Shown here in pieces: positions 1-64,000 of a stretch of DNA of 64,000 nt. The stretch spans positions 25,465-89,464 of the forward strand of contig CADCIP010000010.1 in assembly GCA_902801485.1 (NCBI GenBank), in the 5' to 3' direction. Below the pieces are notes generated by a model. The model was given only the letters and a program-made list of their open reading frames with translations. It did not search any database and had not been told where the DNA came from. Position numbers and translations under genes: made by a program. The stretch's first letter is position 1; each line of letters opens with the position of its first letter. This DNA is from an uncultured Bacteroidales bacterium (GTDB lineage: Bacteria; Bacteroidota; Bacteroidia; Bacteroidales; Bacteroidaceae).

Positions 1-939
1 CAGAAAATGCAACAGATAAACATCCAGTGTGCGTTGTCCAATATATTGAAGGGCTTTCCCTACGGGATGTTCTGTGGTAAACCGTTTTTTATTATAGCGG
101 AAGAACATTACCACGATAAGTAACAGTGTGTACATGGCTGTGGTGCGGGGCAGGTTGGTCCATGCAAACTTCAGGGCGTGCCATTTGAAAATGTCGGCAC
201 AGCAGACTACAGCCAAGGTTGACACAAGGGGGAAGAACCAAACGCTGTCAAACAGTTTTTGTATTCTATCCCAATACCTGTGTACAATATTGCCCAAAAG
301 GAAGAACTGCGTGAAGCGGATGGTCTGAACGAAACTGGTATAGGAAAAGAACGGGTCCTTGTGGTATGAGAACAGCTTGGGAAGGTACAGTGTTTCGTAT
401 GCGGCGATGGAGAGAAACCAGACGGTAATCCAGAAGACCATCGAAAGTTGAAAGTTGAAAGTTGAGAGTTGAGAGTTTTTTCCTGAAACTTTTTCCTTTA
501 TCTTTTTCAGGTAATGGGCGATGATGCTGATGGTGTAGTAAATGAGGAACATCTGCAATAGAACCCAGGTAAACCAATATCCATCCTTGGTGGGACTCTT
601 TAGGGCATTCAGGAAACCTTCCCAAAAAGCATACTTGGATTTGAAGATGATAAATATACTCAGGAATATAAGGGCTGGTATAATCTGCACATGCAATTTT
701 TTAAGTACCAGAGGGATCGTATTTTTCAGATTCCATACGAAGTTTGCCTTATATGCCAGGAATCCGCTCACAAAAAAGAATAGGGGCATACGGAAGAGCA
801 CCAGAAAGGGTAGGGCTGCACTTGTCTTCTCATTTTCTACAAACCCGAACTGTGCCACATGATACGCCACCACCAGTATCATGGTAAATCCTCGCATGGC
901 ATCCAGCCATTCTATACGCTTTGATTCTTCACTCTTCAT
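1..939 (-). CDS. Acyltransferase family 3 membrane protein (O-acyltransferase). N-terminal 313 codons only; the ORF runs off the left window edge
   Basis: I translated the minus strand from the ATG at 939-937 and found no stop down to base 1. It is absent from the ORF track because it has no in-window stop. The translation MKSEESKRIEWLDAMRGFTMILVVAYHVAQF..FRMPLFFFVSGFLAYK, followed by multiple hydrophobic segments, is typical of Acyl_transf_3 N-termini. Confidence 0.7.
   Translation of the reverse strand, partial: MKSEESKRIEWLDAMRGFTMILVVAYHVAQFGFVENEKTSAALPFLVLFRMPLFFFVSGFLAYKANFVWNLKNTIPLVLKKLHVQIIPALIFLSIFIIFKSKYAFWEGFLNALKSPTKDGYWFTWVLLQMFLIYYTISIIAHYLKKIKEKVSGKNSQLSTFNFQLSMVFWITVWFLSIAAYETLYLPKLFSYHKDPFFSYTSFVQTIRFTQFFLLGNIVHRYWDRIQKLFDSVWFFPLVSTLAVVCCADIFKWHALKFAWTNLPRTTAMYTLLLIVVMFFRYNKKRFTTEHPVGKALQYIGQRTLDVYLLHFL
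443..477. repeat. In-CDS heptamer tandem repeat, GAAAGTT x3 + GAGAGTT x2
   Basis: Five contiguous 7-nt units read directly. On the coding (minus) strand they encode NSQLSTFNFQLS within the acyltransferase. Confidence 0.9.
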
Positions 940-984
940 TCTTCTTTTTAACTAGGGTCTAACGTCTAATGCCTAACGTCTTTC
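924..984. repeat. Short-repeat blocks at a gene junction: A[TC]TCTTC x3 (924-944, overlapping the acyltransferase ATG) and G[TC]CTAA[CT] x4 (957-984, overlapping the 3' end of the 734-aa CDS)
   Basis: Units read directly: attcttc actcttc attcttc, then gtctaac gtctaat gcctaac gtctttc. Confidence 0.85.
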
Positions 985-3170
985 TCTCCCCCAAGGGGGA
1001 GTAGGAGGGGGCTTACCTCCTTCGCGCATTGTTCTACATTATAATATTTCTCCGCTAAGAGTCGTCCCTTGCGCCCCATCTCTTTGGCTTCTTCGGGATG
1101 TGCTGCTATGTATTGGATAGCTCGTTCCCAACCTTCTCTGTCGTAAGGTTCCAGGTAAATACCGCATCCCTCAGCCTCCAGATCCATAGGCATCTGAGGA
1201 TTACGGGTACAGAGGATAGGTTTCCCTAAAGCCAGAGCTTCTACCACGGTGGTTAGTCCCACGGTATAGTTGCTTTGTTCGCAGCAGATACATACGCACT
1301 GACTCTGTGCTACCAGTAAGGCAATTTCGTAAGGCATGAGTCTGTCGCCAAATTGAAGGTTGATATTCTCTTTTATCTCAAGGTCAGCAAATATCCATTC
1401 CAGCTGTTTCTGGGTATAAAGAGTAAGGGGCTGCCCCGTATTATTAAAAGCCTCTGTCAATGTTTTATAGTCCCTCAGCTCTTTTCCTGTAGAGATAAAG
1501 GGGCAAGGGTGCTTGCCGTCGGGTCGCAGGCTATCATAGAATGCCAGATCAGCTCCCCAATGAACCATGCTCATGCGGGCCGGGTCGGCTTTTTCCGATT
1601 TCAAACTGTCCTGTATCAGTTTTTCAGAGAAAAAAATCATGTGGTCCATTCCTTTGTAGAATAGGCGTGCCAAAGTTTCGCGTAAACGACTTTTGGCTTC
1701 TACAATCGGTTGGTGATGCCATACCACAATCCTCTTCCGGTACAGACCTATGGCATGCAACAGTATTATGGGTTCAATTCCACGTGTATGTGTTGCATAC
1801 AGAATGTCGTATTGTTGACGACAAGTAAGAATCTTCCAACTGGCCTTCAGTGTATCCTGTACACGTTTGTATAAATGAATCTGATCATGCCAGATAACTT
1901 CATAGCCGTATTGCTCCAGTTGCAGTGCACCGTACAGAAAGTGGGCAGGAAATTTTCCGTCTTTCCATTCCCGGACAATGCGTGCCGTATCTTGGGTGTG
2001 ATAGAAATATACAGACCCTCTCCATACCTTCCCCTCTAAGGGGAGGCTCTTTCCGCTCAGCCAGAATACCCTTTCGATGTATGGCACCAACAGCGTGCAG
2101 ACGACAAGGACCAGGATGGTCATTGCCAGCATGTCAGGAATGCTCCTTTTGATGTTGTGCTCCATGAGCATCGAAATGTAAACATAGCACATAACCAGGG
2201 GGTAGTGCCCGATATAGTAAACCATGCTGTGCTCCCCGATATAGCAGATGCCTGGTATGCGTCTTACATGTGTGGTCAGCAGGATTCCTGACAGTCCGGT
2301 CAGTGCCAGCATCGTATTCAGCATCACACGCCAGAACGGTCCGATGAAGGTGTTGGTCTTCATTTCGTATTCACCATGCAGGTAGATGTTCACACATACA
2401 AACGCTACGACCAGGATGATGCTGGCAATCAGCCCCTTCTTGTCTTTTATCTTGTCCAATGTTATATGCCATACTTTTCCTAAATAGAAGAAAAAGGCAC
2501 CGCAGAAAACATTGTCCATCATGAAATAGAGAGGATTACCTTGTTTGAAAAGCCAATAGCTCAGCAAGGGGAAGACTAGGATTATCAGATGCAGGTGCCG
2601 GACTTTCTCTATAAAGTGGACTATAATATATGAGGTAAAGAAACAGGGGAGGAACCAGAGCGGACTATTGCCCCATGTAAAGCCTCCCGCCCATATATTG
2701 TAGTTTTGGAAGGAGCGTTCTGTGCCGGGAAATCTCCCGGGGAAGAGCAACATAAAGAACAGACATACACATGCGCTGATGGCAGCCCACGAGAAATAGG
2801 GAATCATCAACCGGCGGAACTTGTCCCAGCAGTAAGTCTTGGAATCACCTTGTACCCCTTTGTTGAAATAACCTGCCTTGAAGAAAAAGAAACTCATCAG
2901 GTAGAAACTCCACTCCATAATTGCCTTCCACCAGTCGGTCTGCCTGAGTGCTGTCTGGCAGACAACGTGCAGCGTTACCATCCTCAGGATGCATAGTCCG
3001 CACAGGATGTCAAAGGCGTGGTTCCGGAGGCCCCCTCCCTTCCTGACCACCTTCGTGAATGGGGATTCGCTCACCTTTGTGGGGCCGGAGCCACACTCAG
3101 TGGCTCCTCTGAAGACCCCAGTCGCCCTTTGGGTGAGGAGTTCTTTTTCTGTTGCTGTTGCTACATTCAT
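966..3170 (-). CDS. Fusion protein: multi-TM acyltransferase-3-like N-half plus GT4/GT1-like glycosyltransferase C-half (734 aa)
   Basis: 734-aa ORF. The N-half has about 10 hydrophobic segments (RNHAFDILCGLCILRMVTLHV..., acyltransferase-like). The C-half is soluble and carries a GT-B-like tail motif (GLTTVVEALALGKPILCT). The ATG overlaps the stop of the upstream flippase gene (ATGA). Confidence 0.65.
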   Translation of the reverse strand: MNVATATEKELLTQRATGVFRGATECGSGPTKVSESPFTKVVRKGGGLRNHAFDILCGLCILRMVTLHVVCQTALRQTDWWKAIMEWSFYLMSFFFFKAGYFNKGVQGDSKTYCWDKFRRLMIPYFSWAAISACVCLFFMLLFPGRFPGTERSFQNYNIWAGGFTWGNSPLWFLPCFFTSYIIVHFIEKVRHLHLIILVFPLLSYWLFKQGNPLYFMMDNVFCGAFFFYLGKVWHITLDKIKDKKGLIASIILVVAFVCVNIYLHGEYEMKTNTFIGPFWRVMLNTMLALTGLSGILLTTHVRRIPGICYIGEHSMVYYIGHYPLVMCYVYISMLMEHNIKRSIPDMLAMTILVLVVCTLLVPYIERVFWLSGKSLPLEGKVWRGSVYFYHTQDTARIVREWKDGKFPAHFLYGALQLEQYGYEVIWHDQIHLYKRVQDTLKASWKILTCRQQYDILYATHTRGIEPIILLHAIGLYRKRIVVWHHQPIVEAKSRLRETLARLFYKGMDHMIFFSEKLIQDSLKSEKADPARMSMVHWGADLAFYDSLRPDGKHPCPFISTGKELRDYKTLTEAFNNTGQPLTLYTQKQLEWIFADLEIKENINLQFGDRLMPYEIALLVAQSQCVCICCEQSNYTVGLTTVVEALALGKPILCTRNPQMPMDLEAEGCGIYLEPYDREGWERAIQYIAAHPEEAKEMGRKGRLLAEKYYNVEQCAKEVSPLLLPLGGEKDVRH
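986..1012 (+). repeat. GC-rich palindromic element copy E1 (CTCCCCC-AA-GGGGGAG-TA-GGAGGGGGC)
   Basis: Perfect 7-bp stem with a 2-nt loop followed by a G-rich tail. It lies inside the last 17 codons of the 734-aa CDS (..SPLLLPLGGEKDVRH). Confidence 0.85.
2015..2049 (-). repeat. GC-rich palindromic element copy E2 (reverse orientation) at the acyltransferase/GT junction
   Basis: The minus strand reads gagCCTCCCCttagaGGGGAAGGtatGGAGAGGGtc. It is translated in frame as SLPLEGKVWRGS around residue 375 of the 734-aa ORF. Confidence 0.8.
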
Positions 3171-4741
3171 TCTTGTGAATCTGGTTTGTTCTTGTGGGAT
3201 TTCTTCCCTCCCCTAAAGGGGAAGTTGGAGGGGGCTAAATATTCTATGCTTTCTCTCATAATCTTGGCACCGCTAATCCACATAATACCGGCATACAAGG
3301 TTGCTGCCATAACAATCCTGCTCAGCAGTCTTAGCCACATGATGGGTATTCCGCCTGTTGCCCACCAGGTAAAGGAATGAACGGCCAGTGTAAACACCAG
3401 GAAGGGCAGGATGTCCTTCAGTGTTTCCCTCCATCGTAAGCCTATCAGGCGTTTTGCGCACCACTGCCAGATGCCCAGCCATGCAACGTTCAGCCCGATA
3501 AAGTAGAGTACCATCGGCATCAGTCCCTTGGGATACAGAGGAATCAGACCCGCCCAAACGGCCAGACATTGCCCGATGGTGCACGCCAGGTTGATGTTAC
3601 TCTTGCCACGACTGATGGTGAGGTTGCTGTACAGCGTCGTAATGGGAACAACGGCACCGTGTATGCACAGCAGTGCTAATATGAGACCGCTTTCAGCCCA
3701 CTTTTCCTTTCCCACTAGCAGAATAAAGTCCTGTGCAATAATCGCCAATCCGAACATGGCGGGGAAGGTGACGAAGCAGGTGAAGCGCATCATCTTGCGG
3801 AATACGCTTCTGTATCGTTCGGTATCCTCGTTTACTTGGGCCAAAGTGGGCTGGGCCACGCTTGTAACCATACCGTTGATGGTGTTCGAAGCCATGTCGT
3901 CCCATTTCCTTGCTTGTGTATAGATACCTGCAACATGGTTGCTGATATACTTTTTCAGTAAAACGGAAAACGCTTCCCTGTTCAAAATGTTAAAGATGTT
4001 GGTAATCATTAACTTGCTGCTGAATCCGAACATCTGCCAGGCAGGAGCAAGGATAGCTGATAGTTGATAGTTGATAGTTGATAGTTGGGAACCATGGGGT
4101 GAGTACCCAGGTCGCTTCTGGCGACCTGTTCTGAAGGGGGCTGTCGGTCTCCAAGGCGAGAAGTACCATGCCATGGTCTGTACTACTACTACAAAACTGA
4201 CGGCCTGGATGACAAGACCCCAATAGTGGAATCCGTTACATGCTAAGGTAACGCCAATGATGCCGGAAATCAGAACGCCGCAGATGTTGCAGATGCTGGT
4301 TTCCTTTACCATCAGATGCCCAAAGAGATAGGCTCGTTGGGCGGTTCCTATACCAGAGAAAAGAAAGCCCAGGAATATTACTCTCGACAGTACCACATAG
4401 TCAGGGTCGTTATAGAAGTCTGCTATCAGCGGGGCACAGAACCACAATATCAGGTAGAGCGTTGCGCTCACCAGTATGTTGAACCAGAAGACGGCATTGT
4501 ATTCCTCGTGCGTAGGTTCCTTCTTGTTGCAGAGGGCAGCAATGAAACCGCTCTCCTGAAGGGCGTTTGCCAAGGCTGCAAAGATGTTTAGCGCAGCAAA
4601 CTTGCCATAATCGTCGGCGTCAAGTTCGTACATCAGTATAAGTCCGAACATGGCGCTAAACAACTGCATGATTCCGTTCGACAAACCTCCCCAGATAAGT
4701 CCTTTTGCCGTACGCTCTTTCAGAGTATTTTCAACATTCAT
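3167..4741 (-). CDS. Wzx-like polysaccharide/O-antigen flippase (MOP/PST family), 524 aa
   Basis: The N-terminus is MNVENTLKERTAKGLIWGGLSNGIMQLFSAMFGLILMYELDADDYGKF. With about 12 or more hydrophobic segments, it resembles Polysacc_synt-type flippases. It sits beside acyltransferase and GT genes. Confidence 0.75.
   Translation of the reverse strand: MNVENTLKERTAKGLIWGGLSNGIMQLFSAMFGLILMYELDADDYGKFAALNIFAALANALQESGFIAALCNKKEPTHEEYNAVFWFNILVSATLYLILWFCAPLIADFYNDPDYVVLSRVIFLGFLFSGIGTAQRAYLFGHLMVKETSICNICGVLISGIIGVTLACNGFHYWGLVIQAVSFVVVVQTMAWYFSPWRPTAPFRTGRQKRPGYSPHGSQLSTINYQLSAILAPAWQMFGFSSKLMITNIFNILNREAFSVLLKKYISNHVAGIYTQARKWDDMASNTINGMVTSVAQPTLAQVNEDTERYRSVFRKMMRFTCFVTFPAMFGLAIIAQDFILLVGKEKWAESGLILALLCIHGAVVPITTLYSNLTISRGKSNINLACTIGQCLAVWAGLIPLYPKGLMPMVLYFIGLNVAWLGIWQWCAKRLIGLRWRETLKDILPFLVFTLAVHSFTWWATGGIPIMWLRLLSRIVMAATLYAGIMWISGAKIMRESIEYLAPSNFPFRGGKKSHKNKPDSQE
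3203..3235 (+). repeat. GC-rich palindromic element copy E3
   Basis: cttCCCTCCCCtaaaGGGGAAGttGGAGGGGGC. It lies in the 3' end of the flippase CDS and encodes ..APSNFPFRGGKK.. of its tail. Confidence 0.8.
4052..4086. repeat. In-CDS heptamer tandem repeat, GATAGCT x1 + GATAGTT x4
   Basis: Four perfect units and one variant read directly. They encode SQLSTINYQLSAI in the flippase. Confidence 0.9.
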
Positions 4742-4848
4742 AGCACAAAAGTACAGACTTTTTAAAGAAAATCATGCATCTGTTTTACTGAAATCTCTTT
4801 TTTGCTGTATGATTGGTTCTTTTTTTTGGAAATTCGGCGAAATATTTC

Positions 4849-4856
4849 TACTTTTG
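4849..4856 (+). promoter_or_regulatory. Bacteroidetes-type -7 box (TACTTTTG, TAnnTTTG consensus) upstream of the V-ATPase D gene
   Basis: Exact match to TAnnTTTG about 40 nt upstream of the ATG at 4897, in a divergent intergenic region. Confidence 0.45.
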
Positions 4857-4896
4857 TGCCGATATTTGATTAATAGAGGCTAACTCAAAGTAATAG

Positions 4897-5520
4897 ATGG
4901 CAATAAAGTTTCAATATAATAAGACTTCTCTACAGCAGATCGAGAAGAATCTGAAGATGCGTCAGCGTACCTTGCCTATCATTAAAAGCAAGGAGACGGC
5001 TTTGCGTCTTGAGGTGAAGAAATGCAAGGAGGAGGCCGATGAACTTGAACAAAAACTGCAAAGTCAGATCGCTGGCTATGAGCGTATGTATGCGTTGTGG
5101 GGTGAGTTCGATACTTCGCTGGTAAGTCTGAAGGATGTGCAACTGAATGTAAAGAAGATAGCGGGTGTACGTGTTCCTATCCTCGAAAACATCGAGTTGG
5201 AGGTTCGTCCTTTCGGATTGTTCAGCGCTCCCAAATGGTATTTCGATGGAATCAACCTCCTTCAGGGGCTGGCAAAGACTGCTGTTGAACGGGAGTTCGT
5301 TTTCGCAAAGCTTCACCTGTTGGAGCATGCCCGTAAGAAGACAACCCAGAAAGTGAACCTTTTCGAGAAGGTGCAGATTCCGGGCTTCCAGGAGGCTGTC
5401 CGTAAGATCAAGCGTTTCATGGAGGACGAGGAGAACTTGTCTAAGTCGTCACAGAAGATTCTGAAATCTTTGCAGGAAAAGCGCCGTGCTGAGGACGAAG
5501 AAAAGGAGGTTGCCGTATGA
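4897..5520 (+). CDS. ntpD: V-type ATP synthase subunit D
   Basis: 207-aa coiled-coil protein beginning MAIKFQYNKTSLQQIEKNLKMRQRTLPIIKSKETALRLEV. Its stop overlaps the start of the subunit I gene (ATGA). Confidence 0.85.
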   Translation: MAIKFQYNKTSLQQIEKNLKMRQRTLPIIKSKETALRLEVKKCKEEADELEQKLQSQIAGYERMYALWGEFDTSLVSLKDVQLNVKKIAGVRVPILENIELEVRPFGLFSAPKWYFDGINLLQGLAKTAVEREFVFAKLHLLEHARKKTTQKVNLFEKVQIPGFQEAVRKIKRFMEDEENLSKSSQKILKSLQEKRRAEDEEKEVAV

Positions 5521-7385
5521 TTGAGAAAATGAAAAAGTTCACCTTCTTGGTGACAGAAAAAGAATATGATTCTTTCATCGCCTCACTGCGTGAACTGGGT
5601 GTAGTACATGTTCAGCAGTTACAGAAAGGTGCCACCAGCGAGGAGTTGCAAGACGGTATGGCGCTGGAGCAACGTTACAAGTCGGTACTTCAGGCTTTGG
5701 AGATTTATACCAAGACCTATAAGGAAATAACAGTTCCTCAGACTATCCGGGAAAATGCCTTACCCGAGGCATTACTGAAGCATGTCGAAGATTTGCAGGC
5801 CGAGGAGTTGAATCTGTTGCATAATATCGATGCGTTGCAGAAGAATATCAGTATGCTGGAGCCCTGGGGCGACTTCGACCCTGCCAGTGTGAAACACCTT
5901 TCCGATACAAGTGCCCAGCAGATTCATTTCTACCGTTGCAGTACCAAGTTCTTCAAGCACGAATGGGTAGATGCCTATTTTGCTACGCCTATCAACGAGC
6001 AGGACAAAAGTACATATTTCATCACCTTCAGCGAGGAAACGCCCGACATACAGGCTGAGCAGATTTTCCTTCCTGCAGGAACATTAAGCGGTTATATCGC
6101 CGAGCGCAAAGCAGAAGAGGAGAAACTGAATGCCGTTCGTGCTGAACTGTTGTATATCAATGCCAACCTGCGTCCCGAATTAGAGAAGGGTCTTGTAAAG
6201 GTGCAGAACGATATTTCTCTCAGTAAGGTTCATCTTAGCGACGAGCGTATTGCCGGTGATATGGTTCGTCTGATGATGGGCTGGGTACGTGCCGACAAGA
6301 CAGAAGCCCTTGTGGAGTATCTCGAGAAGGACAGGATTTATTACGAGATGGAAGACCCTGCATACGAGGATGATGTGCCCATTCAGATAACAAACGGTAG
6401 TTACACAAGTCTCTTCGAGCCCATCTTGCGTATGTATTCTCTGCCCAACTACCACGATATCGACCCCTCAATCTTCTTTGCTCCTTTCTTCATGCTGTTC
6501 TTTGGCTTGTGCTTAGGCGACGGCGGCTATGGCCTGCTGGTTCTCCTGGGTGGAGCTTATCTGGCATGGAAGGGTTCAGATGATATGAAGAGCTATGGAC
6601 GTCTGGGTATCTGGCTAGGTTTGGCAACCACCATCTGTGGCCTCTTCACCGGAACCGTATTCGGAATCGACCTGACGAAGCAGGATTGGGCATTGTTGGC
6701 CCCTGTCAAGCCATACTTTATCAACGATAACGGTATTGGTCCCATCTTCGGTTACTCGCCCATGATGGTATTATCTGTAATCATCGGTTTGGTTCAGGTT
6801 TTGCTTGGTATGGTGCTGAAGGCTTGCAAAGCCTGGAGAAACTATGGTTTCGGCTATTCCATCGGTACATTCAGTTGGGTATTTGCCCTGCTTTCGCTCA
6901 TAGCCCTATATGGCTTGCCTGCCTGTAACGTTGTTTTGCCGGAACCTGTTCGGTATGTGCTCATGGGAATTATCGGCATCAGTGTCATTGGTATCTTCCT
7001 GTACAATAATCCATCAGCATACAAGAACCCCATTACCGGACCGTTGCTTAATATCGGTGGCGGCGTATGGGCTACATATAATATGTCAACGGGTTTGTTG
7101 GGCGACTTGCTCAGTTACATCCGTCTCTTTGCGCTCGGACTGACAGGTGGTGTGTTGGGCGGTGTGTTCAATTCACTTGCTTTCGACCTCACCAGCAGTT
7201 TGCCTTGGTTTATCCGTTGGCTGCCGATGGTCCTCATCCTGCTGGCAGGTCATGGTATCACCTTCGCCCTGAGTATGATCAGTGCTTTCGTGCATCCCAT
7301 GCGACTCACTTTCGTGGAGTTCTTCAAGAATGCTAACTTCGAGGGTGGTGGCAAGGAGTACACTCCGTTCAGGACGGTAAAGTGA
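5517..7385 (+). CDS. ntpI: V-type ATP synthase subunit I (a-subunit, stator/proton channel)
   Basis: 622 aa. It has a soluble N-half and a multi-TM C-half containing LSYIRLFALGL, the conserved Arg helix of a-subunits. It lies between the D and K genes. Confidence 0.9.
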   Translation: MIEKMKKFTFLVTEKEYDSFIASLRELGVVHVQQLQKGATSEELQDGMALEQRYKSVLQALEIYTKTYKEITVPQTIRENALPEALLKHVEDLQAEELNLLHNIDALQKNISMLEPWGDFDPASVKHLSDTSAQQIHFYRCSTKFFKHEWVDAYFATPINEQDKSTYFITFSEETPDIQAEQIFLPAGTLSGYIAERKAEEEKLNAVRAELLYINANLRPELEKGLVKVQNDISLSKVHLSDERIAGDMVRLMMGWVRADKTEALVEYLEKDRIYYEMEDPAYEDDVPIQITNGSYTSLFEPILRMYSLPNYHDIDPSIFFAPFFMLFFGLCLGDGGYGLLVLLGGAYLAWKGSDDMKSYGRLGIWLGLATTICGLFTGTVFGIDLTKQDWALLAPVKPYFINDNGIGPIFGYSPMMVLSVIIGLVQVLLGMVLKACKAWRNYGFGYSIGTFSWVFALLSLIALYGLPACNVVLPEPVRYVLMGIIGISVIGIFLYNNPSAYKNPITGPLLNIGGGVWATYNMSTGLLGDLLSYIRLFALGLTGGVLGGVFNSLAFDLTSSLPWFIRWLPMVLILLAGHGITFALSMISAFVHPMRLTFVEFFKNANFEGGGKEYTPFRTVK

Positions 7386-7392
7386 ATAACGA

Positions 7393-7445
7393 AACCGCTA
7401 ATCGCTAACCGCTAACCGCTAACCCGTAAACAGTAAACCGTAAAC
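7393..7445. repeat. Heptamer blocks AA[CT]CGCT x4, then [CA]GTAAAC x3
   Basis: Read directly, immediately after the ntpI stop codon. Confidence 0.9.
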
Positions 7446-7594
7446 AAAATAAATATTAATCCCTCATAAGACATCGTTCGTTTTTCGTAACGAAGCTGGC
7501 TAACCAAAATAGTAATTCTTTATATAAATAAGGTTGCAAAGCCCGGTTCGGCAAAGCCCAAATTATAAATGATGAATGATGGATTATGAATTAA

Positions 7595-8056
<462 letters not shown>

Positions 8057-8111
8057 TAGGGGTTAACGGTTATGGGTTAACGTTTTCGTTATCGTTTCCG
8101 TTTGTTTAATA

Positions 8112-8145
8112 AAGGCAAGAAGCGTAATGCTCCTTGCCTTTTTTG
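8112..8145 (+). terminator. Rho-independent terminator after ntpK
   Basis: AAGGCAAG..agc gtaat gct..CTTGCCTT stem followed by TTTTTTG. Confidence 0.65.
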
Positions 8146-8204
8146 TTACCTGAAAAATCTTCACACCCCCACAAAAATATCGTTATTCTTTTTAACCGGT
8201 TATC

Positions 8205-8459
8205 GTTTACAGTTTACGGTTTACAGTTTACGGTTTACAGTTTACCGTTTACCGTTTACAGTTCCGCTAACCGCTAATCGCTAGCCGCTAATCGCTAATC
8301 GCTAACCTCTAGCCGCTAACCTACCGCTAACCTCTAACCGCTAACCTCTAACCGCTAACCTCTAACCGCTAATCGCTAACCTCTAATCGCTAATCGCTAA
8401 TCGCTAACCGCTAATCGCTAATCGCTAACCGCTAACCTCTAACCGCTAATCGCTATACC
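8205..8459. repeat. About 255-bp heptamer array: [CAG]GTTTAC x8, then about 28 units of C[GT]CTAA[CT]/CCTCTAA
   Basis: Read directly. It fills the space between the convergent ntpK and outer membrane protein genes. Confidence 0.95.
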
Positions 8460-8463
8460 AACC

Positions 8464-11409
8464 TTAAAATCTTCCTCCGCCTCTTGACGGGCGGTCTCCG
8501 CCACCTCTATCACCTCCGCGTCCTTCTCCTCTCTCACCTTGCATACCGCCTCTGTTGCCTCTCATGCCTCTTCCGCCAAATCTGCCGAATCGCAGATTGG
8601 CCGAGAACAGCACGTAGCTGTGTACCATCTCAGTCTGTGTATCTGTTCTGCTGGTGGCAGATACGGAACGGTTAATGTCGTCACGCTGTCCCAGGATATC
8701 TACAGCTCTAAGAGACAAGGTTAGAATTCTGTGTGGCAGCAGGCTTTGGCTGATAGTGGCATTCCAGATTAGTCGGCTGGTGTTCATGTTGTCATCCGTG
8801 TAGCCCCGTCTGCAGTTCTCGTTAATGTCAGATCTGATGGTCATGTTCCAAGGTGTCTTAATCACAATCTCACTTCCGAATGAGAAGCCGTGGTTGTCCA
8901 GGTTCGAGGCAGAGGCATTTGTGCTGCGCCTCAGGTTATAGTTGAAACTCCCGTTCAGACTGGCTTCCACACTCCACTTGCTTTCCCATTCGCGTCTGTA
9001 GGTAAGGCGCAGGCGCTGACCGAAGTTTCCGCTTCGTGTGGTATTTTCCACGGTCGTAGAATCGACACTCCTGTACAGGAAGCCGACAGCATTCGTATAG
9101 CTGACAGATGTTCCTGAATTTATTATCCAGTACTTTTTCGGTCCTAAGGCTGTATTGAAGTTAAAGTTGGCCGATGCGTTCCAGTTGCCGTTCACGTTTA
9201 CCGGCATGGTTACACGTCCACCCGTTGTCTCGTTATATTCGGTACGGTTGGTAGTAGCGTTGCGTGTTGTTCTGAACTGTATGTTCAGCGACGATGTCCG
9301 TTGGTATTCCACCACTGTTCTGCGGTAGTCCAGATTGAAGTTCTGCGTAAAGGACGGCTTCAGCGTGGCATTACCGATGCGTATGTTCAGTGGGTTCGCA
9401 TCCGAAAGGGTGTCTGGAATCATGTCCGTCATGTTGGGTTGCGAGGTGCTGCCGTTGTACCTGATGTTCAGCTGTTCCTGCCTGCTGAACTTATAGCGGA
9501 AGTACACGTTCGGGGAGAAGTTGGCCACAGTACGTGTCAGTATGGTGTCTATCCGACCTTTCTGGTAGTCAATCTTGCTTACCTGTGGTCTTACGTTCGC
9601 ACCTATGGTCAAATCGTATTTTGTCCTGTTGATACGCAGTTGCACGTTTGCATTATGATTATGGAAATGGTTGATGGTATAGTTACACTGCTGTTTGTCC
9701 CTTACGGTGTAGGGAGAATCAAAGAATTCTGTGTAATTCCATTCATCAACACCTAATATTTCATTGTAGGGGTCAAAGATAGAGCGTACTTCCCGTCTGT
9801 TATCCCTGAAGTTGTAACCATAGCTGTAGCTCAGCTGCAGGTAGGTATTGAAAGCTATGGGCTCACTGTAACCGATGCTTGTTTCTATGTTGTAGTTCTT
9901 CTGCGGATTATTGTTGTACTGCACCTTGTGGTACACACTGTCTCCTCCGTCATGCGCCAATATCTGATAATAGTCTGTAAGGCTGTAGTTGGCGCTCTCG
10001 CCCTTACTGTCGCCGTATCCGCCTCTCACATTCAGGGTGATGTTCCTGCCCCGTTTTCCCAGTTGTTTGTTCACCTGAAGCGAAGCAGAAGCATTTATGT
10101 TATGTGAGGAACTGACACTGGAGCCTCTTCTGTGGTTCACACCAATCTCTTTGGCGAACTTTTCATAGTCAGCCAATGGGTCTTTAGAGTACAGATAGGG
10201 ATCGTCGTTGAATGCAGCCGACTCGTTGTCATTGTTGTTATGGTTCTTTCCGTAGCTGAATTCCGGACGGAACAGGATGTTCCAGGTCGAGTCAGGTTTC
10301 CATTCCACTTTGTACTGGAAACCAAAGTTCTTGTTGTTGCCGCTGCTCCAGTTATGGCTGTTGGTATATGCCGAGTTTCTTATTTCAAAGTTCTGGCTGT
10401 TGCTGCGGCTCTCATTGCTTTGCTGATTGAAATCCCCACTTACGCTACCGTTCAGTTCCACTACTTTGTTTTGCCAGTTCATGGTTGCGCCAACGCTCTG
10501 GTTGTCGGTCATTCCGTTACCTCTGGTATTGTTCCCGTTGCCAATTACGCTGAACTTCTGATCACCTATGAACCGATTAAAGTTCAGACGTCCGTTGTAA
10601 CGGTCTTTTGTTCCGTAGGCGCCGTCCAGATTTCCGAAGAAACCGCGTTTTTTGTTTTTCTTGATGGTCAGGTCCAGTACGGTTCTCTCATTACCGTCAT
10701 CTATACCGGTGATACGGGCACGGTCACTCTTCTTGTCATAGGCTTTTACCTTATCCACAATTTCCGCCGGCAGGTTCTGCAGTACCATGTTTCGGTTGTT
10801 GCCGAAGAATTCCTTGCCGTCCACCAGGATTTGACTGATGTTCTTCCCGTTGAAGGTATAGCCTCCGTTTCCGTCTTCCACAATGCCAGGCAGTTTCTTT
10901 ATCAGTTCCTCCACCATGGCTCCCTCTTCCAGCTTGTATGCGTCGGCATTGTACATTACTGTATCATCTACCACCGTCAGCTCTGCCATTTTTCCTTCTA
11001 TAACGGTTTCTTTCATCAGCGTTGCTTCTTCTCGCATCATGATGTCGTTCACCTTGAAGTTTCCGCTTTTTTCGGGCAGGGTGATACCGAAGATTTGTTC
11101 CTTGTATCCCATAAAGGAAACCTTAATGGTATATTTCCCGGCACGGATATTGGGTAACAGGAACCGGCCTGTCTCGGTGGTAATAGCACCTGTTATCATG
11201 GAGTCCTTATCATTGAAAAGCTTAACGGTAGCACCTTGCAAGGGTTCCAGGGTCTGATTCTCAAATACCGTTCCACGCACGTTCAGTCGAGCCACTCCGC
11301 TGTTCTTGGTAACTTGAGTGCTTGGCTTGTTTTGCTGGGCTTTGATTCCGATAATGGGAATCCAGAGCATCAGAATAAACGTAAGAAAAAGGGCCGATAA
11401 CCTTTGCAT
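8464..11409 (-). CDS. Outer-membrane beta-barrel family protein with an N-terminal carboxypeptidase-regulatory-like domain and an Arg/Gly-rich C-terminal tail
   Basis: 981 aa. Signal peptide MQRLSALFLTFILMLWIPIIGIKAQ. A CarboxypepD_reg-like segment (VRGTVFENQTLEPLQGATVKLF..GRFLLPNIRAGKYTIKVSFMGYKE). A long beta-strand-rich, Asn/Tyr-rich barrel region. Confidence 0.8.
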   Translation of the reverse strand: MQRLSALFLTFILMLWIPIIGIKAQQNKPSTQVTKNSGVARLNVRGTVFENQTLEPLQGATVKLFNDKDSMITGAITTETGRFLLPNIRAGKYTIKVSFMGYKEQIFGITLPEKSGNFKVNDIMMREEATLMKETVIEGKMAELTVVDDTVMYNADAYKLEEGAMVEELIKKLPGIVEDGNGGYTFNGKNISQILVDGKEFFGNNRNMVLQNLPAEIVDKVKAYDKKSDRARITGIDDGNERTVLDLTIKKNKKRGFFGNLDGAYGTKDRYNGRLNFNRFIGDQKFSVIGNGNNTRGNGMTDNQSVGATMNWQNKVVELNGSVSGDFNQQSNESRSNSQNFEIRNSAYTNSHNWSSGNNKNFGFQYKVEWKPDSTWNILFRPEFSYGKNHNNNDNESAAFNDDPYLYSKDPLADYEKFAKEIGVNHRRGSSVSSSHNINASASLQVNKQLGKRGRNITLNVRGGYGDSKGESANYSLTDYYQILAHDGGDSVYHKVQYNNNPQKNYNIETSIGYSEPIAFNTYLQLSYSYGYNFRDNRREVRSIFDPYNEILGVDEWNYTEFFDSPYTVRDKQQCNYTINHFHNHNANVQLRINRTKYDLTIGANVRPQVSKIDYQKGRIDTILTRTVANFSPNVYFRYKFSRQEQLNIRYNGSTSQPNMTDMIPDTLSDANPLNIRIGNATLKPSFTQNFNLDYRRTVVEYQRTSSLNIQFRTTRNATTNRTEYNETTGGRVTMPVNVNGNWNASANFNFNTALGPKKYWIINSGTSVSYTNAVGFLYRSVDSTTVENTTRSGNFGQRLRLTYRREWESKWSVEASLNGSFNYNLRRSTNASASNLDNHGFSFGSEIVIKTPWNMTIRSDINENCRRGYTDDNMNTSRLIWNATISQSLLPHRILTLSLRAVDILGQRDDINRSVSATSRTDTQTEMVHSYVLFSANLRFGRFGGRGMRGNRGGMQGERGEGRGGDRGGGDRPSRGGGRF

Positions 11410-11469
11410 ACAATCATAAGACCTGTTAATTCCCCAAAGGTTTAATCAAGAAAATGAATTATAGGGCCT

Positions 11470-11496
11470 AAAAGCCCCATAAGCCCACTTATGTCA
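11470..11496. repeat. 9-mer block of the CATAAGCCC family (tatagggcc taaaagccc cataagccc)
   Basis: Read directly in the divergent region between the outer membrane protein gene and rhaB. Confidence 0.8.
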
Positions 11497-11549
11497 TTTT
11501 CTCATGTTAAAATATCATTTATTCATACTTCAAATAGAAAAAATAGTAC

Positions 11550-11557
11550 TAATTTTG
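11550..11557 (+). promoter_or_regulatory. Candidate -7 box (TAATTTTG) of the rha operon
   Basis: Exact TAnnTTTG match 35 nt upstream of the rhaB ATG. Confidence 0.45.
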
Positions 11558-11591
11558 CACCGAACAAATCCTTATACTCCTAAAAAACGAA

Positions 11592-13067
11592 ATGAAAGAC
11601 CAAGAAAATTTCTTTGCTGTCGATTTGGGTGCCACCAGTGGACGAACCATTTTAGGCTCAATCCAAAATGGTAAACTTACCCAGCGCGAACTTACACGCT
11701 TTCCCAATCAGATAATCCAGTTGGGTGGCCATTTCTATTGGGATATCTATGCCCTATACAACGAGATTATTCGGGGCCTGAAACTTGTGGCCGAAGAGAA
11801 AATACAACTTACCAGCATCGGTATCGACACATGGGGTGTGGATTTCGTTTGCGTAGGTCGGGATGGTGCACTCCTGCGTAATCCTTATAGCTACCGCGAC
11901 CCTCATACCGTAGGTGAGATGGATGCTTATTTCCAGTTGATTTCTCGCGAGAAGGTTTACGAGAAGACGGGCATTCAGTTCATGAACTTTAATTCGCTGT
12001 TCCAGTTGGCTGCCATGCGCAGAAACAACGACTCGGCACTGGATGCCGCCGGTAAAATCCTTTTTATGCCGGATGCGCTGACCTATATGCTAACAGGAGA
12101 GGCGGTTTGCGAATATACGATTCTCTCCACCAGCCAGATGCTGAATCCGCGTACCAAAAAGATTGATGCCGAGTTGTTGGATGTTATCGGCCTGAAGGAA
12201 AGTCAGTTCGGCCGTTATGTCAACCCAGCTGATAGGGTAGGGACGCTAACGCCCGAAGTGCAGCAGTTGACGGGCCTTGGCCCTGTACCTGTTGTAGCTG
12301 TTGCCGGACACGATACTGCTTCTGCCGTAGCAGCCGTTCCAGCCCAAGACACCAATTATGCTTATCTCAGTTGTGGAACCTGGAGTCTTTTGGGTATCGA
12401 GACGCAGGATGCCATCATCAATCAGAAGAGTTACCAGTATAACTTCACCAACGAAGGCGGTATAGAAGGTACCACCCGTTTCCTGAAGAACATCTGTGGC
12501 ATGTGGCTCTTGGAGCGTTGCCGTCAGGAGTGGACCGATGCCCCGTCTGATGTTAATAAGGTAAATGCTGATGCTATGGAGGCAGAGCCGTTCCGCAGTT
12601 TCATCAATCCCGATGATTCCCGTTTTGCTAATCCCCCCAGTATGGTAAAAGCAATCCAGGATTACTGTCGCGAGACAAACCAACCCGTTCCCGAGACATA
12701 CCGTCAGTTGGCTCGCTGCATCTTCGAAAGCCTTGCACTTCGCTACCGTCAGGTCATTGGCTATCTGCGCGAGCTGGCTCCCTTCCCCATACAGAAATTG
12801 CATGTCATAGGAGGTGGAACACACAACCGTTACCTGATGCAGATGACGGCCGACTGTCTTGGCATCCCTGTCATCACAGGTCCTGTCGAGGGTACTGCCA
12901 TCGGTAATATCATGTTGCAGGCCAAAGCTGCAGGTCTGGTTACCGACATCTTCCAGATGCGTCGCATCATAGCCGACAGTATCGATCTGCATACCTATCT
13001 TCCCCAGGATACCCACTCTTGGGAAGAAGCCTATAAGAGATTCCAGGGCTATTCCAGGTTATCCTAG
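11592..13067 (+). CDS. rhaB: Rhamnulokinase
   Basis: 491 aa. FGGY-kinase N-terminus FAVDLGATSGRTILG. Immediately upstream of rhaA, rhaT and rhaD. Confidence 0.85.
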   Translation: MKDQENFFAVDLGATSGRTILGSIQNGKLTQRELTRFPNQIIQLGGHFYWDIYALYNEIIRGLKLVAEEKIQLTSIGIDTWGVDFVCVGRDGALLRNPYSYRDPHTVGEMDAYFQLISREKVYEKTGIQFMNFNSLFQLAAMRRNNDSALDAAGKILFMPDALTYMLTGEAVCEYTILSTSQMLNPRTKKIDAELLDVIGLKESQFGRYVNPADRVGTLTPEVQQLTGLGPVPVVAVAGHDTASAVAAVPAQDTNYAYLSCGTWSLLGIETQDAIINQKSYQYNFTNEGGIEGTTRFLKNICGMWLLERCRQEWTDAPSDVNKVNADAMEAEPFRSFINPDDSRFANPPSMVKAIQDYCRETNQPVPETYRQLARCIFESLALRYRQVIGYLRELAPFPIQKLHVIGGGTHNRYLMQMTADCLGIPVITGPVEGTAIGNIMLQAKAAGLVTDIFQMRRIIADSIDLHTYLPQDTHSWEEAYKRFQGYSRLS

Positions 13068-13135
13068 TCCCACTAGCCGTTCTAGTCCTACTAGTTAAAC
13101 TAGTTCCTCTAGCTAATTATATAAACTATATAAAT
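13064..13135. repeat. 9-nt-period CTAG-word repeat x6, then TATATAAA[CT] x2. It fills the whole rhaB-rhaA spacer
   Basis: CTAG cores at 13064, 13073, 13082, 13091, 13100 and 13109. The rhaB TAG stop is the first CTAG. Confidence 0.9.
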
Positions 13136-14389
13136 ATGAAAAAAGAACTTTTAAACCAAGCTTATTCCGTAGCCCAGCAGCGCTACGCAGAAATCGGAGT
13201 TGATACCGAGAAAGTATTGAAACAGATGCAGGACTTCCACCTCTCCCTTCATTGCTGGCAGGCCGACGATGTGAAAGGCTTTGAAGTACAGGCCGGTGCC
13301 CTCAGTGGTGGCATCCAGAGTACGGGCGATTTCCCTGGTGCAGCTCGTAACATCGACGAATTGCGTTCGGATATCCTCAAGGCCATGAGCCTCATTCCCG
13401 GTAATCACCGTCTGAACCTTCACGAAATCTATGGCGATTTCCAGGGTAAGGTTGTTGACCGTGACGAGGTGACCGTAGAATTCTTCCAGAGTTGGATCGA
13501 CTGGGCCAAGGCCAACAACACCAAGTTGGATTTCAACAGCACCAGCTTCTCGCACCCCAAGAGCGGCAACCTTACGCTGGCCAATCCCGATAAGGGAATC
13601 CGCGATTTCTGGATCGAGCACACCAAGCGTTGCCGTGACATTGCCAATGCCATGGGCGAGGCACAGAATGACCCCTGTATCATGAACCTTTGGGTACACG
13701 ACGGCTGTAAGGACCAGAGTGTGAACCACATGATGTACCGTCATTTCCTCAAGGAGTCTCTCGATGAGATCTTCCAGAAGAAACAGCCCATGATGAAGGA
13801 TTGTCTCGAAGGTAAGGTCTTCGGTATCGGTCTGGAGAGTTTTACCGTCGGATCGCATGACTTCTATACAGCTTATTGTTCCAAGAACAATGTAATCCAG
13901 ACTATCGATACCGGTCATTATCATCCTACAGAGAGTCCGGCCGACAAGGTCAGTGCCCTTCTCGATTTCATTCCCGAGCTCATGTTGCATGTCAGCCGTC
14001 CCATCCGTTGGGATTCCGACCACGTGACCATCATGGACGATCCCACCCAGGAACTCTTCTCCGAGATCGTACGTGCCGGAGCCCTCAACCGTGTTCACTA
14101 TGGCCTCGACTTCTTCGATGGCAGCATTAACCGTATCGGTGCTTATGTTATTGGTTCCCGCAGTGCCCAGAAGTGTATGCTCCGCGCTTTGTTAGAGCCC
14201 ACCCAGACTATCAGCCGGTACGAGTTGGCAGGCGAAGGCTATAAGGTACTTGCCCTCTTGGAGGAAGCAAAGGCCCTTCCCTGGCAGGCTGTTTACGATG
14301 AGTTCTGCCTTCGCAACAATGTTCCCGTAGGTCAGGACTTCATAAAGGATATAGATAATTATGTTGCAGATACAATCAGCAAACGGTAA
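13136..14389 (+). CDS. rhaA: L-rhamnose isomerase
   Basis: 417 aa. The N-terminus, AQQRYAEIGVDTEKVLKQMQDFHLSLHCWQADDVKGFE, closely parallels E. coli RhaA (..SMHCWQGDDVSGFE). Confidence 0.95.
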   Translation: MKKELLNQAYSVAQQRYAEIGVDTEKVLKQMQDFHLSLHCWQADDVKGFEVQAGALSGGIQSTGDFPGAARNIDELRSDILKAMSLIPGNHRLNLHEIYGDFQGKVVDRDEVTVEFFQSWIDWAKANNTKLDFNSTSFSHPKSGNLTLANPDKGIRDFWIEHTKRCRDIANAMGEAQNDPCIMNLWVHDGCKDQSVNHMMYRHFLKESLDEIFQKKQPMMKDCLEGKVFGIGLESFTVGSHDFYTAYCSKNNVIQTIDTGHYHPTESPADKVSALLDFIPELMLHVSRPIRWDSDHVTIMDDPTQELFSEIVRAGALNRVHYGLDFFDGSINRIGAYVIGSRSAQKCMLRALLEPTQTISRYELAGEGYKVLALLEEAKALPWQAVYDEFCLRNNVPVGQDFIKDIDNYVADTISKR

Positions 14390-14480
14390 ACGGTAAACAG
14401 TAAACAGTAAACCGTAAACCGTAAACAGTAAACTTAAAAGAAGAGTCTCTAACCTTTCAATTCTCAATTTTCAATTCTCA
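14384..14480. repeat. C[GAC]GTAAA x7 (14384-14432) and [CT]T[TC]TCAA x4 (14454-14480). Together they make up most of the rhaA-rhaT spacer
   Basis: Read directly. The rhaA TAA stop is supplied by the first unit, and the last unit abuts the rhaT ATG. Confidence 0.9.
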
Positions 14481-15524
14481 ATGATACTCATCGGATTACT
14501 TATCATCGCCATAGGCGCTTTTTGTCAGTCCAGTAGCTATGTGCCCATCAACAAGATCAAGTCCTGGAGTTGGGAAAGCTATTGGTTGGTTCAGGGCATC
14601 TTTGCCTGGCTCATCCTGCCATTCTTAGGTGCGTTACTGGCTGTCCCTGATGGACATAGCCTCTGTGAACTCTTCACCTCAGAGAATAGCTTTAATATTT
14701 GTATGACGATTCAGTTCGGTATTCTCTGGGGCATAGGCGGATTAACTTTTGGTTTGAGCATGCGCTACTTGGGGGTAGCCTTGGGACAGAGTATTGCCCT
14801 GGGAACCTGTGCTGCCCTTGGAACCATCATGGGACCTGTCTTCCTCAGTTGGTTCTTCCCCGAGCAGGATCCGCTTTCCAAGCTTACTTTCTCCGTCCTT
14901 GTCGGTGTGGCTGTCACGCTCATCGGTATTGCCATCATCGGCATTGCCGGCAATATGAAAGCAAAGGCCCTTTCTAATTCCCTCCCTCAAGGGGAGGGCC
15001 AGGGAGGGGCAGGGGATTTCAATTTCCCCAAGGGTCTCTGCATAGCACTCTTGGCAGGCTTCATGAGCGGATGTTTCAATGTGGGTCTGACCTTTGGAGC
15101 CGATATCAACTTCGGCGAGCTTACCGACCCCATGTTCCGTGCTCTCCCTGCCACGTTGCTCGTAACTATGGGCGGTTTCGTTACCAATGCCGTGTATTGC
15201 CTATACCAGAACCATAAGAACCGGACATGGTCGGATTACAGCAATAAATCCGTTTGGGGCAACAACATTCTGTTCTGCCTCCTGGCCGGTGCCCTGTGGT
15301 ACAGCCAGTTCTTCGGCTTGTCGTTGGGTCAGGGATTCCTGCGGGAGTCACCCGAGCTCATCACCTTCTCCTTCTGCATCCTCATGGCATTGAACGTAAC
15401 GTTCAGTAATGTCTGGGGCATCATACTAAAGGAATGGAAGGGCTGCAGTCGTAAGACCATCACCGTTCTGCTCATAGGCATAGCCATCCTCATCCTCAGT
15501 TCCTTTATTCCACAGTTAGTTTAA
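14481..15524 (+). CDS. rhaT: L-rhamnose/proton symporter
   Basis: 347 aa, about 10 TM segments. INKIKSWSWESYWLVQGIFAWLILPF parallels E. coli RhaT (KKVKKWSWETMW..). It sits within the rha operon. Confidence 0.9.
   Translation: MILIGLLIIAIGAFCQSSSYVPINKIKSWSWESYWLVQGIFAWLILPFLGALLAVPDGHSLCELFTSENSFNICMTIQFGILWGIGGLTFGLSMRYLGVALGQSIALGTCAALGTIMGPVFLSWFFPEQDPLSKLTFSVLVGVAVTLIGIAIIGIAGNMKAKALSNSLPQGEGQGGAGDFNFPKGLCIALLAGFMSGCFNVGLTFGADINFGELTDPMFRALPATLLVTMGGFVTNAVYCLYQNHKNRTWSDYSNKSVWGNNILFCLLAGALWYSQFFGLSLGQGFLRESPELITFSFCILMALNVTFSNVWGIILKEWKGCSRKTITVLLIGIAILILSSFIPQLV
14978..15015 (+). repeat. GC-rich palindromic element copy E4 inside rhaT. It also contains a G-quadruplex motif
   Basis: ttCCCTCCCTcaaGGGGAGGGccaGGGAGGGGCaGGGG, translated as SLPQGEGQGGAGD. 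There are five G3+ tracts with loops of 1-3 nt on the coding strand. Confidence 0.85.
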
Positions 15525-15579
15525 CCCATAAGCCCCATAGGTCCTATAGGTCCCATAAGCCCCATAAGTCTTATAAACA
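15525..15579. repeat. Six 9-nt units of the CCCATAAGC family. They constitute the entire rhaT-rhaD spacer
   Basis: cccataagc cccataggt cctataggt cccataagc cccataagt cttataaac, plus one further base (a) before the ATG. Confidence 0.95.
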
Positions 15580-16401
15580 ATGAATAGTATTCTTTCTTTT
15601 CGCCCAGCCCTGAAAGCCGTTATCGATCAGGTAGCCGAAGTTACCGGTTACCTTTGGCAAAACGGGTGGGCCGAGCGCAACGGCGGTAACATCACCGTAA
15701 ATATCACAGAGTTTTCAGATGCAGAGATGGCCGCAATGCCGGCTCTTGTACCTGCCATACAGATTGGCAAGGAACTCCCTATGCTCAGAGGCAAGTTCTT
15801 CTATGCCAAGGGAACAGGCAAGCGCATGCGCGATCTGGCTCGCGAACCCATGCAGAACGGTTCCATCATCCGTATTTGTCCCGATTGTGCCAGCTACGAG
15901 ATTATTGCCGACGAGCCTGTCCTTCCCACCAGCGAACTGCCCAGCCACCTGGCGCTGCAGAACTATCTCCTGCTGACGGGTAGCACCTATAAGGCAACCC
16001 TCCATACCCATCCCATCGAGTTGGTGGCCATGTCGCATATCCGTCGTTTCTTAGATAGCGACGAACTGACCCGCGTCCTTTGGTCTATGATTCCCGAAAC
16101 CCTCGCCTTTGCTCCCTTAGGCATTGGCGTCGTACCTTATAAGATACCCGGCTCAATAGAGTTGGCAGATGCCACCTTGGAACAGATAAAGAGGCACGAT
16201 GTGGTGCTGTGGGAGAAGCACGGCACGGTTGCAGTCGGTACCGATATCATGGATGCTTTCGACCAGACAGATGTCCTCTGCAAAGCAGCCAAGATCTATC
16301 TTGCCGCCCGCAGCATGGGTGAGGAACCCGAGGGCATGACTCCCCAGGCCGTGAAGGAAATCCAGCAGGTCTTCAGACTCCCCATTAGCAGGCCCTGCTG
16401 A
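15580..16401 (+). CDS. rhaD: Rhamnulose-1-phosphate aldolase
   Basis: 273 aa. GYLWQNGWAERNGGNITVNI parallels E. coli RhaD (..KGWDERNGGNLTLRL). It has the His-rich class II aldolase core (HTHP). Confidence 0.9.
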   Translation: MNSILSFRPALKAVIDQVAEVTGYLWQNGWAERNGGNITVNITEFSDAEMAAMPALVPAIQIGKELPMLRGKFFYAKGTGKRMRDLAREPMQNGSIIRICPDCASYEIIADEPVLPTSELPSHLALQNYLLLTGSTYKATLHTHPIELVAMSHIRRFLDSDELTRVLWSMIPETLAFAPLGIGVVPYKIPGSIELADATLEQIKRHDVVLWEKHGTVAVGTDIMDAFDQTDVLCKAAKIYLAARSMGEEPEGMTPQAVKEIQQVFRLPISRPC

Positions 16402-16419
16402 TGATTGAACGAAAACGGA

Positions 16420-16467
16420 GACGTTAACGTCAACGTCAACGTTTTTAATTATCAATTATCAATTATC
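16420..16467. repeat. AACGT[CT] hexamer x4 (palindromic, followed by T5), then AATTATC x3
   Basis: Read directly between the convergent rhaD and yfhO-like genes. GACGTTAACGTC is a perfect palindrome, so it may act as a terminator. Confidence 0.85.
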
Positions 16468-16469
16468 AA

Positions 16470-19007
<2,538 letters not shown>

Positions 19008-19012
19008 TATTT

Positions 19013-19081
19013 CAACGATAACGTTAACGTTAACGATAACTTTTTTTCTTTGTCTTTAACCTTTAACCTATAACCTATAAC
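19013..19081. repeat. CAACGATAACGTTAACGTTAACGATAACT module (19013-19041), then C[TC][TA]TAAC x4 (19054-19081), directly upstream of the yfhO-like ATG
   Basis: Read directly. The 29-nt module is identical to 57108-57136. Confidence 0.9.
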
Positions 19082-19179
19082 CGTTATATTCTTCAAGAAC
19101 AAGAAAGTGAGAAGCGCAACATTAGATGAGCACTCCTCACTTCATAGGATTTCACTTTTAGAAAAGTTACCGCCCTTAA

Positions 19180-19210
19180 CTCTCCCCCAAAGGGGGAGCA
19201 GGGAGGGGGC
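19180..19210 (+). repeat. GC-rich palindromic element copy E5, 9 nt downstream of the rpsO stop
   Basis: CTCTCCCCCaaaGGGGGAGcaGGGAGGGGGC. Confidence 0.85.
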
Positions 19211-19218
19211 CACGTTTT

Positions 19219-19488
19219 TTACTTACGCAGACCCAGAGCCTTGACGATAGCACGATAGCGGTTGATGTCGCGTGACTTCAAGTAGTTGAGGAGTGCACGA
19301 CGCTTACCTACGAGACCGGTCAGGGCACGCTCTGTGCTGTGGTCCTTACGGTTCTGCTTCATGTGCTCAGTCAGATGGCTGATACGGAATGAAAACAAAG
19401 CAATCTGGCTCTCAGCGCTACCAGTGTCGGTAGTACCCTTACCAAACTTGCCGAAGATCTCTTCTTTTTTTGCTGAATCCAAATACAT
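19219..19488 (-). CDS. rpsO: 30S ribosomal protein S15
   Basis: 89 aa: MYLDSAKKEEIFGKFGKGTTDTGSAESQIALFSFRISHLTEHMKQNRKDHSTERALTGLVGKRRALLNYLK. This is a canonical S15. Confidence 0.97.
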   Translation of the reverse strand: MYLDSAKKEEIFGKFGKGTTDTGSAESQIALFSFRISHLTEHMKQNRKDHSTERALTGLVGKRRALLNYLKSRDINRYRAIVKALGLRK

Positions 19489-19650
19489 AATTCTGTATTG
19501 TTTTTAGTTAAACTTGTTTGTCGAGTAGCGCCCTCACTTTGGGACTACTTCGCAAATGCGGGTGCGAAGGTACGAAAAAAAAATCAATTACCTATTATAT
19601 ATAGGCAATTATTTTTCAAAAAGCTCCCTTTTTGTTCATTTCTTTCTTCT

Positions 19651-19709
19651 GTTCTTTTGTAAAAGAACCAAAAGGCATACGCTCATTTCTTTTCAAAAAG
19701 AAACTGAGC
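19651..19709. other. AT-rich palindromes GTTCTTTTgtAAAAGAAC (19651-19668) and GCTCAtTTCTTTTcaAAAAGAAAcTGAGC (19681-19709)
   Basis: Self-complementarity read directly. A third TTCTTTT/AAAAGAA palindrome lies near 20062-20085. Confidence 0.6.
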
Positions 19710-19913
19710 CAAAGAAAATTCTACTTTCCCCAAACCCCTTTCTACATATAAAGGGGCTTAATTGACTACGGCAGCATACGCCGCCTCCGTCAAGGTTTTG
19801 GTATGGCTCACAAGCTTTCGCCCTTCGGGTGAGCCATGATTGCTTAATGCTCATTACATTCGCAAAAAAAGAAAAACATTCCGCACGAGGGGGTCTTTAG
19901 AGGCAGGTTGGTT

Positions 19914-19972
19914 CTTGGAAGAAAGAGCTGAAATGTTGTCTGAGCAAAGCGAGTTCATTTCAGCCTTCCAAG
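19914..19972. other. Long interrupted hairpin (8 + 9 bp stems, 20-nt loop) in an ORF-free region
   Basis: CTTGGAAG-aaaga-GCTGAAATG..loop..CATTTCAGC-CTTCCAAG. Confidence 0.6.
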
Positions 19973-20087
19973 AAACAGCCAGACGGCCCCCGAGCCAGGA
20001 CGTTTTTGGCTTCTTCTTTTGTTTCTTTATCTTCTTTCCCACGGAAGAAGAAAAGAAAAAAGGTTTTGTTTCTTTTTCTAAAAGAAA

Positions 20088-20136
20088 ACCCCCACTTCCC
20101 ATTTGGGGGAAGAGGGGGTAGGGGGTTGAAGAGGGG
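20088..20136 (+). repeat. Variant GC-rich element E7, also a G-quadruplex motif, 6 nt downstream of the 7536-aa gene stop
   Basis: cccccaCTTCCCatttGGGGGAAGaGGGGGtaGGGGGttgaagaGGGGc. Four G4+ tracts with loops of 4, 2 and 7 nt. Confidence 0.8.
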
Positions 20137-20141
20137 CTTCT

Positions 20142-23100
20142 TTATTCACCAACAATAACTTCAGTATCTTTCTTCACAATACCGGCATCACCACCGCCAA
20201 AGACGTTGCCCATGATGTTGGCACCGTTCATGATATGAACCTTTGTCCATACTGAGAGGGCGAACCATTCGGGATGCTCTACAGATTCATCACCGCGGCC
20301 TGCGCCATAAACCTCACCACCATATTCTTCTTTGTATCCCTCTATTACACCCACAGCACCAGCAATGTTTACGGTGTTGACAGCCATCATACCCTTCCCA
20401 TGGATATCGTCAGCATAGGGACCTTCACTTGTACTACTACTGAATAGTAGAGAGGGAGGAATAACACTGGCCAATGAACCACCGCCATATACGTTACGGT
20501 AAATGACGTTGCCTGGAGCTGCTTGTGTACCTGCTACACCAGTAATGCCATTGCCAACGTTAATGGTAGTTGTATGTGTAACGGAACCGGCAGAGCTACT
20601 ATTATGCATTTTTTTCTCGCTGTCCTCATACTTTCCGATACCAGATCCACCTCCATAAATGTTACCACGGTGCAGCCAGTTCAGGTTATTAAGCTCTTTT
20701 TCAGGCGTCAAATCTTTCGTACCTATCAGGGTTCTGTAAGTATCATTATATGGTATACCTATCTCACCCTTCTTAATAGACACGTTTGTGCTGCGGCGTA
20801 CATGTCCATCCTGACCTCCACCGTAAACAGAACCGTAGATGCGTGGGCTCGATTCGGGAACTGCTGGTTCGTAATTGTTATCGCCTACTTCACCAACAGC
20901 ATCTTTTGCTTCTTGCCCAATGGTTACATTTGTCTCGTTCACATAGCCACAGAAGAAATCTACAGTTCCTGAGTTCGGAACCATACTTCCTGGTTCTGCA
21001 GTAGCCTGACCACGACAACCGCCAAAGACATTACCCGTAGGCATATCATCCTTCGTGAGAACATTAAAGAGTAACTCCTTCATGTCGTCTGCATCGTCAT
21101 CGTCACTTTCAATAGCAGATTTATATGTGGTAGAGGTACCAGGATTTCCTTGTGCGTCACATGGGGTAACCACTGTATTATCGTTAGGCATGTAACCTAC
21201 AATACCACCTATAATATTAACTGTGGCGATGCCACTGTTCAGGAAATGCCATGCATTATCAGGATTTGCACTTGTGGTTTCTGTTGTCCACAGGTTGCCT
21301 GTAATCTTCTCTCCATAACCGTCAGGATAGAAGTCATCAGCACCACCGGCATAGTTACCCTTACCAATAGAACCCAGGTTACCACCACCATAGATATTGC
21401 GTAATACACGTCCACCGGTCATATTCACCTCTGTGTTACCATATACCTTACCGGCAGTAATGCTGTGGACTTTCTTTGACTCACCACTTGGGATGTATTT
21501 ACCTTTACCCTTACCACCGCCATAGACAGCATGCCCAATGAAACCATTCTTAATGTTCACCTGAGTGTTTTCATATACATGGCCATTTTCACCACCACCA
21601 TACACTGAGCCGGTAATACCGGGCTCCTCATCATTAAGTTTCAGAGAGAAGGCCAATTGATTGTCATCCTCATCTATCTTTTCATAAATCTCTATCTTGT
21701 CATCTCCTGGGGTGTAAGCATTATTATTGGCATCCTTGTAATCAATGTTCACCTCTGTCTTCCTCACGTTAGCAAACTGAGCCATTTCGTATCGGTCGCC
21801 CGCTTCACCTCTTGTACCGCCAAATACATCACCATTATCAGAACCCGTGGTGCCGATGCGTCCGCCAGTGATGTTGATGGTTGTCTTACCGGTCGAATAA
21901 GTCTTTTCAACAGGATCTTCTACGGTTAAATTTGGATACGTAAATTTGACAGGCCAGCTGAGTGCAAATCCATTATCCACATTATCGTGCTTAATGATAT
22001 TATTTGGTCCTTCCAATATTCTGCCTACGGAACCCATTGAACCGCCGCCATACACACTTTGAGCTATCAAACCTCCTGAGATATTCACATCGGTGTTGCC
22101 GATTACACAACCAGCCCATGTATTGTGAAGTTCTTCGCCTGAATCAACTTTGTTGTTATTGTTTTTGTCATCCCAGTAGGTATCCGTACCGCATCCGGCA
22201 CCATAAACATTGCCGCGTGTAATCCAGGCTTTTTCATTAATCTTATCATCACCGAAGTCAAACCAGGGATCTGTTTCATCCACAATACCTATGGTACCGC
22301 TCTTCACATTGACGGTTGCGTGAGTAAAGACATGACCGTTTTCACCACCGCCATATACGGAGCCCTTGATATGCGGGCCTGTTTTGCCAGTTTCTCCAAT
22401 GTTGACGATGGATTGTTCCACCCAAGCCATCTTGTCGTATGGGTCTTTATCAACAGAATGAGATGGTATAGACCACATTTCCGTAGGCACTGGCTTCGCA
22501 ATGTCTCCGCGAGAAGAACCATTAACCATACCGTTGTCCCGTCCGCTGATACCGATGGTGCCTCCCTTGATGTTGACCGTTGCAACTCCCGTGTTAGCTT
22601 CCCAATGGAAAGGATATCCCTTGGGGATATTCGCCATCTCATCGGTTTTTCCATCAGAGAAGGTAAATGTACCCACAGAGCCTAAGGCACCACCACCATA
22701 TACATTATGGTAAATGAAGGGCTCGCCCTCTTCGGAACCTGCGTTAATTGTAACATTGGTGTTACCCTTAACAACGCCAAGTAGGGTATGTGTCTTGTTA
22801 CCCTTACCACCACCATATACATTACCCATTGTGGCACCTCCAAACATCACATATCCAGGATCTGTATCTGTCTTGGGTTTTACTTCACCCTTACCAATCT
22901 TACCACCGCTTATGGTAACTTCGGTGTCGCCACCCACAGCAGCCACTTCACCGCCGCCAAATACGCTGGCCCAAACATGACCATCACTCATGCTGACAGT
23001 GGTATTACCATCGACGAGGGCACCCAATTGATTAACTTGAGCGTTTGTGGTAATCTCTCCAATTTCTGCTTCAGTTCCATATCCGCCACCATATACGCTA

Positions 23101-26100
23101 CCGAAGGTGTAGCGAGTTACCTCTGTTGTAGTGGTGTTAGGTTCTTCACCTTCAGTGACAGTCTCCTTAATCTCAGTACCGATAGTACCGCCCTGAATAT
23201 CAATGGTTGTGGTACCGCCTTGCACGTTTTTACCATTGACATAAGATCTTATGGCTCCGAACTCACCACCGCCATATACATTACTCTTAATGGTAGCGCC
23301 TCCTGTGATGGTCAGTTTGGTGCTCTTAGCTGCACCAAGCTTCATCCAGTCAATAGCAGTGATTTTGGACGTGCCATCCAACTGAGTGCGGCGTCCCATG
23401 CTACTGGCAAAGACGTTACCACCCTTGGTATGAGACAAGCGATAGGTGTACGTTCTGGTATTACCAGTCTGAATAGAGTCTGCGATTTCAAATTCAGTGT
23501 TGGGGATATGGTCTGTCACCTGCTGTGCCTTCAGTCCATCCACCGCCGTCTTCTTAGCGGCTTCAATCTGCGCCACTGTCTTTCCATCGGTGGCAACATT
23601 GAAGGTATAATACTTATACTCCAGATCATTACCGATCGTACCGCCAGTGATGTTGATTTCCACATGGCCGCGTCCCTTCGTAAAGAATCCTCCATCAGCT
23701 GTGCCATCGTCGAATAGATGGTCATCACGCATCTCACCATAGCCAGGTGTAGGATTACCATCTGTTTCTGCATCATAGAGTCCATAGCCCACAGAGCCCA
23801 GACGACCACCGCCATAGACAGAGCCAAGCATTGTACCACCAGAGATATTCATCGTCACGCTACCAGCCACGTTACCAGCAGTGTATGCATCACCGGCGAA
23901 TCCACGACCACCACCAAAGATGTTACCATCTACATAGCTGGTACCCCATGTGCCAATCTTTGTGGCATTCCCTGCGTATAGGTCTGCATACGCCTCAGCA
24001 TAGGTTGTCTTGTCGGTTTCATTACCACTAATGTTCATGGTCACATTACGCATCACGTGTCCATCTTCACCACCGCCAAAGGCTGAACCGTAGATCCATC
24101 CTCCATTAATGTTGACTTCAACATCTTGCACATTTGTTTGCTTGTTGAACAATACACGTGGGTCACCCTTACCACCACCGAAGAGATAGCAAGTCACGGG
24201 GTGAGCAGCAATCTGACCCAAGGTACGTGGTACACCAATGGTGCCGCCCGACATATTGACTGTACACTTACCCGCCACATTTGTCAACTCGTTACCGCCA
24301 TAGACATTGGTCAGGATATGTCCACCCTTGATATCTACTACGGTATTGCCGCCTACATCACCAGCCTTCCAGTGCCATGTACCTGCTGCATAGGGGAAAT
24401 AGCCGGATCCACCACCGAATACGTTTCCATAGAAGGTACTGCCGTTATCACCTGTAGTACTACCACCCTTGGAATCATAACTATTCGCATATATATCATG
24501 GGCAGCATATTTGCCAGTACCAGAAGCCTGTCCATACAACCAACTTGCACATTCAGGCAGAGACGATGTGTAGTTGGTCGTAGAAACCAAATCTTTCAAT
24601 GCCTGCCTATCATCATTGCCCATGATCAACTTCCCTTGCGACCACTCAGTCGTTGTATAGCGACGATTGACAGAGAGTGGGTTTGCCAGATACGTACCGT
24701 CATCAGCCATCTGCACATAGCCATTACCAATCTGGCAATCACCTTCTATAATCACATGCGTATCGTGCTGCACGAATCCTTGCTCAGCACCACCAAAGAC
24801 ATCACCCTTCACAAAGGCATTTCCACCAATCGTGACTTTGGTCTGTGTAGCCAAGCCCAAAGATTCAATAAAAGTAAGGTAATCTTCCTCCGTCGTAAAT
24901 CCTGTTACCAGCTCATTGTTTGGCGTCATGTGTTGTGCTGATGAAAAAACACCAGGCGTAGCACCCATACCGGCACCAAAGACGTGGCCGCTATTATCGG
25001 GACCGCCCTCCTTAGTCATCGTCATGTCATCAGGTCCTATCTCAGCATCATCACGAACGATGACAGTACAGTTACCACTCTTCTCGTTCTTCAAAGACTC
25101 TGGCAATCCCGTAGTCGCATTCACGTTATATCGGCCTACCGAAGCAATCTCGCCACCACCATAGACGCTGCCGCCAACTTTGGACTTACCCTGAATGGTC
25201 ACCGTACTATTGCCACGTACTAAAGCAGCGTAGCCATGGGTAGCGATTCCCTTTCCGGCACCGAATACGTTGCCACGGATAGTCACCTCGTTCGTTGTAT
25301 TGCCTTGGACACCGATGGTCACCACCGTGTTCTTTTCCACACGACCAAGTTCACCGCCGCCATAGACATTACCAGTTCCTGCTTTCAGTTTTTCGCCTTC
25401 AAGAGTACCCACAGTGCCATTAGCAATGGTAACACTTGTTCCACCGTTGGCATCAATCAAACCGTCACCGTCAGCGCCCACCATAGCGGAAGCACACTTG
25501 AATGCGCCATCGCCAGTGTTTTTGGTTTCACCCTTACCACCACCGAACACATTACCTGTAATTGTAGCTGCGTTACGGCCGGTGGTTGTAGGAGCCGCCG
25601 CCGATTCACCAAGTTCATCGTACCAAGCCCATACAGCAGCCGTCTTGATATCATTTGTGTTTCTGGCACCAGTCAATGTCGCATTATAGGCCTCTGGAGA
25701 ACTACTCGTTACTTTTACATAAATACCTGTTGCAGTCGCAGTCTCTCCTGTTGTATATAATGGATAATAAGTGTTTGCATCTAAGTTTGTTGCATTAACC
25801 TTGAATTGTTGCCCAACGAAACTGGGTGCATTCGCATCAACAGTTGTATTAGTCACTACCTGAACAGTAGTCCATCCGTCAGCTTGGGAAACTTGTTTCA
25901 CGATTCCGCTTCCATGCTGTGTATTACCACTATTGTCTGCATAAGAGGTAAACGAATAGACTACATCAGTCAATGAGAGTGCACCTGTTAATGTTGCATT
26001 ATAAGTATTACATTCTTCCGGCGTATAAGTCACAGCAGGTGTCTCTAACTTGTACAAGAGTTTTTCGCCACTGGTATTTGTTGTCTCCCATATAGGATTT

Positions 26101-29100
26101 CCATTGACATCCCATTCCGAAATCCACTGACCCGTACCTATCTCTACATACGTATTACCAATCACATCAGCCAGTTCACCGCCACCATAGATATCACCAA
26201 TGGTACCGATGGAAAGTATCTGGTTGCCCGCAGCATCTTTTTGGTCAGCAGGTAAAGAAGAGTAGCCTGCCTTTTCCTTGGCATACTTCTCCAAAATCAT
26301 ACCCTTCTCCATGTTCACGTTGATGTGCGGACTGCCAATCATTGTAGCACCGGCACCATAGCCACCACCAAAGATTTTACCAATCGATGTTGCTGAGACA
26401 ATATTGATACGAGGATCCCACCGCGGAGTGGCCAAAGCACCAGCTTCGCCAGGCATGTAAGGGATTCTCTGATAAACACCTTCAATGTCATTGCCATTTT
26501 TATCCTTTGCATTTTGCGTCTCCGTCTTGTATCCATAGATAGAGTAAGGTGCCAAATAGCCTCCGCCATACAACTCACCTATCGTGATCGGTGTACAGCC
26601 AGCCTCCTGGATAGTAATCGTAATTTTACCATTGATAGTACCTGCTTGGTTGTTACCACCGAAGACTTTTTCATAATGGCCATTAGTGATGATGATATTA
26701 ACGTCACTGTTAAGATTGGCATTATAAGATCCACCGAATATAGTACCACCTTCTTCCACGCAATCGAGCACCAGACGCGATTCAGCATCAGTCTCTGCAG
26801 ACTTACTGCTTGCGTAGGCCTCGTCAGTAACCAAAGTACATGTACCGGCTTGCAGAAGCTGCATTTCTATATTATTACTGATATTGCCCTTCATGTTACT
26901 ACCACCATATACTGTATGGATATGTCCGCCGTTGACAATTGAATGGGCAGTGCCCTTTCCGTATTTATAGGCCTCTCTGGCTTCGGGAGTTGTAGCATCT
27001 TCCACAGCGGGATAGGCTTTTGCCTCTTCGGAGCCGTCTTTCTCTGCGTCACTTGTATTGTGGTGGGTATAGTTCTTATATCCCACATTAGCGCCAGGAT
27101 TCTCATACCACTTATCATCAGAAAACTGATAGCTGTCCTTACCATTACCACCACCAAAGAGTTCGTCGATGATAGCACAAGACTTCACTAATACGTCTGT
27201 TGCCGGTACCGAGGCCGCATTACCACCACCATATACCTGCTTGATACTAGTCACATTACAGCCTTCAATGATAACCTCAGTCTTATCTTGGTCATTGGTT
27301 GGCTCGTATGCAGCTAAGTCTCCACCACCATAGACGGCCGTCACATCGTAGTTGTGCATATCTTTCAATGCGTTAATGATTGCATTTGCTGCATTGGTTA
27401 TACTGGTCTTGTTCGTCTCGTTCAAATTATTCTCATCTGTCGTTGACAATTCTGACAAGAGTGTCTCGGCCGCAGAAATAGCTGTCGCAACTGCGGCATT
27501 TCCATTTGCAGGGGCTGCTTCTGTCTTTAGTCGTGTCAGCCAAGTCTTATAACCTTCATCATTGCCCTTAGAAGCGGTATATGGGGGAGGCGCTATTTTA
27601 AGAGAAATATTATTTGTGCCACTATTCTGTGTAGCATATACATGTACTAAGACATGTCCCTTGGGCGTTCCGTTCAAGTCGTTACATCCAAAGACTTTAT
27701 CTACGATACAGCCCTTCGCATTGTCGGCTACACCTTTATTCAGTTCCACAGTAGTATTGCCCTCTACATCAGCAGCGATACCATTCATATTGGCACCAGA
27801 TTCTCTGGTTCCCTCACCACCGCCGTAAACATCGTGATAAATACGTCCGCCCTTTAGGTTCACCTCGGTGTCTTTCTTTACTAAACCACCCTTAGCACCA
27901 CCATAGACATTACCGTAGATTTTGGCATCCTTTGAATGGTCAGAAGGATGAGGATTGATATTCACCTCCGTCCACAGAACAGTAGCGTAGTTTTCAATGG
28001 ATTCACCTGTTCCCAAGTCACCGCCACGGTCACCACGGCTACCGCCATAGATGCTACCACCATACTTATACGTATCGTAAACTGCAGGATCACCAATAGT
28101 ACCACCATTGATATTGACCGTACACTTAGACAATGATGCCGTTGCATAGTCATCCTGATTTATCTTCGGAGGACCGACACAAGCCAAGGCTCCACCGCCA
28201 TATACATTGTTATATATGATACCGCCATTGATGTCCACCGTCGTCTTGTTAGTTATAGAACCAGAAGACATACCATGCTTTCCGGTAGCCCACAGACCCA
28301 GACCAGAGCCGGCACCATAGACATTACCTCGATGGTAGCGATGATATTCGGCATCTTTACCGCCTGCTGCTGCTGTCTCTGCATAGGTCTGACCAATAGT
28401 TCCATCATTGACAATGACATGCGCACTACCACGTACGTGTCCGTCACGACCACCGCCAAAGACTTGACCGTATAAGCGTGGCCCACCATTGGATTCTGTA
28501 CCAATGGTAACCTCAGTCTCGTTAACATAGCCTAAGTAGAAGTTGGGCGCATATTCATAGCGTGGATCGAGCATAATATCCTCCGCTGCTTGTCCGCGGC
28601 TACCACCGAAGACCATACCCGTAGGAGTAGCCATACTGTTGTCTCCGCCCACACTGCCGTATGTGCCATTCAGCGTACCTACGGTTCCTCCCTCAATGAT
28701 GACGGTAGCCTTACCGCTGCTGAGGAAGGCCTTACTATTATCACTGACATTGTCCCAAAGGTTACCTGTGAGCGTCTCACCGTAACCCGCAGGATAATAG
28801 TCGTCGGCACCTCCGGAATAGTTACCCTTACCCACAGAGCCAAGGTAACCGCCGCCATAGACATTGTTCAATACATGACCGCCTGTCATGGTGATGCGTG
28901 TGTTGCCATATACCTTTCCGGCTGTCCAGCTATAGAGATTGTCTTTAGTACTCTTATATTCTTCAGTACTTTCATCTTTAAGGTAGCCCTGGTACGTACT
29001 GATTCCCTTACCGGCACCATAGACGCTCAGACCAATCAAACCATTGGTGATATTGACAGCTGCATTCTCATAGACGTGACCATCCTCACCACCGCCATAT

Positions 29101-32100
29101 ACAGCACCCATGATACAATTATCCTCACCCCCAATGTTTGTAGGATCCTTGCCTGTTGGTGTAGAACCATAGTTGATGTTCACCGCAGTCTCACGCACAT
29201 TGGCACAGAAGGCCTCGGTGTAGCGCTGCTCGTGAATATCGGTGATATCTACCTCAACCAGAACATTTTGGTCATTCTTAACTTTCTTCTTAAAGGCTAC
29301 TTGTCCCTTACTACCACCGAACACATAGCCAGTACGGTCGTCCCAGGTGGTACTACCGATATGACCACCCGTGATGGTCACAGTTGCCTTGCCACCTAAG
29401 TTGTTACCGCCAACAGACTCGGCATCGTTCGGTGCAGCTTTGATATACTGGAATTTGTAGGGCCAACTCAAACCAAATCCATCTGTCAAGCTTTCGTGCT
29501 TCGTGATGTAATTATACGTTCCGTTCTCCTCACTGTTAAAGTTAATAAGACCTACAGAAGCATATTCACCACCGCCATAGACATTCTTCTCCACTTTACC
29601 GCCAGAGATATTCACATTCGTATCGCCAGAGACGCAACCAGTCCATGTCATTGGGGTGAAGGTGTAATAGCTGGTTGGAATAGATGAGTAGCCACCTGCT
29701 CTGATTGTTGTCGGCTCTCGTTCGTCACTACCATAGCCACCGCCAAAGACATGACCATGGATGACCGGACTATTTGCAGGGGTGGCGTTAGGAAGTATAT
29801 TCACAGTGGCACGGTTACGTACAATGCCGTACTCACTTCCACCATATACATTGTTCATTATTTCGCCACCGCTGATGTCCACCTTTGTTAGTTTAGCTAC
29901 AGCCATCTTAGGCCACATTGGATTCGTCGAACCGTCAAGCAGTGTGGTACGTCCCATTGAGCCGCCAAAGACGTTACCACCGACAGGGTGATTGGTTCCT
30001 GCCTCTGTCGTAGTGCCTATCTTGCCGCCACGAATGTCAATGGTGATATGGCCATGCTCGCCGTTACTTCCTGTTTCATCTATCAACTGACCATAAGAAT
30101 CATTGCCTATTTTTTCGTCTAAATCTATACCAACCGAAGCCAGACGACCACCACCATAGATACTACCCAGCATGGTACCGCCAGTAATATTAATCTGTGT
30201 GTTGCCTCCTACACCACCGGCAATCAAGTTTTTACCGCTGAATCCACGGCCACCGCCGAAGACGTTACCATCCACATAGCTGGTGCCCCAGGTACCAATC
30301 TTGGCATTGTCCTTGATTACAACTTTTGCATCGCCCAGCACATGGCCATCCTCAGCACCACCGAATACGGAACCATAAATGATGCCGCCTGAAACTTCAA
30401 CCTCCACGCTGTTTACATTGGTAAACTGATCAAAGTGAGTACGCTCGTCACCCTTACCGCCACCAAAGAGGTAACAGGTCACAGGATGGTCTGCAATCTG
30501 TTGCAGCGTACGTGGTACGCCAATGGTACCACCAGACATTTTAACAGTACATTTACCCGTGTTTGCTACTCCGGGAGTTCCTACATCGGTATATTCGTTA
30601 CCGCCATATACATTCGTCAAGATATGACCGCCGGTAATGGTCAAATTAGCATTACCTTCTACCCATCCAGCCGAACGACACCAGTCGTAGCCGACGGCAT
30701 TATTGCCTTCTTTTATCTTATAGGGCATGTAGCCAGATCCACCACCGAACACACAGCCAATCCAAGTCTTACCGTCAGAAGGATTATCAGTGCTGGCAGG
30801 GCTTAAATCTGGGTGAGCACTAACATACTGGGTAAAATCCTTATAGTACGGGTCGTAAGGCAAATATTCATTATTGCTGTTACCGTATGGAAAATGTGAA
30901 CATTCGGGCATTGATGCCGCAGCATTATTGATATCTGTTGCATTACCCGATGTAACTGCCGTTGCTGCAGCAGTCCATTGGTCATCCGTATAGCGTATAG
31001 GCTTGCCGTTCTCCGCCTTTCCCTTGCCTACACCAATCTGGCACTGATCTTGAATTGTTACATTTGTATTGCCAAGCACACGTCCAAACTCACCACCACC
31101 AATGATGGATTCCAGTATAAATGCTGTGCCACCAATAGTCACATTTGTGCTTCCTACGTAAGTCTTGAAGTGTGCGTCAGGTTCAACTGCAGGATCCTCT
31201 ATGATACCGCAACCTCCGCCCCATACCCAGCCTTCTGCAACAGGACCACCGTCCGCATCCGGTCTTTCCATACCCAATGTTGCAACTTCAACGGGACCAA
31301 TCTGGCCGCCTTTAACAACAACCGTACATAAACCGGTACCTGATGCGCAAGAAACGGGCTTACCAATACATCCGGTATGAGGCGTATGACCATAGACTCC
31401 TGTATATTCTTCTTCCGTTTTTCTGGTAAATGTACCTACCGAACCGGAGTAACCACCACCAAAGATACCGTTAAATACATAGCCGTTATACATTCTTACA
31501 GTGGTATTGGTTAGCACATCGGCCTTACTGCCACCACCATATACAGTGCCGCCTATGGTAACCTTCTCTGCACCTTCTGTAACAGCTGCATATTCTCCTG
31601 GGGCAGTCTCCTCAGTACAGATGTTAACTTCTGTGCTACCTGTTACATTTGCCTCTTCACCACCGCCGTAGACATTGCCTGTGATGTGGGCGCCGCGAAC
31701 GTCTTGATTAACGTAATAAATCGTCGTAATCTTTCCGTCTGCACCATAAATAGAGTTACCAGACTCATCTACAAGAGCATGAGTGCTGGGATCACGTCGC
31801 ATGATACCAACAGAGGTTGCCGTACCGATATTGACTTCCGCGTCTCCATTCACTTTACCATGCTGGCCACCACCAAACACATTGCCGATGGTACCGATAG
31901 CGTCAGCGATATGACCAGTTACTCGCTTCTCGTAATAGGTAACGCCGGATTGAGCCACACCTGATGCAAGTGTGGTTCCTGTATTATCGGTATAGTAGCC
32001 AGCAACGCTTGATGTGCCTACTGTTAGGCCATTAACTACAACATACGTAGTACTAATACCGCTAATATTGTGATAGGTACCGCTACCACCTTTTTCTGTA

Positions 32101-35100
32101 CTATATAGCTCGTAATCAGTAGGCAGGAGCACCGTATTGCCAGCCTTAAGTCCTTTCACCATGTTGATGTTCACCTTCGTGTTGGCCGTCGCCTCTTCAA
32201 TAAAGCCACCGCCATAGACATTTTCGATGCGGGTCGCTGACTTGGCGTTCACGGTGATGGTACGAGTCTTAGTTTCGTACGCATTGCCGTCCTTGTCGGT
32301 ACCTGGATATTTGGCACGGTTGCCACCACCTACCAGATTTTCTATGATAATGGGTTTATCGCAGGGGTCTGTCTCTTCAATGTTGACGGTTATGTTACCA
32401 CCAATACCGCCACGCATGTCGTTGCCTCCATAGACATTCTTGAAAAAGCCACTGGTGATGGTCAGGGTGACATCGCCTTTGATATGAGCCTTGTAGGAAC
32501 CGCCGCAGACGTATTCTATCTGCGAGTTCGTTTCAGTACAAGCGGCAATAACCACGTTCACGTCACCGTCAACATCGGCCTCACTGCCGGCACCATACAA
32601 CTTGGTAATGACCAGAGGACAGCCACCTGCCTGCTCCAGCGTAGGATTCGTGCTACGGCAATTACCCTTGGCATCGCTACCGCCAAACACCTGACCAATC
32701 TTTCCACCGTGACAGGTGATGTTTGCTGCGCCATTGACATCGGCACCGGTATTATCCTCCCAGTTACCAAACTTCTTCACGGGCTGACTACCGTTACCAC
32801 CGCCAAACGCATATTCTATGTCGTAGGATCCCCAGATAGTAACATTCGTGGATGGTACGGCAGCCGAGTTGCCACCACCATAAATCCTGGAGATACTGGT
32901 TTCGCCGCAACCATCAATGACAACATATGTCTTCTTTCCTTCATTAGGCAAGTAATCGGCCTGGTCACCACCACCATAGACGGCTTGTATCTCATAGTTC
33001 TTATGTCCACTGCTGCCATCTTCTGGTCGAGTTCCATATACCTCAACAAGCACATCGCCCATCGGACAACCATTGAGGTTGTTGCAGCCAAACACACGAC
33101 CCTCAAGCGGTACTGAACTGTAAGACGTACCACTCGTAGTTACCACATCTTGTGGATTATTTGAGAATGCAACACGGGTACCACCATATTTGCTAATAGA
33201 ATCAGTACGATTGATGCTTACTCTTACATCACCATAAACGTTGGCTTTAACTTCTTCAATTGCGGCAACAGCTTCTATTGCTGGGGTCTTTATATCGCCA
33301 ACTTTCTTAGCACCTGATAAAGTGGCATTATACAAATTGGCATCTGCTTCTGTAGGAGAATTACCCTCTGCATAATCTGTTTTTGAAACTCCGGGAACAG
33401 CATTCAATGCCGCAGCTTGTTCTGCGGTCAAGTGAGTTGTGCTATTTAAAGCACCCTCAAGATTTGCATTATGTGTTAGTGCGTCTTCTGCTGTATAATA
33501 AGTAGCATCTGCGGCCTCAACACCTTCTGTTCCAAGACGTCCCAGACCACCGCCATAGACATTGCCGACAACACCACCTGTTAATGTGACAAGAGTCTTG
33601 TGCTTTGTGCCACCCGTTGTTGGCCCTCTGCCTGTTACTGTTTCTGACGATGCTGTATTCATGTTTGATGCCCAGTCACCCTGTATAGTTCTCGCCTCAT
33701 AATATGTGCCTGTGCCATTATACGTTTCATCTGTAGTAATGAGAGAGTTTTCGTTCTGTGCACTATATAATCCTTTTAGCGATGAAGCAGGAATGTACTC
33801 ATAATAGTGGGTGTTTTCCTGAGCTAATCCTGTTGCCGAGGTATAAGTATAGGGGTCATTGTCCGTGCCGGTTCCTCCCGTCCTTGTATATAGCCCAGTA
33901 ACAGGAGATATGCCAACTGCTAAGCCCAACTTTTCAACATATTTTTCTTTTGAAAGTCCGAGCACCACAATATAGACGGTCTTGTCTCCGGCAGTGAAAT
34001 CCCAGTTCGCTGTATTAGTCTTAGCCAATGCACCGCCGCCATAAACATCACCGACAACCTTACCACCGCAGATGACAACATTCACGCCGCCTGCCACATC
34101 TGCCTCGTTACCACCACCAAAGATGCGGTCTGCCTGACCGTTGCTCATCTTCACAATTGTACTACCGCCAAAGTCGGCTTTATTTCCACCGCCGTATATA
34201 TCATGTGTAATGGTACCTCCGTTATTAAAGACCATTGCCGCTGTGTGCGGAGCACCATTGAGGTTGTTACAACCAAATACGTTATTGGCATTACCACTCG
34301 TGATGGTTATTGTTGACGGGCCATAGACATTGGCAACAATATCACTTGTGGCACCGTTTTCTCCATTTTTCTGTCCCAGACCGCCACCATACAGGTTGCC
34401 CACGATGGTTGTACCCGAGAGGTTGACCGTGGTTGCCTTCAGTATTCTATAATACTTTTCCCCTGATTTTGCCTTGCCCAAAGCTGGGGTGTAGGTATAG
34501 GGAGAGGAGTTGCCAGAACGGGTGAAATAGCCATCAACAGGAGAGGTACTAGGTGTGAGGCCAGTAGTCACTTCTTCTACTGCATCGTCAGCATAAACGA
34601 GACTATTGTTTACCCAGTTATCTGTGTTGGTGTTGGCCAATGCACCACCGCCATAAACATCCTGTTTTACGGTTCCACCAGTCAGGTTGACTGTCACAGC
34701 ACCCTTGACCGCACCGTTCTGGCCGCCGCCGTATGCATCGCGCCATACGGTACCACCACTGATGGTCAGGTTAGAACTACCTACCGTGGCCATTGTAGGC
34801 TCACTTTGCTCACCTCGGGCCGCTGCAAATACATAACCACCCGCATCATTATCTTCTGCACCAATAACAGCATCACCACTGATAGTGACATTGGTGCTGC
34901 CAGTAACAGAACCCATGGCACCTGCACCATAAACATCACGAACTACAAGACCACCATTAATCAGTACCGTTGTTTTTCCCTCAATAATACCAGCCTTTGC
35001 GTTATAGGTATCACCATCTCCTTGACCGGTCTCTTTACTTCTATCAGCCCAATATTTATCTGTACCGCAACCACCACCATATACATTACCTCGGTAGGGG

Positions 35101-38100
35101 TATTTTACACCTTTTTGACCTTCTGGGTCATCAGTTAACTCTTCTGTAATACCAATCATACCGCTATGGATGGTTACTTTGGCATCGTTCTTGGTATGAC
35201 CGTTCTCACCACCACCATATACGGAACCCATAATCTGGGGAGATGTTTTAGAGTTGGATGAAGAAGAACCTATTGTAACATCGGTATCATAGACCCATGC
35301 CACTTTATCGTGAATCTCATCAGGAGCACCCACATCACCGCGTGAAGAGCCGAACACTATACCATTTTCGTGGCCATTGATACCAATCTTACCGCCAGTG
35401 ATTTCAATCGTAGCCTTACCGGTATTCTCTTTTCCAGAAGAAAGTCCGGTAGGTAGTCCTGTTGTTCCATCATAGTCGAAAGTACCCACAGAACCATAGG
35501 CACCACCACCATATATATTATGGTAGATTTCTGGTGTTATTACAGTCTCACCATCTATGGTATTCTCAATTAATATATGGGTATTTCCTTTTACAAGCCC
35601 CGCATTAATGTTGTCGTTGTCACTTGTCTTTGTAATACTACCCTTACCGCCGCCATAGACGTTGCCTATCTCGGCTCCTCCATGCTCAGTGTTTATATCG
35701 CCAATCTTTCCACCGCGTACGGTGATGTTGGTATTGCCGTTAACAGTACCTTCCTCACCACCACCATAGACACTCTTAGCTATTGTACCGCCGGCCAAAT
35801 CTATCGTAGTATTGTCAACCTCCGTTACCAAACCAAGACCGGCACCAAACACGTTGCCTGTAATGGTTGCACCCAGAACATTGGTGGGTTCATTAGTGAC
35901 AGGTGCTCCCATATTGGAACGTATTGTAACGGTGGACTCTGTACAGATGTTCACATGGGTGTCACCCTTAACATCTGCTTCACTACCGCCACCATAGACA
36001 TTACCGATGGATCCTATTTCGTCTTTAATCTTACAACCGATGGTGTTAGCATCAATATCGGTCTGATCTGAAATGTTGGGAATATTCTTATACGCCTTCG
36101 GCAGTTGAACTGTCTCATTTAGACCAGCTTGATTACCTTTAACCTCGTTGATATTTACCGTGGGATTACCGTACATGACAGCACCCGAACCTAAACCACC
36201 ACCAAACGCATTGCCTATACTGGTGCAGGAAATAATGTTCAGAATGGGATCCCGGTACCATTGTGTTTCTGAATAATTTGTAGTAGGTGCTCCGAAAGCA
36301 TTATCCGTATGGTCACTAAGTGAACTTCTTGGCTTAACTTTATTCTCATCATTTGTGTCCGTATAATAACCAAACACCGAGTAGGCTGCCTGATTACCGC
36401 CCAGATATAGGTTGTCAATGACTAGCGGGTCACAACCAGTCTCCTCTATGGTGAGCGTGATGGGACCTTGGATGGTACCGCTTTGATCGTTACCACCGAA
36501 CACTCCAAGGAAGTGCCCACTGGTGACAACAAGGTCAACACCGCCCTTTACATTTGCCGCTCTGGCACCACCATAGACATAGTCCATGTTATTGACACAC
36601 CCCAGTATCATAGTCACAGCACCATCTTGCTCTGCCTGATTACCAGCTCCGTAAATTTCCTTTATATCGCGGACATTACAACAGTCAAATGAGGTATAGG
36701 TGGGATTTTTCTCCGGCATCGTCACGGATGTTCCACCACGCACGTTACCCTTAGTGTTACTACCACCAAAGACATACATGATATGACCACCCACTAGTTT
36801 GGTTTCGGCTTTACCTGTGCCGTATGCCTCTTTGCTCGTGTCGCCTGCATAAGCAGTCCCGTTTTCTGTCTTAGGCATCAGGCCTACATCTGCACCAGGA
36901 TTGTTAGGGGCATCTGTTGTGCTCTTACCATTACCACCGCCAAATACATAATTGATGATATAGGATCCCATGATGGTCACATCGGTAGCAGGTACAGCAG
37001 CAGCATTACCACCGCCATAAACATATTCAATACTTGTCAGATCGCAACCTTCAACCAGCACTTCTGCACAAGCAGCAGCTACCTTGGCAGGATTGCCTGC
37101 GTCGTAGCCTTCGGCGCTGGGGTCTGTTACTAATGTGGCATTTGTAGGTATATAGTCAGCTTTATTACCACCGCCATAAACAGCGGCTACATCGTAAGTG
37201 GTACGTTGTTCACGTGTCTTTGCAAGTGCCTGTTCTGAGGACTTGTCGCTACCCACTGTACGCTTTACCCAGACTTTTACATGACCCTTCGGCGAACCAT
37301 TCAGGTTGTTACAACCGAATATCTGACCAGACACAAACGTGCGGTCGTCATTGGAATCTGTCTTTGAACCAAGGTGTTGGGTCACCAGCTTCGCACCATC
37401 AAGCAATACATTGACACCACCGCCCACACGGGCTGCAATATCACTGGTGGCACCATTCTCACCGTTCTTCTGTCCTAGGCCACCACCAAAGACATTTCCA
37501 TTGATGATGCCGCCATACAAATTAACAGCGATAGCCTTAGCGGTTTGGTCATCACCTGCTTCATTGACGTTCACACCTCCCAACGCTGAACCACCATAGA
37601 CACTACCATAAATCACGGCAGCACCTGCATAGACGGGAGTCTCTCCGTCGGTCTTCGTACCGATATTCACCGTGACATCACCCTCCACCAATGTGGGCTG
37701 ACCGAAGCCTCCGCCGAATACGGTATTGACAATGTTTGTAGCTGGTTCGGGCGCTGTACCAATGGTACCACCTGTGATGGTCACTTCGGTATTGGCCTTC
37801 ACCACACCATTCTCGTTGGCACCGCCATAGACAGCGGTTTTCACGAGGGCCTTAGCATTATCGCTATTCTCTATGGTCACCGTTGTATTACCGAAGTTCT
37901 TTGCCACGATGTCCTTGGTGTTATCTGTATCATCGTGTCCCAGACCTCCACCAAATACATTCCCATTTATGGTACCTGAGTAGATATTAACACTCGTTGT
38001 CTTTGGGTCTGCGTCTGTACCAGAGTACAGTGTGCTATTGCCTTCTTTCTTTGCATTCACTGCACCTAATGCACTACCGCCATAGACATTACCTTGCACT

Positions 38101-41100
38101 GTACCGGTTCCTGTATAGGTAAAGGGAGCAGACTCGCCGCCCTTCGTGCCAAGGTTCACGGTCACGTTGCCGCCAACCACCGTGGAGGCACCCTTACCAC
38201 CACCATAGACGTCCTGAGTGACGGTACCGCTGGTCATGCTCACCTCTGTATTGCCATCCACATCGGCTGTATTGCCACCACCAAAGACATTTAGGACTCC
38301 TTCTGTTGCTGTGGCTTCAATCTTTACTTTTGTATTATGGTTTACTGCAGACATATCACCGCCACCGAATACACCGCCTGATGGAGTGCCTATTACATCA
38401 CCATTTGCATCAAATGTTTTTCCTTCTACCTTTGTGTTTCCCTTAATAGTCAAGTCGGTATAGCCCACTTTACCAAGAGCATCCAGATTCACGTCGGTTA
38501 AGACATATTTGTTGTCTTCAGTACCAGGGGCTCCTTCAGTAGTGGGAAGGTCGGCAACGTGTTTCCAATCATAGTTAACGGGATCAGGTAAATCTACCTT
38601 CTCGAATATACCCGTATTCGGGTTGAACTTGGGATTTGTTGCAAACCAATTCTTCCTCACGGGAATCTTTGGTATGTCGGCTGAATATCCACCGCCAAAT
38701 ACGTTGCCATGTACAGTACAGCCATCAAGTACAGAGGTCGCCTTATCTGAAACATTTCCCAGTTTGCCACCACCATAGAAGTTCTTATTGATGATACAAT
38801 TCTTTAGATTGGATTCAACATTCTCGCATTGCGCCAAAGAGAATGTGGCAAACTTCACAAAGAAACGGGCACCTACTAAGCCTGTTGACCATACGAAAAA
38901 TTCATAGTCATAATCAGTAGCGACACCTTTGCCTTTTTTACCATAATCAGCATGACTACTATTAGCATTAGTAGATGCACCATTGTAGTATTTGCCAAAA
39001 TCACCGTTATAGGTATTCTTGTAAGTATTGAAGTTATAACTTGTTTCGTCATAATACTTTTGCCTTGAATAGGAGAGACCACCATAGCCAGCACCGAAAT
39101 ATTCGTTGAAGGTACATCCCTCTGCATTTGTGGTGACACCCTTACCGGTTTGCATATTACCAAACTTCGGGCCACCACAGAAAGTACCCACATAACTGTT
39201 AAAGATGTCGGTGGTAATGGTTCCCTTGATGGGTTTGGTGTCGTTTATGCCACCGCCGTAGAAATTGTCAATATCGGCATTGTAAATTTGCCAATGCACA
39301 TTGCCATCGATTTGTTCTTGGGCTGCACCTGCAGCTTCAATAAAATGGCCACCGCTGATGTAGCACTCAGCGTGATCATTGGCGTTTGTTTCTGCATTCG
39401 GGTTATAGGTTCCAGAGAGGTAAAAGCCATTATATTCACCACCAGTCACGGACACTGGTACATGTGGAGTGGCTTTGTTACCGTCACTATGCGTGCCGAC
39501 ACCAAAAGAATTGATATATGCATTGCCTCCCACGTGGATATAGTAGGTCTTTCCTGAGACAGCACTAGCACGTGTGGACACGAACTGGTCCCAATAACCG
39601 CCCTGCAGAATCAACGGAGCGTATGACTTACTATTTCCTGTTATTTTCTCAGTATTTTCATATTCTATCTGGTTGGAGAACATCAGGCTGGTATTCGTGG
39701 TTTCAAACCATCCTCTCATTAGGAAGATGGTGAAATTCAAAAGGTTGCTTGCGCCATTTGGCTTCTGGGCTTGAGCAGTACCGGGAATATTCAGGAAATC
39801 AAAACGGATTGGACACACCGACTGACGGTTGCTATGGTGGTAAATCATACTATAATCGGGCTCATGGTCATTATCCAGATCTACCGACATAATGGTAAAT
39901 GGCTTGGTACCATTTGAAGGCACCGTACTTTGATGTAGGTTGCCCACTAGCACCACGGCATAGTCATACACAGTGGGATTATTAACGTCTTTGAGATTAT
40001 TCAGCGCCGATGAGATGGAGGTATAAACCGTCTGTTCGCTGCCATTTATAGTGATTTTTCCGTCAGGGAACTGTTTAACCAAGCCACTTACCTGTTGAGC
40101 GGAATATGAAGTATTGTATACCACATCGAGATATTCATCAGCCACGTAGACTGCATTTCCCCAATATGGCTCAATCCAGATATCGGTAACGCCATAGGGC
40201 ACGTCGAAATAAGCACCCTGCGAGAATACGCGACCGCTGACAGTGAATTTATCCTTATTGGAACTTTTTCGGTCGGCGAAATTAAAGTCGGGATAGTTCT
40301 TGACACCTGAGGTTGGCGCGGTATAGTTGGTAGTCGTATAGGGGTCGCCTTCAATTGCGGTGATATTGGTAATCTTCCAGCCCGTCACAACCTTGTTGTT
40401 CTTATAATTATCTGTACCGTAATCGTTGTAATAGGGTAGCTGTATCTTGTCGTAGTTGAAGTTGTAGCGTTCGAAGTCTTTGTCGGTGCGGGCTATCTCA
40501 ATTGTTCGCGATGTGATGCCGGTTCCGCTGATATGGACATTCAGTGTTTTATTACCCAACTTGCCGCCTTTGTTTCGGTCTTCCTCTTTGGGCTTGTCAT
40601 TTTCCAATGTTAAGGTAGGCGCATTATTCACATCATAATTAATGATAGAAGGATAATACCCCTGAGCCTTTAGCACCGGGTATGGCTTGGGATTAGTAAT
40701 ACTTCTATCTGCCGTTTCCAAAACCCATTTCGCCATTTCGTCTGTATTTGCCATATCACCCGTGGCGTAGAAGGCGGCTAAACGTTTGTTGCTGTTTAGC
40801 AACAGGCGATACATCTCAAAGCGCTTCAGGTATATGTCTTCAACAGCAAGGGCGTTATTATATTTTTTTGTGTTATTATCTGCGCGGGCAGCAAAGGTCG
40901 TAGCCTGATCATAAGCGTAATAGTTATAGGTGTTCAAACCTCCATGACCGTTGCTGATGTTCAGACCACCATATACAGGAGAAACATTTGTGCCACCGGT
41001 AATGTCACCATAGAACATACAGTTCATTACCATGGTACGGCAATCTTCTGCAGTTGACGCAAAAGCATTGTAACCCACAATACCACCAACGTCTCCACCA

Positions 41101-42752
41101 CCAGTAATATTAGCATAGCTATAGCAGTTGATGACACGTGATCTGCCGTCAAGATGTCCCACGATGCCGCCCACGTGTCCTGATTCAGTTAATTCGCCTG
41201 CGAGGATACCACAATTGTAGATGCGGGTATCACCTGTAGCTGTACAGGCGATGGCACCGAGGTGGTTATCACCATTACCACTACTTAGAGTGGCATTGGT
41301 CAGGATAATATTACGGATAGTTGCACCGTCGGCATATAATACCAACGGCTTATTAAAGGTGTAGTGGTTGAATTGGCCGTCAATGGTTCCCTTGAAAGGA
41401 TCATTTGCCGTTCCGATATAGTCTGTTAACGTGAAGTCATCAGCCAGAATATACGAGCGGTTCATTTCTGTCATTTCGCTCGAAGAATGAACCGTCAATG
41501 GAGGTGTGAAAACAGCTTCAGAAGACCTATAATAGCCTGGCTTTGTAGCAACGGCTCTGACAACTGTTGCACTTCCCATATTGAACGCCCCGGAATAAGG
41601 TGTGGCTGACGGTGTGGCCTCCGTGTTGTCGAGGGTATAATAGATGTTTGCACCGCCTTCTGCTGTGATGGTGATGACATTCTCTACAACCGAGATGACA
41701 GGCTTGTCAAGGATAGGAAGATTGTATGTCCTTACCGCCGTCGGAAAGTCATCACTTGGACTCTTTGCAATGGCTTTGATAGTATGCCGGTCTGACGTTT
41801 CATCGATGGTGGGGACGTTAATAGAAGTTGTGCCAGTACCGCTGGTGGGTGTATTCGTGGTAGAGGTTGTAGGTGTGCTGCCGTCAATGGTATAGTAGAT
41901 GCTCGCTCCCTCCTCAGAAGTAATTGTAAAAGTACCATCGTAATTGTTGGTGATGGTAGGGGGATCGATGGTAGCCTTTTCGAGATAGAACTTTGCATTA
42001 GCATCATTCTTCGTGTACACACCGATGATACCTGCCGTGTTTGCATAACCTGTTGGTCCACCTGTTTTACCTGACTCTCCCTTCAATGAATTTTTATTGC
42101 CACTATTGACCGTTAACCAGTTCCTGTCAGCAGCTCCGCCAACAACACCCTTAGGAGAGATGACCAAATAGGTGCTGTATGGTTCTATAGTAAACAATTC
42201 CTTGTCGTCGAGATCACCTGGTGCTATCGCTTCAAGATGCACACGCATACGGTCTGGATTATTAGTCGTCCTAATAGTGCCATTGGATACCAAGTATTTG
42301 CCATCCAGGGCACGCTTGATGTAATAGTACTCCTCGGTAGGATGCTTCTCTACAACCCACACGGCTTTTCGGGCATCATAAACACCATTCCTGCATTGAT
42401 ATGTGGTGATGAACGGCATACCATTGTCATTGTCGGTGCCGGTAAAGTCATCGGTAGCCAGGTAGTAGCACCACTCTTCTGTGGGACACAGGTAATAGTT
42501 TGTCGTGGTATTGTTTTTATTATAGCCGTTTGTACCAATATAATACACACCCGAATAGTCCTGTCCCCAAACACCATTCACACCCATAAACATGAGGAGG
42601 GTGCAGAGGAGGGCTTTGCTAAGGAAATTTTGCGCGCTAGTTAGAGAACATATTTTTCCTAGGTGGGAAAAAATATTTTTCCAGTTAGTGGGTAATAATT
42701 GGTTATCTGAGTTGTAGTTTAGTCTAATTTCTTTATCTTTATAGCTTGTCAT
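20142..42752 (-). CDS. Giant secreted beta-solenoid protein (7536 aa) with an N-terminal globular/lectin-like, 2x CHB_HEX_C-like and GLUG-like head. No T9SS C-terminal domain
   Basis: Uninterrupted 22,611-nt ORF with ATG at 42752. There is a hydrophobic signal-like segment ALLCTLLMFMGVNGVWGQ at residues 47-64. N[VI][YF]GGG-type Gly-rich repeats recur throughout. It ends ..NVFGGGDAGIVKKDTEVIVGE. Confidence 0.9.
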   Translation of the reverse strand: MTSYKDKEIRLNYNSDNQLLPTNWKNIFSHLGKICSLTSAQNFLSKALLCTLLMFMGVNGVWGQDYSGVYYIGTNGYNKNNTTTNYYLCPTEEWCYYLATDDFTGTDNDNGMPFITTYQCRNGVYDARKAVWVVEKHPTEEYYYIKRALDGKYLVSNGTIRTTNNPDRMRVHLEAIAPGDLDDKELFTIEPYSTYLVISPKGVVGGAADRNWLTVNSGNKNSLKGESGKTGGPTGYANTAGIIGVYTKNDANAKFYLEKATIDPPTITNNYDGTFTITSEEGASIYYTIDGSTPTTSTTNTPTSGTGTTSINVPTIDETSDRHTIKAIAKSPSDDFPTAVRTYNLPILDKPVISVVENVITITAEGGANIYYTLDNTEATPSATPYSGAFNMGSATVVRAVATKPGYYRSSEAVFTPPLTVHSSSEMTEMNRSYILADDFTLTDYIGTANDPFKGTIDGQFNHYTFNKPLVLYADGATIRNIILTNATLSSGNGDNHLGAIACTATGDTRIYNCGILAGELTESGHVGGIVGHLDGRSRVINCYSYANITGGGDVGGIVGYNAFASTAEDCRTMVMNCMFYGDITGGTNVSPVYGGLNISNGHGGLNTYNYYAYDQATTFAARADNNTKKYNNALAVEDIYLKRFEMYRLLLNSNKRLAAFYATGDMANTDEMAKWVLETADRSITNPKPYPVLKAQGYYPSIINYDVNNAPTLTLENDKPKEEDRNKGGKLGNKTLNVHISGTGITSRTIEIARTDKDFERYNFNYDKIQLPYYNDYGTDNYKNNKVVTGWKITNITAIEGDPYTTTNYTAPTSGVKNYPDFNFADRKSSNKDKFTVSGRVFSQGAYFDVPYGVTDIWIEPYWGNAVYVADEYLDVVYNTSYSAQQVSGLVKQFPDGKITINGSEQTVYTSISSALNNLKDVNNPTVYDYAVVLVGNLHQSTVPSNGTKPFTIMSVDLDNDHEPDYSMIYHHSNRQSVCPIRFDFLNIPGTAQAQKPNGASNLLNFTIFLMRGWFETTNTSLMFSNQIEYENTEKITGNSKSYAPLILQGGYWDQFVSTRASAVSGKTYYIHVGGNAYINSFGVGTHSDGNKATPHVPVSVTGGEYNGFYLSGTYNPNAETNANDHAECYISGGHFIEAAGAAQEQIDGNVHWQIYNADIDNFYGGGINDTKPIKGTITTDIFNSYVGTFCGGPKFGNMQTGKGVTTNAEGCTFNEYFGAGYGGLSYSRQKYYDETSYNFNTYKNTYNGDFGKYYNGASTNANSSHADYGKKGKGVATDYDYEFFVWSTGLVGARFFVKFATFSLAQCENVESNLKNCIINKNFYGGGKLGNVSDKATSVLDGCTVHGNVFGGGYSADIPKIPVRKNWFATNPKFNPNTGIFEKVDLPDPVNYDWKHVADLPTTEGAPGTEDNKYVLTDVNLDALGKVGYTDLTIKGNTKVEGKTFDANGDVIGTPSGGVFGGGDMSAVNHNTKVKIEATATEGVLNVFGGGNTADVDGNTEVSMTSGTVTQDVYGGGKGASTVVGGNVTVNLGTKGGESAPFTYTGTGTVQGNVYGGSALGAVNAKKEGNSTLYSGTDADPKTTSVNIYSGTINGNVFGGGLGHDDTDNTKDIVAKNFGNTTVTIENSDNAKALVKTAVYGGANENGVVKANTEVTITGGTIGTAPEPATNIVNTVFGGGFGQPTLVEGDVTVNIGTKTDGETPVYAGAAVIYGSVYGGSALGGVNVNEAGDDQTAKAIAVNLYGGIINGNVFGGGLGQKNGENGATSDIAARVGGGVNVLLDGAKLVTQHLGSKTDSNDDRTFVSGQIFGCNNLNGSPKGHVKVWVKRTVGSDKSSEQALAKTREQRTTYDVAAVYGGGNKADYIPTNATLVTDPSAEGYDAGNPAKVAAACAEVLVEGCDLTSIEYVYGGGNAAAVPATDVTIMGSYIINYVFGGGNGKSTTDAPNNPGADVGLMPKTENGTAYAGDTSKEAYGTGKAETKLVGGHIMYVFGGSNTKGNVRGGTSVTMPEKNPTYTSFDCCNVRDIKEIYGAGNQAEQDGAVTMILGCVNNMDYVYGGARAANVKGGVDLVVTSGHFLGVFGGNDQSGTIQGPITLTIEETGCDPLVIDNLYLGGNQAAYSVFGYYTDTNDENKVKPRSSLSDHTDNAFGAPTTNYSETQWYRDPILNIISCTSIGNAFGGGLGSGAVMYGNPTVNINEVKGNQAGLNETVQLPKAYKNIPNISDQTDIDANTIGCKIKDEIGSIGNVYGGGSEADVKGDTHVNICTESTVTIRSNMGAPVTNEPTNVLGATITGNVFGAGLGLVTEVDNTTIDLAGGTIAKSVYGGGEEGTVNGNTNITVRGGKIGDINTEHGGAEIGNVYGGGKGSITKTSDNDNINAGLVKGNTHILIENTIDGETVITPEIYHNIYGGGAYGSVGTFDYDGTTGLPTGLSSGKENTGKATIEITGGKIGINGHENGIVFGSSRGDVGAPDEIHDKVAWVYDTDVTIGSSSSNSKTSPQIMGSVYGGGENGHTKNDAKVTIHSGMIGITEELTDDPEGQKGVKYPYRGNVYGGGCGTDKYWADRSKETGQGDGDTYNAKAGIIEGKTTVLINGGLVVRDVYGAGAMGSVTGSTNVTISGDAVIGAEDNDAGGYVFAAARGEQSEPTMATVGSSNLTISGGTVWRDAYGGGQNGAVKGAVTVNLTGGTVKQDVYGGGALANTNTDNWVNNSLVYADDAVEEVTTGLTPSTSPVDGYFTRSGNSSPYTYTPALGKAKSGEKYYRILKATTVNLSGTTIVGNLYGGGLGQKNGENGATSDIVANVYGPSTITITSGNANNVFGCNNLNGAPHTAAMVFNNGGTITHDIYGGGNKADFGGSTIVKMSNGQADRIFGGGNEADVAGGVNVVICGGKVVGDVYGGGALAKTNTANWDFTAGDKTVYIVVLGLSKEKYVEKLGLAVGISPVTGLYTRTGGTGTDNDPYTYTSATGLAQENTHYYEYIPASSLKGLYSAQNENSLITTDETYNGTGTYYEARTIQGDWASNMNTASSETVTGRGPTTGGTKHKTLVTLTGGVVGNVYGGGLGRLGTEGVEAADATYYTAEDALTHNANLEGALNSTTHLTAEQAAALNAVPGVSKTDYAEGNSPTEADANLYNATLSGAKKVGDIKTPAIEAVAAIEEVKANVYGDVRVSINRTDSISKYGGTRVAFSNNPQDVVTTSGTSYSSVPLEGRVFGCNNLNGCPMGDVLVEVYGTRPEDGSSGHKNYEIQAVYGGGDQADYLPNEGKKTYVVIDGCGETSISRIYGGGNSAAVPSTNVTIWGSYDIEYAFGGGNGSQPVKKFGNWEDNTGADVNGAANITCHGGKIGQVFGGSDAKGNCRSTNPTLEQAGGCPLVITKLYGAGSEADVDGDVNVVIAACTETNSQIEYVCGGSYKAHIKGDVTLTITSGFFKNVYGGNDMRGGIGGNITVNIEETDPCDKPIIIENLVGGGNRAKYPGTDKDGNAYETKTRTITVNAKSATRIENVYGGGFIEEATANTKVNINMVKGLKAGNTVLLPTDYELYSTEKGGSGTYHNISGISTTYVVVNGLTVGTSSVAGYYTDNTGTTLASGVAQSGVTYYEKRVTGHIADAIGTIGNVFGGGQHGKVNGDAEVNIGTATSVGIMRRDPSTHALVDESGNSIYGADGKITTIYYVNQDVRGAHITGNVYGGGEEANVTGSTEVNICTEETAPGEYAAVTEGAEKVTIGGTVYGGGSKADVLTNTTVRMYNGYVFNGIFGGGYSGSVGTFTRKTEEEYTGVYGHTPHTGCIGKPVSCASGTGLCTVVVKGGQIGPVEVATLGMERPDADGGPVAEGWVWGGGCGIIEDPAVEPDAHFKTYVGSTNVTIGGTAFILESIIGGGEFGRVLGNTNVTIQDQCQIGVGKGKAENGKPIRYTDDQWTAAATAVTSGNATDINNAAASMPECSHFPYGNSNNEYLPYDPYYKDFTQYVSAHPDLSPASTDNPSDGKTWIGCVFGGGSGYMPYKIKEGNNAVGYDWCRSAGWVEGNANLTITGGHILTNVYGGNEYTDVGTPGVANTGKCTVKMSGGTIGVPRTLQQIADHPVTCYLFGGGKGDERTHFDQFTNVNSVEVEVSGGIIYGSVFGGAEDGHVLGDAKVVIKDNAKIGTWGTSYVDGNVFGGGRGFSGKNLIAGGVGGNTQINITGGTMLGSIYGGGRLASVGIDLDEKIGNDSYGQLIDETGSNGEHGHITIDIRGGKIGTTTEAGTNHPVGGNVFGGSMGRTTLLDGSTNPMWPKMAVAKLTKVDISGGEIMNNVYGGSEYGIVRNRATVNILPNATPANSPVIHGHVFGGGYGSDEREPTTIRAGGYSSIPTSYYTFTPMTWTGCVSGDTNVNISGGKVEKNVYGGGEYASVGLINFNSEENGTYNYITKHESLTDGFGLSWPYKFQYIKAAPNDAESVGGNNLGGKATVTITGGHIGSTTWDDRTGYVFGGSKGQVAFKKKVKNDQNVLVEVDITDIHEQRYTEAFCANVRETAVNINYGSTPTGKDPTNIGGEDNCIMGAVYGGGEDGHVYENAAVNITNGLIGLSVYGAGKGISTYQGYLKDESTEEYKSTKDNLYSWTAGKVYGNTRITMTGGHVLNNVYGGGYLGSVGKGNYSGGADDYYPAGYGETLTGNLWDNVSDNSKAFLSSGKATVIIEGGTVGTLNGTYGSVGGDNSMATPTGMVFGGSRGQAAEDIMLDPRYEYAPNFYLGYVNETEVTIGTESNGGPRLYGQVFGGGRDGHVRGSAHVIVNDGTIGQTYAETAAAGGKDAEYHRYHRGNVYGAGSGLGLWATGKHGMSSGSITNKTTVDINGGIIYNNVYGGGALACVGPPKINQDDYATASLSKCTVNINGGTIGDPAVYDTYKYGGSIYGGSRGDRGGDLGTGESIENYATVLWTEVNINPHPSDHSKDAKIYGNVYGGAKGGLVKKDTEVNLKGGRIYHDVYGGGEGTRESGANMNGIAADVEGNTTVELNKGVADNAKGCIVDKVFGCNDLNGTPKGHVLVHVYATQNSGTNNISLKIAPPPYTASKGNDEGYKTWLTRLKTEAAPANGNAAVATAISAAETLLSELSTTDENNLNETNKTSITNAANAIINALKDMHNYDVTAVYGGGDLAAYEPTNDQDKTEVIIEGCNVTSIKQVYGGGNAASVPATDVLVKSCAIIDELFGGGNGKDSYQFSDDKWYENPGANVGYKNYTHHNTSDAEKDGSEEAKAYPAVEDATTPEAREAYKYGKGTAHSIVNGGHIHTVYGGSNMKGNISNNIEMQLLQAGTCTLVTDEAYASSKSAETDAESRLVLDCVEEGGTIFGGSYNANLNSDVNIIITNGHYEKVFGGNNQAGTINGKITITIQEAGCTPITIGELYGGGYLAPYSIYGYKTETQNAKDKNGNDIEGVYQRIPYMPGEAGALATPRWDPRINIVSATSIGKIFGGGYGAGATMIGSPHINVNMEKGMILEKYAKEKAGYSSLPADQKDAAGNQILSIGTIGDIYGGGELADVIGNTYVEIGTGQWISEWDVNGNPIWETTNTSGEKLLYKLETPAVTYTPEECNTYNATLTGALSLTDVVYSFTSYADNSGNTQHGSGIVKQVSQADGWTTVQVVTNTTVDANAPSFVGQQFKVNATNLDANTYYPLYTTGETATATGIYVKVTSSSPEAYNATLTGARNTNDIKTAAVWAWYDELGESAAAPTTTGRNAATITGNVFGGGKGETKNTGDGAFKCASAMVGADGDGLIDANGGTSVTIANGTVGTLEGEKLKAGTGNVYGGGELGRVEKNTVVTIGVQGNTTNEVTIRGNVFGAGKGIATHGYAALVRGNSTVTIQGKSKVGGSVYGGGEIASVGRYNVNATTGLPESLKNEKSGNCTVIVRDDAEIGPDDMTMTKEGGPDNSGHVFGAGMGATPGVFSSAQHMTPNNELVTGFTTEEDYLTFIESLGLATQTKVTIGGNAFVKGDVFGGAEQGFVQHDTHVIIEGDCQIGNGYVQMADDGTYLANPLSVNRRYTTTEWSQGKLIMGNDDRQALKDLVSTTNYTSSLPECASWLYGQASGTGKYAAHDIYANSYDSKGGSTTGDNGSTFYGNVFGGGSGYFPYAAGTWHWKAGDVGGNTVVDIKGGHILTNVYGGNELTNVAGKCTVNMSGGTIGVPRTLGQIAAHPVTCYLFGGGKGDPRVLFNKQTNVQDVEVNINGGWIYGSAFGGGEDGHVMRNVTMNISGNETDKTTYAEAYADLYAGNATKIGTWGTSYVDGNIFGGGRGFAGDAYTAGNVAGSVTMNISGGTMLGSVYGGGRLGSVGYGLYDAETDGNPTPGYGEMRDDHLFDDGTADGGFFTKGRGHVEINITGGTIGNDLEYKYYTFNVATDGKTVAQIEAAKKTAVDGLKAQQVTDHIPNTEFEIADSIQTGNTRTYTYRLSHTKGGNVFASSMGRRTQLDGTSKITAIDWMKLGAAKSTKLTITGGATIKSNVYGGGEFGAIRSYVNGKNVQGGTTTIDIQGGTIGTEIKETVTEGEEPNTTTTEVTRYTFGSVYGGGYGTEAEIGEITTNAQVNQLGALVDGNTTVSMSDGHVWASVFGGGEVAAVGGDTEVTISGGKIGKGEVKPKTDTDPGYVMFGGATMGNVYGGGKGNKTHTLLGVVKGNTNVTINAGSEEGEPFIYHNVYGGGALGSVGTFTFSDGKTDEMANIPKGYPFHWEANTGVATVNIKGGTIGISGRDNGMVNGSSRGDIAKPVPTEMWSIPSHSVDKDPYDKMAWVEQSIVNIGETGKTGPHIKGSVYGGGENGHVFTHATVNVKSGTIGIVDETDPWFDFGDDKINEKAWITRGNVYGAGCGTDTYWDDKNNNNKVDSGEELHNTWAGCVIGNTDVNISGGLIAQSVYGGGSMGSVGRILEGPNNIIKHDNVDNGFALSWPVKFTYPNLTVEDPVEKTYSTGKTTINITGGRIGTTGSDNGDVFGGTRGEAGDRYEMAQFANVRKTEVNIDYKDANNNAYTPGDDKIEIYEKIDEDDNQLAFSLKLNDEEPGITGSVYGGGENGHVYENTQVNIKNGFIGHAVYGGGKGKGKYIPSGESKKVHSITAGKVYGNTEVNMTGGRVLRNIYGGGNLGSIGKGNYAGGADDFYPDGYGEKITGNLWTTETTSANPDNAWHFLNSGIATVNIIGGIVGYMPNDNTVVTPCDAQGNPGTSTTYKSAIESDDDDADDMKELLFNVLTKDDMPTGNVFGGCRGQATAEPGSMVPNSGTVDFFCGYVNETNVTIGQEAKDAVGEVGDNNYEPAVPESSPRIYGSVYGGGQDGHVRRSTNVSIKKGEIGIPYNDTYRTLIGTKDLTPEKELNNLNWLHRGNIYGGGSGIGKYEDSEKKMHNSSSAGSVTHTTTINVGNGITGVAGTQAAPGNVIYRNVYGGGSLASVIPPSLLFSSSTSEGPYADDIHGKGMMAVNTVNIAGAVGVIEGYKEEYGGEVYGAGRGDESVEHPEWFALSVWTKVHIMNGANIMGNVFGGGDAGIVKKDTEVIVGE
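40953..41465 (-). other. GLUG-motif-like region of the 7536-aa protein (about aa 430-600)
   Basis: FKGTIDGQFNHYTF..IRNIILTNATL..GAIACTATGDTRIYNCGILAGEL..GGIVGHLDGRSRVINCYSYANITGGGDVGGIVGYN matches the pattern F.G.fDG.gh.I..L then (v/i)GG(l/i)vG repeats. Confidence 0.55.
41505..41969 (-). other. Two chitobiase/hexosaminidase-C-terminal-like (CHB_HEX_C / Fn3-associated type) modules (about aa 262-416)
   Basis: TFTITSEEGASIYYTIDGSTPT..HTIKAIAKSP and VITITAEGGANIYYTLDNTEATPSATPYSGAFNMGSATVVRAVATKPGYYRSSEAVF. Confidence 0.55.
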
Positions 42753-42778
42753 GGCTCTGTTTTAAACACTTTGCGGAG

Positions 42779-42786
42779 CAAAGTTA
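42779..42786 (-). promoter_or_regulatory. Proximal -7 box TAACTTTG for the 7536-aa gene, 27 nt upstream of its ATG. It is overlapped by the palindrome ACTTTGC-gga-GCAAAGT (42768-42784)
   Basis: Exact TAnnTTTG match on the minus strand, with TTTG 19 nt further upstream. Confidence 0.5.
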
Positions 42787-42965
42787 CGTATAAGCGAGAG
42801 AATAACAAAATAAATCGAAGATTTTTTTTTGTTTTTCCGAGCGAAAGTAAGTTAGAACGCAGTTCAATGTTACGCATAAGTGAGAGAATAACCAAAAGAA
42901 ACGGAAGTTTTTTTTGGTTTTTCCGAGCGAAAGTAAGTTAGAACGTAGTTCAAAGTTACGCAAAT
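42779..42965 (-). repeat. 86-bp direct repeat, 2.2 copies, each carrying a -33 TTTG / -7 TAAC[TA]TTG promoter-like pair
   Basis: The reverse complement of the -7 box (caaagtta / caatgtta / caaagtta) occurs at 42779, 42865 and 42951, an exact 86-nt period. The units are about 85 percent identical by eye. Confidence 0.85.
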
Positions 42966-43166
42966 TTGGCAATACCGCCATTCACTTTTTGTGAACTACC
43001 ACCCTTTAAAAGAACTATGGTTATTCAGAGTGATTACATCTAATGAGATGGTTATCATAAAAACAAGCTCTTACCCCCAAAACATTATCTATACCCTTCA
43101 GCAAAATTAGAACATCGAAAGACCTTCTTGAACACGGATTTCACGAATCACACGGATAAGACTAAC

Positions 43167-43314
43167 GCGGTAGCAGATGCTCTCAGGCAGCGGCATTTGT
43201 GCCACTGACAGTGGTAGTGCTTGCTGTCTTTTACTCTGAAAATGTATTTTCAAGATAAAAGAAAGTAAACCTACTTAGCGTACAGGGCCTGTACGCCTGA
43301 GCATCTGTTACCCC
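43167..43314. other. About 148-nt element closed by an 18-bp long-range inverted repeat, with internal hairpins. Either a structured RNA or a MITE-like element
   Basis: GGTAGCAGATGCTCtcAGGC (43170-43188) pairs with GCCTGAGCATCTGTTACC (43295-43312). Internal hairpins are GCCACtgacaGTGGT and the perfect 18-nt palindrome GCGTACAGGCCTGTACGC (43279-43296). Confidence 0.4.
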
Positions 43315-43406
43315 ACCGCAAGGATTTCTTAAATTTGGTTTAATTTCTCTCGGAGCGTAGCGGCGGAGTAGTACAGAAGAAAAAGAGAGTCGCCTGACGT
43401 CTCCAT

Positions 43407-43540
43407 TTGTTCAGATAGGGTTAATGAGTTGTTCAGATAGGGTTAACGAGTCATCGAGATAATCCCTTTGGGGGGTAAGGGATTATCTGAATGAGTTGTG
43501 GAGATAAGGGGAATGACTCATTGAGATTATCTGAATGAAG
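43407..43540. repeat. Cluster of direct and inverted AGATA[AG]GG / TTATCTGAATGA motifs (iteron-like)
   Basis: A 22-bp direct repeat TTGTTCAGATAGGGTTAA[TC]GAG x2 (43407-43450). A 12-bp perfect inverted repeat AGATAATCCCTT/AAGGGATTATCT (43457-43488). ATTATCTGAATGA occurs twice. Confidence 0.8.
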
Positions 43541-43675
43541 CAAAGGTGACAGGGTCACATTTTTCAACTTAATTACAGCTCAAAATCAAGTTAAATAAAA
43601 AATTTTTCAAGTTGATCTCTGTTTGGAATTAACCTATTCGTTACAGATATACCAGAAATATTATACTCTCCTTTT

Positions 43676-43757
43676 CCGCTTCGCTCCAAGAAAATCTCCA
43701 GCAATCTACAGCAATTATTCGGAAGGCCAAAGGCCTAGTAACTTCGGAGCGAAGCGG
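43676..43757. other. 12-bp GC-rich long-range stem (CCGCTTCGCTCC / GGAGCGAAGCGG) enclosing about 58 nt, 9 nt downstream of the 4447-aa gene stop. Possible 3' end structure
   Basis: Complementarity read directly. There is an inner GGCCaaaGGCC hairpin. No U-tract follows on the minus (sense) strand. Confidence 0.35.
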
Positions 43758-43766
43758 TAACTTCTT

Positions 43767-46700
43767 TTACTTAATATACAACTTCTTCTTATTAACAATG
43801 TACGTGCCTGGTGCTGTGACAGGTGTGATGACCGTCTTACCCGGCTCAAGCGTGTAAGATGCCAGCAATGCACCTGTAGCATTGACAATGTGGATGGTCT
43901 TAGCCGTCTTCAGGCCAGATACGGTAACAATGCTTCTGCCACGAGCGTAAATCTCTATTCTACCGGTATCTCTGCTCTGCAGATCCTTGTCAGGCTCAAT
44001 GGTACCACTGGCAACATTACTGAACTCAATGTAGTTAACCTCCCTTACACCATTGGATGGTACTGTAGTAAAGTACGGACGGAAGGCCTCTACGGTAACG
44101 GCATCACCCTCAGTAGGTACCTTATTATACCTGTCACCATCTTCATTGAGCGCCCATGCTGTTGTACCTGCAGCCAGCGTCTGGTTCATGTAGCTGGGAC
44201 GGAAGATATAACCGTTCTTTGTTGCTTCAGCCTCTGCCTCTAAGATTTCGTCGTCGCTCACGCGGATAGTGATAGCCGGATTAGAAGCGAAGGTAATAGT
44301 CTGCTTATCCAGTTTCGCGGGCTCCTTTGCGGTGTTCAAAGGTATGAAGCTACCGCTTAGGTCGAACTCGTAGTAGGTTGAACCTGGGAAGCCAATCAGG
44401 TATGGCGTAGCCTGGGTGAGCAACGGGTATCCGTTGTATTCACGTTTCTTCTCGTAATAAGTCCTATACAAATCCGTGTTCGCATCTTTCTGGTCATGAC
44501 CACCTTGAATTCCCTTGTAGTAGTAATCCCACAGGAAAGTATTCGTTACATCCTTCTTATTGTTGTTATCAGGATCTGGGTAGGTAAAGTTGGCAACCTT
44601 GACATTATTGTTTGCGTCCTTATCCGTGATTTTTTCTAACTTACGCAGCCAGTATTCATGACCTGTGTCACTGCCCTTATAGAAGTGCGAAATTTCACCC
44701 TTCTGCTGTGTTGTAACCAGTTCAGCGGCGAACGGCAGACTGATGCCTTGCCAGCCCTTCGTCAGGGCATCCTGCGTCAGGGTTACAAACTCGTCGTCGT
44801 CCGGTGTACGTTGGTACCACATGCGCTTATCGCTGGCAAATTTGTATGAGATAGGCGCATTAAAGTCGTTCTTATCTACCAGGAGGTGGTCGTTCACAGA
44901 CTCATACTTGATACCGTCGTTCGCAGGATTTGCCATCTTCTGAACCCAGTGACCTTGTATAGCATACATATTAGCTGCCACGGTGCGATAGCCCTCAGTA
45001 CTTTCTGCGTAAGTTGGGTCAGCAAGAGCGGCGCTCACGGTTGTAGCGGTCTTTCCATCGGCAAATGTGTATGCCAACAGGTTCTTTGTCAGGTCGATAT
45101 TATTGAATCCAGTCAGACCATCATCGTCCAGCAATGGAGCATAGAACTTAGTGCTGGTATTGTTTGGCCCGAACTTTAACTCATAAGCATTCTTGGTCCC
45201 ATTAGCGGCATACATATCATTGTAGCCAGAGAAGTCAATGGCTGTCATATCCTTATGTGCATCGTGGGCCGTTACATTGGCAGCTATCTGTTCTGCTGTC
45301 AACTTCTCGCTTTGTGTAAAGATGGCGTATGGGTTAAAGTAAGCTACACCCATATCTTTGCTGCGGAAGTATGCCGGAGCACGATATACACGGTTACCAT
45401 ATTCGTTCGTCAGCAAGCGGCTGTTGCTACGGATGATAGGTGCAGGCAATTCCTGATGACTGAGACCCGTAACCTGGTTGTAGTTCAGTGCCTGACCGAA
45501 GTACAGATAGTCGTCTGGCCAGATGGGTGAGAAGTAAACAACATCAATATCCTGGTTGTTTTCATCCTGCTCCGTCACAATCCTCATACGTATGTCGGTT
45601 TCATCGGGGATGGTACCGTTGGCATAACGGTAGTCACCATCCTTGAAGCGCTGCTCTACATAACCACGTCTTCTTGCAACATCTTCAGTTCCAATGGGAT
45701 AGTAAGCGTAATTATAGGGATAGTCACCTGTGCTCATTTTTTCGGGCAGAGTGCCATCAGCATTGGGCTGGAGGTAGTTATATTCTACCTTAGTTCCAGT
45801 CCATGACTTGTTGTTGTCATAATAACGCTTGCGCAAGTAGAATCCGTTCAGGTTGTAAGCTACTTCACCGTTGAAGAACGACTGAGCAGGCATTGGGCGG
45901 GCAATACCTCTACCATCATCAGTGTCTTTATACGTATTGGTATTTAGACTGTAGCAGTTTTCAATCTGTGTACCACTGCCCACTGTTTGACCAATAATAG
46001 CCTTAGTGGTGTTAACTGGCGTTCCTGTAGTCATTACCCAGCAGTTCTCGGCATAACCCTCATCTGCGTAATCTGCAACACCACCGCCTGTGAATGAACC
46101 TGTAACACCTAAGTTATATACATTACCACAGAGTTTGCTGAAGAGGGAACTGGTAAGGCCGGTTATCTTGTGACCATCACCATGCAAGGTACCTTCGAAG
46201 CAAATATCATTTGCAGGGTTATCATCGTCATCATTCTTGCCGATAGGTGTCCATGGGTCATCTTCATATACTGCTGGATTCTCGGTTGTAGCAGCTGTTT
46301 TTAGTTTCTTGCTATGGTCAATATCCGTACGCAGGATGAATTGCAACTTGTTAGCTCCCTTCACACGACTCTCCATTGGAACGTGTCCTGCCAGAGTGCC
46401 AGTTCCGCCTATTGGATCAGGTTTACCATCATGGTCTTCGTCTTTTTGTTCTATCAAGCTTAAATCAAACAATCGCTTCAACTCATCCAGACCGTTCTTT
46501 GTGGTTTGGGGATCGTTGGTTGTGTAATCATTGATGTATATCTTAGGCTCACGCTTTACACCACTATTATCAATGTGCATGTGGTGTGTCTTGTTGGCAT
46601 CAGACATCACCTCTGCCAAGTCGTGGTAGTTGGCCACGCTTACAGGCACATGGTTAGAGTAGGTACGGCCCAGATAGGTCTTTGCGTAGTAAGCCACATA

Positions 46701-49700
46701 CCAATCATCCTGATACCAGTAGAGCGGGTCGTACTGCGGGTCGTAGTCGATACCGTTGACGTGACTTTCTGCATCTCCAGGTGTCTCAAACAACTCCCAT
46801 CCACCACCGGTGATTTCGTATGCACCAGGTGTTACGTCAGGCTCCATCATACTGATATATTCGCCTGGTATAATCATGCTGGGCTGGATGATATCTTCTA
46901 CGGTAGGTACACCACTCTTGAACTGCAGGTGGATATTAACCACATGACGTTCACTGATAGGAGTTACATTACCACTAGCATCACTCTCCTCATAGTCGTA
47001 TTGGTAAATTACGGTGATAATCTTCTCCTTAGAGAGATTATAGATATCAGAGTTTCGGGCCACATAGAACGTACTGGTCTCTGTGGGAGATATGCCATGG
47101 ATGGTGAAATTCTTCTGGTCGTTGGGGAGATTTGAATAGCGATAGAAGGTGAGGCCATGATCGGTGTCATCGGTGCCAATGATTGCTCCTACAGGTACAG
47201 TTGCCCCTGCGCCATAACTATTATTGTTACTACCCTTGATACTCTTTACTGCATTGTCATTATTTCCTATATTATAGCTATTTTTGCAATAATAGTAGTC
47301 TTTGCCTTCATCTTCACTATCAAAATGTAATACAGTAACTTTAGCTTTCTCCTCGTCTGTCAGGTTATTATAAGCCTCTTCAGTAATTTTATCTCCAACG
47401 TTTTTGTTTTCAAATGCAGTGTTGACTACATAGTAGTCGCCAGCTTCCTCCACATGGATTGTTTCATAATTCGATTTTTCAACATCAGTCAGATTATTGT
47501 AGCCTTTGGTTGTGACGTTTATGTCGGCGGTACTGATGATAGTACCTATAGTGACCTCATCGCCGTTATAATAATTTTTACCCTCACGATCTCTAACGGG
47601 ATTCTTATCTATAGTATAATTCTCTCGGCAATAATAATAAGTTCCAGTTTCACTAAATGGAATAATATCTATTTCTTCCGGATTTTTCACAATTTCACCA
47701 TCCGTTTCCTGTAGGCTGACAAACGTTGCATTGTCAATGGTTGTACCTACTGCATAAACTGTATTGCCTATCTGGAAGGTTTTATTGACGATGTAATATT
47801 CGCCAGCTGTTTTAACATCAATAGCAGCATAGTGACGCTGTTCATTGTTCAACGACTCATAAACTTCTCGGCTCAGTTCGTCTCCCTTTTTAATTTCATC
47901 ATCGGTTACGATTGTCGGCACATTATTTTCTACACGTTTGATGCTAATGTCATATCCTAATTCCTTGGTTTCGTTGCTATTGTATGTGGCTGTATAGTCG
48001 ATTGGAGTTTCCAAAGAGTAAGTGGCAGGATTAGCTTCTGCTCCATCCGGAGTACCTGCTGCGCTGTCATACTGGTACTTTTGACCCTCTTCGTGTACTA
48101 TGTTACCCTCTTCATCCTTGCTATAAAGTGAGTCAATGAGAAGGTCAAGAGCATCATAGTTGAAATCGAACTTCTGACGGTCTGTTTCAGACATTGAACT
48201 CCAAGCCTCCAAGCCACGATAGTTCTTACCTGATTCATAGTAGTTTCCGCCAAAGAGTCCTTCCTTGGTACAATAGTAGGCGGGAACAATCTTCTTTGTT
48301 ATTTCCTCTCTCAGAGTCACTAACGATGTCAGTGACTTCTTTTTATCAGTTTCTATTTCTAAGGCCTTGATTTGTTCTGGCGTTAACTCCCCGGCATCAT
48401 CCATAATCTTATTCATGTCAGCTTTAACTGAGTTAACATAACCGGTCATCTCACCGTAAGTCATCTTACTGTTCATGTAGATGAATTCGTCCTTACTCAA
48501 TTTGATGGTACTGGTACAGATGTATGCAGGTTCTGCCTTTCCTTCGTATTCAGTATTGGTTGTGGCTTTCGTCTTAGAAATAGTTGAACCAATATTCTGA
48601 TGGTGGGTTTCGCCAGTCTCATCGTCCTTAATGCTAACCTGCTGAGTTACAATGTAGGCTTCTTCGAAGTTGGCTTGTTCACCATCCTCTGGAGTTACTT
48701 TTTTGTCAATTTGACTATTGTTGTTGACATCCTCTCCCGAATCAAGTGTGCCATTGTTGTTGACATCTTCATTGATATTCTTCACATACGTGTCATAGAC
48801 ATCCGAAGAGATGAGTTCACCAACCTTATAGCTAATCTGTCCAAGAACGCTACCAGTTCCAGATTTAAGATGGTAGGTGGGGCCGTCGTGATAGAGCAAC
48901 TTATCTTCGGTAGATTTTGTTTCGAATGTAGAGACAGAAATCTTCTTGTCCTCGTTTCCAGTGGGTGTAATCTTTGTATACCAGGTATTCCATAATTCAG
49001 GGTTATTTACCTTATAGGTCAGGATATAACCACGGTTGTGACTCACATTATTAGATGAACGGAAGATATAATCTTCATCCGCATTTTTCTTGTTTGCATC
49101 CTGAATAGTATTGCCTTCGACATCTTTGTAAGTATGCGTTCCGTAATTTGCAAGCTCATTTGGTGTCAGAACTATGGTCCCGGCAGGATGAACCACAGGG
49201 TCATCATCTATACAAACATCTACGCAATTGACGTAAGTTTCCGGTTTAAACAATTCTTTTTCAGAAGCACTCAGCAGGTTGTAGTCCCAATAGCTGATAG
49301 GATCGTTCAGATAGTAGACCTTGTCGTTAATAACAATTTTTTTGCCACTTTCCAGTTTTACACCGGGAGATGCATAGTATGCATAGTAGTTAGGCTGTAC
49401 ATTAATTAAATGCATCTTTCCGTGTGACGCAGCAGCAATGGTCAATGGGATGTCTATGGTCTCACTGAAAGCATTGGGATTACCCGTGTAGGCTGAGATG
49501 TACTGGTCGTATACATATATCTGACCCTTGATGAACCAGTAATGGGCAGGTACAAAGTCTGTGCTTAGATAACGACCACTGACATTGTAGCAGTCATCAA
49601 TAATAGTCTGGGTGCTGTGTACAAAGTTACCTGAGGTCTCCCATTCATACTTGTTATTATCACTAGTATCGTATTGATAGTCCCACTTAGTAACGGCACC

Positions 49701-52700
49701 ATTGTTCAATGCCGTCAGCGTAGTATTTTTGTGATTGGTTTTGCTGCGTTTGCCATGTTCGTTCTTGGCATAGACGAATCCACCACCAATACCGGTCTGC
49801 ACATTAATAAGGTCAAGCTCTATGACACCGGTAATGGGGCCCCAAACTTTTTCGTTCAAATCAGTTCCAGTACTCTCCTCTGTGGTCAACTCCAAATATA
49901 CACCGGATGCCAAGGCCACCTTGTTGTGGCTGTTTCCATTATTGCGCTTATGCTCCTGATGGAAGGCTTTTTTCCATTTGTAGAAGTCGGTGCCGGGCTG
50001 ATTATACACATAATTTGTATAGGTGGGGTTATCTTCATTATCAACTCCGGTTTGTATCTTTGCATCTTCTTTATAAATCGAGTTATTGTTATCTGTTGTT
50101 CTGATATCGCCGGCACCATCTTCACCGCCAAAGTCCACGTCGCTAGTCAGGGCGCCTAAGTAGTTTACAATGTTGTAAATACCAAAGTAGTTACCATGCA
50201 TATAGCCATCGGTATCTACTGCATCACCTGCTGTGGAAATCTTCTTGTTCAGAGAGACCTCACGAACACGGTTAATGGTGTAGTTGGTATAGTCCATGAT
50301 CTCTGGTACACGGTCCTGTGCTCCCTGCATCACCATACGGCTACCAAAGACACCACAGAAATCAGCACGTTGGATACTGTTCATCAGTCTGCCGGCATAA
50401 ACAGGCAAAACTCCGTTCTCTTCCCAATAGGTATCATTGGGTTCCCAAACTTCATTTGTTTCATTATAGTTAAGAATAGCAGTAGTGCCATCTTTGACAG
50501 ATTCATATTTCTTTGTTGTCTCGTTATATTCAAGGAACAGAGTCAGCAAGTCATCTGCTGTGATGGTTGACGCCTTAGTGTTTCCATCCTCGGCGTAATA
50601 CCAAGTATGTTCTTTATCCTGACAAGTTTTCTTGCACTTATATTTCAACTCATAGTAAGCAGCCTCACGATCAGGTAGGGCTTTGTACTCAGAGATTGTA
50701 ATTTCTTTTTTAATGGAATAGTAATCGGTACCATAGTTGGTGATGTTCAACTCACGGTAGCCATCTACCAGTGTCAGGTTACCATCACCATACAGACCAC
50801 CGGTATGACCTGTACCCAGTGTGATCATATCGCGGTGATAGATATCGTGGACAGAGGCGGTGGCATTACCAAATACTGAGATGGTATTGGCATTGGTGGT
50901 GGAACCTGATGAGGTGTTACCACCAGCAAATACAGCATTATGGATAATGATACCAAAGTCATCAAGTTGTCCCCATGTGGCTTTATCTTCAGAGTCGTTT
51001 TTGGCCTTTAATGTATTAAGGGCAGCAATAGGAACATAAGTGCCAGCAGAATAGGTGCGATCGAAAGTAATACCGGCTGGGTCAATTACGTTTCCAAAAA
51101 TATCTATTTTGTTTTTGTAGCTATCATTCTCTTTCAGGTAATTAAAGTCTATTGTGGCGACTTTTTCGCCTACTGCATAATGAATACCTGTGAAAGAGGC
51201 CGTTTCGCCAGTCTTAACTTTACACTGTGGCTCAATAAGTACCTTGCAGTCCTCTGTAAGCATTCTTTCTTCCTTACTGGTTGAGCCTGTAGTCACGGTT
51301 TCTGTGATGAAACCTTGAGAATCTATGTTTGAACCAGTGGAGTTGTCGCCATACCATTTGTGTTTGTAGTAATAACCTTGATAATCATCTTTATAGCGTT
51401 CACTTCCTTCGGGTTTCACGCCTCGGCCAAACTTAACAACCTTCTCGTTTCCTGAAGTTACCTCTTCGTACTCGTAAGCACTGTACACATATCCAATATC
51501 GCCACCACCAAAGACGTTGCCGTCACCATTGGCTGTGCCTGCAGTAGTTCCAATCTCTCCACCATGGATGTGCACCTCAGTTTGACCAAAGATGTAACCA
51601 TCACAGTTAAGCTTACCATGTTCATTCAGGTTGTTGTATCCACGACCGCCACCAAAGACATTTCTGTGTACATGACCACCAAACATTTCTACATCAGTTC
51701 TACCGGGACGGTAAATACCAACTAGCGTGCGGGTAGTCTTGCCTCCAGTGGAAGATACGCTCATTTTTCCACGACCAATAGCTGCAATCTCACCTCCACC
51801 AAAGACACTATTGCGGATATGGCCGTCGTAGAGATTTACAAAGGTCTTGTCAACGCTACTGTTGTCCACGTAACCACCGCCAAAGACGCAGCCGGCTTCA
51901 TAAAGACGAGAGTTGGGAATATGATTGCCGTCTTTATCTTTGTGCGTATCGTCATCTATCTTCTCAACATAACGTTCATCGTGATCTGTTTCTTGGTCAT
52001 CTTGTAGAGCGGCATTATATTCATATCCAATATATCCATTGTTAATGGTTACGTTAGAATTACCATAAATGGGAGCACCCTCGCCTCCACCATATACGTT
52101 ACGTGTAACGGCGGGAATACCACTTGTGAAATTGTTGCCTTCAACATAAAGGTCACCAATCACCACATTGGTTTCGCCTGGAATGTCATTTGTTGGTGCA
52201 TCGCTAAATTCACCTACGTGCTTGCCGACTTCACCATTCCAACCGCCGCCATAGACATTACGACAAGTACCACCCTTGATGTAAACATTGGCACTGGCCG
52301 TAAAGTTCTTGCACTCTACAGAATCCTGAACGGCACCAGAGGTTCCAGCGGCATAGATATCCTTATTTACCTTACCACCCAGCAATGCAATATAAGTGGT
52401 ACCGGCTACCTTGGCATATTCACCCAAGCCACCACCGTAAGCATAGTTACCTACGTAGGCACCTTCGTTGATGATAACATTGGTGTTGAATTTACCGCCG
52501 GTGTTGCCCAAAAGTTCTTTGGTTCTGCCATCCATCTCATTGGCAGTTCTGACAAGTCTATCATTGCTTAGATTCGTCCAGTTATTAGCTGTGTAATTGC
52601 GTGAGCCTTGTGCATCCGAAAGGGGATCAAAATAAAAAGAACCATCTGAGTAGGTACCAGACAATCTCCATGCTTCGTAGGGGATTACAATATCTCCATC

Positions 52701-55700
52701 TTGTTTACCAGGTCTGTCGGGTGCATAGTCATTCATGTACTTTTGAACACTCTGTGCATTATACACTTTTCCGTCCTGGCCGCCACCATAGACCTCCCAA
52801 ACCTCAGCACCATCGTTCAGGTTGACCTCGGTGTACTCCGACCATGTGTCAGCACCCAGTCCGGCACCAAAGATGTAACCGGTACTACTACCATATTTCC
52901 AATGTTCTGTATTGACGGGCGAGTTGATGTTTACCTTACTATAGATGGTACGGCGCTCGTTGTTATTACCACCATAGATGGAACCTCTCTGTAACGGATC
53001 TCCAACAGGTTGTTTCGTATCCTCATCTATTCTTGGTGGGTTGTAAATGAGTAGGGCGTCTTTACTACTGTATATCACATTGGCCTCATAAACATCACAT
53101 GGGGTCCAATAGTTCAATCCGTAAGCGCCACCAAAGATACTACCAATCTTGATGGTAGATGTTTCGGGAACATTTACTACGGTACGCAATGTAACGCCTT
53201 CTTCATAACTGCCACCGTATGCAGCACCAATCTGACCGCTCATCAAATCAATAGTGGCTGTAGCTTCATCCAAAACGAAGTCTTCTTCATAGGTTTCTTT
53301 TTTGCTATAGCGCATACCCATACCGTTTCTTCTGCCGGCACCGAATACCTCGGTATCTCGGAACGGTTGTGGTGTCTTACCCTCATCATATCCTGGGAGG
53401 TTATAGAAAGGTAAATTTATAAGAACGTAGCTGTGGTCTTGCATCTTGTCACCTTCCAGTCCTGCTGCACCCTGGCCACCACCAAAGACTTTGGACAGAT
53501 GGTTAAAACTGGCAAAAGCGCTGTTCGTGATGTTCTCATCAGGTCTGATATCGACAACAGCGTTATGGTTGTATGGCATATAATCACCTACGCGGCTCTT
53601 GTATTTGGGATCTTCGTAGTCATAGTCGCCATAACAGCCACCAAAGATACCAATGGCGTAACCTTGATCATAATGAGTATAGGTGGTGGCAATCCTGTTT
53701 TGATTATTAAGGTTTACTGTAAAATTATCTGCGTTCAGGATGCGACCTCCCAAATCGTTGGCGCCATAGGTGTAATCACGAATGAAGGGGTAACCGCCTT
53801 CCTCTAGTCCGGATGCATTCAGACCTTTTCCGATGTACGTCTCGGCATGACCCAGCACATCGGCATTACATGCACCGCCCCAGGAGTTGAAGATACGTCC
53901 ATTGCCCAGATACACGCGGGTATCGCCTATAACAGGTCCTTGGAAACCACCACCATAGGCAAACTCGATATCTGCCATGTCTTCTCTTCCGTTAACATCA
54001 GAACGTGGCGTTCCGTATTTGTCTGCAGTACCATGCAAGTTGATGGTGGTACTGTATGCGGGGTTGTACTCGTATCGTTTGCCGTTGAATGAGTAGTAGC
54101 CAGTAGTCTTGTCATAAGTTCCATCTGCTGCATTACTTGTGCCAGTGGATTTACCAATCACACCTTCCTCACTACCACCAAAGACTTGGAATGTATAACT
54201 CTTCTTAACGTTGATGGTAGTGCTGCCCCATACCTCGGAGTCTTTACCATAGCCTCCAGCAAAGACGTTAAGGGCAGAACCCAAAACGTCCATACCCTGC
54301 TCGTCGAGGATTACACCCGAGTTACGCTGGGTAATGTGATATTTGAAATCTTCTGGATGGTCGTACAATGAGCGGTCCGGATCGTTGCTGACAACGGCAA
54401 AGACTTCGTCGCGCTTTACCAAATCATTTTCCAGATTTATTACGATATTGCCGTTTACATGTCCGCTATGGTAGCAGCCTCCATATACGTTACCGCCTAA
54501 GAGACGGCGGGCAATGTCATCATCAGTTGCATCACCGGTACCTGAGCCAGAAGTTGTCTCTACAAAGCCATTGGTCCATTCATAGTAATTGCTTCCGTCG
54601 GCAGCTTCATTTCCTGTAGCGGTATATTCGGTATATTTGTTGTTGCTTTCTTTCGTGTAATACTTCTTACCTTCCGTTAATGTAGTACCATTGGGTACAG
54701 CGGTATAATCCTCCCACTTAACGGTGTTCCATTCCAATGCGTTGTCTAATGTTGTACCGGTTTCGGTCAACCTCTTGGGTTCAAACCGGATACCTTTTCC
54801 TTCGTAAGGCGTGAAATTCAGCTCCAGACGGTCTTTAATCTTTTTGTTTTCGCCACTGCCCTCTGTGTATCCATCAGAGTTTGCTCGTTCAGCCAGACTT
54901 CCAATAATTCCACCATCATATGCTGCATTATAAGGGCCTTCAGGAACGTATGCATCGTTACAACCACCGACAAACTTGTTGTAGATGGTAATGGGAGCAT
55001 TCAACGTCATGGAGTTTTCACCACTATACGTCATACTGCCTACATTTCCACCTAAGAAGAAACTACCGATATAGCTGGAATATGGTATGTAATCCTCTTT
55101 GTCGGCAGGAGTTTTTTCGAAGGATAGGGTGGGCTGCATATCCAAGGCGGCTCCTTCCATATATTCAGCAAATGTGGAGGCGTCCTGTTTAAAATCAATG
55201 GTAAAGTAGTCTGTGTAACCGTCTTCAACTTTTCCGATTTTTCCATCTTTATCAACGCCTTTGGCATAAAATTCCAAAACGTCCTCTTTAACCATGCCCT
55301 CTCCGTTGTTGCCAAGGAATACGTTCTCGGCAATAACATGGGAACCCATTTTAAGTTCTACCAAAGGGCTCTCCATGCTGGATTTCAGCGTAGCGCAGTT
55401 TCCTCCTAAGAAAACCTTACCACGGATGATGGTGGGCTCCTGAGCACTTTTCCCTCTCAAATGGATGGATACCTGCTCTGCATTGGGGCGGAAATCGTTA
55501 AGAGCTCCTATAATAGACGTAGCCCCCGAGGGCTGCTCAAAATAAAGGTCTTTGAAGTATGGGTGGCTCGCTAGTTCTGGGTTGTTTGTATATGCGTATG
55601 CACCGTTACCACCACCATAAACATCTCCACGGATACTGGTTCTGATGCCCACTGCATTACCGCCCGTTACCTTACCCGTAATGTCGTTACCACCATAAAC

Positions 55701-57110
55701 GTTGTTGATGTCTCCACCAGCAATTACCAAACGTGCCGACAAACCGGGCGGGAACTTATATTTGGGGTCCTCCAGCTTGATGTCCTCAATAGCTACATAG
55801 TCGGGCTCAAAAGTATCATCCGGAACATCTGGTTCCAGCTTTCCAGATTTCAATGGTACAACATCAGCCATACGGCAACCGCCAAAGACGTTGTCCACTT
55901 TAAGGGTTGAGGTTTCTGGTATTTCCAGCAGCAGACCTACGGGACTGGTCATGGCTCCCTTGTTTCCACCGCTGTACAGGTTACGGACCTTACCGCTCTG
56001 CAGGTCCCATTTGGGACGGATAGCCATTTCAGCCATATTGTTTCCACCAAACATACGACCAACCTGGAAGGCATCGCTGGAAGGATAAGATAAGGCAAGG
56101 TTGATACCCATGTCCCTGAAACGTGCATCTATCAGCAACTCACCAGCATGCTCATCGTCACCAGCATTTTTGCTTGTAATTCTTGTATCCTTAATGCTGG
56201 TTACTACCTCACTGGGGTTGTCATAATGAATGACAGTTTCTTCTGTTATGGTAGCGTTGTTACCGCCTCCGTAAACATAGTCGATGGAGCCTCCCTCAAG
56301 ATCCAAGAATGTCTTCTGCAACTCCGGTCGGTTAAAGCCGGTTTCGCCAGGCTCTGTAATCTTTGTGGCGATAACTGTGTTTTCACCTACATTCTTGATA
56401 GTGTGGATGATTTTTCCGTTTCCGTCAGGTTTTTGTTCATAATCATATTCACCATTACCACCGGCAAAGACCTGACCAATGTATATTTTGCCTTCTTGTG
56501 CTTCTGTCTTTATATCATTGGTAGTTCTAAATCCTTCATCGCCTTCTTGCAGACTATTTGCTGTGTTGTATTCATCGCATTCTGCCTGTGTATAGTGAAC
56601 GGCATCGGTTTTTGTTGTTCCAATATGAACATAACTGTTCCAGGTGTTATCTACACCTTTTGCGGTAGCATCTCCAGAGGTTAACCACGTGGGTAGGTTT
56701 GCTGTGCCAATGTTACCGGAGATGTCATTACCACCAAAGACTTGGTTAACTACAATATAGTCACTTGCGGTCTTGCACGTTACATTAACAGATGTGTTAC
56801 CGCCCACATTGGCCATACGGGCACCACCAAATACCTTACCTCTTGGGTTGTCTAATTGCTTATCGTTGTTGGTATAGCGCGATCCTATATCACCAGCCTT
56901 AACCTCAACCTTGGTGCTACCTTCCACATTACCTTGGTTACCACCACCATACACATTACCACCAATACGGATTTGACCGTAAACATTGAACATTGAACAT
57001 TGAACATTGAACATGAAGATAAAGGCCATAAGCCCCCTAAGCCCTATAGATTTTATGGGGCTTATAAGCTGCTTCATTATGGTCTTTATTCTTCTCATTC
57101 TTTTTATCAA
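43767..57110 (-). CDS. Giant T9SS cargo protein (4447 aa in the ORF track; probable ATG at 57098): beta-solenoid N-half, mixed middle, GLUG-like region and C-terminal sorting domain
   Basis: Uninterrupted 13.3-kb ORF. The track start is TTG, and the first ATG gives MRRIKTIMKQ.. . Repeats of the type GNVYGGGNQGNVEGSTKVEVKAG occur in the N-half. The C-terminus is a T9SS CTD (see feature 43770-43973). Confidence 0.9.
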   Translation of the reverse strand: MIKRMRRIKTIMKQLISPIKSIGLRGLMAFIFMFNVQCSMFNVYGQIRIGGNVYGGGNQGNVEGSTKVEVKAGDIGSRYTNNDKQLDNPRGKVFGGARMANVGGNTSVNVTCKTASDYIVVNQVFGGNDISGNIGTANLPTWLTSGDATAKGVDNTWNSYVHIGTTKTDAVHYTQAECDEYNTANSLQEGDEGFRTTNDIKTEAQEGKIYIGQVFAGGNGEYDYEQKPDGNGKIIHTIKNVGENTVIATKITEPGETGFNRPELQKTFLDLEGGSIDYVYGGGNNATITEETVIHYDNPSEVVTSIKDTRITSKNAGDDEHAGELLIDARFRDMGINLALSYPSSDAFQVGRMFGGNNMAEMAIRPKWDLQSGKVRNLYSGGNKGAMTSPVGLLLEIPETSTLKVDNVFGGCRMADVVPLKSGKLEPDVPDDTFEPDYVAIEDIKLEDPKYKFPPGLSARLVIAGGDINNVYGGNDITGKVTGGNAVGIRTSIRGDVYGGGNGAYAYTNNPELASHPYFKDLYFEQPSGATSIIGALNDFRPNAEQVSIHLRGKSAQEPTIIRGKVFLGGNCATLKSSMESPLVELKMGSHVIAENVFLGNNGEGMVKEDVLEFYAKGVDKDGKIGKVEDGYTDYFTIDFKQDASTFAEYMEGAALDMQPTLSFEKTPADKEDYIPYSSYIGSFFLGGNVGSMTYSGENSMTLNAPITIYNKFVGGCNDAYVPEGPYNAAYDGGIIGSLAERANSDGYTEGSGENKKIKDRLELNFTPYEGKGIRFEPKRLTETGTTLDNALEWNTVKWEDYTAVPNGTTLTEGKKYYTKESNNKYTEYTATGNEAADGSNYYEWTNGFVETTSGSGTGDATDDDIARRLLGGNVYGGCYHSGHVNGNIVINLENDLVKRDEVFAVVSNDPDRSLYDHPEDFKYHITQRNSGVILDEQGMDVLGSALNVFAGGYGKDSEVWGSTTINVKKSYTFQVFGGSEEGVIGKSTGTSNAADGTYDKTTGYYSFNGKRYEYNPAYSTTINLHGTADKYGTPRSDVNGREDMADIEFAYGGGFQGPVIGDTRVYLGNGRIFNSWGGACNADVLGHAETYIGKGLNASGLEEGGYPFIRDYTYGANDLGGRILNADNFTVNLNNQNRIATTYTHYDQGYAIGIFGGCYGDYDYEDPKYKSRVGDYMPYNHNAVVDIRPDENITNSAFASFNHLSKVFGGGQGAAGLEGDKMQDHSYVLINLPFYNLPGYDEGKTPQPFRDTEVFGAGRRNGMGMRYSKKETYEEDFVLDEATATIDLMSGQIGAAYGGSYEEGVTLRTVVNVPETSTIKIGSIFGGAYGLNYWTPCDVYEANVIYSSKDALLIYNPPRIDEDTKQPVGDPLQRGSIYGGNNNERRTIYSKVNINSPVNTEHWKYGSSTGYIFGAGLGADTWSEYTEVNLNDGAEVWEVYGGGQDGKVYNAQSVQKYMNDYAPDRPGKQDGDIVIPYEAWRLSGTYSDGSFYFDPLSDAQGSRNYTANNWTNLSNDRLVRTANEMDGRTKELLGNTGGKFNTNVIINEGAYVGNYAYGGGLGEYAKVAGTTYIALLGGKVNKDIYAAGTSGAVQDSVECKNFTASANVYIKGGTCRNVYGGGWNGEVGKHVGEFSDAPTNDIPGETNVVIGDLYVEGNNFTSGIPAVTRNVYGGGEGAPIYGNSNVTINNGYIGYEYNAALQDDQETDHDERYVEKIDDDTHKDKDGNHIPNSRLYEAGCVFGGGYVDNSSVDKTFVNLYDGHIRNSVFGGGEIAAIGRGKMSVSSTGGKTTRTLVGIYRPGRTDVEMFGGHVHRNVFGGGRGYNNLNEHGKLNCDGYIFGQTEVHIHGGEIGTTAGTANGDGNVFGGGDIGYVYSAYEYEEVTSGNEKVVKFGRGVKPEGSERYKDDYQGYYYKHKWYGDNSTGSNIDSQGFITETVTTGSTSKEERMLTEDCKVLIEPQCKVKTGETASFTGIHYAVGEKVATIDFNYLKENDSYKNKIDIFGNVIDPAGITFDRTYSAGTYVPIAALNTLKAKNDSEDKATWGQLDDFGIIIHNAVFAGGNTSSGSTTNANTISVFGNATASVHDIYHRDMITLGTGHTGGLYGDGNLTLVDGYRELNITNYGTDYYSIKKEITISEYKALPDREAAYYELKYKCKKTCQDKEHTWYYAEDGNTKASTITADDLLTLFLEYNETTKKYESVKDGTTAILNYNETNEVWEPNDTYWEENGVLPVYAGRLMNSIQRADFCGVFGSRMVMQGAQDRVPEIMDYTNYTINRVREVSLNKKISTAGDAVDTDGYMHGNYFGIYNIVNYLGALTSDVDFGGEDGAGDIRTTDNNNSIYKEDAKIQTGVDNEDNPTYTNYVYNQPGTDFYKWKKAFHQEHKRNNGNSHNKVALASGVYLELTTEESTGTDLNEKVWGPITGVIELDLINVQTGIGGGFVYAKNEHGKRSKTNHKNTTLTALNNGAVTKWDYQYDTSDNNKYEWETSGNFVHSTQTIIDDCYNVSGRYLSTDFVPAHYWFIKGQIYVYDQYISAYTGNPNAFSETIDIPLTIAAASHGKMHLINVQPNYYAYYASPGVKLESGKKIVINDKVYYLNDPISYWDYNLLSASEKELFKPETYVNCVDVCIDDDPVVHPAGTIVLTPNELANYGTHTYKDVEGNTIQDANKKNADEDYIFRSSNNVSHNRGYILTYKVNNPELWNTWYTKITPTGNEDKKISVSTFETKSTEDKLLYHDGPTYHLKSGTGSVLGQISYKVGELISSDVYDTYVKNINEDVNNNGTLDSGEDVNNNSQIDKKVTPEDGEQANFEEAYIVTQQVSIKDDETGETHHQNIGSTISKTKATTNTEYEGKAEPAYICTSTIKLSKDEFIYMNSKMTYGEMTGYVNSVKADMNKIMDDAGELTPEQIKALEIETDKKKSLTSLVTLREEITKKIVPAYYCTKEGLFGGNYYESGKNYRGLEAWSSMSETDRQKFDFNYDALDLLIDSLYSKDEEGNIVHEEGQKYQYDSAAGTPDGAEANPATYSLETPIDYTATYNSNETKELGYDISIKRVENNVPTIVTDDEIKKGDELSREVYESLNNEQRHYAAIDVKTAGEYYIVNKTFQIGNTVYAVGTTIDNATFVSLQETDGEIVKNPEEIDIIPFSETGTYYYCRENYTIDKNPVRDREGKNYYNGDEVTIGTIISTADINVTTKGYNNLTDVEKSNYETIHVEEAGDYYVVNTAFENKNVGDKITEEAYNNLTDEEKAKVTVLHFDSEDEGKDYYYCKNSYNIGNNDNAVKSIKGSNNNSYGAGATVPVGAIIGTDDTDHGLTFYRYSNLPNDQKNFTIHGISPTETSTFYVARNSDIYNLSKEKIITVIYQYDYEESDASGNVTPISERHVVNIHLQFKSGVPTVEDIIQPSMIIPGEYISMMEPDVTPGAYEITGGGWELFETPGDAESHVNGIDYDPQYDPLYWYQDDWYVAYYAKTYLGRTYSNHVPVSVANYHDLAEVMSDANKTHHMHIDNSGVKREPKIYINDYTTNDPQTTKNGLDELKRLFDLSLIEQKDEDHDGKPDPIGGTGTLAGHVPMESRVKGANKLQFILRTDIDHSKKLKTAATTENPAVYEDDPWTPIGKNDDDDNPANDICFEGTLHGDGHKITGLTSSLFSKLCGNVYNLGVTGSFTGGGVADYADEGYAENCWVMTTGTPVNTTKAIIGQTVGSGTQIENCYSLNTNTYKDTDDGRGIARPMPAQSFFNGEVAYNLNGFYLRKRYYDNNKSWTGTKVEYNYLQPNADGTLPEKMSTGDYPYNYAYYPIGTEDVARRRGYVEQRFKDGDYRYANGTIPDETDIRMRIVTEQDENNQDIDVVYFSPIWPDDYLYFGQALNYNQVTGLSHQELPAPIIRSNSRLLTNEYGNRVYRAPAYFRSKDMGVAYFNPYAIFTQSEKLTAEQIAANVTAHDAHKDMTAIDFSGYNDMYAANGTKNAYELKFGPNNTSTKFYAPLLDDDGLTGFNNIDLTKNLLAYTFADGKTATTVSAALADPTYAESTEGYRTVAANMYAIQGHWVQKMANPANDGIKYESVNDHLLVDKNDFNAPISYKFASDKRMWYQRTPDDDEFVTLTQDALTKGWQGISLPFAAELVTTQQKGEISHFYKGSDTGHEYWLRKLEKITDKDANNNVKVANFTYPDPDNNNKKDVTNTFLWDYYYKGIQGGHDQKDANTDLYRTYYEKKREYNGYPLLTQATPYLIGFPGSTYYEFDLSGSFIPLNTAKEPAKLDKQTITFASNPAITIRVSDDEILEAEAEATKNGYIFRPSYMNQTLAAGTTAWALNEDGDRYNKVPTEGDAVTVEAFRPYFTTVPSNGVREVNYIEFSNVASGTIEPDKDLQSRDTGRIEIYARGRSIVTVSGLKTAKTIHIVNATGALLASYTLEPGKTVITPVTAPGTYIVNKKKLYIK
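43770..43973 (-). other. T9SS (Por) C-terminal sorting domain, type A-like
   Basis: The last 68 aa are RDTGRIEIYARGRSIVTVSGLKTAKTIHIVNATGALLASYTLEPGKTVITPVTAPGTYIVNKKKLYIK. The pattern matches Por_Secre_tail: ..I.v....v..l.G.....i.N..G..v.......g...i.....GtYiv. Confidence 0.75.
45950..46215 (-). other. GLUG-like region of the 4447-aa protein
   Basis: ICFEGTLHGDGHKITGLTSSLFSKLCGNVYNLGVTGSFTGGGVADYADEGYAENCWVMTTG..IENCYSLN shows the same F.GT.(D/H)G.GH.I.GL..LF....G.v.NLgv pattern as the head of the 7536-aa protein. Confidence 0.4.
56980..57014 (-). repeat. In-CDS heptamer repeat ATGTTCA x4 (+ ATGTTTA) in the signal-peptide region of the 4447-aa gene
   Basis: The plus strand reads taaacat tgaacat x4. 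The coding strand encodes FMFNVQCSMFNVYGQ. Each unit contains an ATG. Confidence 0.9.
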
Positions 57111-57227
57111 CGATAACGTTAACGTTAACGATAACTATTTTATTCTTTTAATCTTTCTAAAGTCTAAAGTCTAGTGTCTATAGTCTTTAACCTTTTAACT
57201 GTCACCTATCACCTATCAACTATCAAC
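57108..57227. repeat. Concatenated short-repeat blocks: the GATAACGTTAACGTTAACGATAAC module, CTA[AGT][AGT]GT x4, CTTTAAC-like x2, T[GA]TCA[CA]C x4
   Basis: Read directly. Together with E6 they make up nearly the whole spacer between the 435-aa and 4447-aa genes. Confidence 0.9.
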
Positions 57228-57228
57228 T

Positions 57229-57259
57229 TTCCCTCCCCCAAGGGGGAGCCGGAGGGGGC
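57229..57259 (+). repeat. GC-rich palindromic element copy E6, 7 nt downstream of the 435-aa gene stop
   Basis: ttCCCTCCCCCaaGGGGGAGccGGAGGGGGC. Confidence 0.85.
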
Positions 57260-57265
57260 TTTTAA

Positions 57266-58573
57266 TTAATTCAGTTCCACCGTTGGATTATCCAGATCCC
57301 AATTTCCTAACTGGTACAGGTAGGTGGGTTTTAGGGTCAGTTTTATTGTATATTTTTTACCTCTGTCCAGGTATGGAATGCTGTTAAACAGTCTATACAT
57401 ATCTATTTTGTTTTCCACTATGCTATTCTTTCTGATCAGATGCTCATCACTTCTGTCATAGACATCATAGGTGCTGCGCAGCATATAGAAGTTGTTTATG
57501 TTGGGTACTACGTAGGCGTAATCCACATTATCTGTGTATTTTAATTCCTCTGAGTTTGCCACCGTTCCAGATGGAATCTCCACCTCGCCATCAAAGAATG
57601 TTATGAATGGCATAGGGTCACCAGTAGCGTTTTGTGAGAAGGTGATACTCGTGATGGGCGATGTTCCACCTGTTGCATCATCGTTAGCTGTCAGCGTTAC
57701 GGTAGCGTTAATTCCCTTTCGCTTCATAAGCGTGTTGTCATCATCGCTATTGTATGACGAATATCCCCTCAACTCCAATTTCTTCAACTTTATTTTACGC
57801 AGCGCTGCGTAAGTGTCATCAACATGGAACTGGAAGTCTATAGCAGCGTACAGGTGCTCAAAGAGCATGAAGAGGTAGTTGTGCGTATCAGCTCCGTTGT
57901 ATATGGTACAGGAGAAATCTCCTCTTCTTAGGGTCTTTTCGTCTGCGATTTCTGTGGCCGATTTACCCTCTTTCGCTCCCACCAGAATGCAAATATCTTC
58001 ACCTGATACGCTACCCATATTATTGAGAGTAAGTATAGCACCATTATCATATGAACTGTTAGGAGCAACAGAGGATGCCCCTGTCGCCTCATTTGGCGAG
58101 AAGCCATAGAGATACTGTATGCCAGCAGGTGCCTCTTTATCAATAATCCATTTGTTGGGAGTGGTGGTAGTATAATACCAGATATGCCGTTGTTCGACGG
58201 TTGTTGAATAGGTAAAGAATGCGCCAATAGAAGAATGCTTTATAGGTTCATAATAACCAGTAGGTGGTGTCCATTCATCAGCACGTGTCCCAGTGCTCTC
58301 CACATCCTCATAAGGTGCCAAGTAGCTCATTATCTGCACGGGAGCACCCTGCTCCTCAGCAGGTGGAACCTGCTCTGAGGAGCAGGAAGAGAAAATGAAG
58401 GCTGCGATTAAGAGAGAGGAGAGCCAAACTAGTTTGAGCTTTCCCGAACGTGAGCAGGCTCGACCGAAGGTCAAGAATGAAGAATGAAGAGTGAAGAATA
58501 GGCATAATATGCTCAGGCTCATGGATCTCATGGGCTTTATAAGCTTGCTTATTATGGTCTTTATTCTTCTCAT
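57266..58573 (-). CDS. Fimbrillin (Mfa-like, type V pilin)-family lipoprotein, 435 aa, with an unusually long N-terminal leader
   Basis: Lipobox ..AAFIFSSC at Cys64, then ..STGTRADEW (Arg97). An internal LYAAIDFQFHVD-type strand and overall beta-rich composition resemble the neighbouring pilin-like genes. Confidence 0.7.
   Translation of the reverse strand: MRRIKTIISKLIKPMRSMSLSILCLFFTLHSSFLTFGRACSRSGKLKLVWLSSLLIAAFIFSSCSSEQVPPAEEQGAPVQIMSYLAPYEDVESTGTRADEWTPPTGYYEPIKHSSIGAFFTYSTTVEQRHIWYYTTTTPNKWIIDKEAPAGIQYLYGFSPNEATGASSVAPNSSYDNGAILTLNNMGSVSGEDICILVGAKEGKSATEIADEKTLRRGDFSCTIYNGADTHNYLFMLFEHLYAAIDFQFHVDDTYAALRKIKLKKLELRGYSSYNSDDDNTLMKRKGINATVTLTANDDATGGTSPITSITFSQNATGDPMPFITFFDGEVEIPSGTVANSEELKYTDNVDYAYVVPNINNFYMLRSTYDVYDRSDEHLIRKNSIVENKIDMYRLFNSIPYLDRGKKYTIKLTLKPTYLYQLGNWDLDNPTVELN
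58472..58499. repeat. In-CDS heptamer repeat [CG]AAGA[AG]T x4, the same family (opposite orientation) as 924-944
   Basis: caagaat gaagaat gaagagt gaagaat. Encodes LFFTLHSSFLTF in the leader of the 435-aa protein. Confidence 0.85.
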
Positions 58574-58582
58574 TTTTTTTTG

Positions 58583-58686
58583 CTAGGCTAGCTAGTTTAA
58601 CTAGTCTCACTAGTTCTAACTAGGATTTGTTCAACCGTAAACCGTAAACGGTAAACTAATTATAATTTTTCACTTTTCACTTTTCA
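58583..58686. repeat. CTAG-word repeat, AAC[CG]GTA x3 and [TC]TTTTCA x3 blocks in the spacer between the 376-aa and 435-aa genes
   Basis: Read directly. The families are the same as at 13064-13117 and 14384-14432. Confidence 0.9.
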
Positions 58687-58704
58687 TTTTTTGCTGTGCA
58701 AAAA

Positions 58705-59835
58705 CTACCAATTATACAAATCATATTTCTGTTCACCACCATCATTCCAGTTTATCACACCCGTGTGGACCATATCCAGTTCCACACCACCACTCTCATT
58801 TATTTTAAATATGTACGTGTAGCTGTAGCTTGGCAGCCAAACCATATATTGTGCTGGTACCGTACAGTCTTTTTCCTCACCATTCACGGTTAATGAAAAC
58901 TCGTAGGCTCCCTGATTGCGATTAGGTACTACAGTGTACCATGGGCCAGCAGGAATAGCTGGGGTGACGCTATTGTCTCCCTCCTTCCAGGGAGTTGAAA
59001 GTTCTGCCATTGATGTCAACTCATCAAATTCTGTTGTTTCCCAACTCTCCTCCGTAACATTTCCGGTAATAGGGTAGGTTACTGTATAGGTACAATTGGT
59101 GTAGATGTCCTTTCCCTCTGCCATGGGGTGGAAGCTATAGTCTTTTAAGGTTGGGTCTAACTCATTTTCACTATTCTTTACAACGCGTACTATAAACCTT
59201 ACCTTAGCCAGAGGCTTTATAAACTTCAGGGTTACCGCCTCACCAAAAAGGTTAGTGCCTGTGTTGTCCGAGAACCATAGCTTGCTGTAGTATGGCGTGC
59301 TGGACTCATTCAGGGCATTGGCGGTAAAAGAGGTTTCGTAGGTGCCATCTGTGGTATTTTGGGTCACCGTTGCATCTGCCGATGTTCCTGTTACCGCAAA
59401 GAAGCGGTAGGCCTTGGCAGACCAGTCCCAGTATTTAGGTGTCTGGTCGGGATAAGCGATAAGGATATAGTCCCAACTGTTAGAGTTGGTAGTCGAACTG
59501 CCGGCGCTGTTATCTGCATATCTTACGCGGTATTCGTTCATAACCGTCTGGTAGGTAGAGTAGGGATTTCCCTGAGGCCCGTTGTTTTTAAAGGCCCAAA
59601 CGCGGAAAGATGTAACACCCGTGTTTTGCAGAGGAGTGCTGCCGGCGCGCGTCACCTCCTCGTCCTGCTGGTTAGCAGAGAAGGCGATAACCGTCTGCAA
59701 AGGCTCCGGCTTCTGCGGTTCCGGCACGTGATCGGAAGAGCAGGCCCCCACAAGCCCCATAAGCCCTATAAGCCCCACAAGCCCTATCAGCCTCATAGCC
59801 CCATTTGCCTTATAATCTTCCTCTCTCTCTCTCAT
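58705..59835 (-). CDS. Fimbrillin-family lipoprotein, 376 aa in the ORF track (probable start Met14 at 59796)
   Basis: MRLIGLVGLIGLMGLVGACSS lipoprotein signal (Cys32 in ORF numbering), VIAFSANQQDEEVTRAGS (Arg63), and VTLKFIKPLAKVRFIV, a fimbrillin-like strand. Confidence 0.75.
   Translation of the reverse strand: MREREEDYKANGAMRLIGLVGLIGLMGLVGACSSDHVPEPQKPEPLQTVIAFSANQQDEEVTRAGSTPLQNTGVTSFRVWAFKNNGPQGNPYSTYQTVMNEYRVRYADNSAGSSTTNSNSWDYILIAYPDQTPKYWDWSAKAYRFFAVTGTSADATVTQNTTDGTYETSFTANALNESSTPYYSKLWFSDNTGTNLFGEAVTLKFIKPLAKVRFIVRVVKNSENELDPTLKDYSFHPMAEGKDIYTNCTYTVTYPITGNVTEESWETTEFDELTSMAELSTPWKEGDNSVTPAIPAGPWYTVVPNRNQGAYEFSLTVNGEEKDCTVPAQYMVWLPSYSYTYIFKINESGGVELDMVHTGVINWNDGGEQKYDLYNW
59749..59802 (-). 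repeat. Six in-frame 9-nt units of the CATAAGCCC family encoding the signal-peptide h-region (LIGLVGLIGLMGLVG)
   Basis: cacaagccc cataagccc tataagccc cacaagccc tatcagcct catagcccc on the plus strand. Confidence 0.9.
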
Positions 59836-59872
59836 TCTTCTTTAACTCTTAACCTCTAACCTTTCTGTATTG

Positions 59873-59904
59873 CAAAGTTACTTCTTTTATTTAAACCTGC
59901 CAAA
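59873..59904 (-). promoter_or_regulatory. Internal promoter-like pair: -33 TTTG (59901-59904) and -7 TAACTTTG (59873-59880), 20-nt spacer
   Basis: Exact consensus matches on the minus strand, 31 nt after the 642-aa gene stop and 38 nt before the ATG at 59835. Confidence 0.45.
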
Positions 59905-59934
59905 TTCGTTATGTTAAATTTGTTTGTCAGTTGC

Positions 59935-64000: not shown

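Follow-up and report, generated by a model that had tools for sequence, protein, structure and literature searches.

The focal spacer lies between two minus-strand genes in a window of 64,000 nucleotides (the whole stretch of DNA analysed) from an uncultured rumen Prevotellaceae of Prevotella-like lineage. It spans 57099..57265 (minus strand, 167 nt), from the stop codon (57266-57268) of a gene for a 435-aa lipoprotein-like protein to the ATG at 57098 of a giant ORF encoding a repeat-rich, surface-type protein of 4447 aa. The sequence-only reading had set the limits at 57111-57265. Its right end was retained, but the left end derived from a TTG-start ORF, and because the ATG at 57098 (MRRIKTIMKQ) is most likely the start of the giant gene, we redrew the spacer as 57099-57265. 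On related contigs, gene callers place this start at the next ATG, 57077. They also give the 435-aa product a shorter start. All the tandem blocks and the GC-rich palindrome previously listed for the spacer are present:

57108..57135, unstranded: hexamer module CAACGATAACGTTAACGTTAACGATAAC (AACGWT x4.5)
57136-57156: T-rich linker, the sole part without a clear block, with a weak TRF call (TTTTAATC x2.4)
57157..57184, unstranded: heptamer array CTAAAGT CTAAAGT CTAGTGT CTATAGT
57185..57199, unstranded: CTTTAAC CTTTTAAC, two units of the xxTAAC family
57200..57227, unstranded: heptamer array TGTCACC TATCACC TATCAAC TATCAAC, of the AACTATC family (GTTGATA in gene sense)
57231..57263, minus strand: E6, a GC-rich element CCCTCCCCCAAGGGGGAGCCGGAGGGGGC (57231-57259) plus TTTT, directly after the stop of the upstream gene

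The focal spacer is a mosaic of arrays with units of 6-9 nt, which belong to the known class of long SSRs, plus two non-array modules: the E6 hairpin just past the upstream stop and the palindromic hexamer block just before the downstream start. TRF places 90 of its 167 nt in arrays, whilst the mean in 1000 dinucleotide-preserving shuffles was 0.05 nt and none reached 90. The final unit of the 57157-57184 array is CTATAGT in the window compared with CTAAAGT in other strains. The xxTAAC family is found again at 957-981, 19054-19086 and 59842-59866.

Promoters were scanned for as TTTG-N17-23-TAnnTTTG, since Bacteroidetes promoters differ from those of sigma-70. The Bacteroidetes -7 box (TAnnTTTG) is absent from the focal spacer, suggesting that it is probably an intercistronic stretch within one transcript. 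No long-range inverted repeat was found in it. Independent assemblies from different samples and sources reproduce the spacer, ruling out an assembly artefact. A metagenome scan with the 435-aa protein gave a sole match, which was 34% identical and paralogue-like. No Rfam covariance model matched at gathering thresholds in the whole window, which argues against a known structured RNA family, and a tRNA/tmRNA scan of the window found none. A CRISPR array was also rejected: the units here are 6-9 nt and abut directly without spacers, whereas CRISPR repeats are 24-48 nt long with unique spacers.

E6 and the hexamer module

The hexamer module lies 9 nt from the ATG, contains a 14-nt palindrome (CGTTAACGTTAACG) and is identical in every strain examined. 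An exact second copy of its 28 nt is present at 19013-19040. In gene sense, E6 reads GCCCCCTCCGG-CTCCCCC-TT-GGGGGAG. Its core (CTCCCCC-N2-3-GGGGGAG) is found three times in the window, at 986, 19182 and 57233, against 0 expected. The two further E6 loci are:

957..1013, minus strand: 3' end of a glycosyltransferase ORF, with GTCTAAC x3.6 and a copy of E6 (core 986-1001)
19013..19213, minus strand: rpsO-YfhO spacer, with the module order of the focal spacer, namely hexamer module (19013-19040), CTTTAAC/CTATAAC x4.7 (19054-19086), a unique stretch and the E6 core (19182-19198)

The glycosyltransferase ORF reads through E6 and terminates within the GTCTAAC array. The rpsO-YfhO and focal spacers are the most similar pair, with only the 28-30-nt module and E6 in common and an unrelated intervening stretch. 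This absence of whole-element homology tells against a MITE or mobile palindromic element.

Repetitive elements of the REP/BIME type, with which RNA stabilisation, gyrase or IHF binding and a cognate transposase are associated, are GC-rich imperfect palindromes, present in multiple copies just 3' of stop codons. E6 is likewise a multicopy, GC-rich imperfect palindrome. Its three window copies and that of the sister species L001 all lie immediately 3' of stop codons and are oriented alike with respect to the upstream gene. The sequence of E6 is unrelated to REP/BIME, and its folding is no more stable than that of same-composition shuffles. We infer that E6 is a REP-like 3' hairpin.

Arrays between and within genes

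The window holds 29 arrays of 2.9-27.9 copies, with periods of 7 (n = 19), 6 (n = 5) and 9 (n = 5). They cover 21.3% of non-coding but only 0.47% of coding bases, and this ~45-fold enrichment outside coding sequence agrees with the earlier view that the words concentrate at gene junctions. Over all intergenic stretches of the window, 782 nt lie in arrays, compared with 3.8 +/- 10 nt in shuffles. TRF arrays were called in 10 of the 16 intergenic intervals tested, and in three more (936-965, 13068-13135 and 59836-59934) arrays straddle a gene boundary or are just sub-threshold, confirming that most junctions contain repeats. The recurrences reported at other coordinates were also seen. The main array loci outside the focal spacer are:

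7393..7446, unstranded: CGCTAAY x4.6 then GTAAACM x3, in the spacer of the V-ATPase subunit genes I and K (I-K spacer)
8060..8455, unstranded: K-OMP spacer (V-ATPase K gene to outer-membrane-protein gene), comprising GGTTAAC/GGTTAGC x2, a conserved terminator hairpin, GTTTACN x8.4 and CCGCTAA x27.9, its first and last arrays mutually reverse-complementary
13064..13117, unstranded: CTAG-containing 9-mers between rhaK and rhaI, the first CTAG of which supplies the rhaK stop TAG
14377..14482, unstranded: GTAAACN x8.1, providing the rhaI stop TAA, and CTCAATT x3.7, terminating in the rhaP ATG
15525..15579, unstranded: CCCATAAGC-type 9-mers x5-6, filling the rhaP-aldolase spacer
16421..16472, unstranded: spacer of the convergent aldolase and YfhO genes, with ACGTYA hexamers x3.7 and AATTATC x3.7
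58583..58691, unstranded: CTAG 9-mers x3.4, GTAAACC x3.4 and TTTTCAC x3.6, upstream of the 435-aa gene
59842-59866, minus strand: CTTTAAC TCTTAAC CTCTAAC, forming the 5' UTR that follows a perfect TTTG-N20-TAACTTTG promoter

Units were taken as shared when within one mismatch in any rotation on either strand. On this basis, 18 pairs of heptamer arrays have a common unit against 5.1 expected, and none of 2000 randomisations reached 18. Same-period arrays within 300 nt of each other comprise 20 inverted and 5 direct copies, an excess that suggests an additional process or selection for pairing. In L080, which with this species and L001 counts among the array-rich lineages, three near-identical composites of ~110 nt, (AAGTGAA)4 - 58 nt - (TTCACTC)4, occupy consecutive spacers.

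We extended the survey to 80 Prevotellaceae loci together with the window, in which arrays cover 3.7% of non-coding and 0.14% of coding bases. Period 7 accounts for 65 of 140 arrays, followed by periods 8 (31), 9 (20) and 11 (19), and units and even periods vary from lineage to lineage. Arrays were present in 16% of divergent, 18% of co-directional and 13% of convergent spacers, with array length per base higher only in co-directional ones. The two divergent-promoter spacers of the window have no arrays, and a confinement of arrays to non-promoter contexts is only weakly indicated. Array density is equal around the V-ATPase, rhamnose catabolism and rpsO genes and around surface-protein genes.

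Arrays had no orientation preference relative to genes and no positional lock to start codons (median 66 nt to the downstream start, with stops slightly nearer). All-frame stop-codon insulators were rejected as an explanation: in co-directional spacers, stops were sense-only in 29 arrays and antisense-only in 25. An A-rich unstructured leader for SD-less translation was rejected because, in gene sense, A/T skew is 52:48 and G/C skew 42:58, and the arrays are composed like the rest of the spacer. Selected RNA structure, or its selected absence, was rejected on folding z-scores of -0.2 for the focal spacer and +0.9 to -3.0 for other array spacers, with inconsistent sign. Stop codons and A/T skew are thus orientation-neutral, which fits a DNA-level process. 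The earlier proposal that the blocks act as binding arrays is not borne out by these results, with no orientation preference, skew, stop-codon strand bias or consistent RNA structure signal.

Some arrays lie inside reading frames:

443..477, minus strand: heptamer array (AACTYTC in gene sense) in an acyltransferase ORF, in frame, encoding NSQLSTFNFQLS
4052..4087, minus strand: AACTATC x5 in a Wzx-like flippase ORF, in frame, encoding SQLSTINYQLS
17686..17717, minus strand: AACTCTC x4.6 in the YfhO ORF, in frame, encoding NSQLSTLNSQLL
56982..57014, minus strand: AACATTG x4.7 in the N-terminal frame of the giant ORF, encoding MFNVQCSMFNV
57026..57062, minus strand: inverted repeat ATAAGCCCC / GGGGCTTAT within the 5' end of the giant ORF, from the CATAAGCCC word family
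59746-59804, minus strand: 9-mer array CCCCATAAG x6.7, encoding the lipoprotein signal-peptide core LIGLVGLIGLMGLVGAC

Few heptamer arrays are in frame. Those that are all have the stop-free orientation, and their tracts are out of frame in no strain seen. The AACATTG array of the giant ORF has equal length in all strains. The wzx array has 5 copies in 11 of 11 conspecific strains, with a shift in the position of the variant unit, and a GC-rich E6-like insert occupies its site in L001. Within ORFs, arrays are retained solely in the stop-free orientation and at lengths that preserve the frame.

Variation between strains and species

The I-K spacer has 6 alleles and the K-OMP spacer 8 among conspecific strains whose V-ATPase I genes are 99.5-99.7% identical. 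In these strains, the I-K spacer ranges from 213 to 300 nt and the K-OMP spacer from 249 to 416 nt, in line with the suggestion that arrays set spacer length. Indels were exact multiples of 7 in 21 of 47 (I-K) and 72 of 114 (K-OMP) cases. Copy numbers, taken from short-read metagenome assemblies that can collapse arrays (in two contigs, N gaps fall at precisely these places), varied across strains from 2 to 7 for CGCTAAY and from 3 to 12 for GTAAACM in the I-K spacer; in the K-OMP spacer, GGTTAAC/GGTTAGC units number 2 in the window and ~25 in L083, and CCGCTAA is present at 27.9 copies in the window, 5-28 in other strains and ~36 in L001. The unique parts of both spacers are conserved, and independent samples repeat identical alleles (L081 = L090, L088 = L089). 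The mirrored arms of the K-OMP spacer showed no obvious copy-number co-variation across the strains compared.

The AACTATC-family array of the focal spacer has four units in the window, L093 and L095-L101. It has three in L102 and L103, which come from different samples and contain exactly one GTTGATA unit fewer. The remaining focal-spacer haplotypes differ only by substitutions that convert a unit into its neighbour. Identity is ~99% for the focal spacer compared with 96-98% for the adjacent gene, which could reflect constraint. Nearby, the TTTTCAC array of the 58583-58691 spacer has one extra unit (GTGAAAA) in L095-L099, and the signal-peptide array at 59746-59804 has one unit fewer in other strains.

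Compared with L001, some orthologous arrays are inherited with altered copy number and others are swapped for unrelated units. The rhaK-rhaI site in L001 carries different arrays (GTTAAAAT x8 and TTTTCAA x3), and the rhaI-rhaP spacer is 91 nt in the window but ~290 nt in L001. The comparison of orthologous spacers suggested by the sequence-only reading found arrays that are present there and vary between strains.

All strain differences seen were in-place gains or losses of units. Arrays lengthen, shorten and homogenise by whole units, as the earlier proposal of slippage products anticipated. Within-species polymorphism is high in long perfect arrays and change is rare in short degenerate ones such as those of the focal spacer.

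Origin and significance of the arrays

The sequence-only reading did not recognise a described repeat system, but the class is known: intergenic, heptamer-dominated long SSRs occur in cyanobacteria, Xanthomonas, Burkholderia, Beggiatoaceae and some Bacteroidetes (PMC4679880, PMC4692102). The apparent novelty here is the host lineage, and the literature searched contained no report of such arrays for the Prevotella group. In accounts of long SSRs with units of 5-11 nt relayed from Mrazek et al. 2007 (via PMC4679880, PMC4692102), arrays run head-to-tail beyond chance with period 7 commonest, are mostly intergenic, keep units that are not multiples of 3 out of ORFs and are lineage-specific and sporadic. 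Those accounts also relate heptamer predominance, with polymerase slippage as its cause, in other phyla. The arrays here share these features, having head-to-tail units, of 6-9 nt in the window and most commonly of period 7, mainly intergenic and changing copy number by whole units. They differ in that rumen Prevotellaceae are not among the lineages named in those accounts, and in that several unit families crowd into single short spacers and account for 50-80% of such spacers.

As summarised in PMC4692102, the cyanobacterial STRR of Calothrix PCC 7601 and Nostoc similarly comprise a few heptamer families at many intergenic sites, with copy-number variation used there for strain fingerprinting. 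Judged by that summary, they differ in unit and phylum and in that hexamer and 9-mer arrays stand alongside heptamers here; the STRR1-3 units CCCCAGT, TTGGTCA and CAACAGT have no tandem copies in the window. TAACTGA repeats of Beggiatoaceae, Cyanobacteria and five Bacteroidetes (MacGregor 2015, PMC4679880) also form intergenic heptamer arrays near housekeeping and other genes, break contigs and are occasionally translated in frame (LSVISYQ there, SQLSTxN here). Spacers of Gramella, Aequorivita and Elizabethkingia hold 'assemblages' of several heptamer repeats (PMC4679880). One dominant forward unit lies just upstream of starts in the TAACTGA system, whereas many units without orientation bias or start lock are found here, and TAACTGA occurs in the window five times singly and never in tandem. 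The GGGAATC/GGGGAYT arrays of Xanthomonas and Nostoc (Rehm et al. 2015, PMC4692102) likewise lie at conserved junctions, vary in length and sequence between close relatives and include some inverted pairs. Their units are G-rich and quadruplex-forming, unlike the A/T-rich units without G-runs described here.

We think it likely that the arrays are slippage-driven, heptamer-dominated SSRs that persist where selection tolerates them. Their origin would be slipped-strand mispairing as DNA is replicated or repaired, and certain Prevotellaceae lineages would have an elevated rate of it. Arrays survive only where harm is small, in spacers, the extreme ends of ORFs, signal peptides and protein loops. 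The recurrence of families and the identical 28-nt module at two loci tell against this explanation, as pure in-place slippage does not predict them. On the reading we favour, unit families at unlinked sites would reflect DNA-level copying between arrays, by gene conversion or template switching and not by a dedicated mobile element, and the same kind of array-to-array copying would have produced mirrored arrays flanking a short core. The arrays would need no function of their own. Their effect would be on intercistronic and untranslated regions, whose length and composition they set, and expression may shift incidentally as a result.

The same recurrence could, as had been proposed, mean tiny modules that are mobile or spread by templated insertion, here envisaged as composites of MITE, REP or BIME type copied whole to new junctions. 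The earlier proposal is no more than hinted at by unit families at unlinked loci, common inverted array pairs, the occurrence of the 28-nt module twice and of E6 three times with their order relative to genes unchanged, a wzx site occupied by E6 or an array in two species, and the L080 composites. However, no defined termini, target-site duplications or associated transposase were seen, unrelated stretches separate the common modules, strain differences are in-place unit steps and different species have inherited some arrays at orthologous positions, and we regard whole-module mobility as unlikely. Equally unlikely, in our judgement, is an active, family-restricted propagation of repeats in certain Prevotellaceae, copying arrays between sites and across palindrome arms, for instance by hairpin-primed or template-switch synthesis, and rebuilding spacers, with the arrays possibly read by a protein in a 7-nt register. 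If so read, the arrays would form a genome-wide tunable expression layer in a phylum without Shine-Dalgarno sequences.

Protein recognition without propagation is more doubtful still. The arrays would then be sites for an RNA- or DNA-binding protein of S1 or cold-shock type, read in a 7-nt register within a post-transcriptional network, as has been suggested for TAACTGA. MacGregor 2015 proposed this for Beggiatoaceae, noting heptamer binding by CspB (PMC4679880), and a Nostoc preprint describes modest expression effects of heptamer repeats (10.1101/2022.06.06.494920). Arrays do lie in transcribed spacers and 5' UTRs, that of gene 58705-59835 being almost wholly array, a limited set of unit families recurs and the focal spacer is conserved across strains. 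Set against this are the lack of orientation preference, A/T or G/C skew and start-codon lock, lineage-dependent units and periods with unrelated units in orthologous spacers of a sister species, a range of 2 to 28 copies among near-identical strains, and RNA folding z-scores scattered about 0. We consider least probable that the arrays are contingency loci, phase-variation switches for giant surface protein and lipoprotein genes comparable to the 7-bp tracts of H. influenzae hmw1A/hmw2A, which lie in the promoter/5' UTR of large adhesin-type genes and change by unit steps (PMC8262952, PMC12721329). The focal spacer is upstream of the 4447-aa surface-type protein, it and a neighbour differ by one unit between strains, and heptamer arrays lie in the 5' ends of the giant and 435-aa ORFs, where a one-unit change would be a frameshift. 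Such in-frame arrays were, however, length-invariant in every strain seen and are therefore always ON. The hmw tracts are few, belong to surface or host-interaction genes and have demonstrated switching, whereas the arrays here occur genome-wide, beyond surface genes, with the V-ATPase, rhamnose catabolism and rpsO housekeeping operons flanked as densely.

Prevotellaceae dominate the rumen and many gut communities and are mostly known from short-read metagenome bins. Contigs gain N gaps at the arrays, which helps to explain why such bins are fragmented. With 6-8 alleles among ~99.6% identical strains, the arrays are ready-made strain markers. They also displace start and stop codons and introduce extra translated sequence (SQLSTxN inserts and the 9-mer signal-peptide core), and gene callers are misled as a result. 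Lineages differ in array density, in period (7, 8 or 11) and in mirrored pairing, and comparing them is a way to address the old question of why bacterial repeats favour heptamers and which property of replication or repair sets unit length.

Repeat blocks of the focal spacer and the window

The focal spacer lies between two minus-strand genes, a 435-aa lipoprotein-like gene (end 57266) and a 4447-aa repeat-rich giant ORF. The sequence-only reading had drawn its left boundary at 57111 from a TTG-start ORF, but an in-frame ATG sits at 57098 (MRRIKTIMKQ) and the spacer was therefore taken as 57099-57265 (167 nt). On reading 56800-57600, each of the blocks it had listed was found.

Blocks of the focal spacer, read in the sequence (window positions)
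57108-57135, hexamer block CAACGATAACGTTAACGTTAACGATAAC
57157-57184, four CTAAAGT-type heptamers
57185-57199, CTTTAAC CTTTTAAC
57200-57227, four TRTCAMC heptamers
57231-57263, GC-rich element CCCTCCCCCAAGGGGGAGCCGGAGGGGGC (E6), then TTTT

Only a 21-nt T-rich linker (57136-57156) lies outside clear blocks. TRF arrays covered 90 of the 167 nt, compared with a mean of 0.05 nt in 1000 dinucleotide-preserving shuffles, none of which reached 90. An identical 18 nt (ATGAGAAGAATAAAGACC, MRRIKTI) opens the giant ORF (57081-57098) and the 435-aa ORF (58556-58573); in both, a ATAAGCCC-type word comes next, along with a heptamer array in frame. The true starts of both ORFs are uncertain because gene callers on related contigs differ (352-430 aa).

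With arrays defined as period 5-11 and at least 2.8 copies, TRF returned 29 in the window (19 of period 7, five of period 6 and five of period 9), occupying 21.3% of 3757 non-coding bases versus 0.47% of 60243 coding bases. Arrays took up 782 nt of intergenic sequence, where shuffles gave 3.8 +/- 10 nt. The recurrence of word families at other gene junctions, noted earlier from the sequence, held up statistically: a unit (up to one mismatch) was shared by 18 heptamer-array pairs versus 5.1 expected, a number reached in 0 of 2000 randomisations. The 28-nt hexamer module has an exact second copy at 19013-19040. Copies of the E6 core lie at 986, 19182 and 57233, with none expected by chance. Modules follow the same order in the focal spacer as in the rpsO-YfhO spacer, whilst the sequence between shared modules is unrelated. 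Array units also supply several stop and start codons in the window. E6 may be a terminator, an RNA-stabilising hairpin or a REP-like element. Its core (CTCCCCC-N1-6-GGGGGAG) was also seen elsewhere in Prevotellaceae, in contigs L013 (3177), L016 (3568), L049 (165), L075 (11273 and 11364) and L001 (89 and 4241).

Variation between strains and species

Strain-to-strain variation is the decisive evidence. Searching for exact matches to the V-ATPase K protein gave ten same-species contigs, with 99.5-99.7% identity in the adjoining I-subunit gene. Between the I and K genes (I-K) the spacer ranged from 213 to 300 nt (six alleles in nine usable sequences), and between K and the convergent outer-membrane-protein gene (K-OMP) it ranged from 249 to 416 nt (eight alleles in ten). 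These length differences were confined to arrays, in line with the proposal that arrays set spacer length; unique segments, including the terminator hairpin, did not change. Among strains CGCTAAY varied from 2 to 7 copies, GTAAACN from 3 to 12, GGTTAGC from 2 to about 25 and CCGCTAA from 5 to 28, absolute numbers from short reads needing caution because two contigs have scaffold N gaps exactly at arrays (L083, about 3715-3815; L086, about 4454-4750). Arrays of this kind break or blur short-read assemblies. The same spacer alleles were found again in independent samples. Exact multiples of 7 made up 21/47 indels in I-K and 72/114 in K-OMP, whole-unit differences that support the slippage suggested by the sequence-only reading.

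Ten further contigs bearing the focal spacer came from cluster members of the adjoining protein (96-100% identity in that gene), and three haplotypes were present among these and the window. In gene sense, the window and L093 carry GTTGATA GTTGATA GGTGATA GGTGACA; L095-L101 carry three GTTGATA then GGTGACA and have one altered unit in the CTAAAGT array; L102 and L103, which come from separate samples, have exactly one GTTGATA unit fewer. The rest of the spacer, hexamer module and E6 included, was identical in all three. Other strains had one extra GTGAAAA unit in the neighbouring spacer and one unit fewer in the 9-mer array of the next gene's signal peptide.

Pfam matches fit a Bacteroidales chromosome and include V-type ATPase D, I and K subunits, a CarboxypepD_reg/OMP_b-brl_3 outer-membrane protein, a rhaK-I-P-aldolase operon, a Wzx-type flippase and YfhO; no Rfam family or tRNA was found in the whole window. 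A RhaA protein search matched rumen and gut Prevotellaceae, the best match (97% identity) coming from L001, a metagenome-assembled genome from sheep rumen. L001 and window 3120-15525 are syntenic, with nucleotide identity of 79-93%. Some orthologous arrays were kept at different copy number (GTTTACN, 8 in the window vs 4 in L001; CCGCTAA, 28 vs about 36) and others were swapped for unrelated units: rhaK-rhaI holds CTAG 9-mers in the window and GTTAAAAT x8 in L001. The rhaI-rhaP spacer measures 91 nt in the window versus about 290 nt in L001. Across the 80 loci from the RhaA search, TRF array density ran from 0 to 1.16 per kb, with lineage-specific units and periods (7, 8, 10, 11).

Mirrored arrays and tests for a reader

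Unit families and modules that recur at unlinked loci go beyond slippage alone. Such recurrence hints at the tiny mobile modules proposed earlier, of which a modest component is left as a minor possibility. In related loci, same-period arrays within 300 nt of each other were inverted copies in 20 cases and direct in 5, compared with 28 inverted and 32 direct beyond 300 nt. L080 carries three near-identical composites of about 110 nt, (AAGTGAA)4 - 58 nt - (TTCACTC)4, one in each of three successive co-directional spacers (3869-3982, 5994-6104 and 6773-6883), and the K-OMP spacer in the window is also mirrored. Both the recurrence and the mirrored pairs are probably due to copying between arrays, or between quasi-palindrome arms; the mirrored pairs could represent template switching from one arm to the other, or a palindromic element that is dispersed. 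Inverted pairs flank a core of 20-220 nt, at loci including L080, L044 (6574-6684), L004, L013, L053, L073 and L077.

Arrays had also been proposed to act as binding sites, an idea that found no footing here. Over the 80 loci and the window, arrays were unbiased with respect to gene sense (stop codons sense-only in 29 arrays and antisense-only in 25; skew A/T 52:48, G/C 42:58) and were not locked to start codons; RNA folding z-scores scattered around zero. Together these findings favour a process at the DNA level and speak against a reader specific to one strand.

The Bacteroidetes promoter consensus is TTTG, 17-23 nt, TAnnTTTG. A scan with it found canonical promoters in array-poor spacers and none in operon-internal array-rich spacers or the focal spacer. 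The 59836-59934 spacer has a perfect promoter, and the 5' UTR after it consists almost wholly of three heptamers; arrays therefore sit in transcribed spacers. Two minus-strand giant ORFs, 20142-42752 (7536 aa) and 43767-57098 (4447 aa), are packed with VYGGG-type short protein repeats. Four lipoprotein genes (645, 642, 376 and 435 aa) come before them, and together these may form a long operon, since spacers 57099-57265 and 61864-62006 lack a promoter motif. Upstream of the 7536-aa ORF is an 86-nt tandem duplication (42779-42962, 2.1 copies), and the promoter there appears duplicated because each copy has a TAACTTTG -7 box. Between the giant ORFs, 43407-43538 holds 22-nt direct repeats (TTGTTCAGATAGGGTTAACGAG x2), then related copies in inverted orientation on a GAGATAATCCC...GGGATTATCT hairpin, an arrangement that might be a recombinase site or invertible element.

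Arrays in reading frames and known repeat classes

One heptamer family occurs in frame in three membrane-protein ORFs, always in the stop-free orientation, encoding NSQLSTFNFQLS, SQLSTINYQLS and NSQLSTLNSQLL. In one lipoprotein signal peptide the hydrophobic core (LIGLVGLIGLMGLVGAC) is encoded by a 9-mer array, and at the giant ORF N-terminus MFNVQCSMFNV is encoded by a heptamer array. The wzx array kept five copies in 11/11 strains, with a variant unit that shifts position, whilst intergenic arrays varied widely in the same strains. Selection acts as a filter on arrays. One wzx in-frame site holds a heptamer array in the window (4052-4087) and a GC-rich E6-like insert in L001 (about 945-985); the protein loop accepts both repeat kinds.

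The window arrays belong to a known class, heptamer-dominated long SSRs. As cited in PMC4679880 and PMC4692102, Mrazek (2007) described these, mostly intergenic, in Burkholderia, Xanthomonas, cyanobacteria and actinobacteria, with polymerase slippage proposed as the rationale. STRR families of Calothrix and Nostoc are cited in PMC4692102. TAACTGA repeats occur in Beggiatoaceae, cyanobacteria and five Bacteroidetes, and spacers of Gramella, Aequorivita and Elizabethkingia contain 'assemblages of heptamer repeats' at which contigs break (PMC4679880). Xanthomonas GGGAATC arrays differ between close relatives and at times form inverted pairs (PMC4692102). None of these named units (STRR, TAACTGA, GGGAATC) is in tandem in the window. 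The literature searched held no description of such arrays in Prevotella, and heptamer-type arrays appear to be unreported in this Prevotellaceae lineage. The window offers a clean, well-populated example with practical bearing on how rumen Prevotellaceae are assembled, annotated and typed to strain level.
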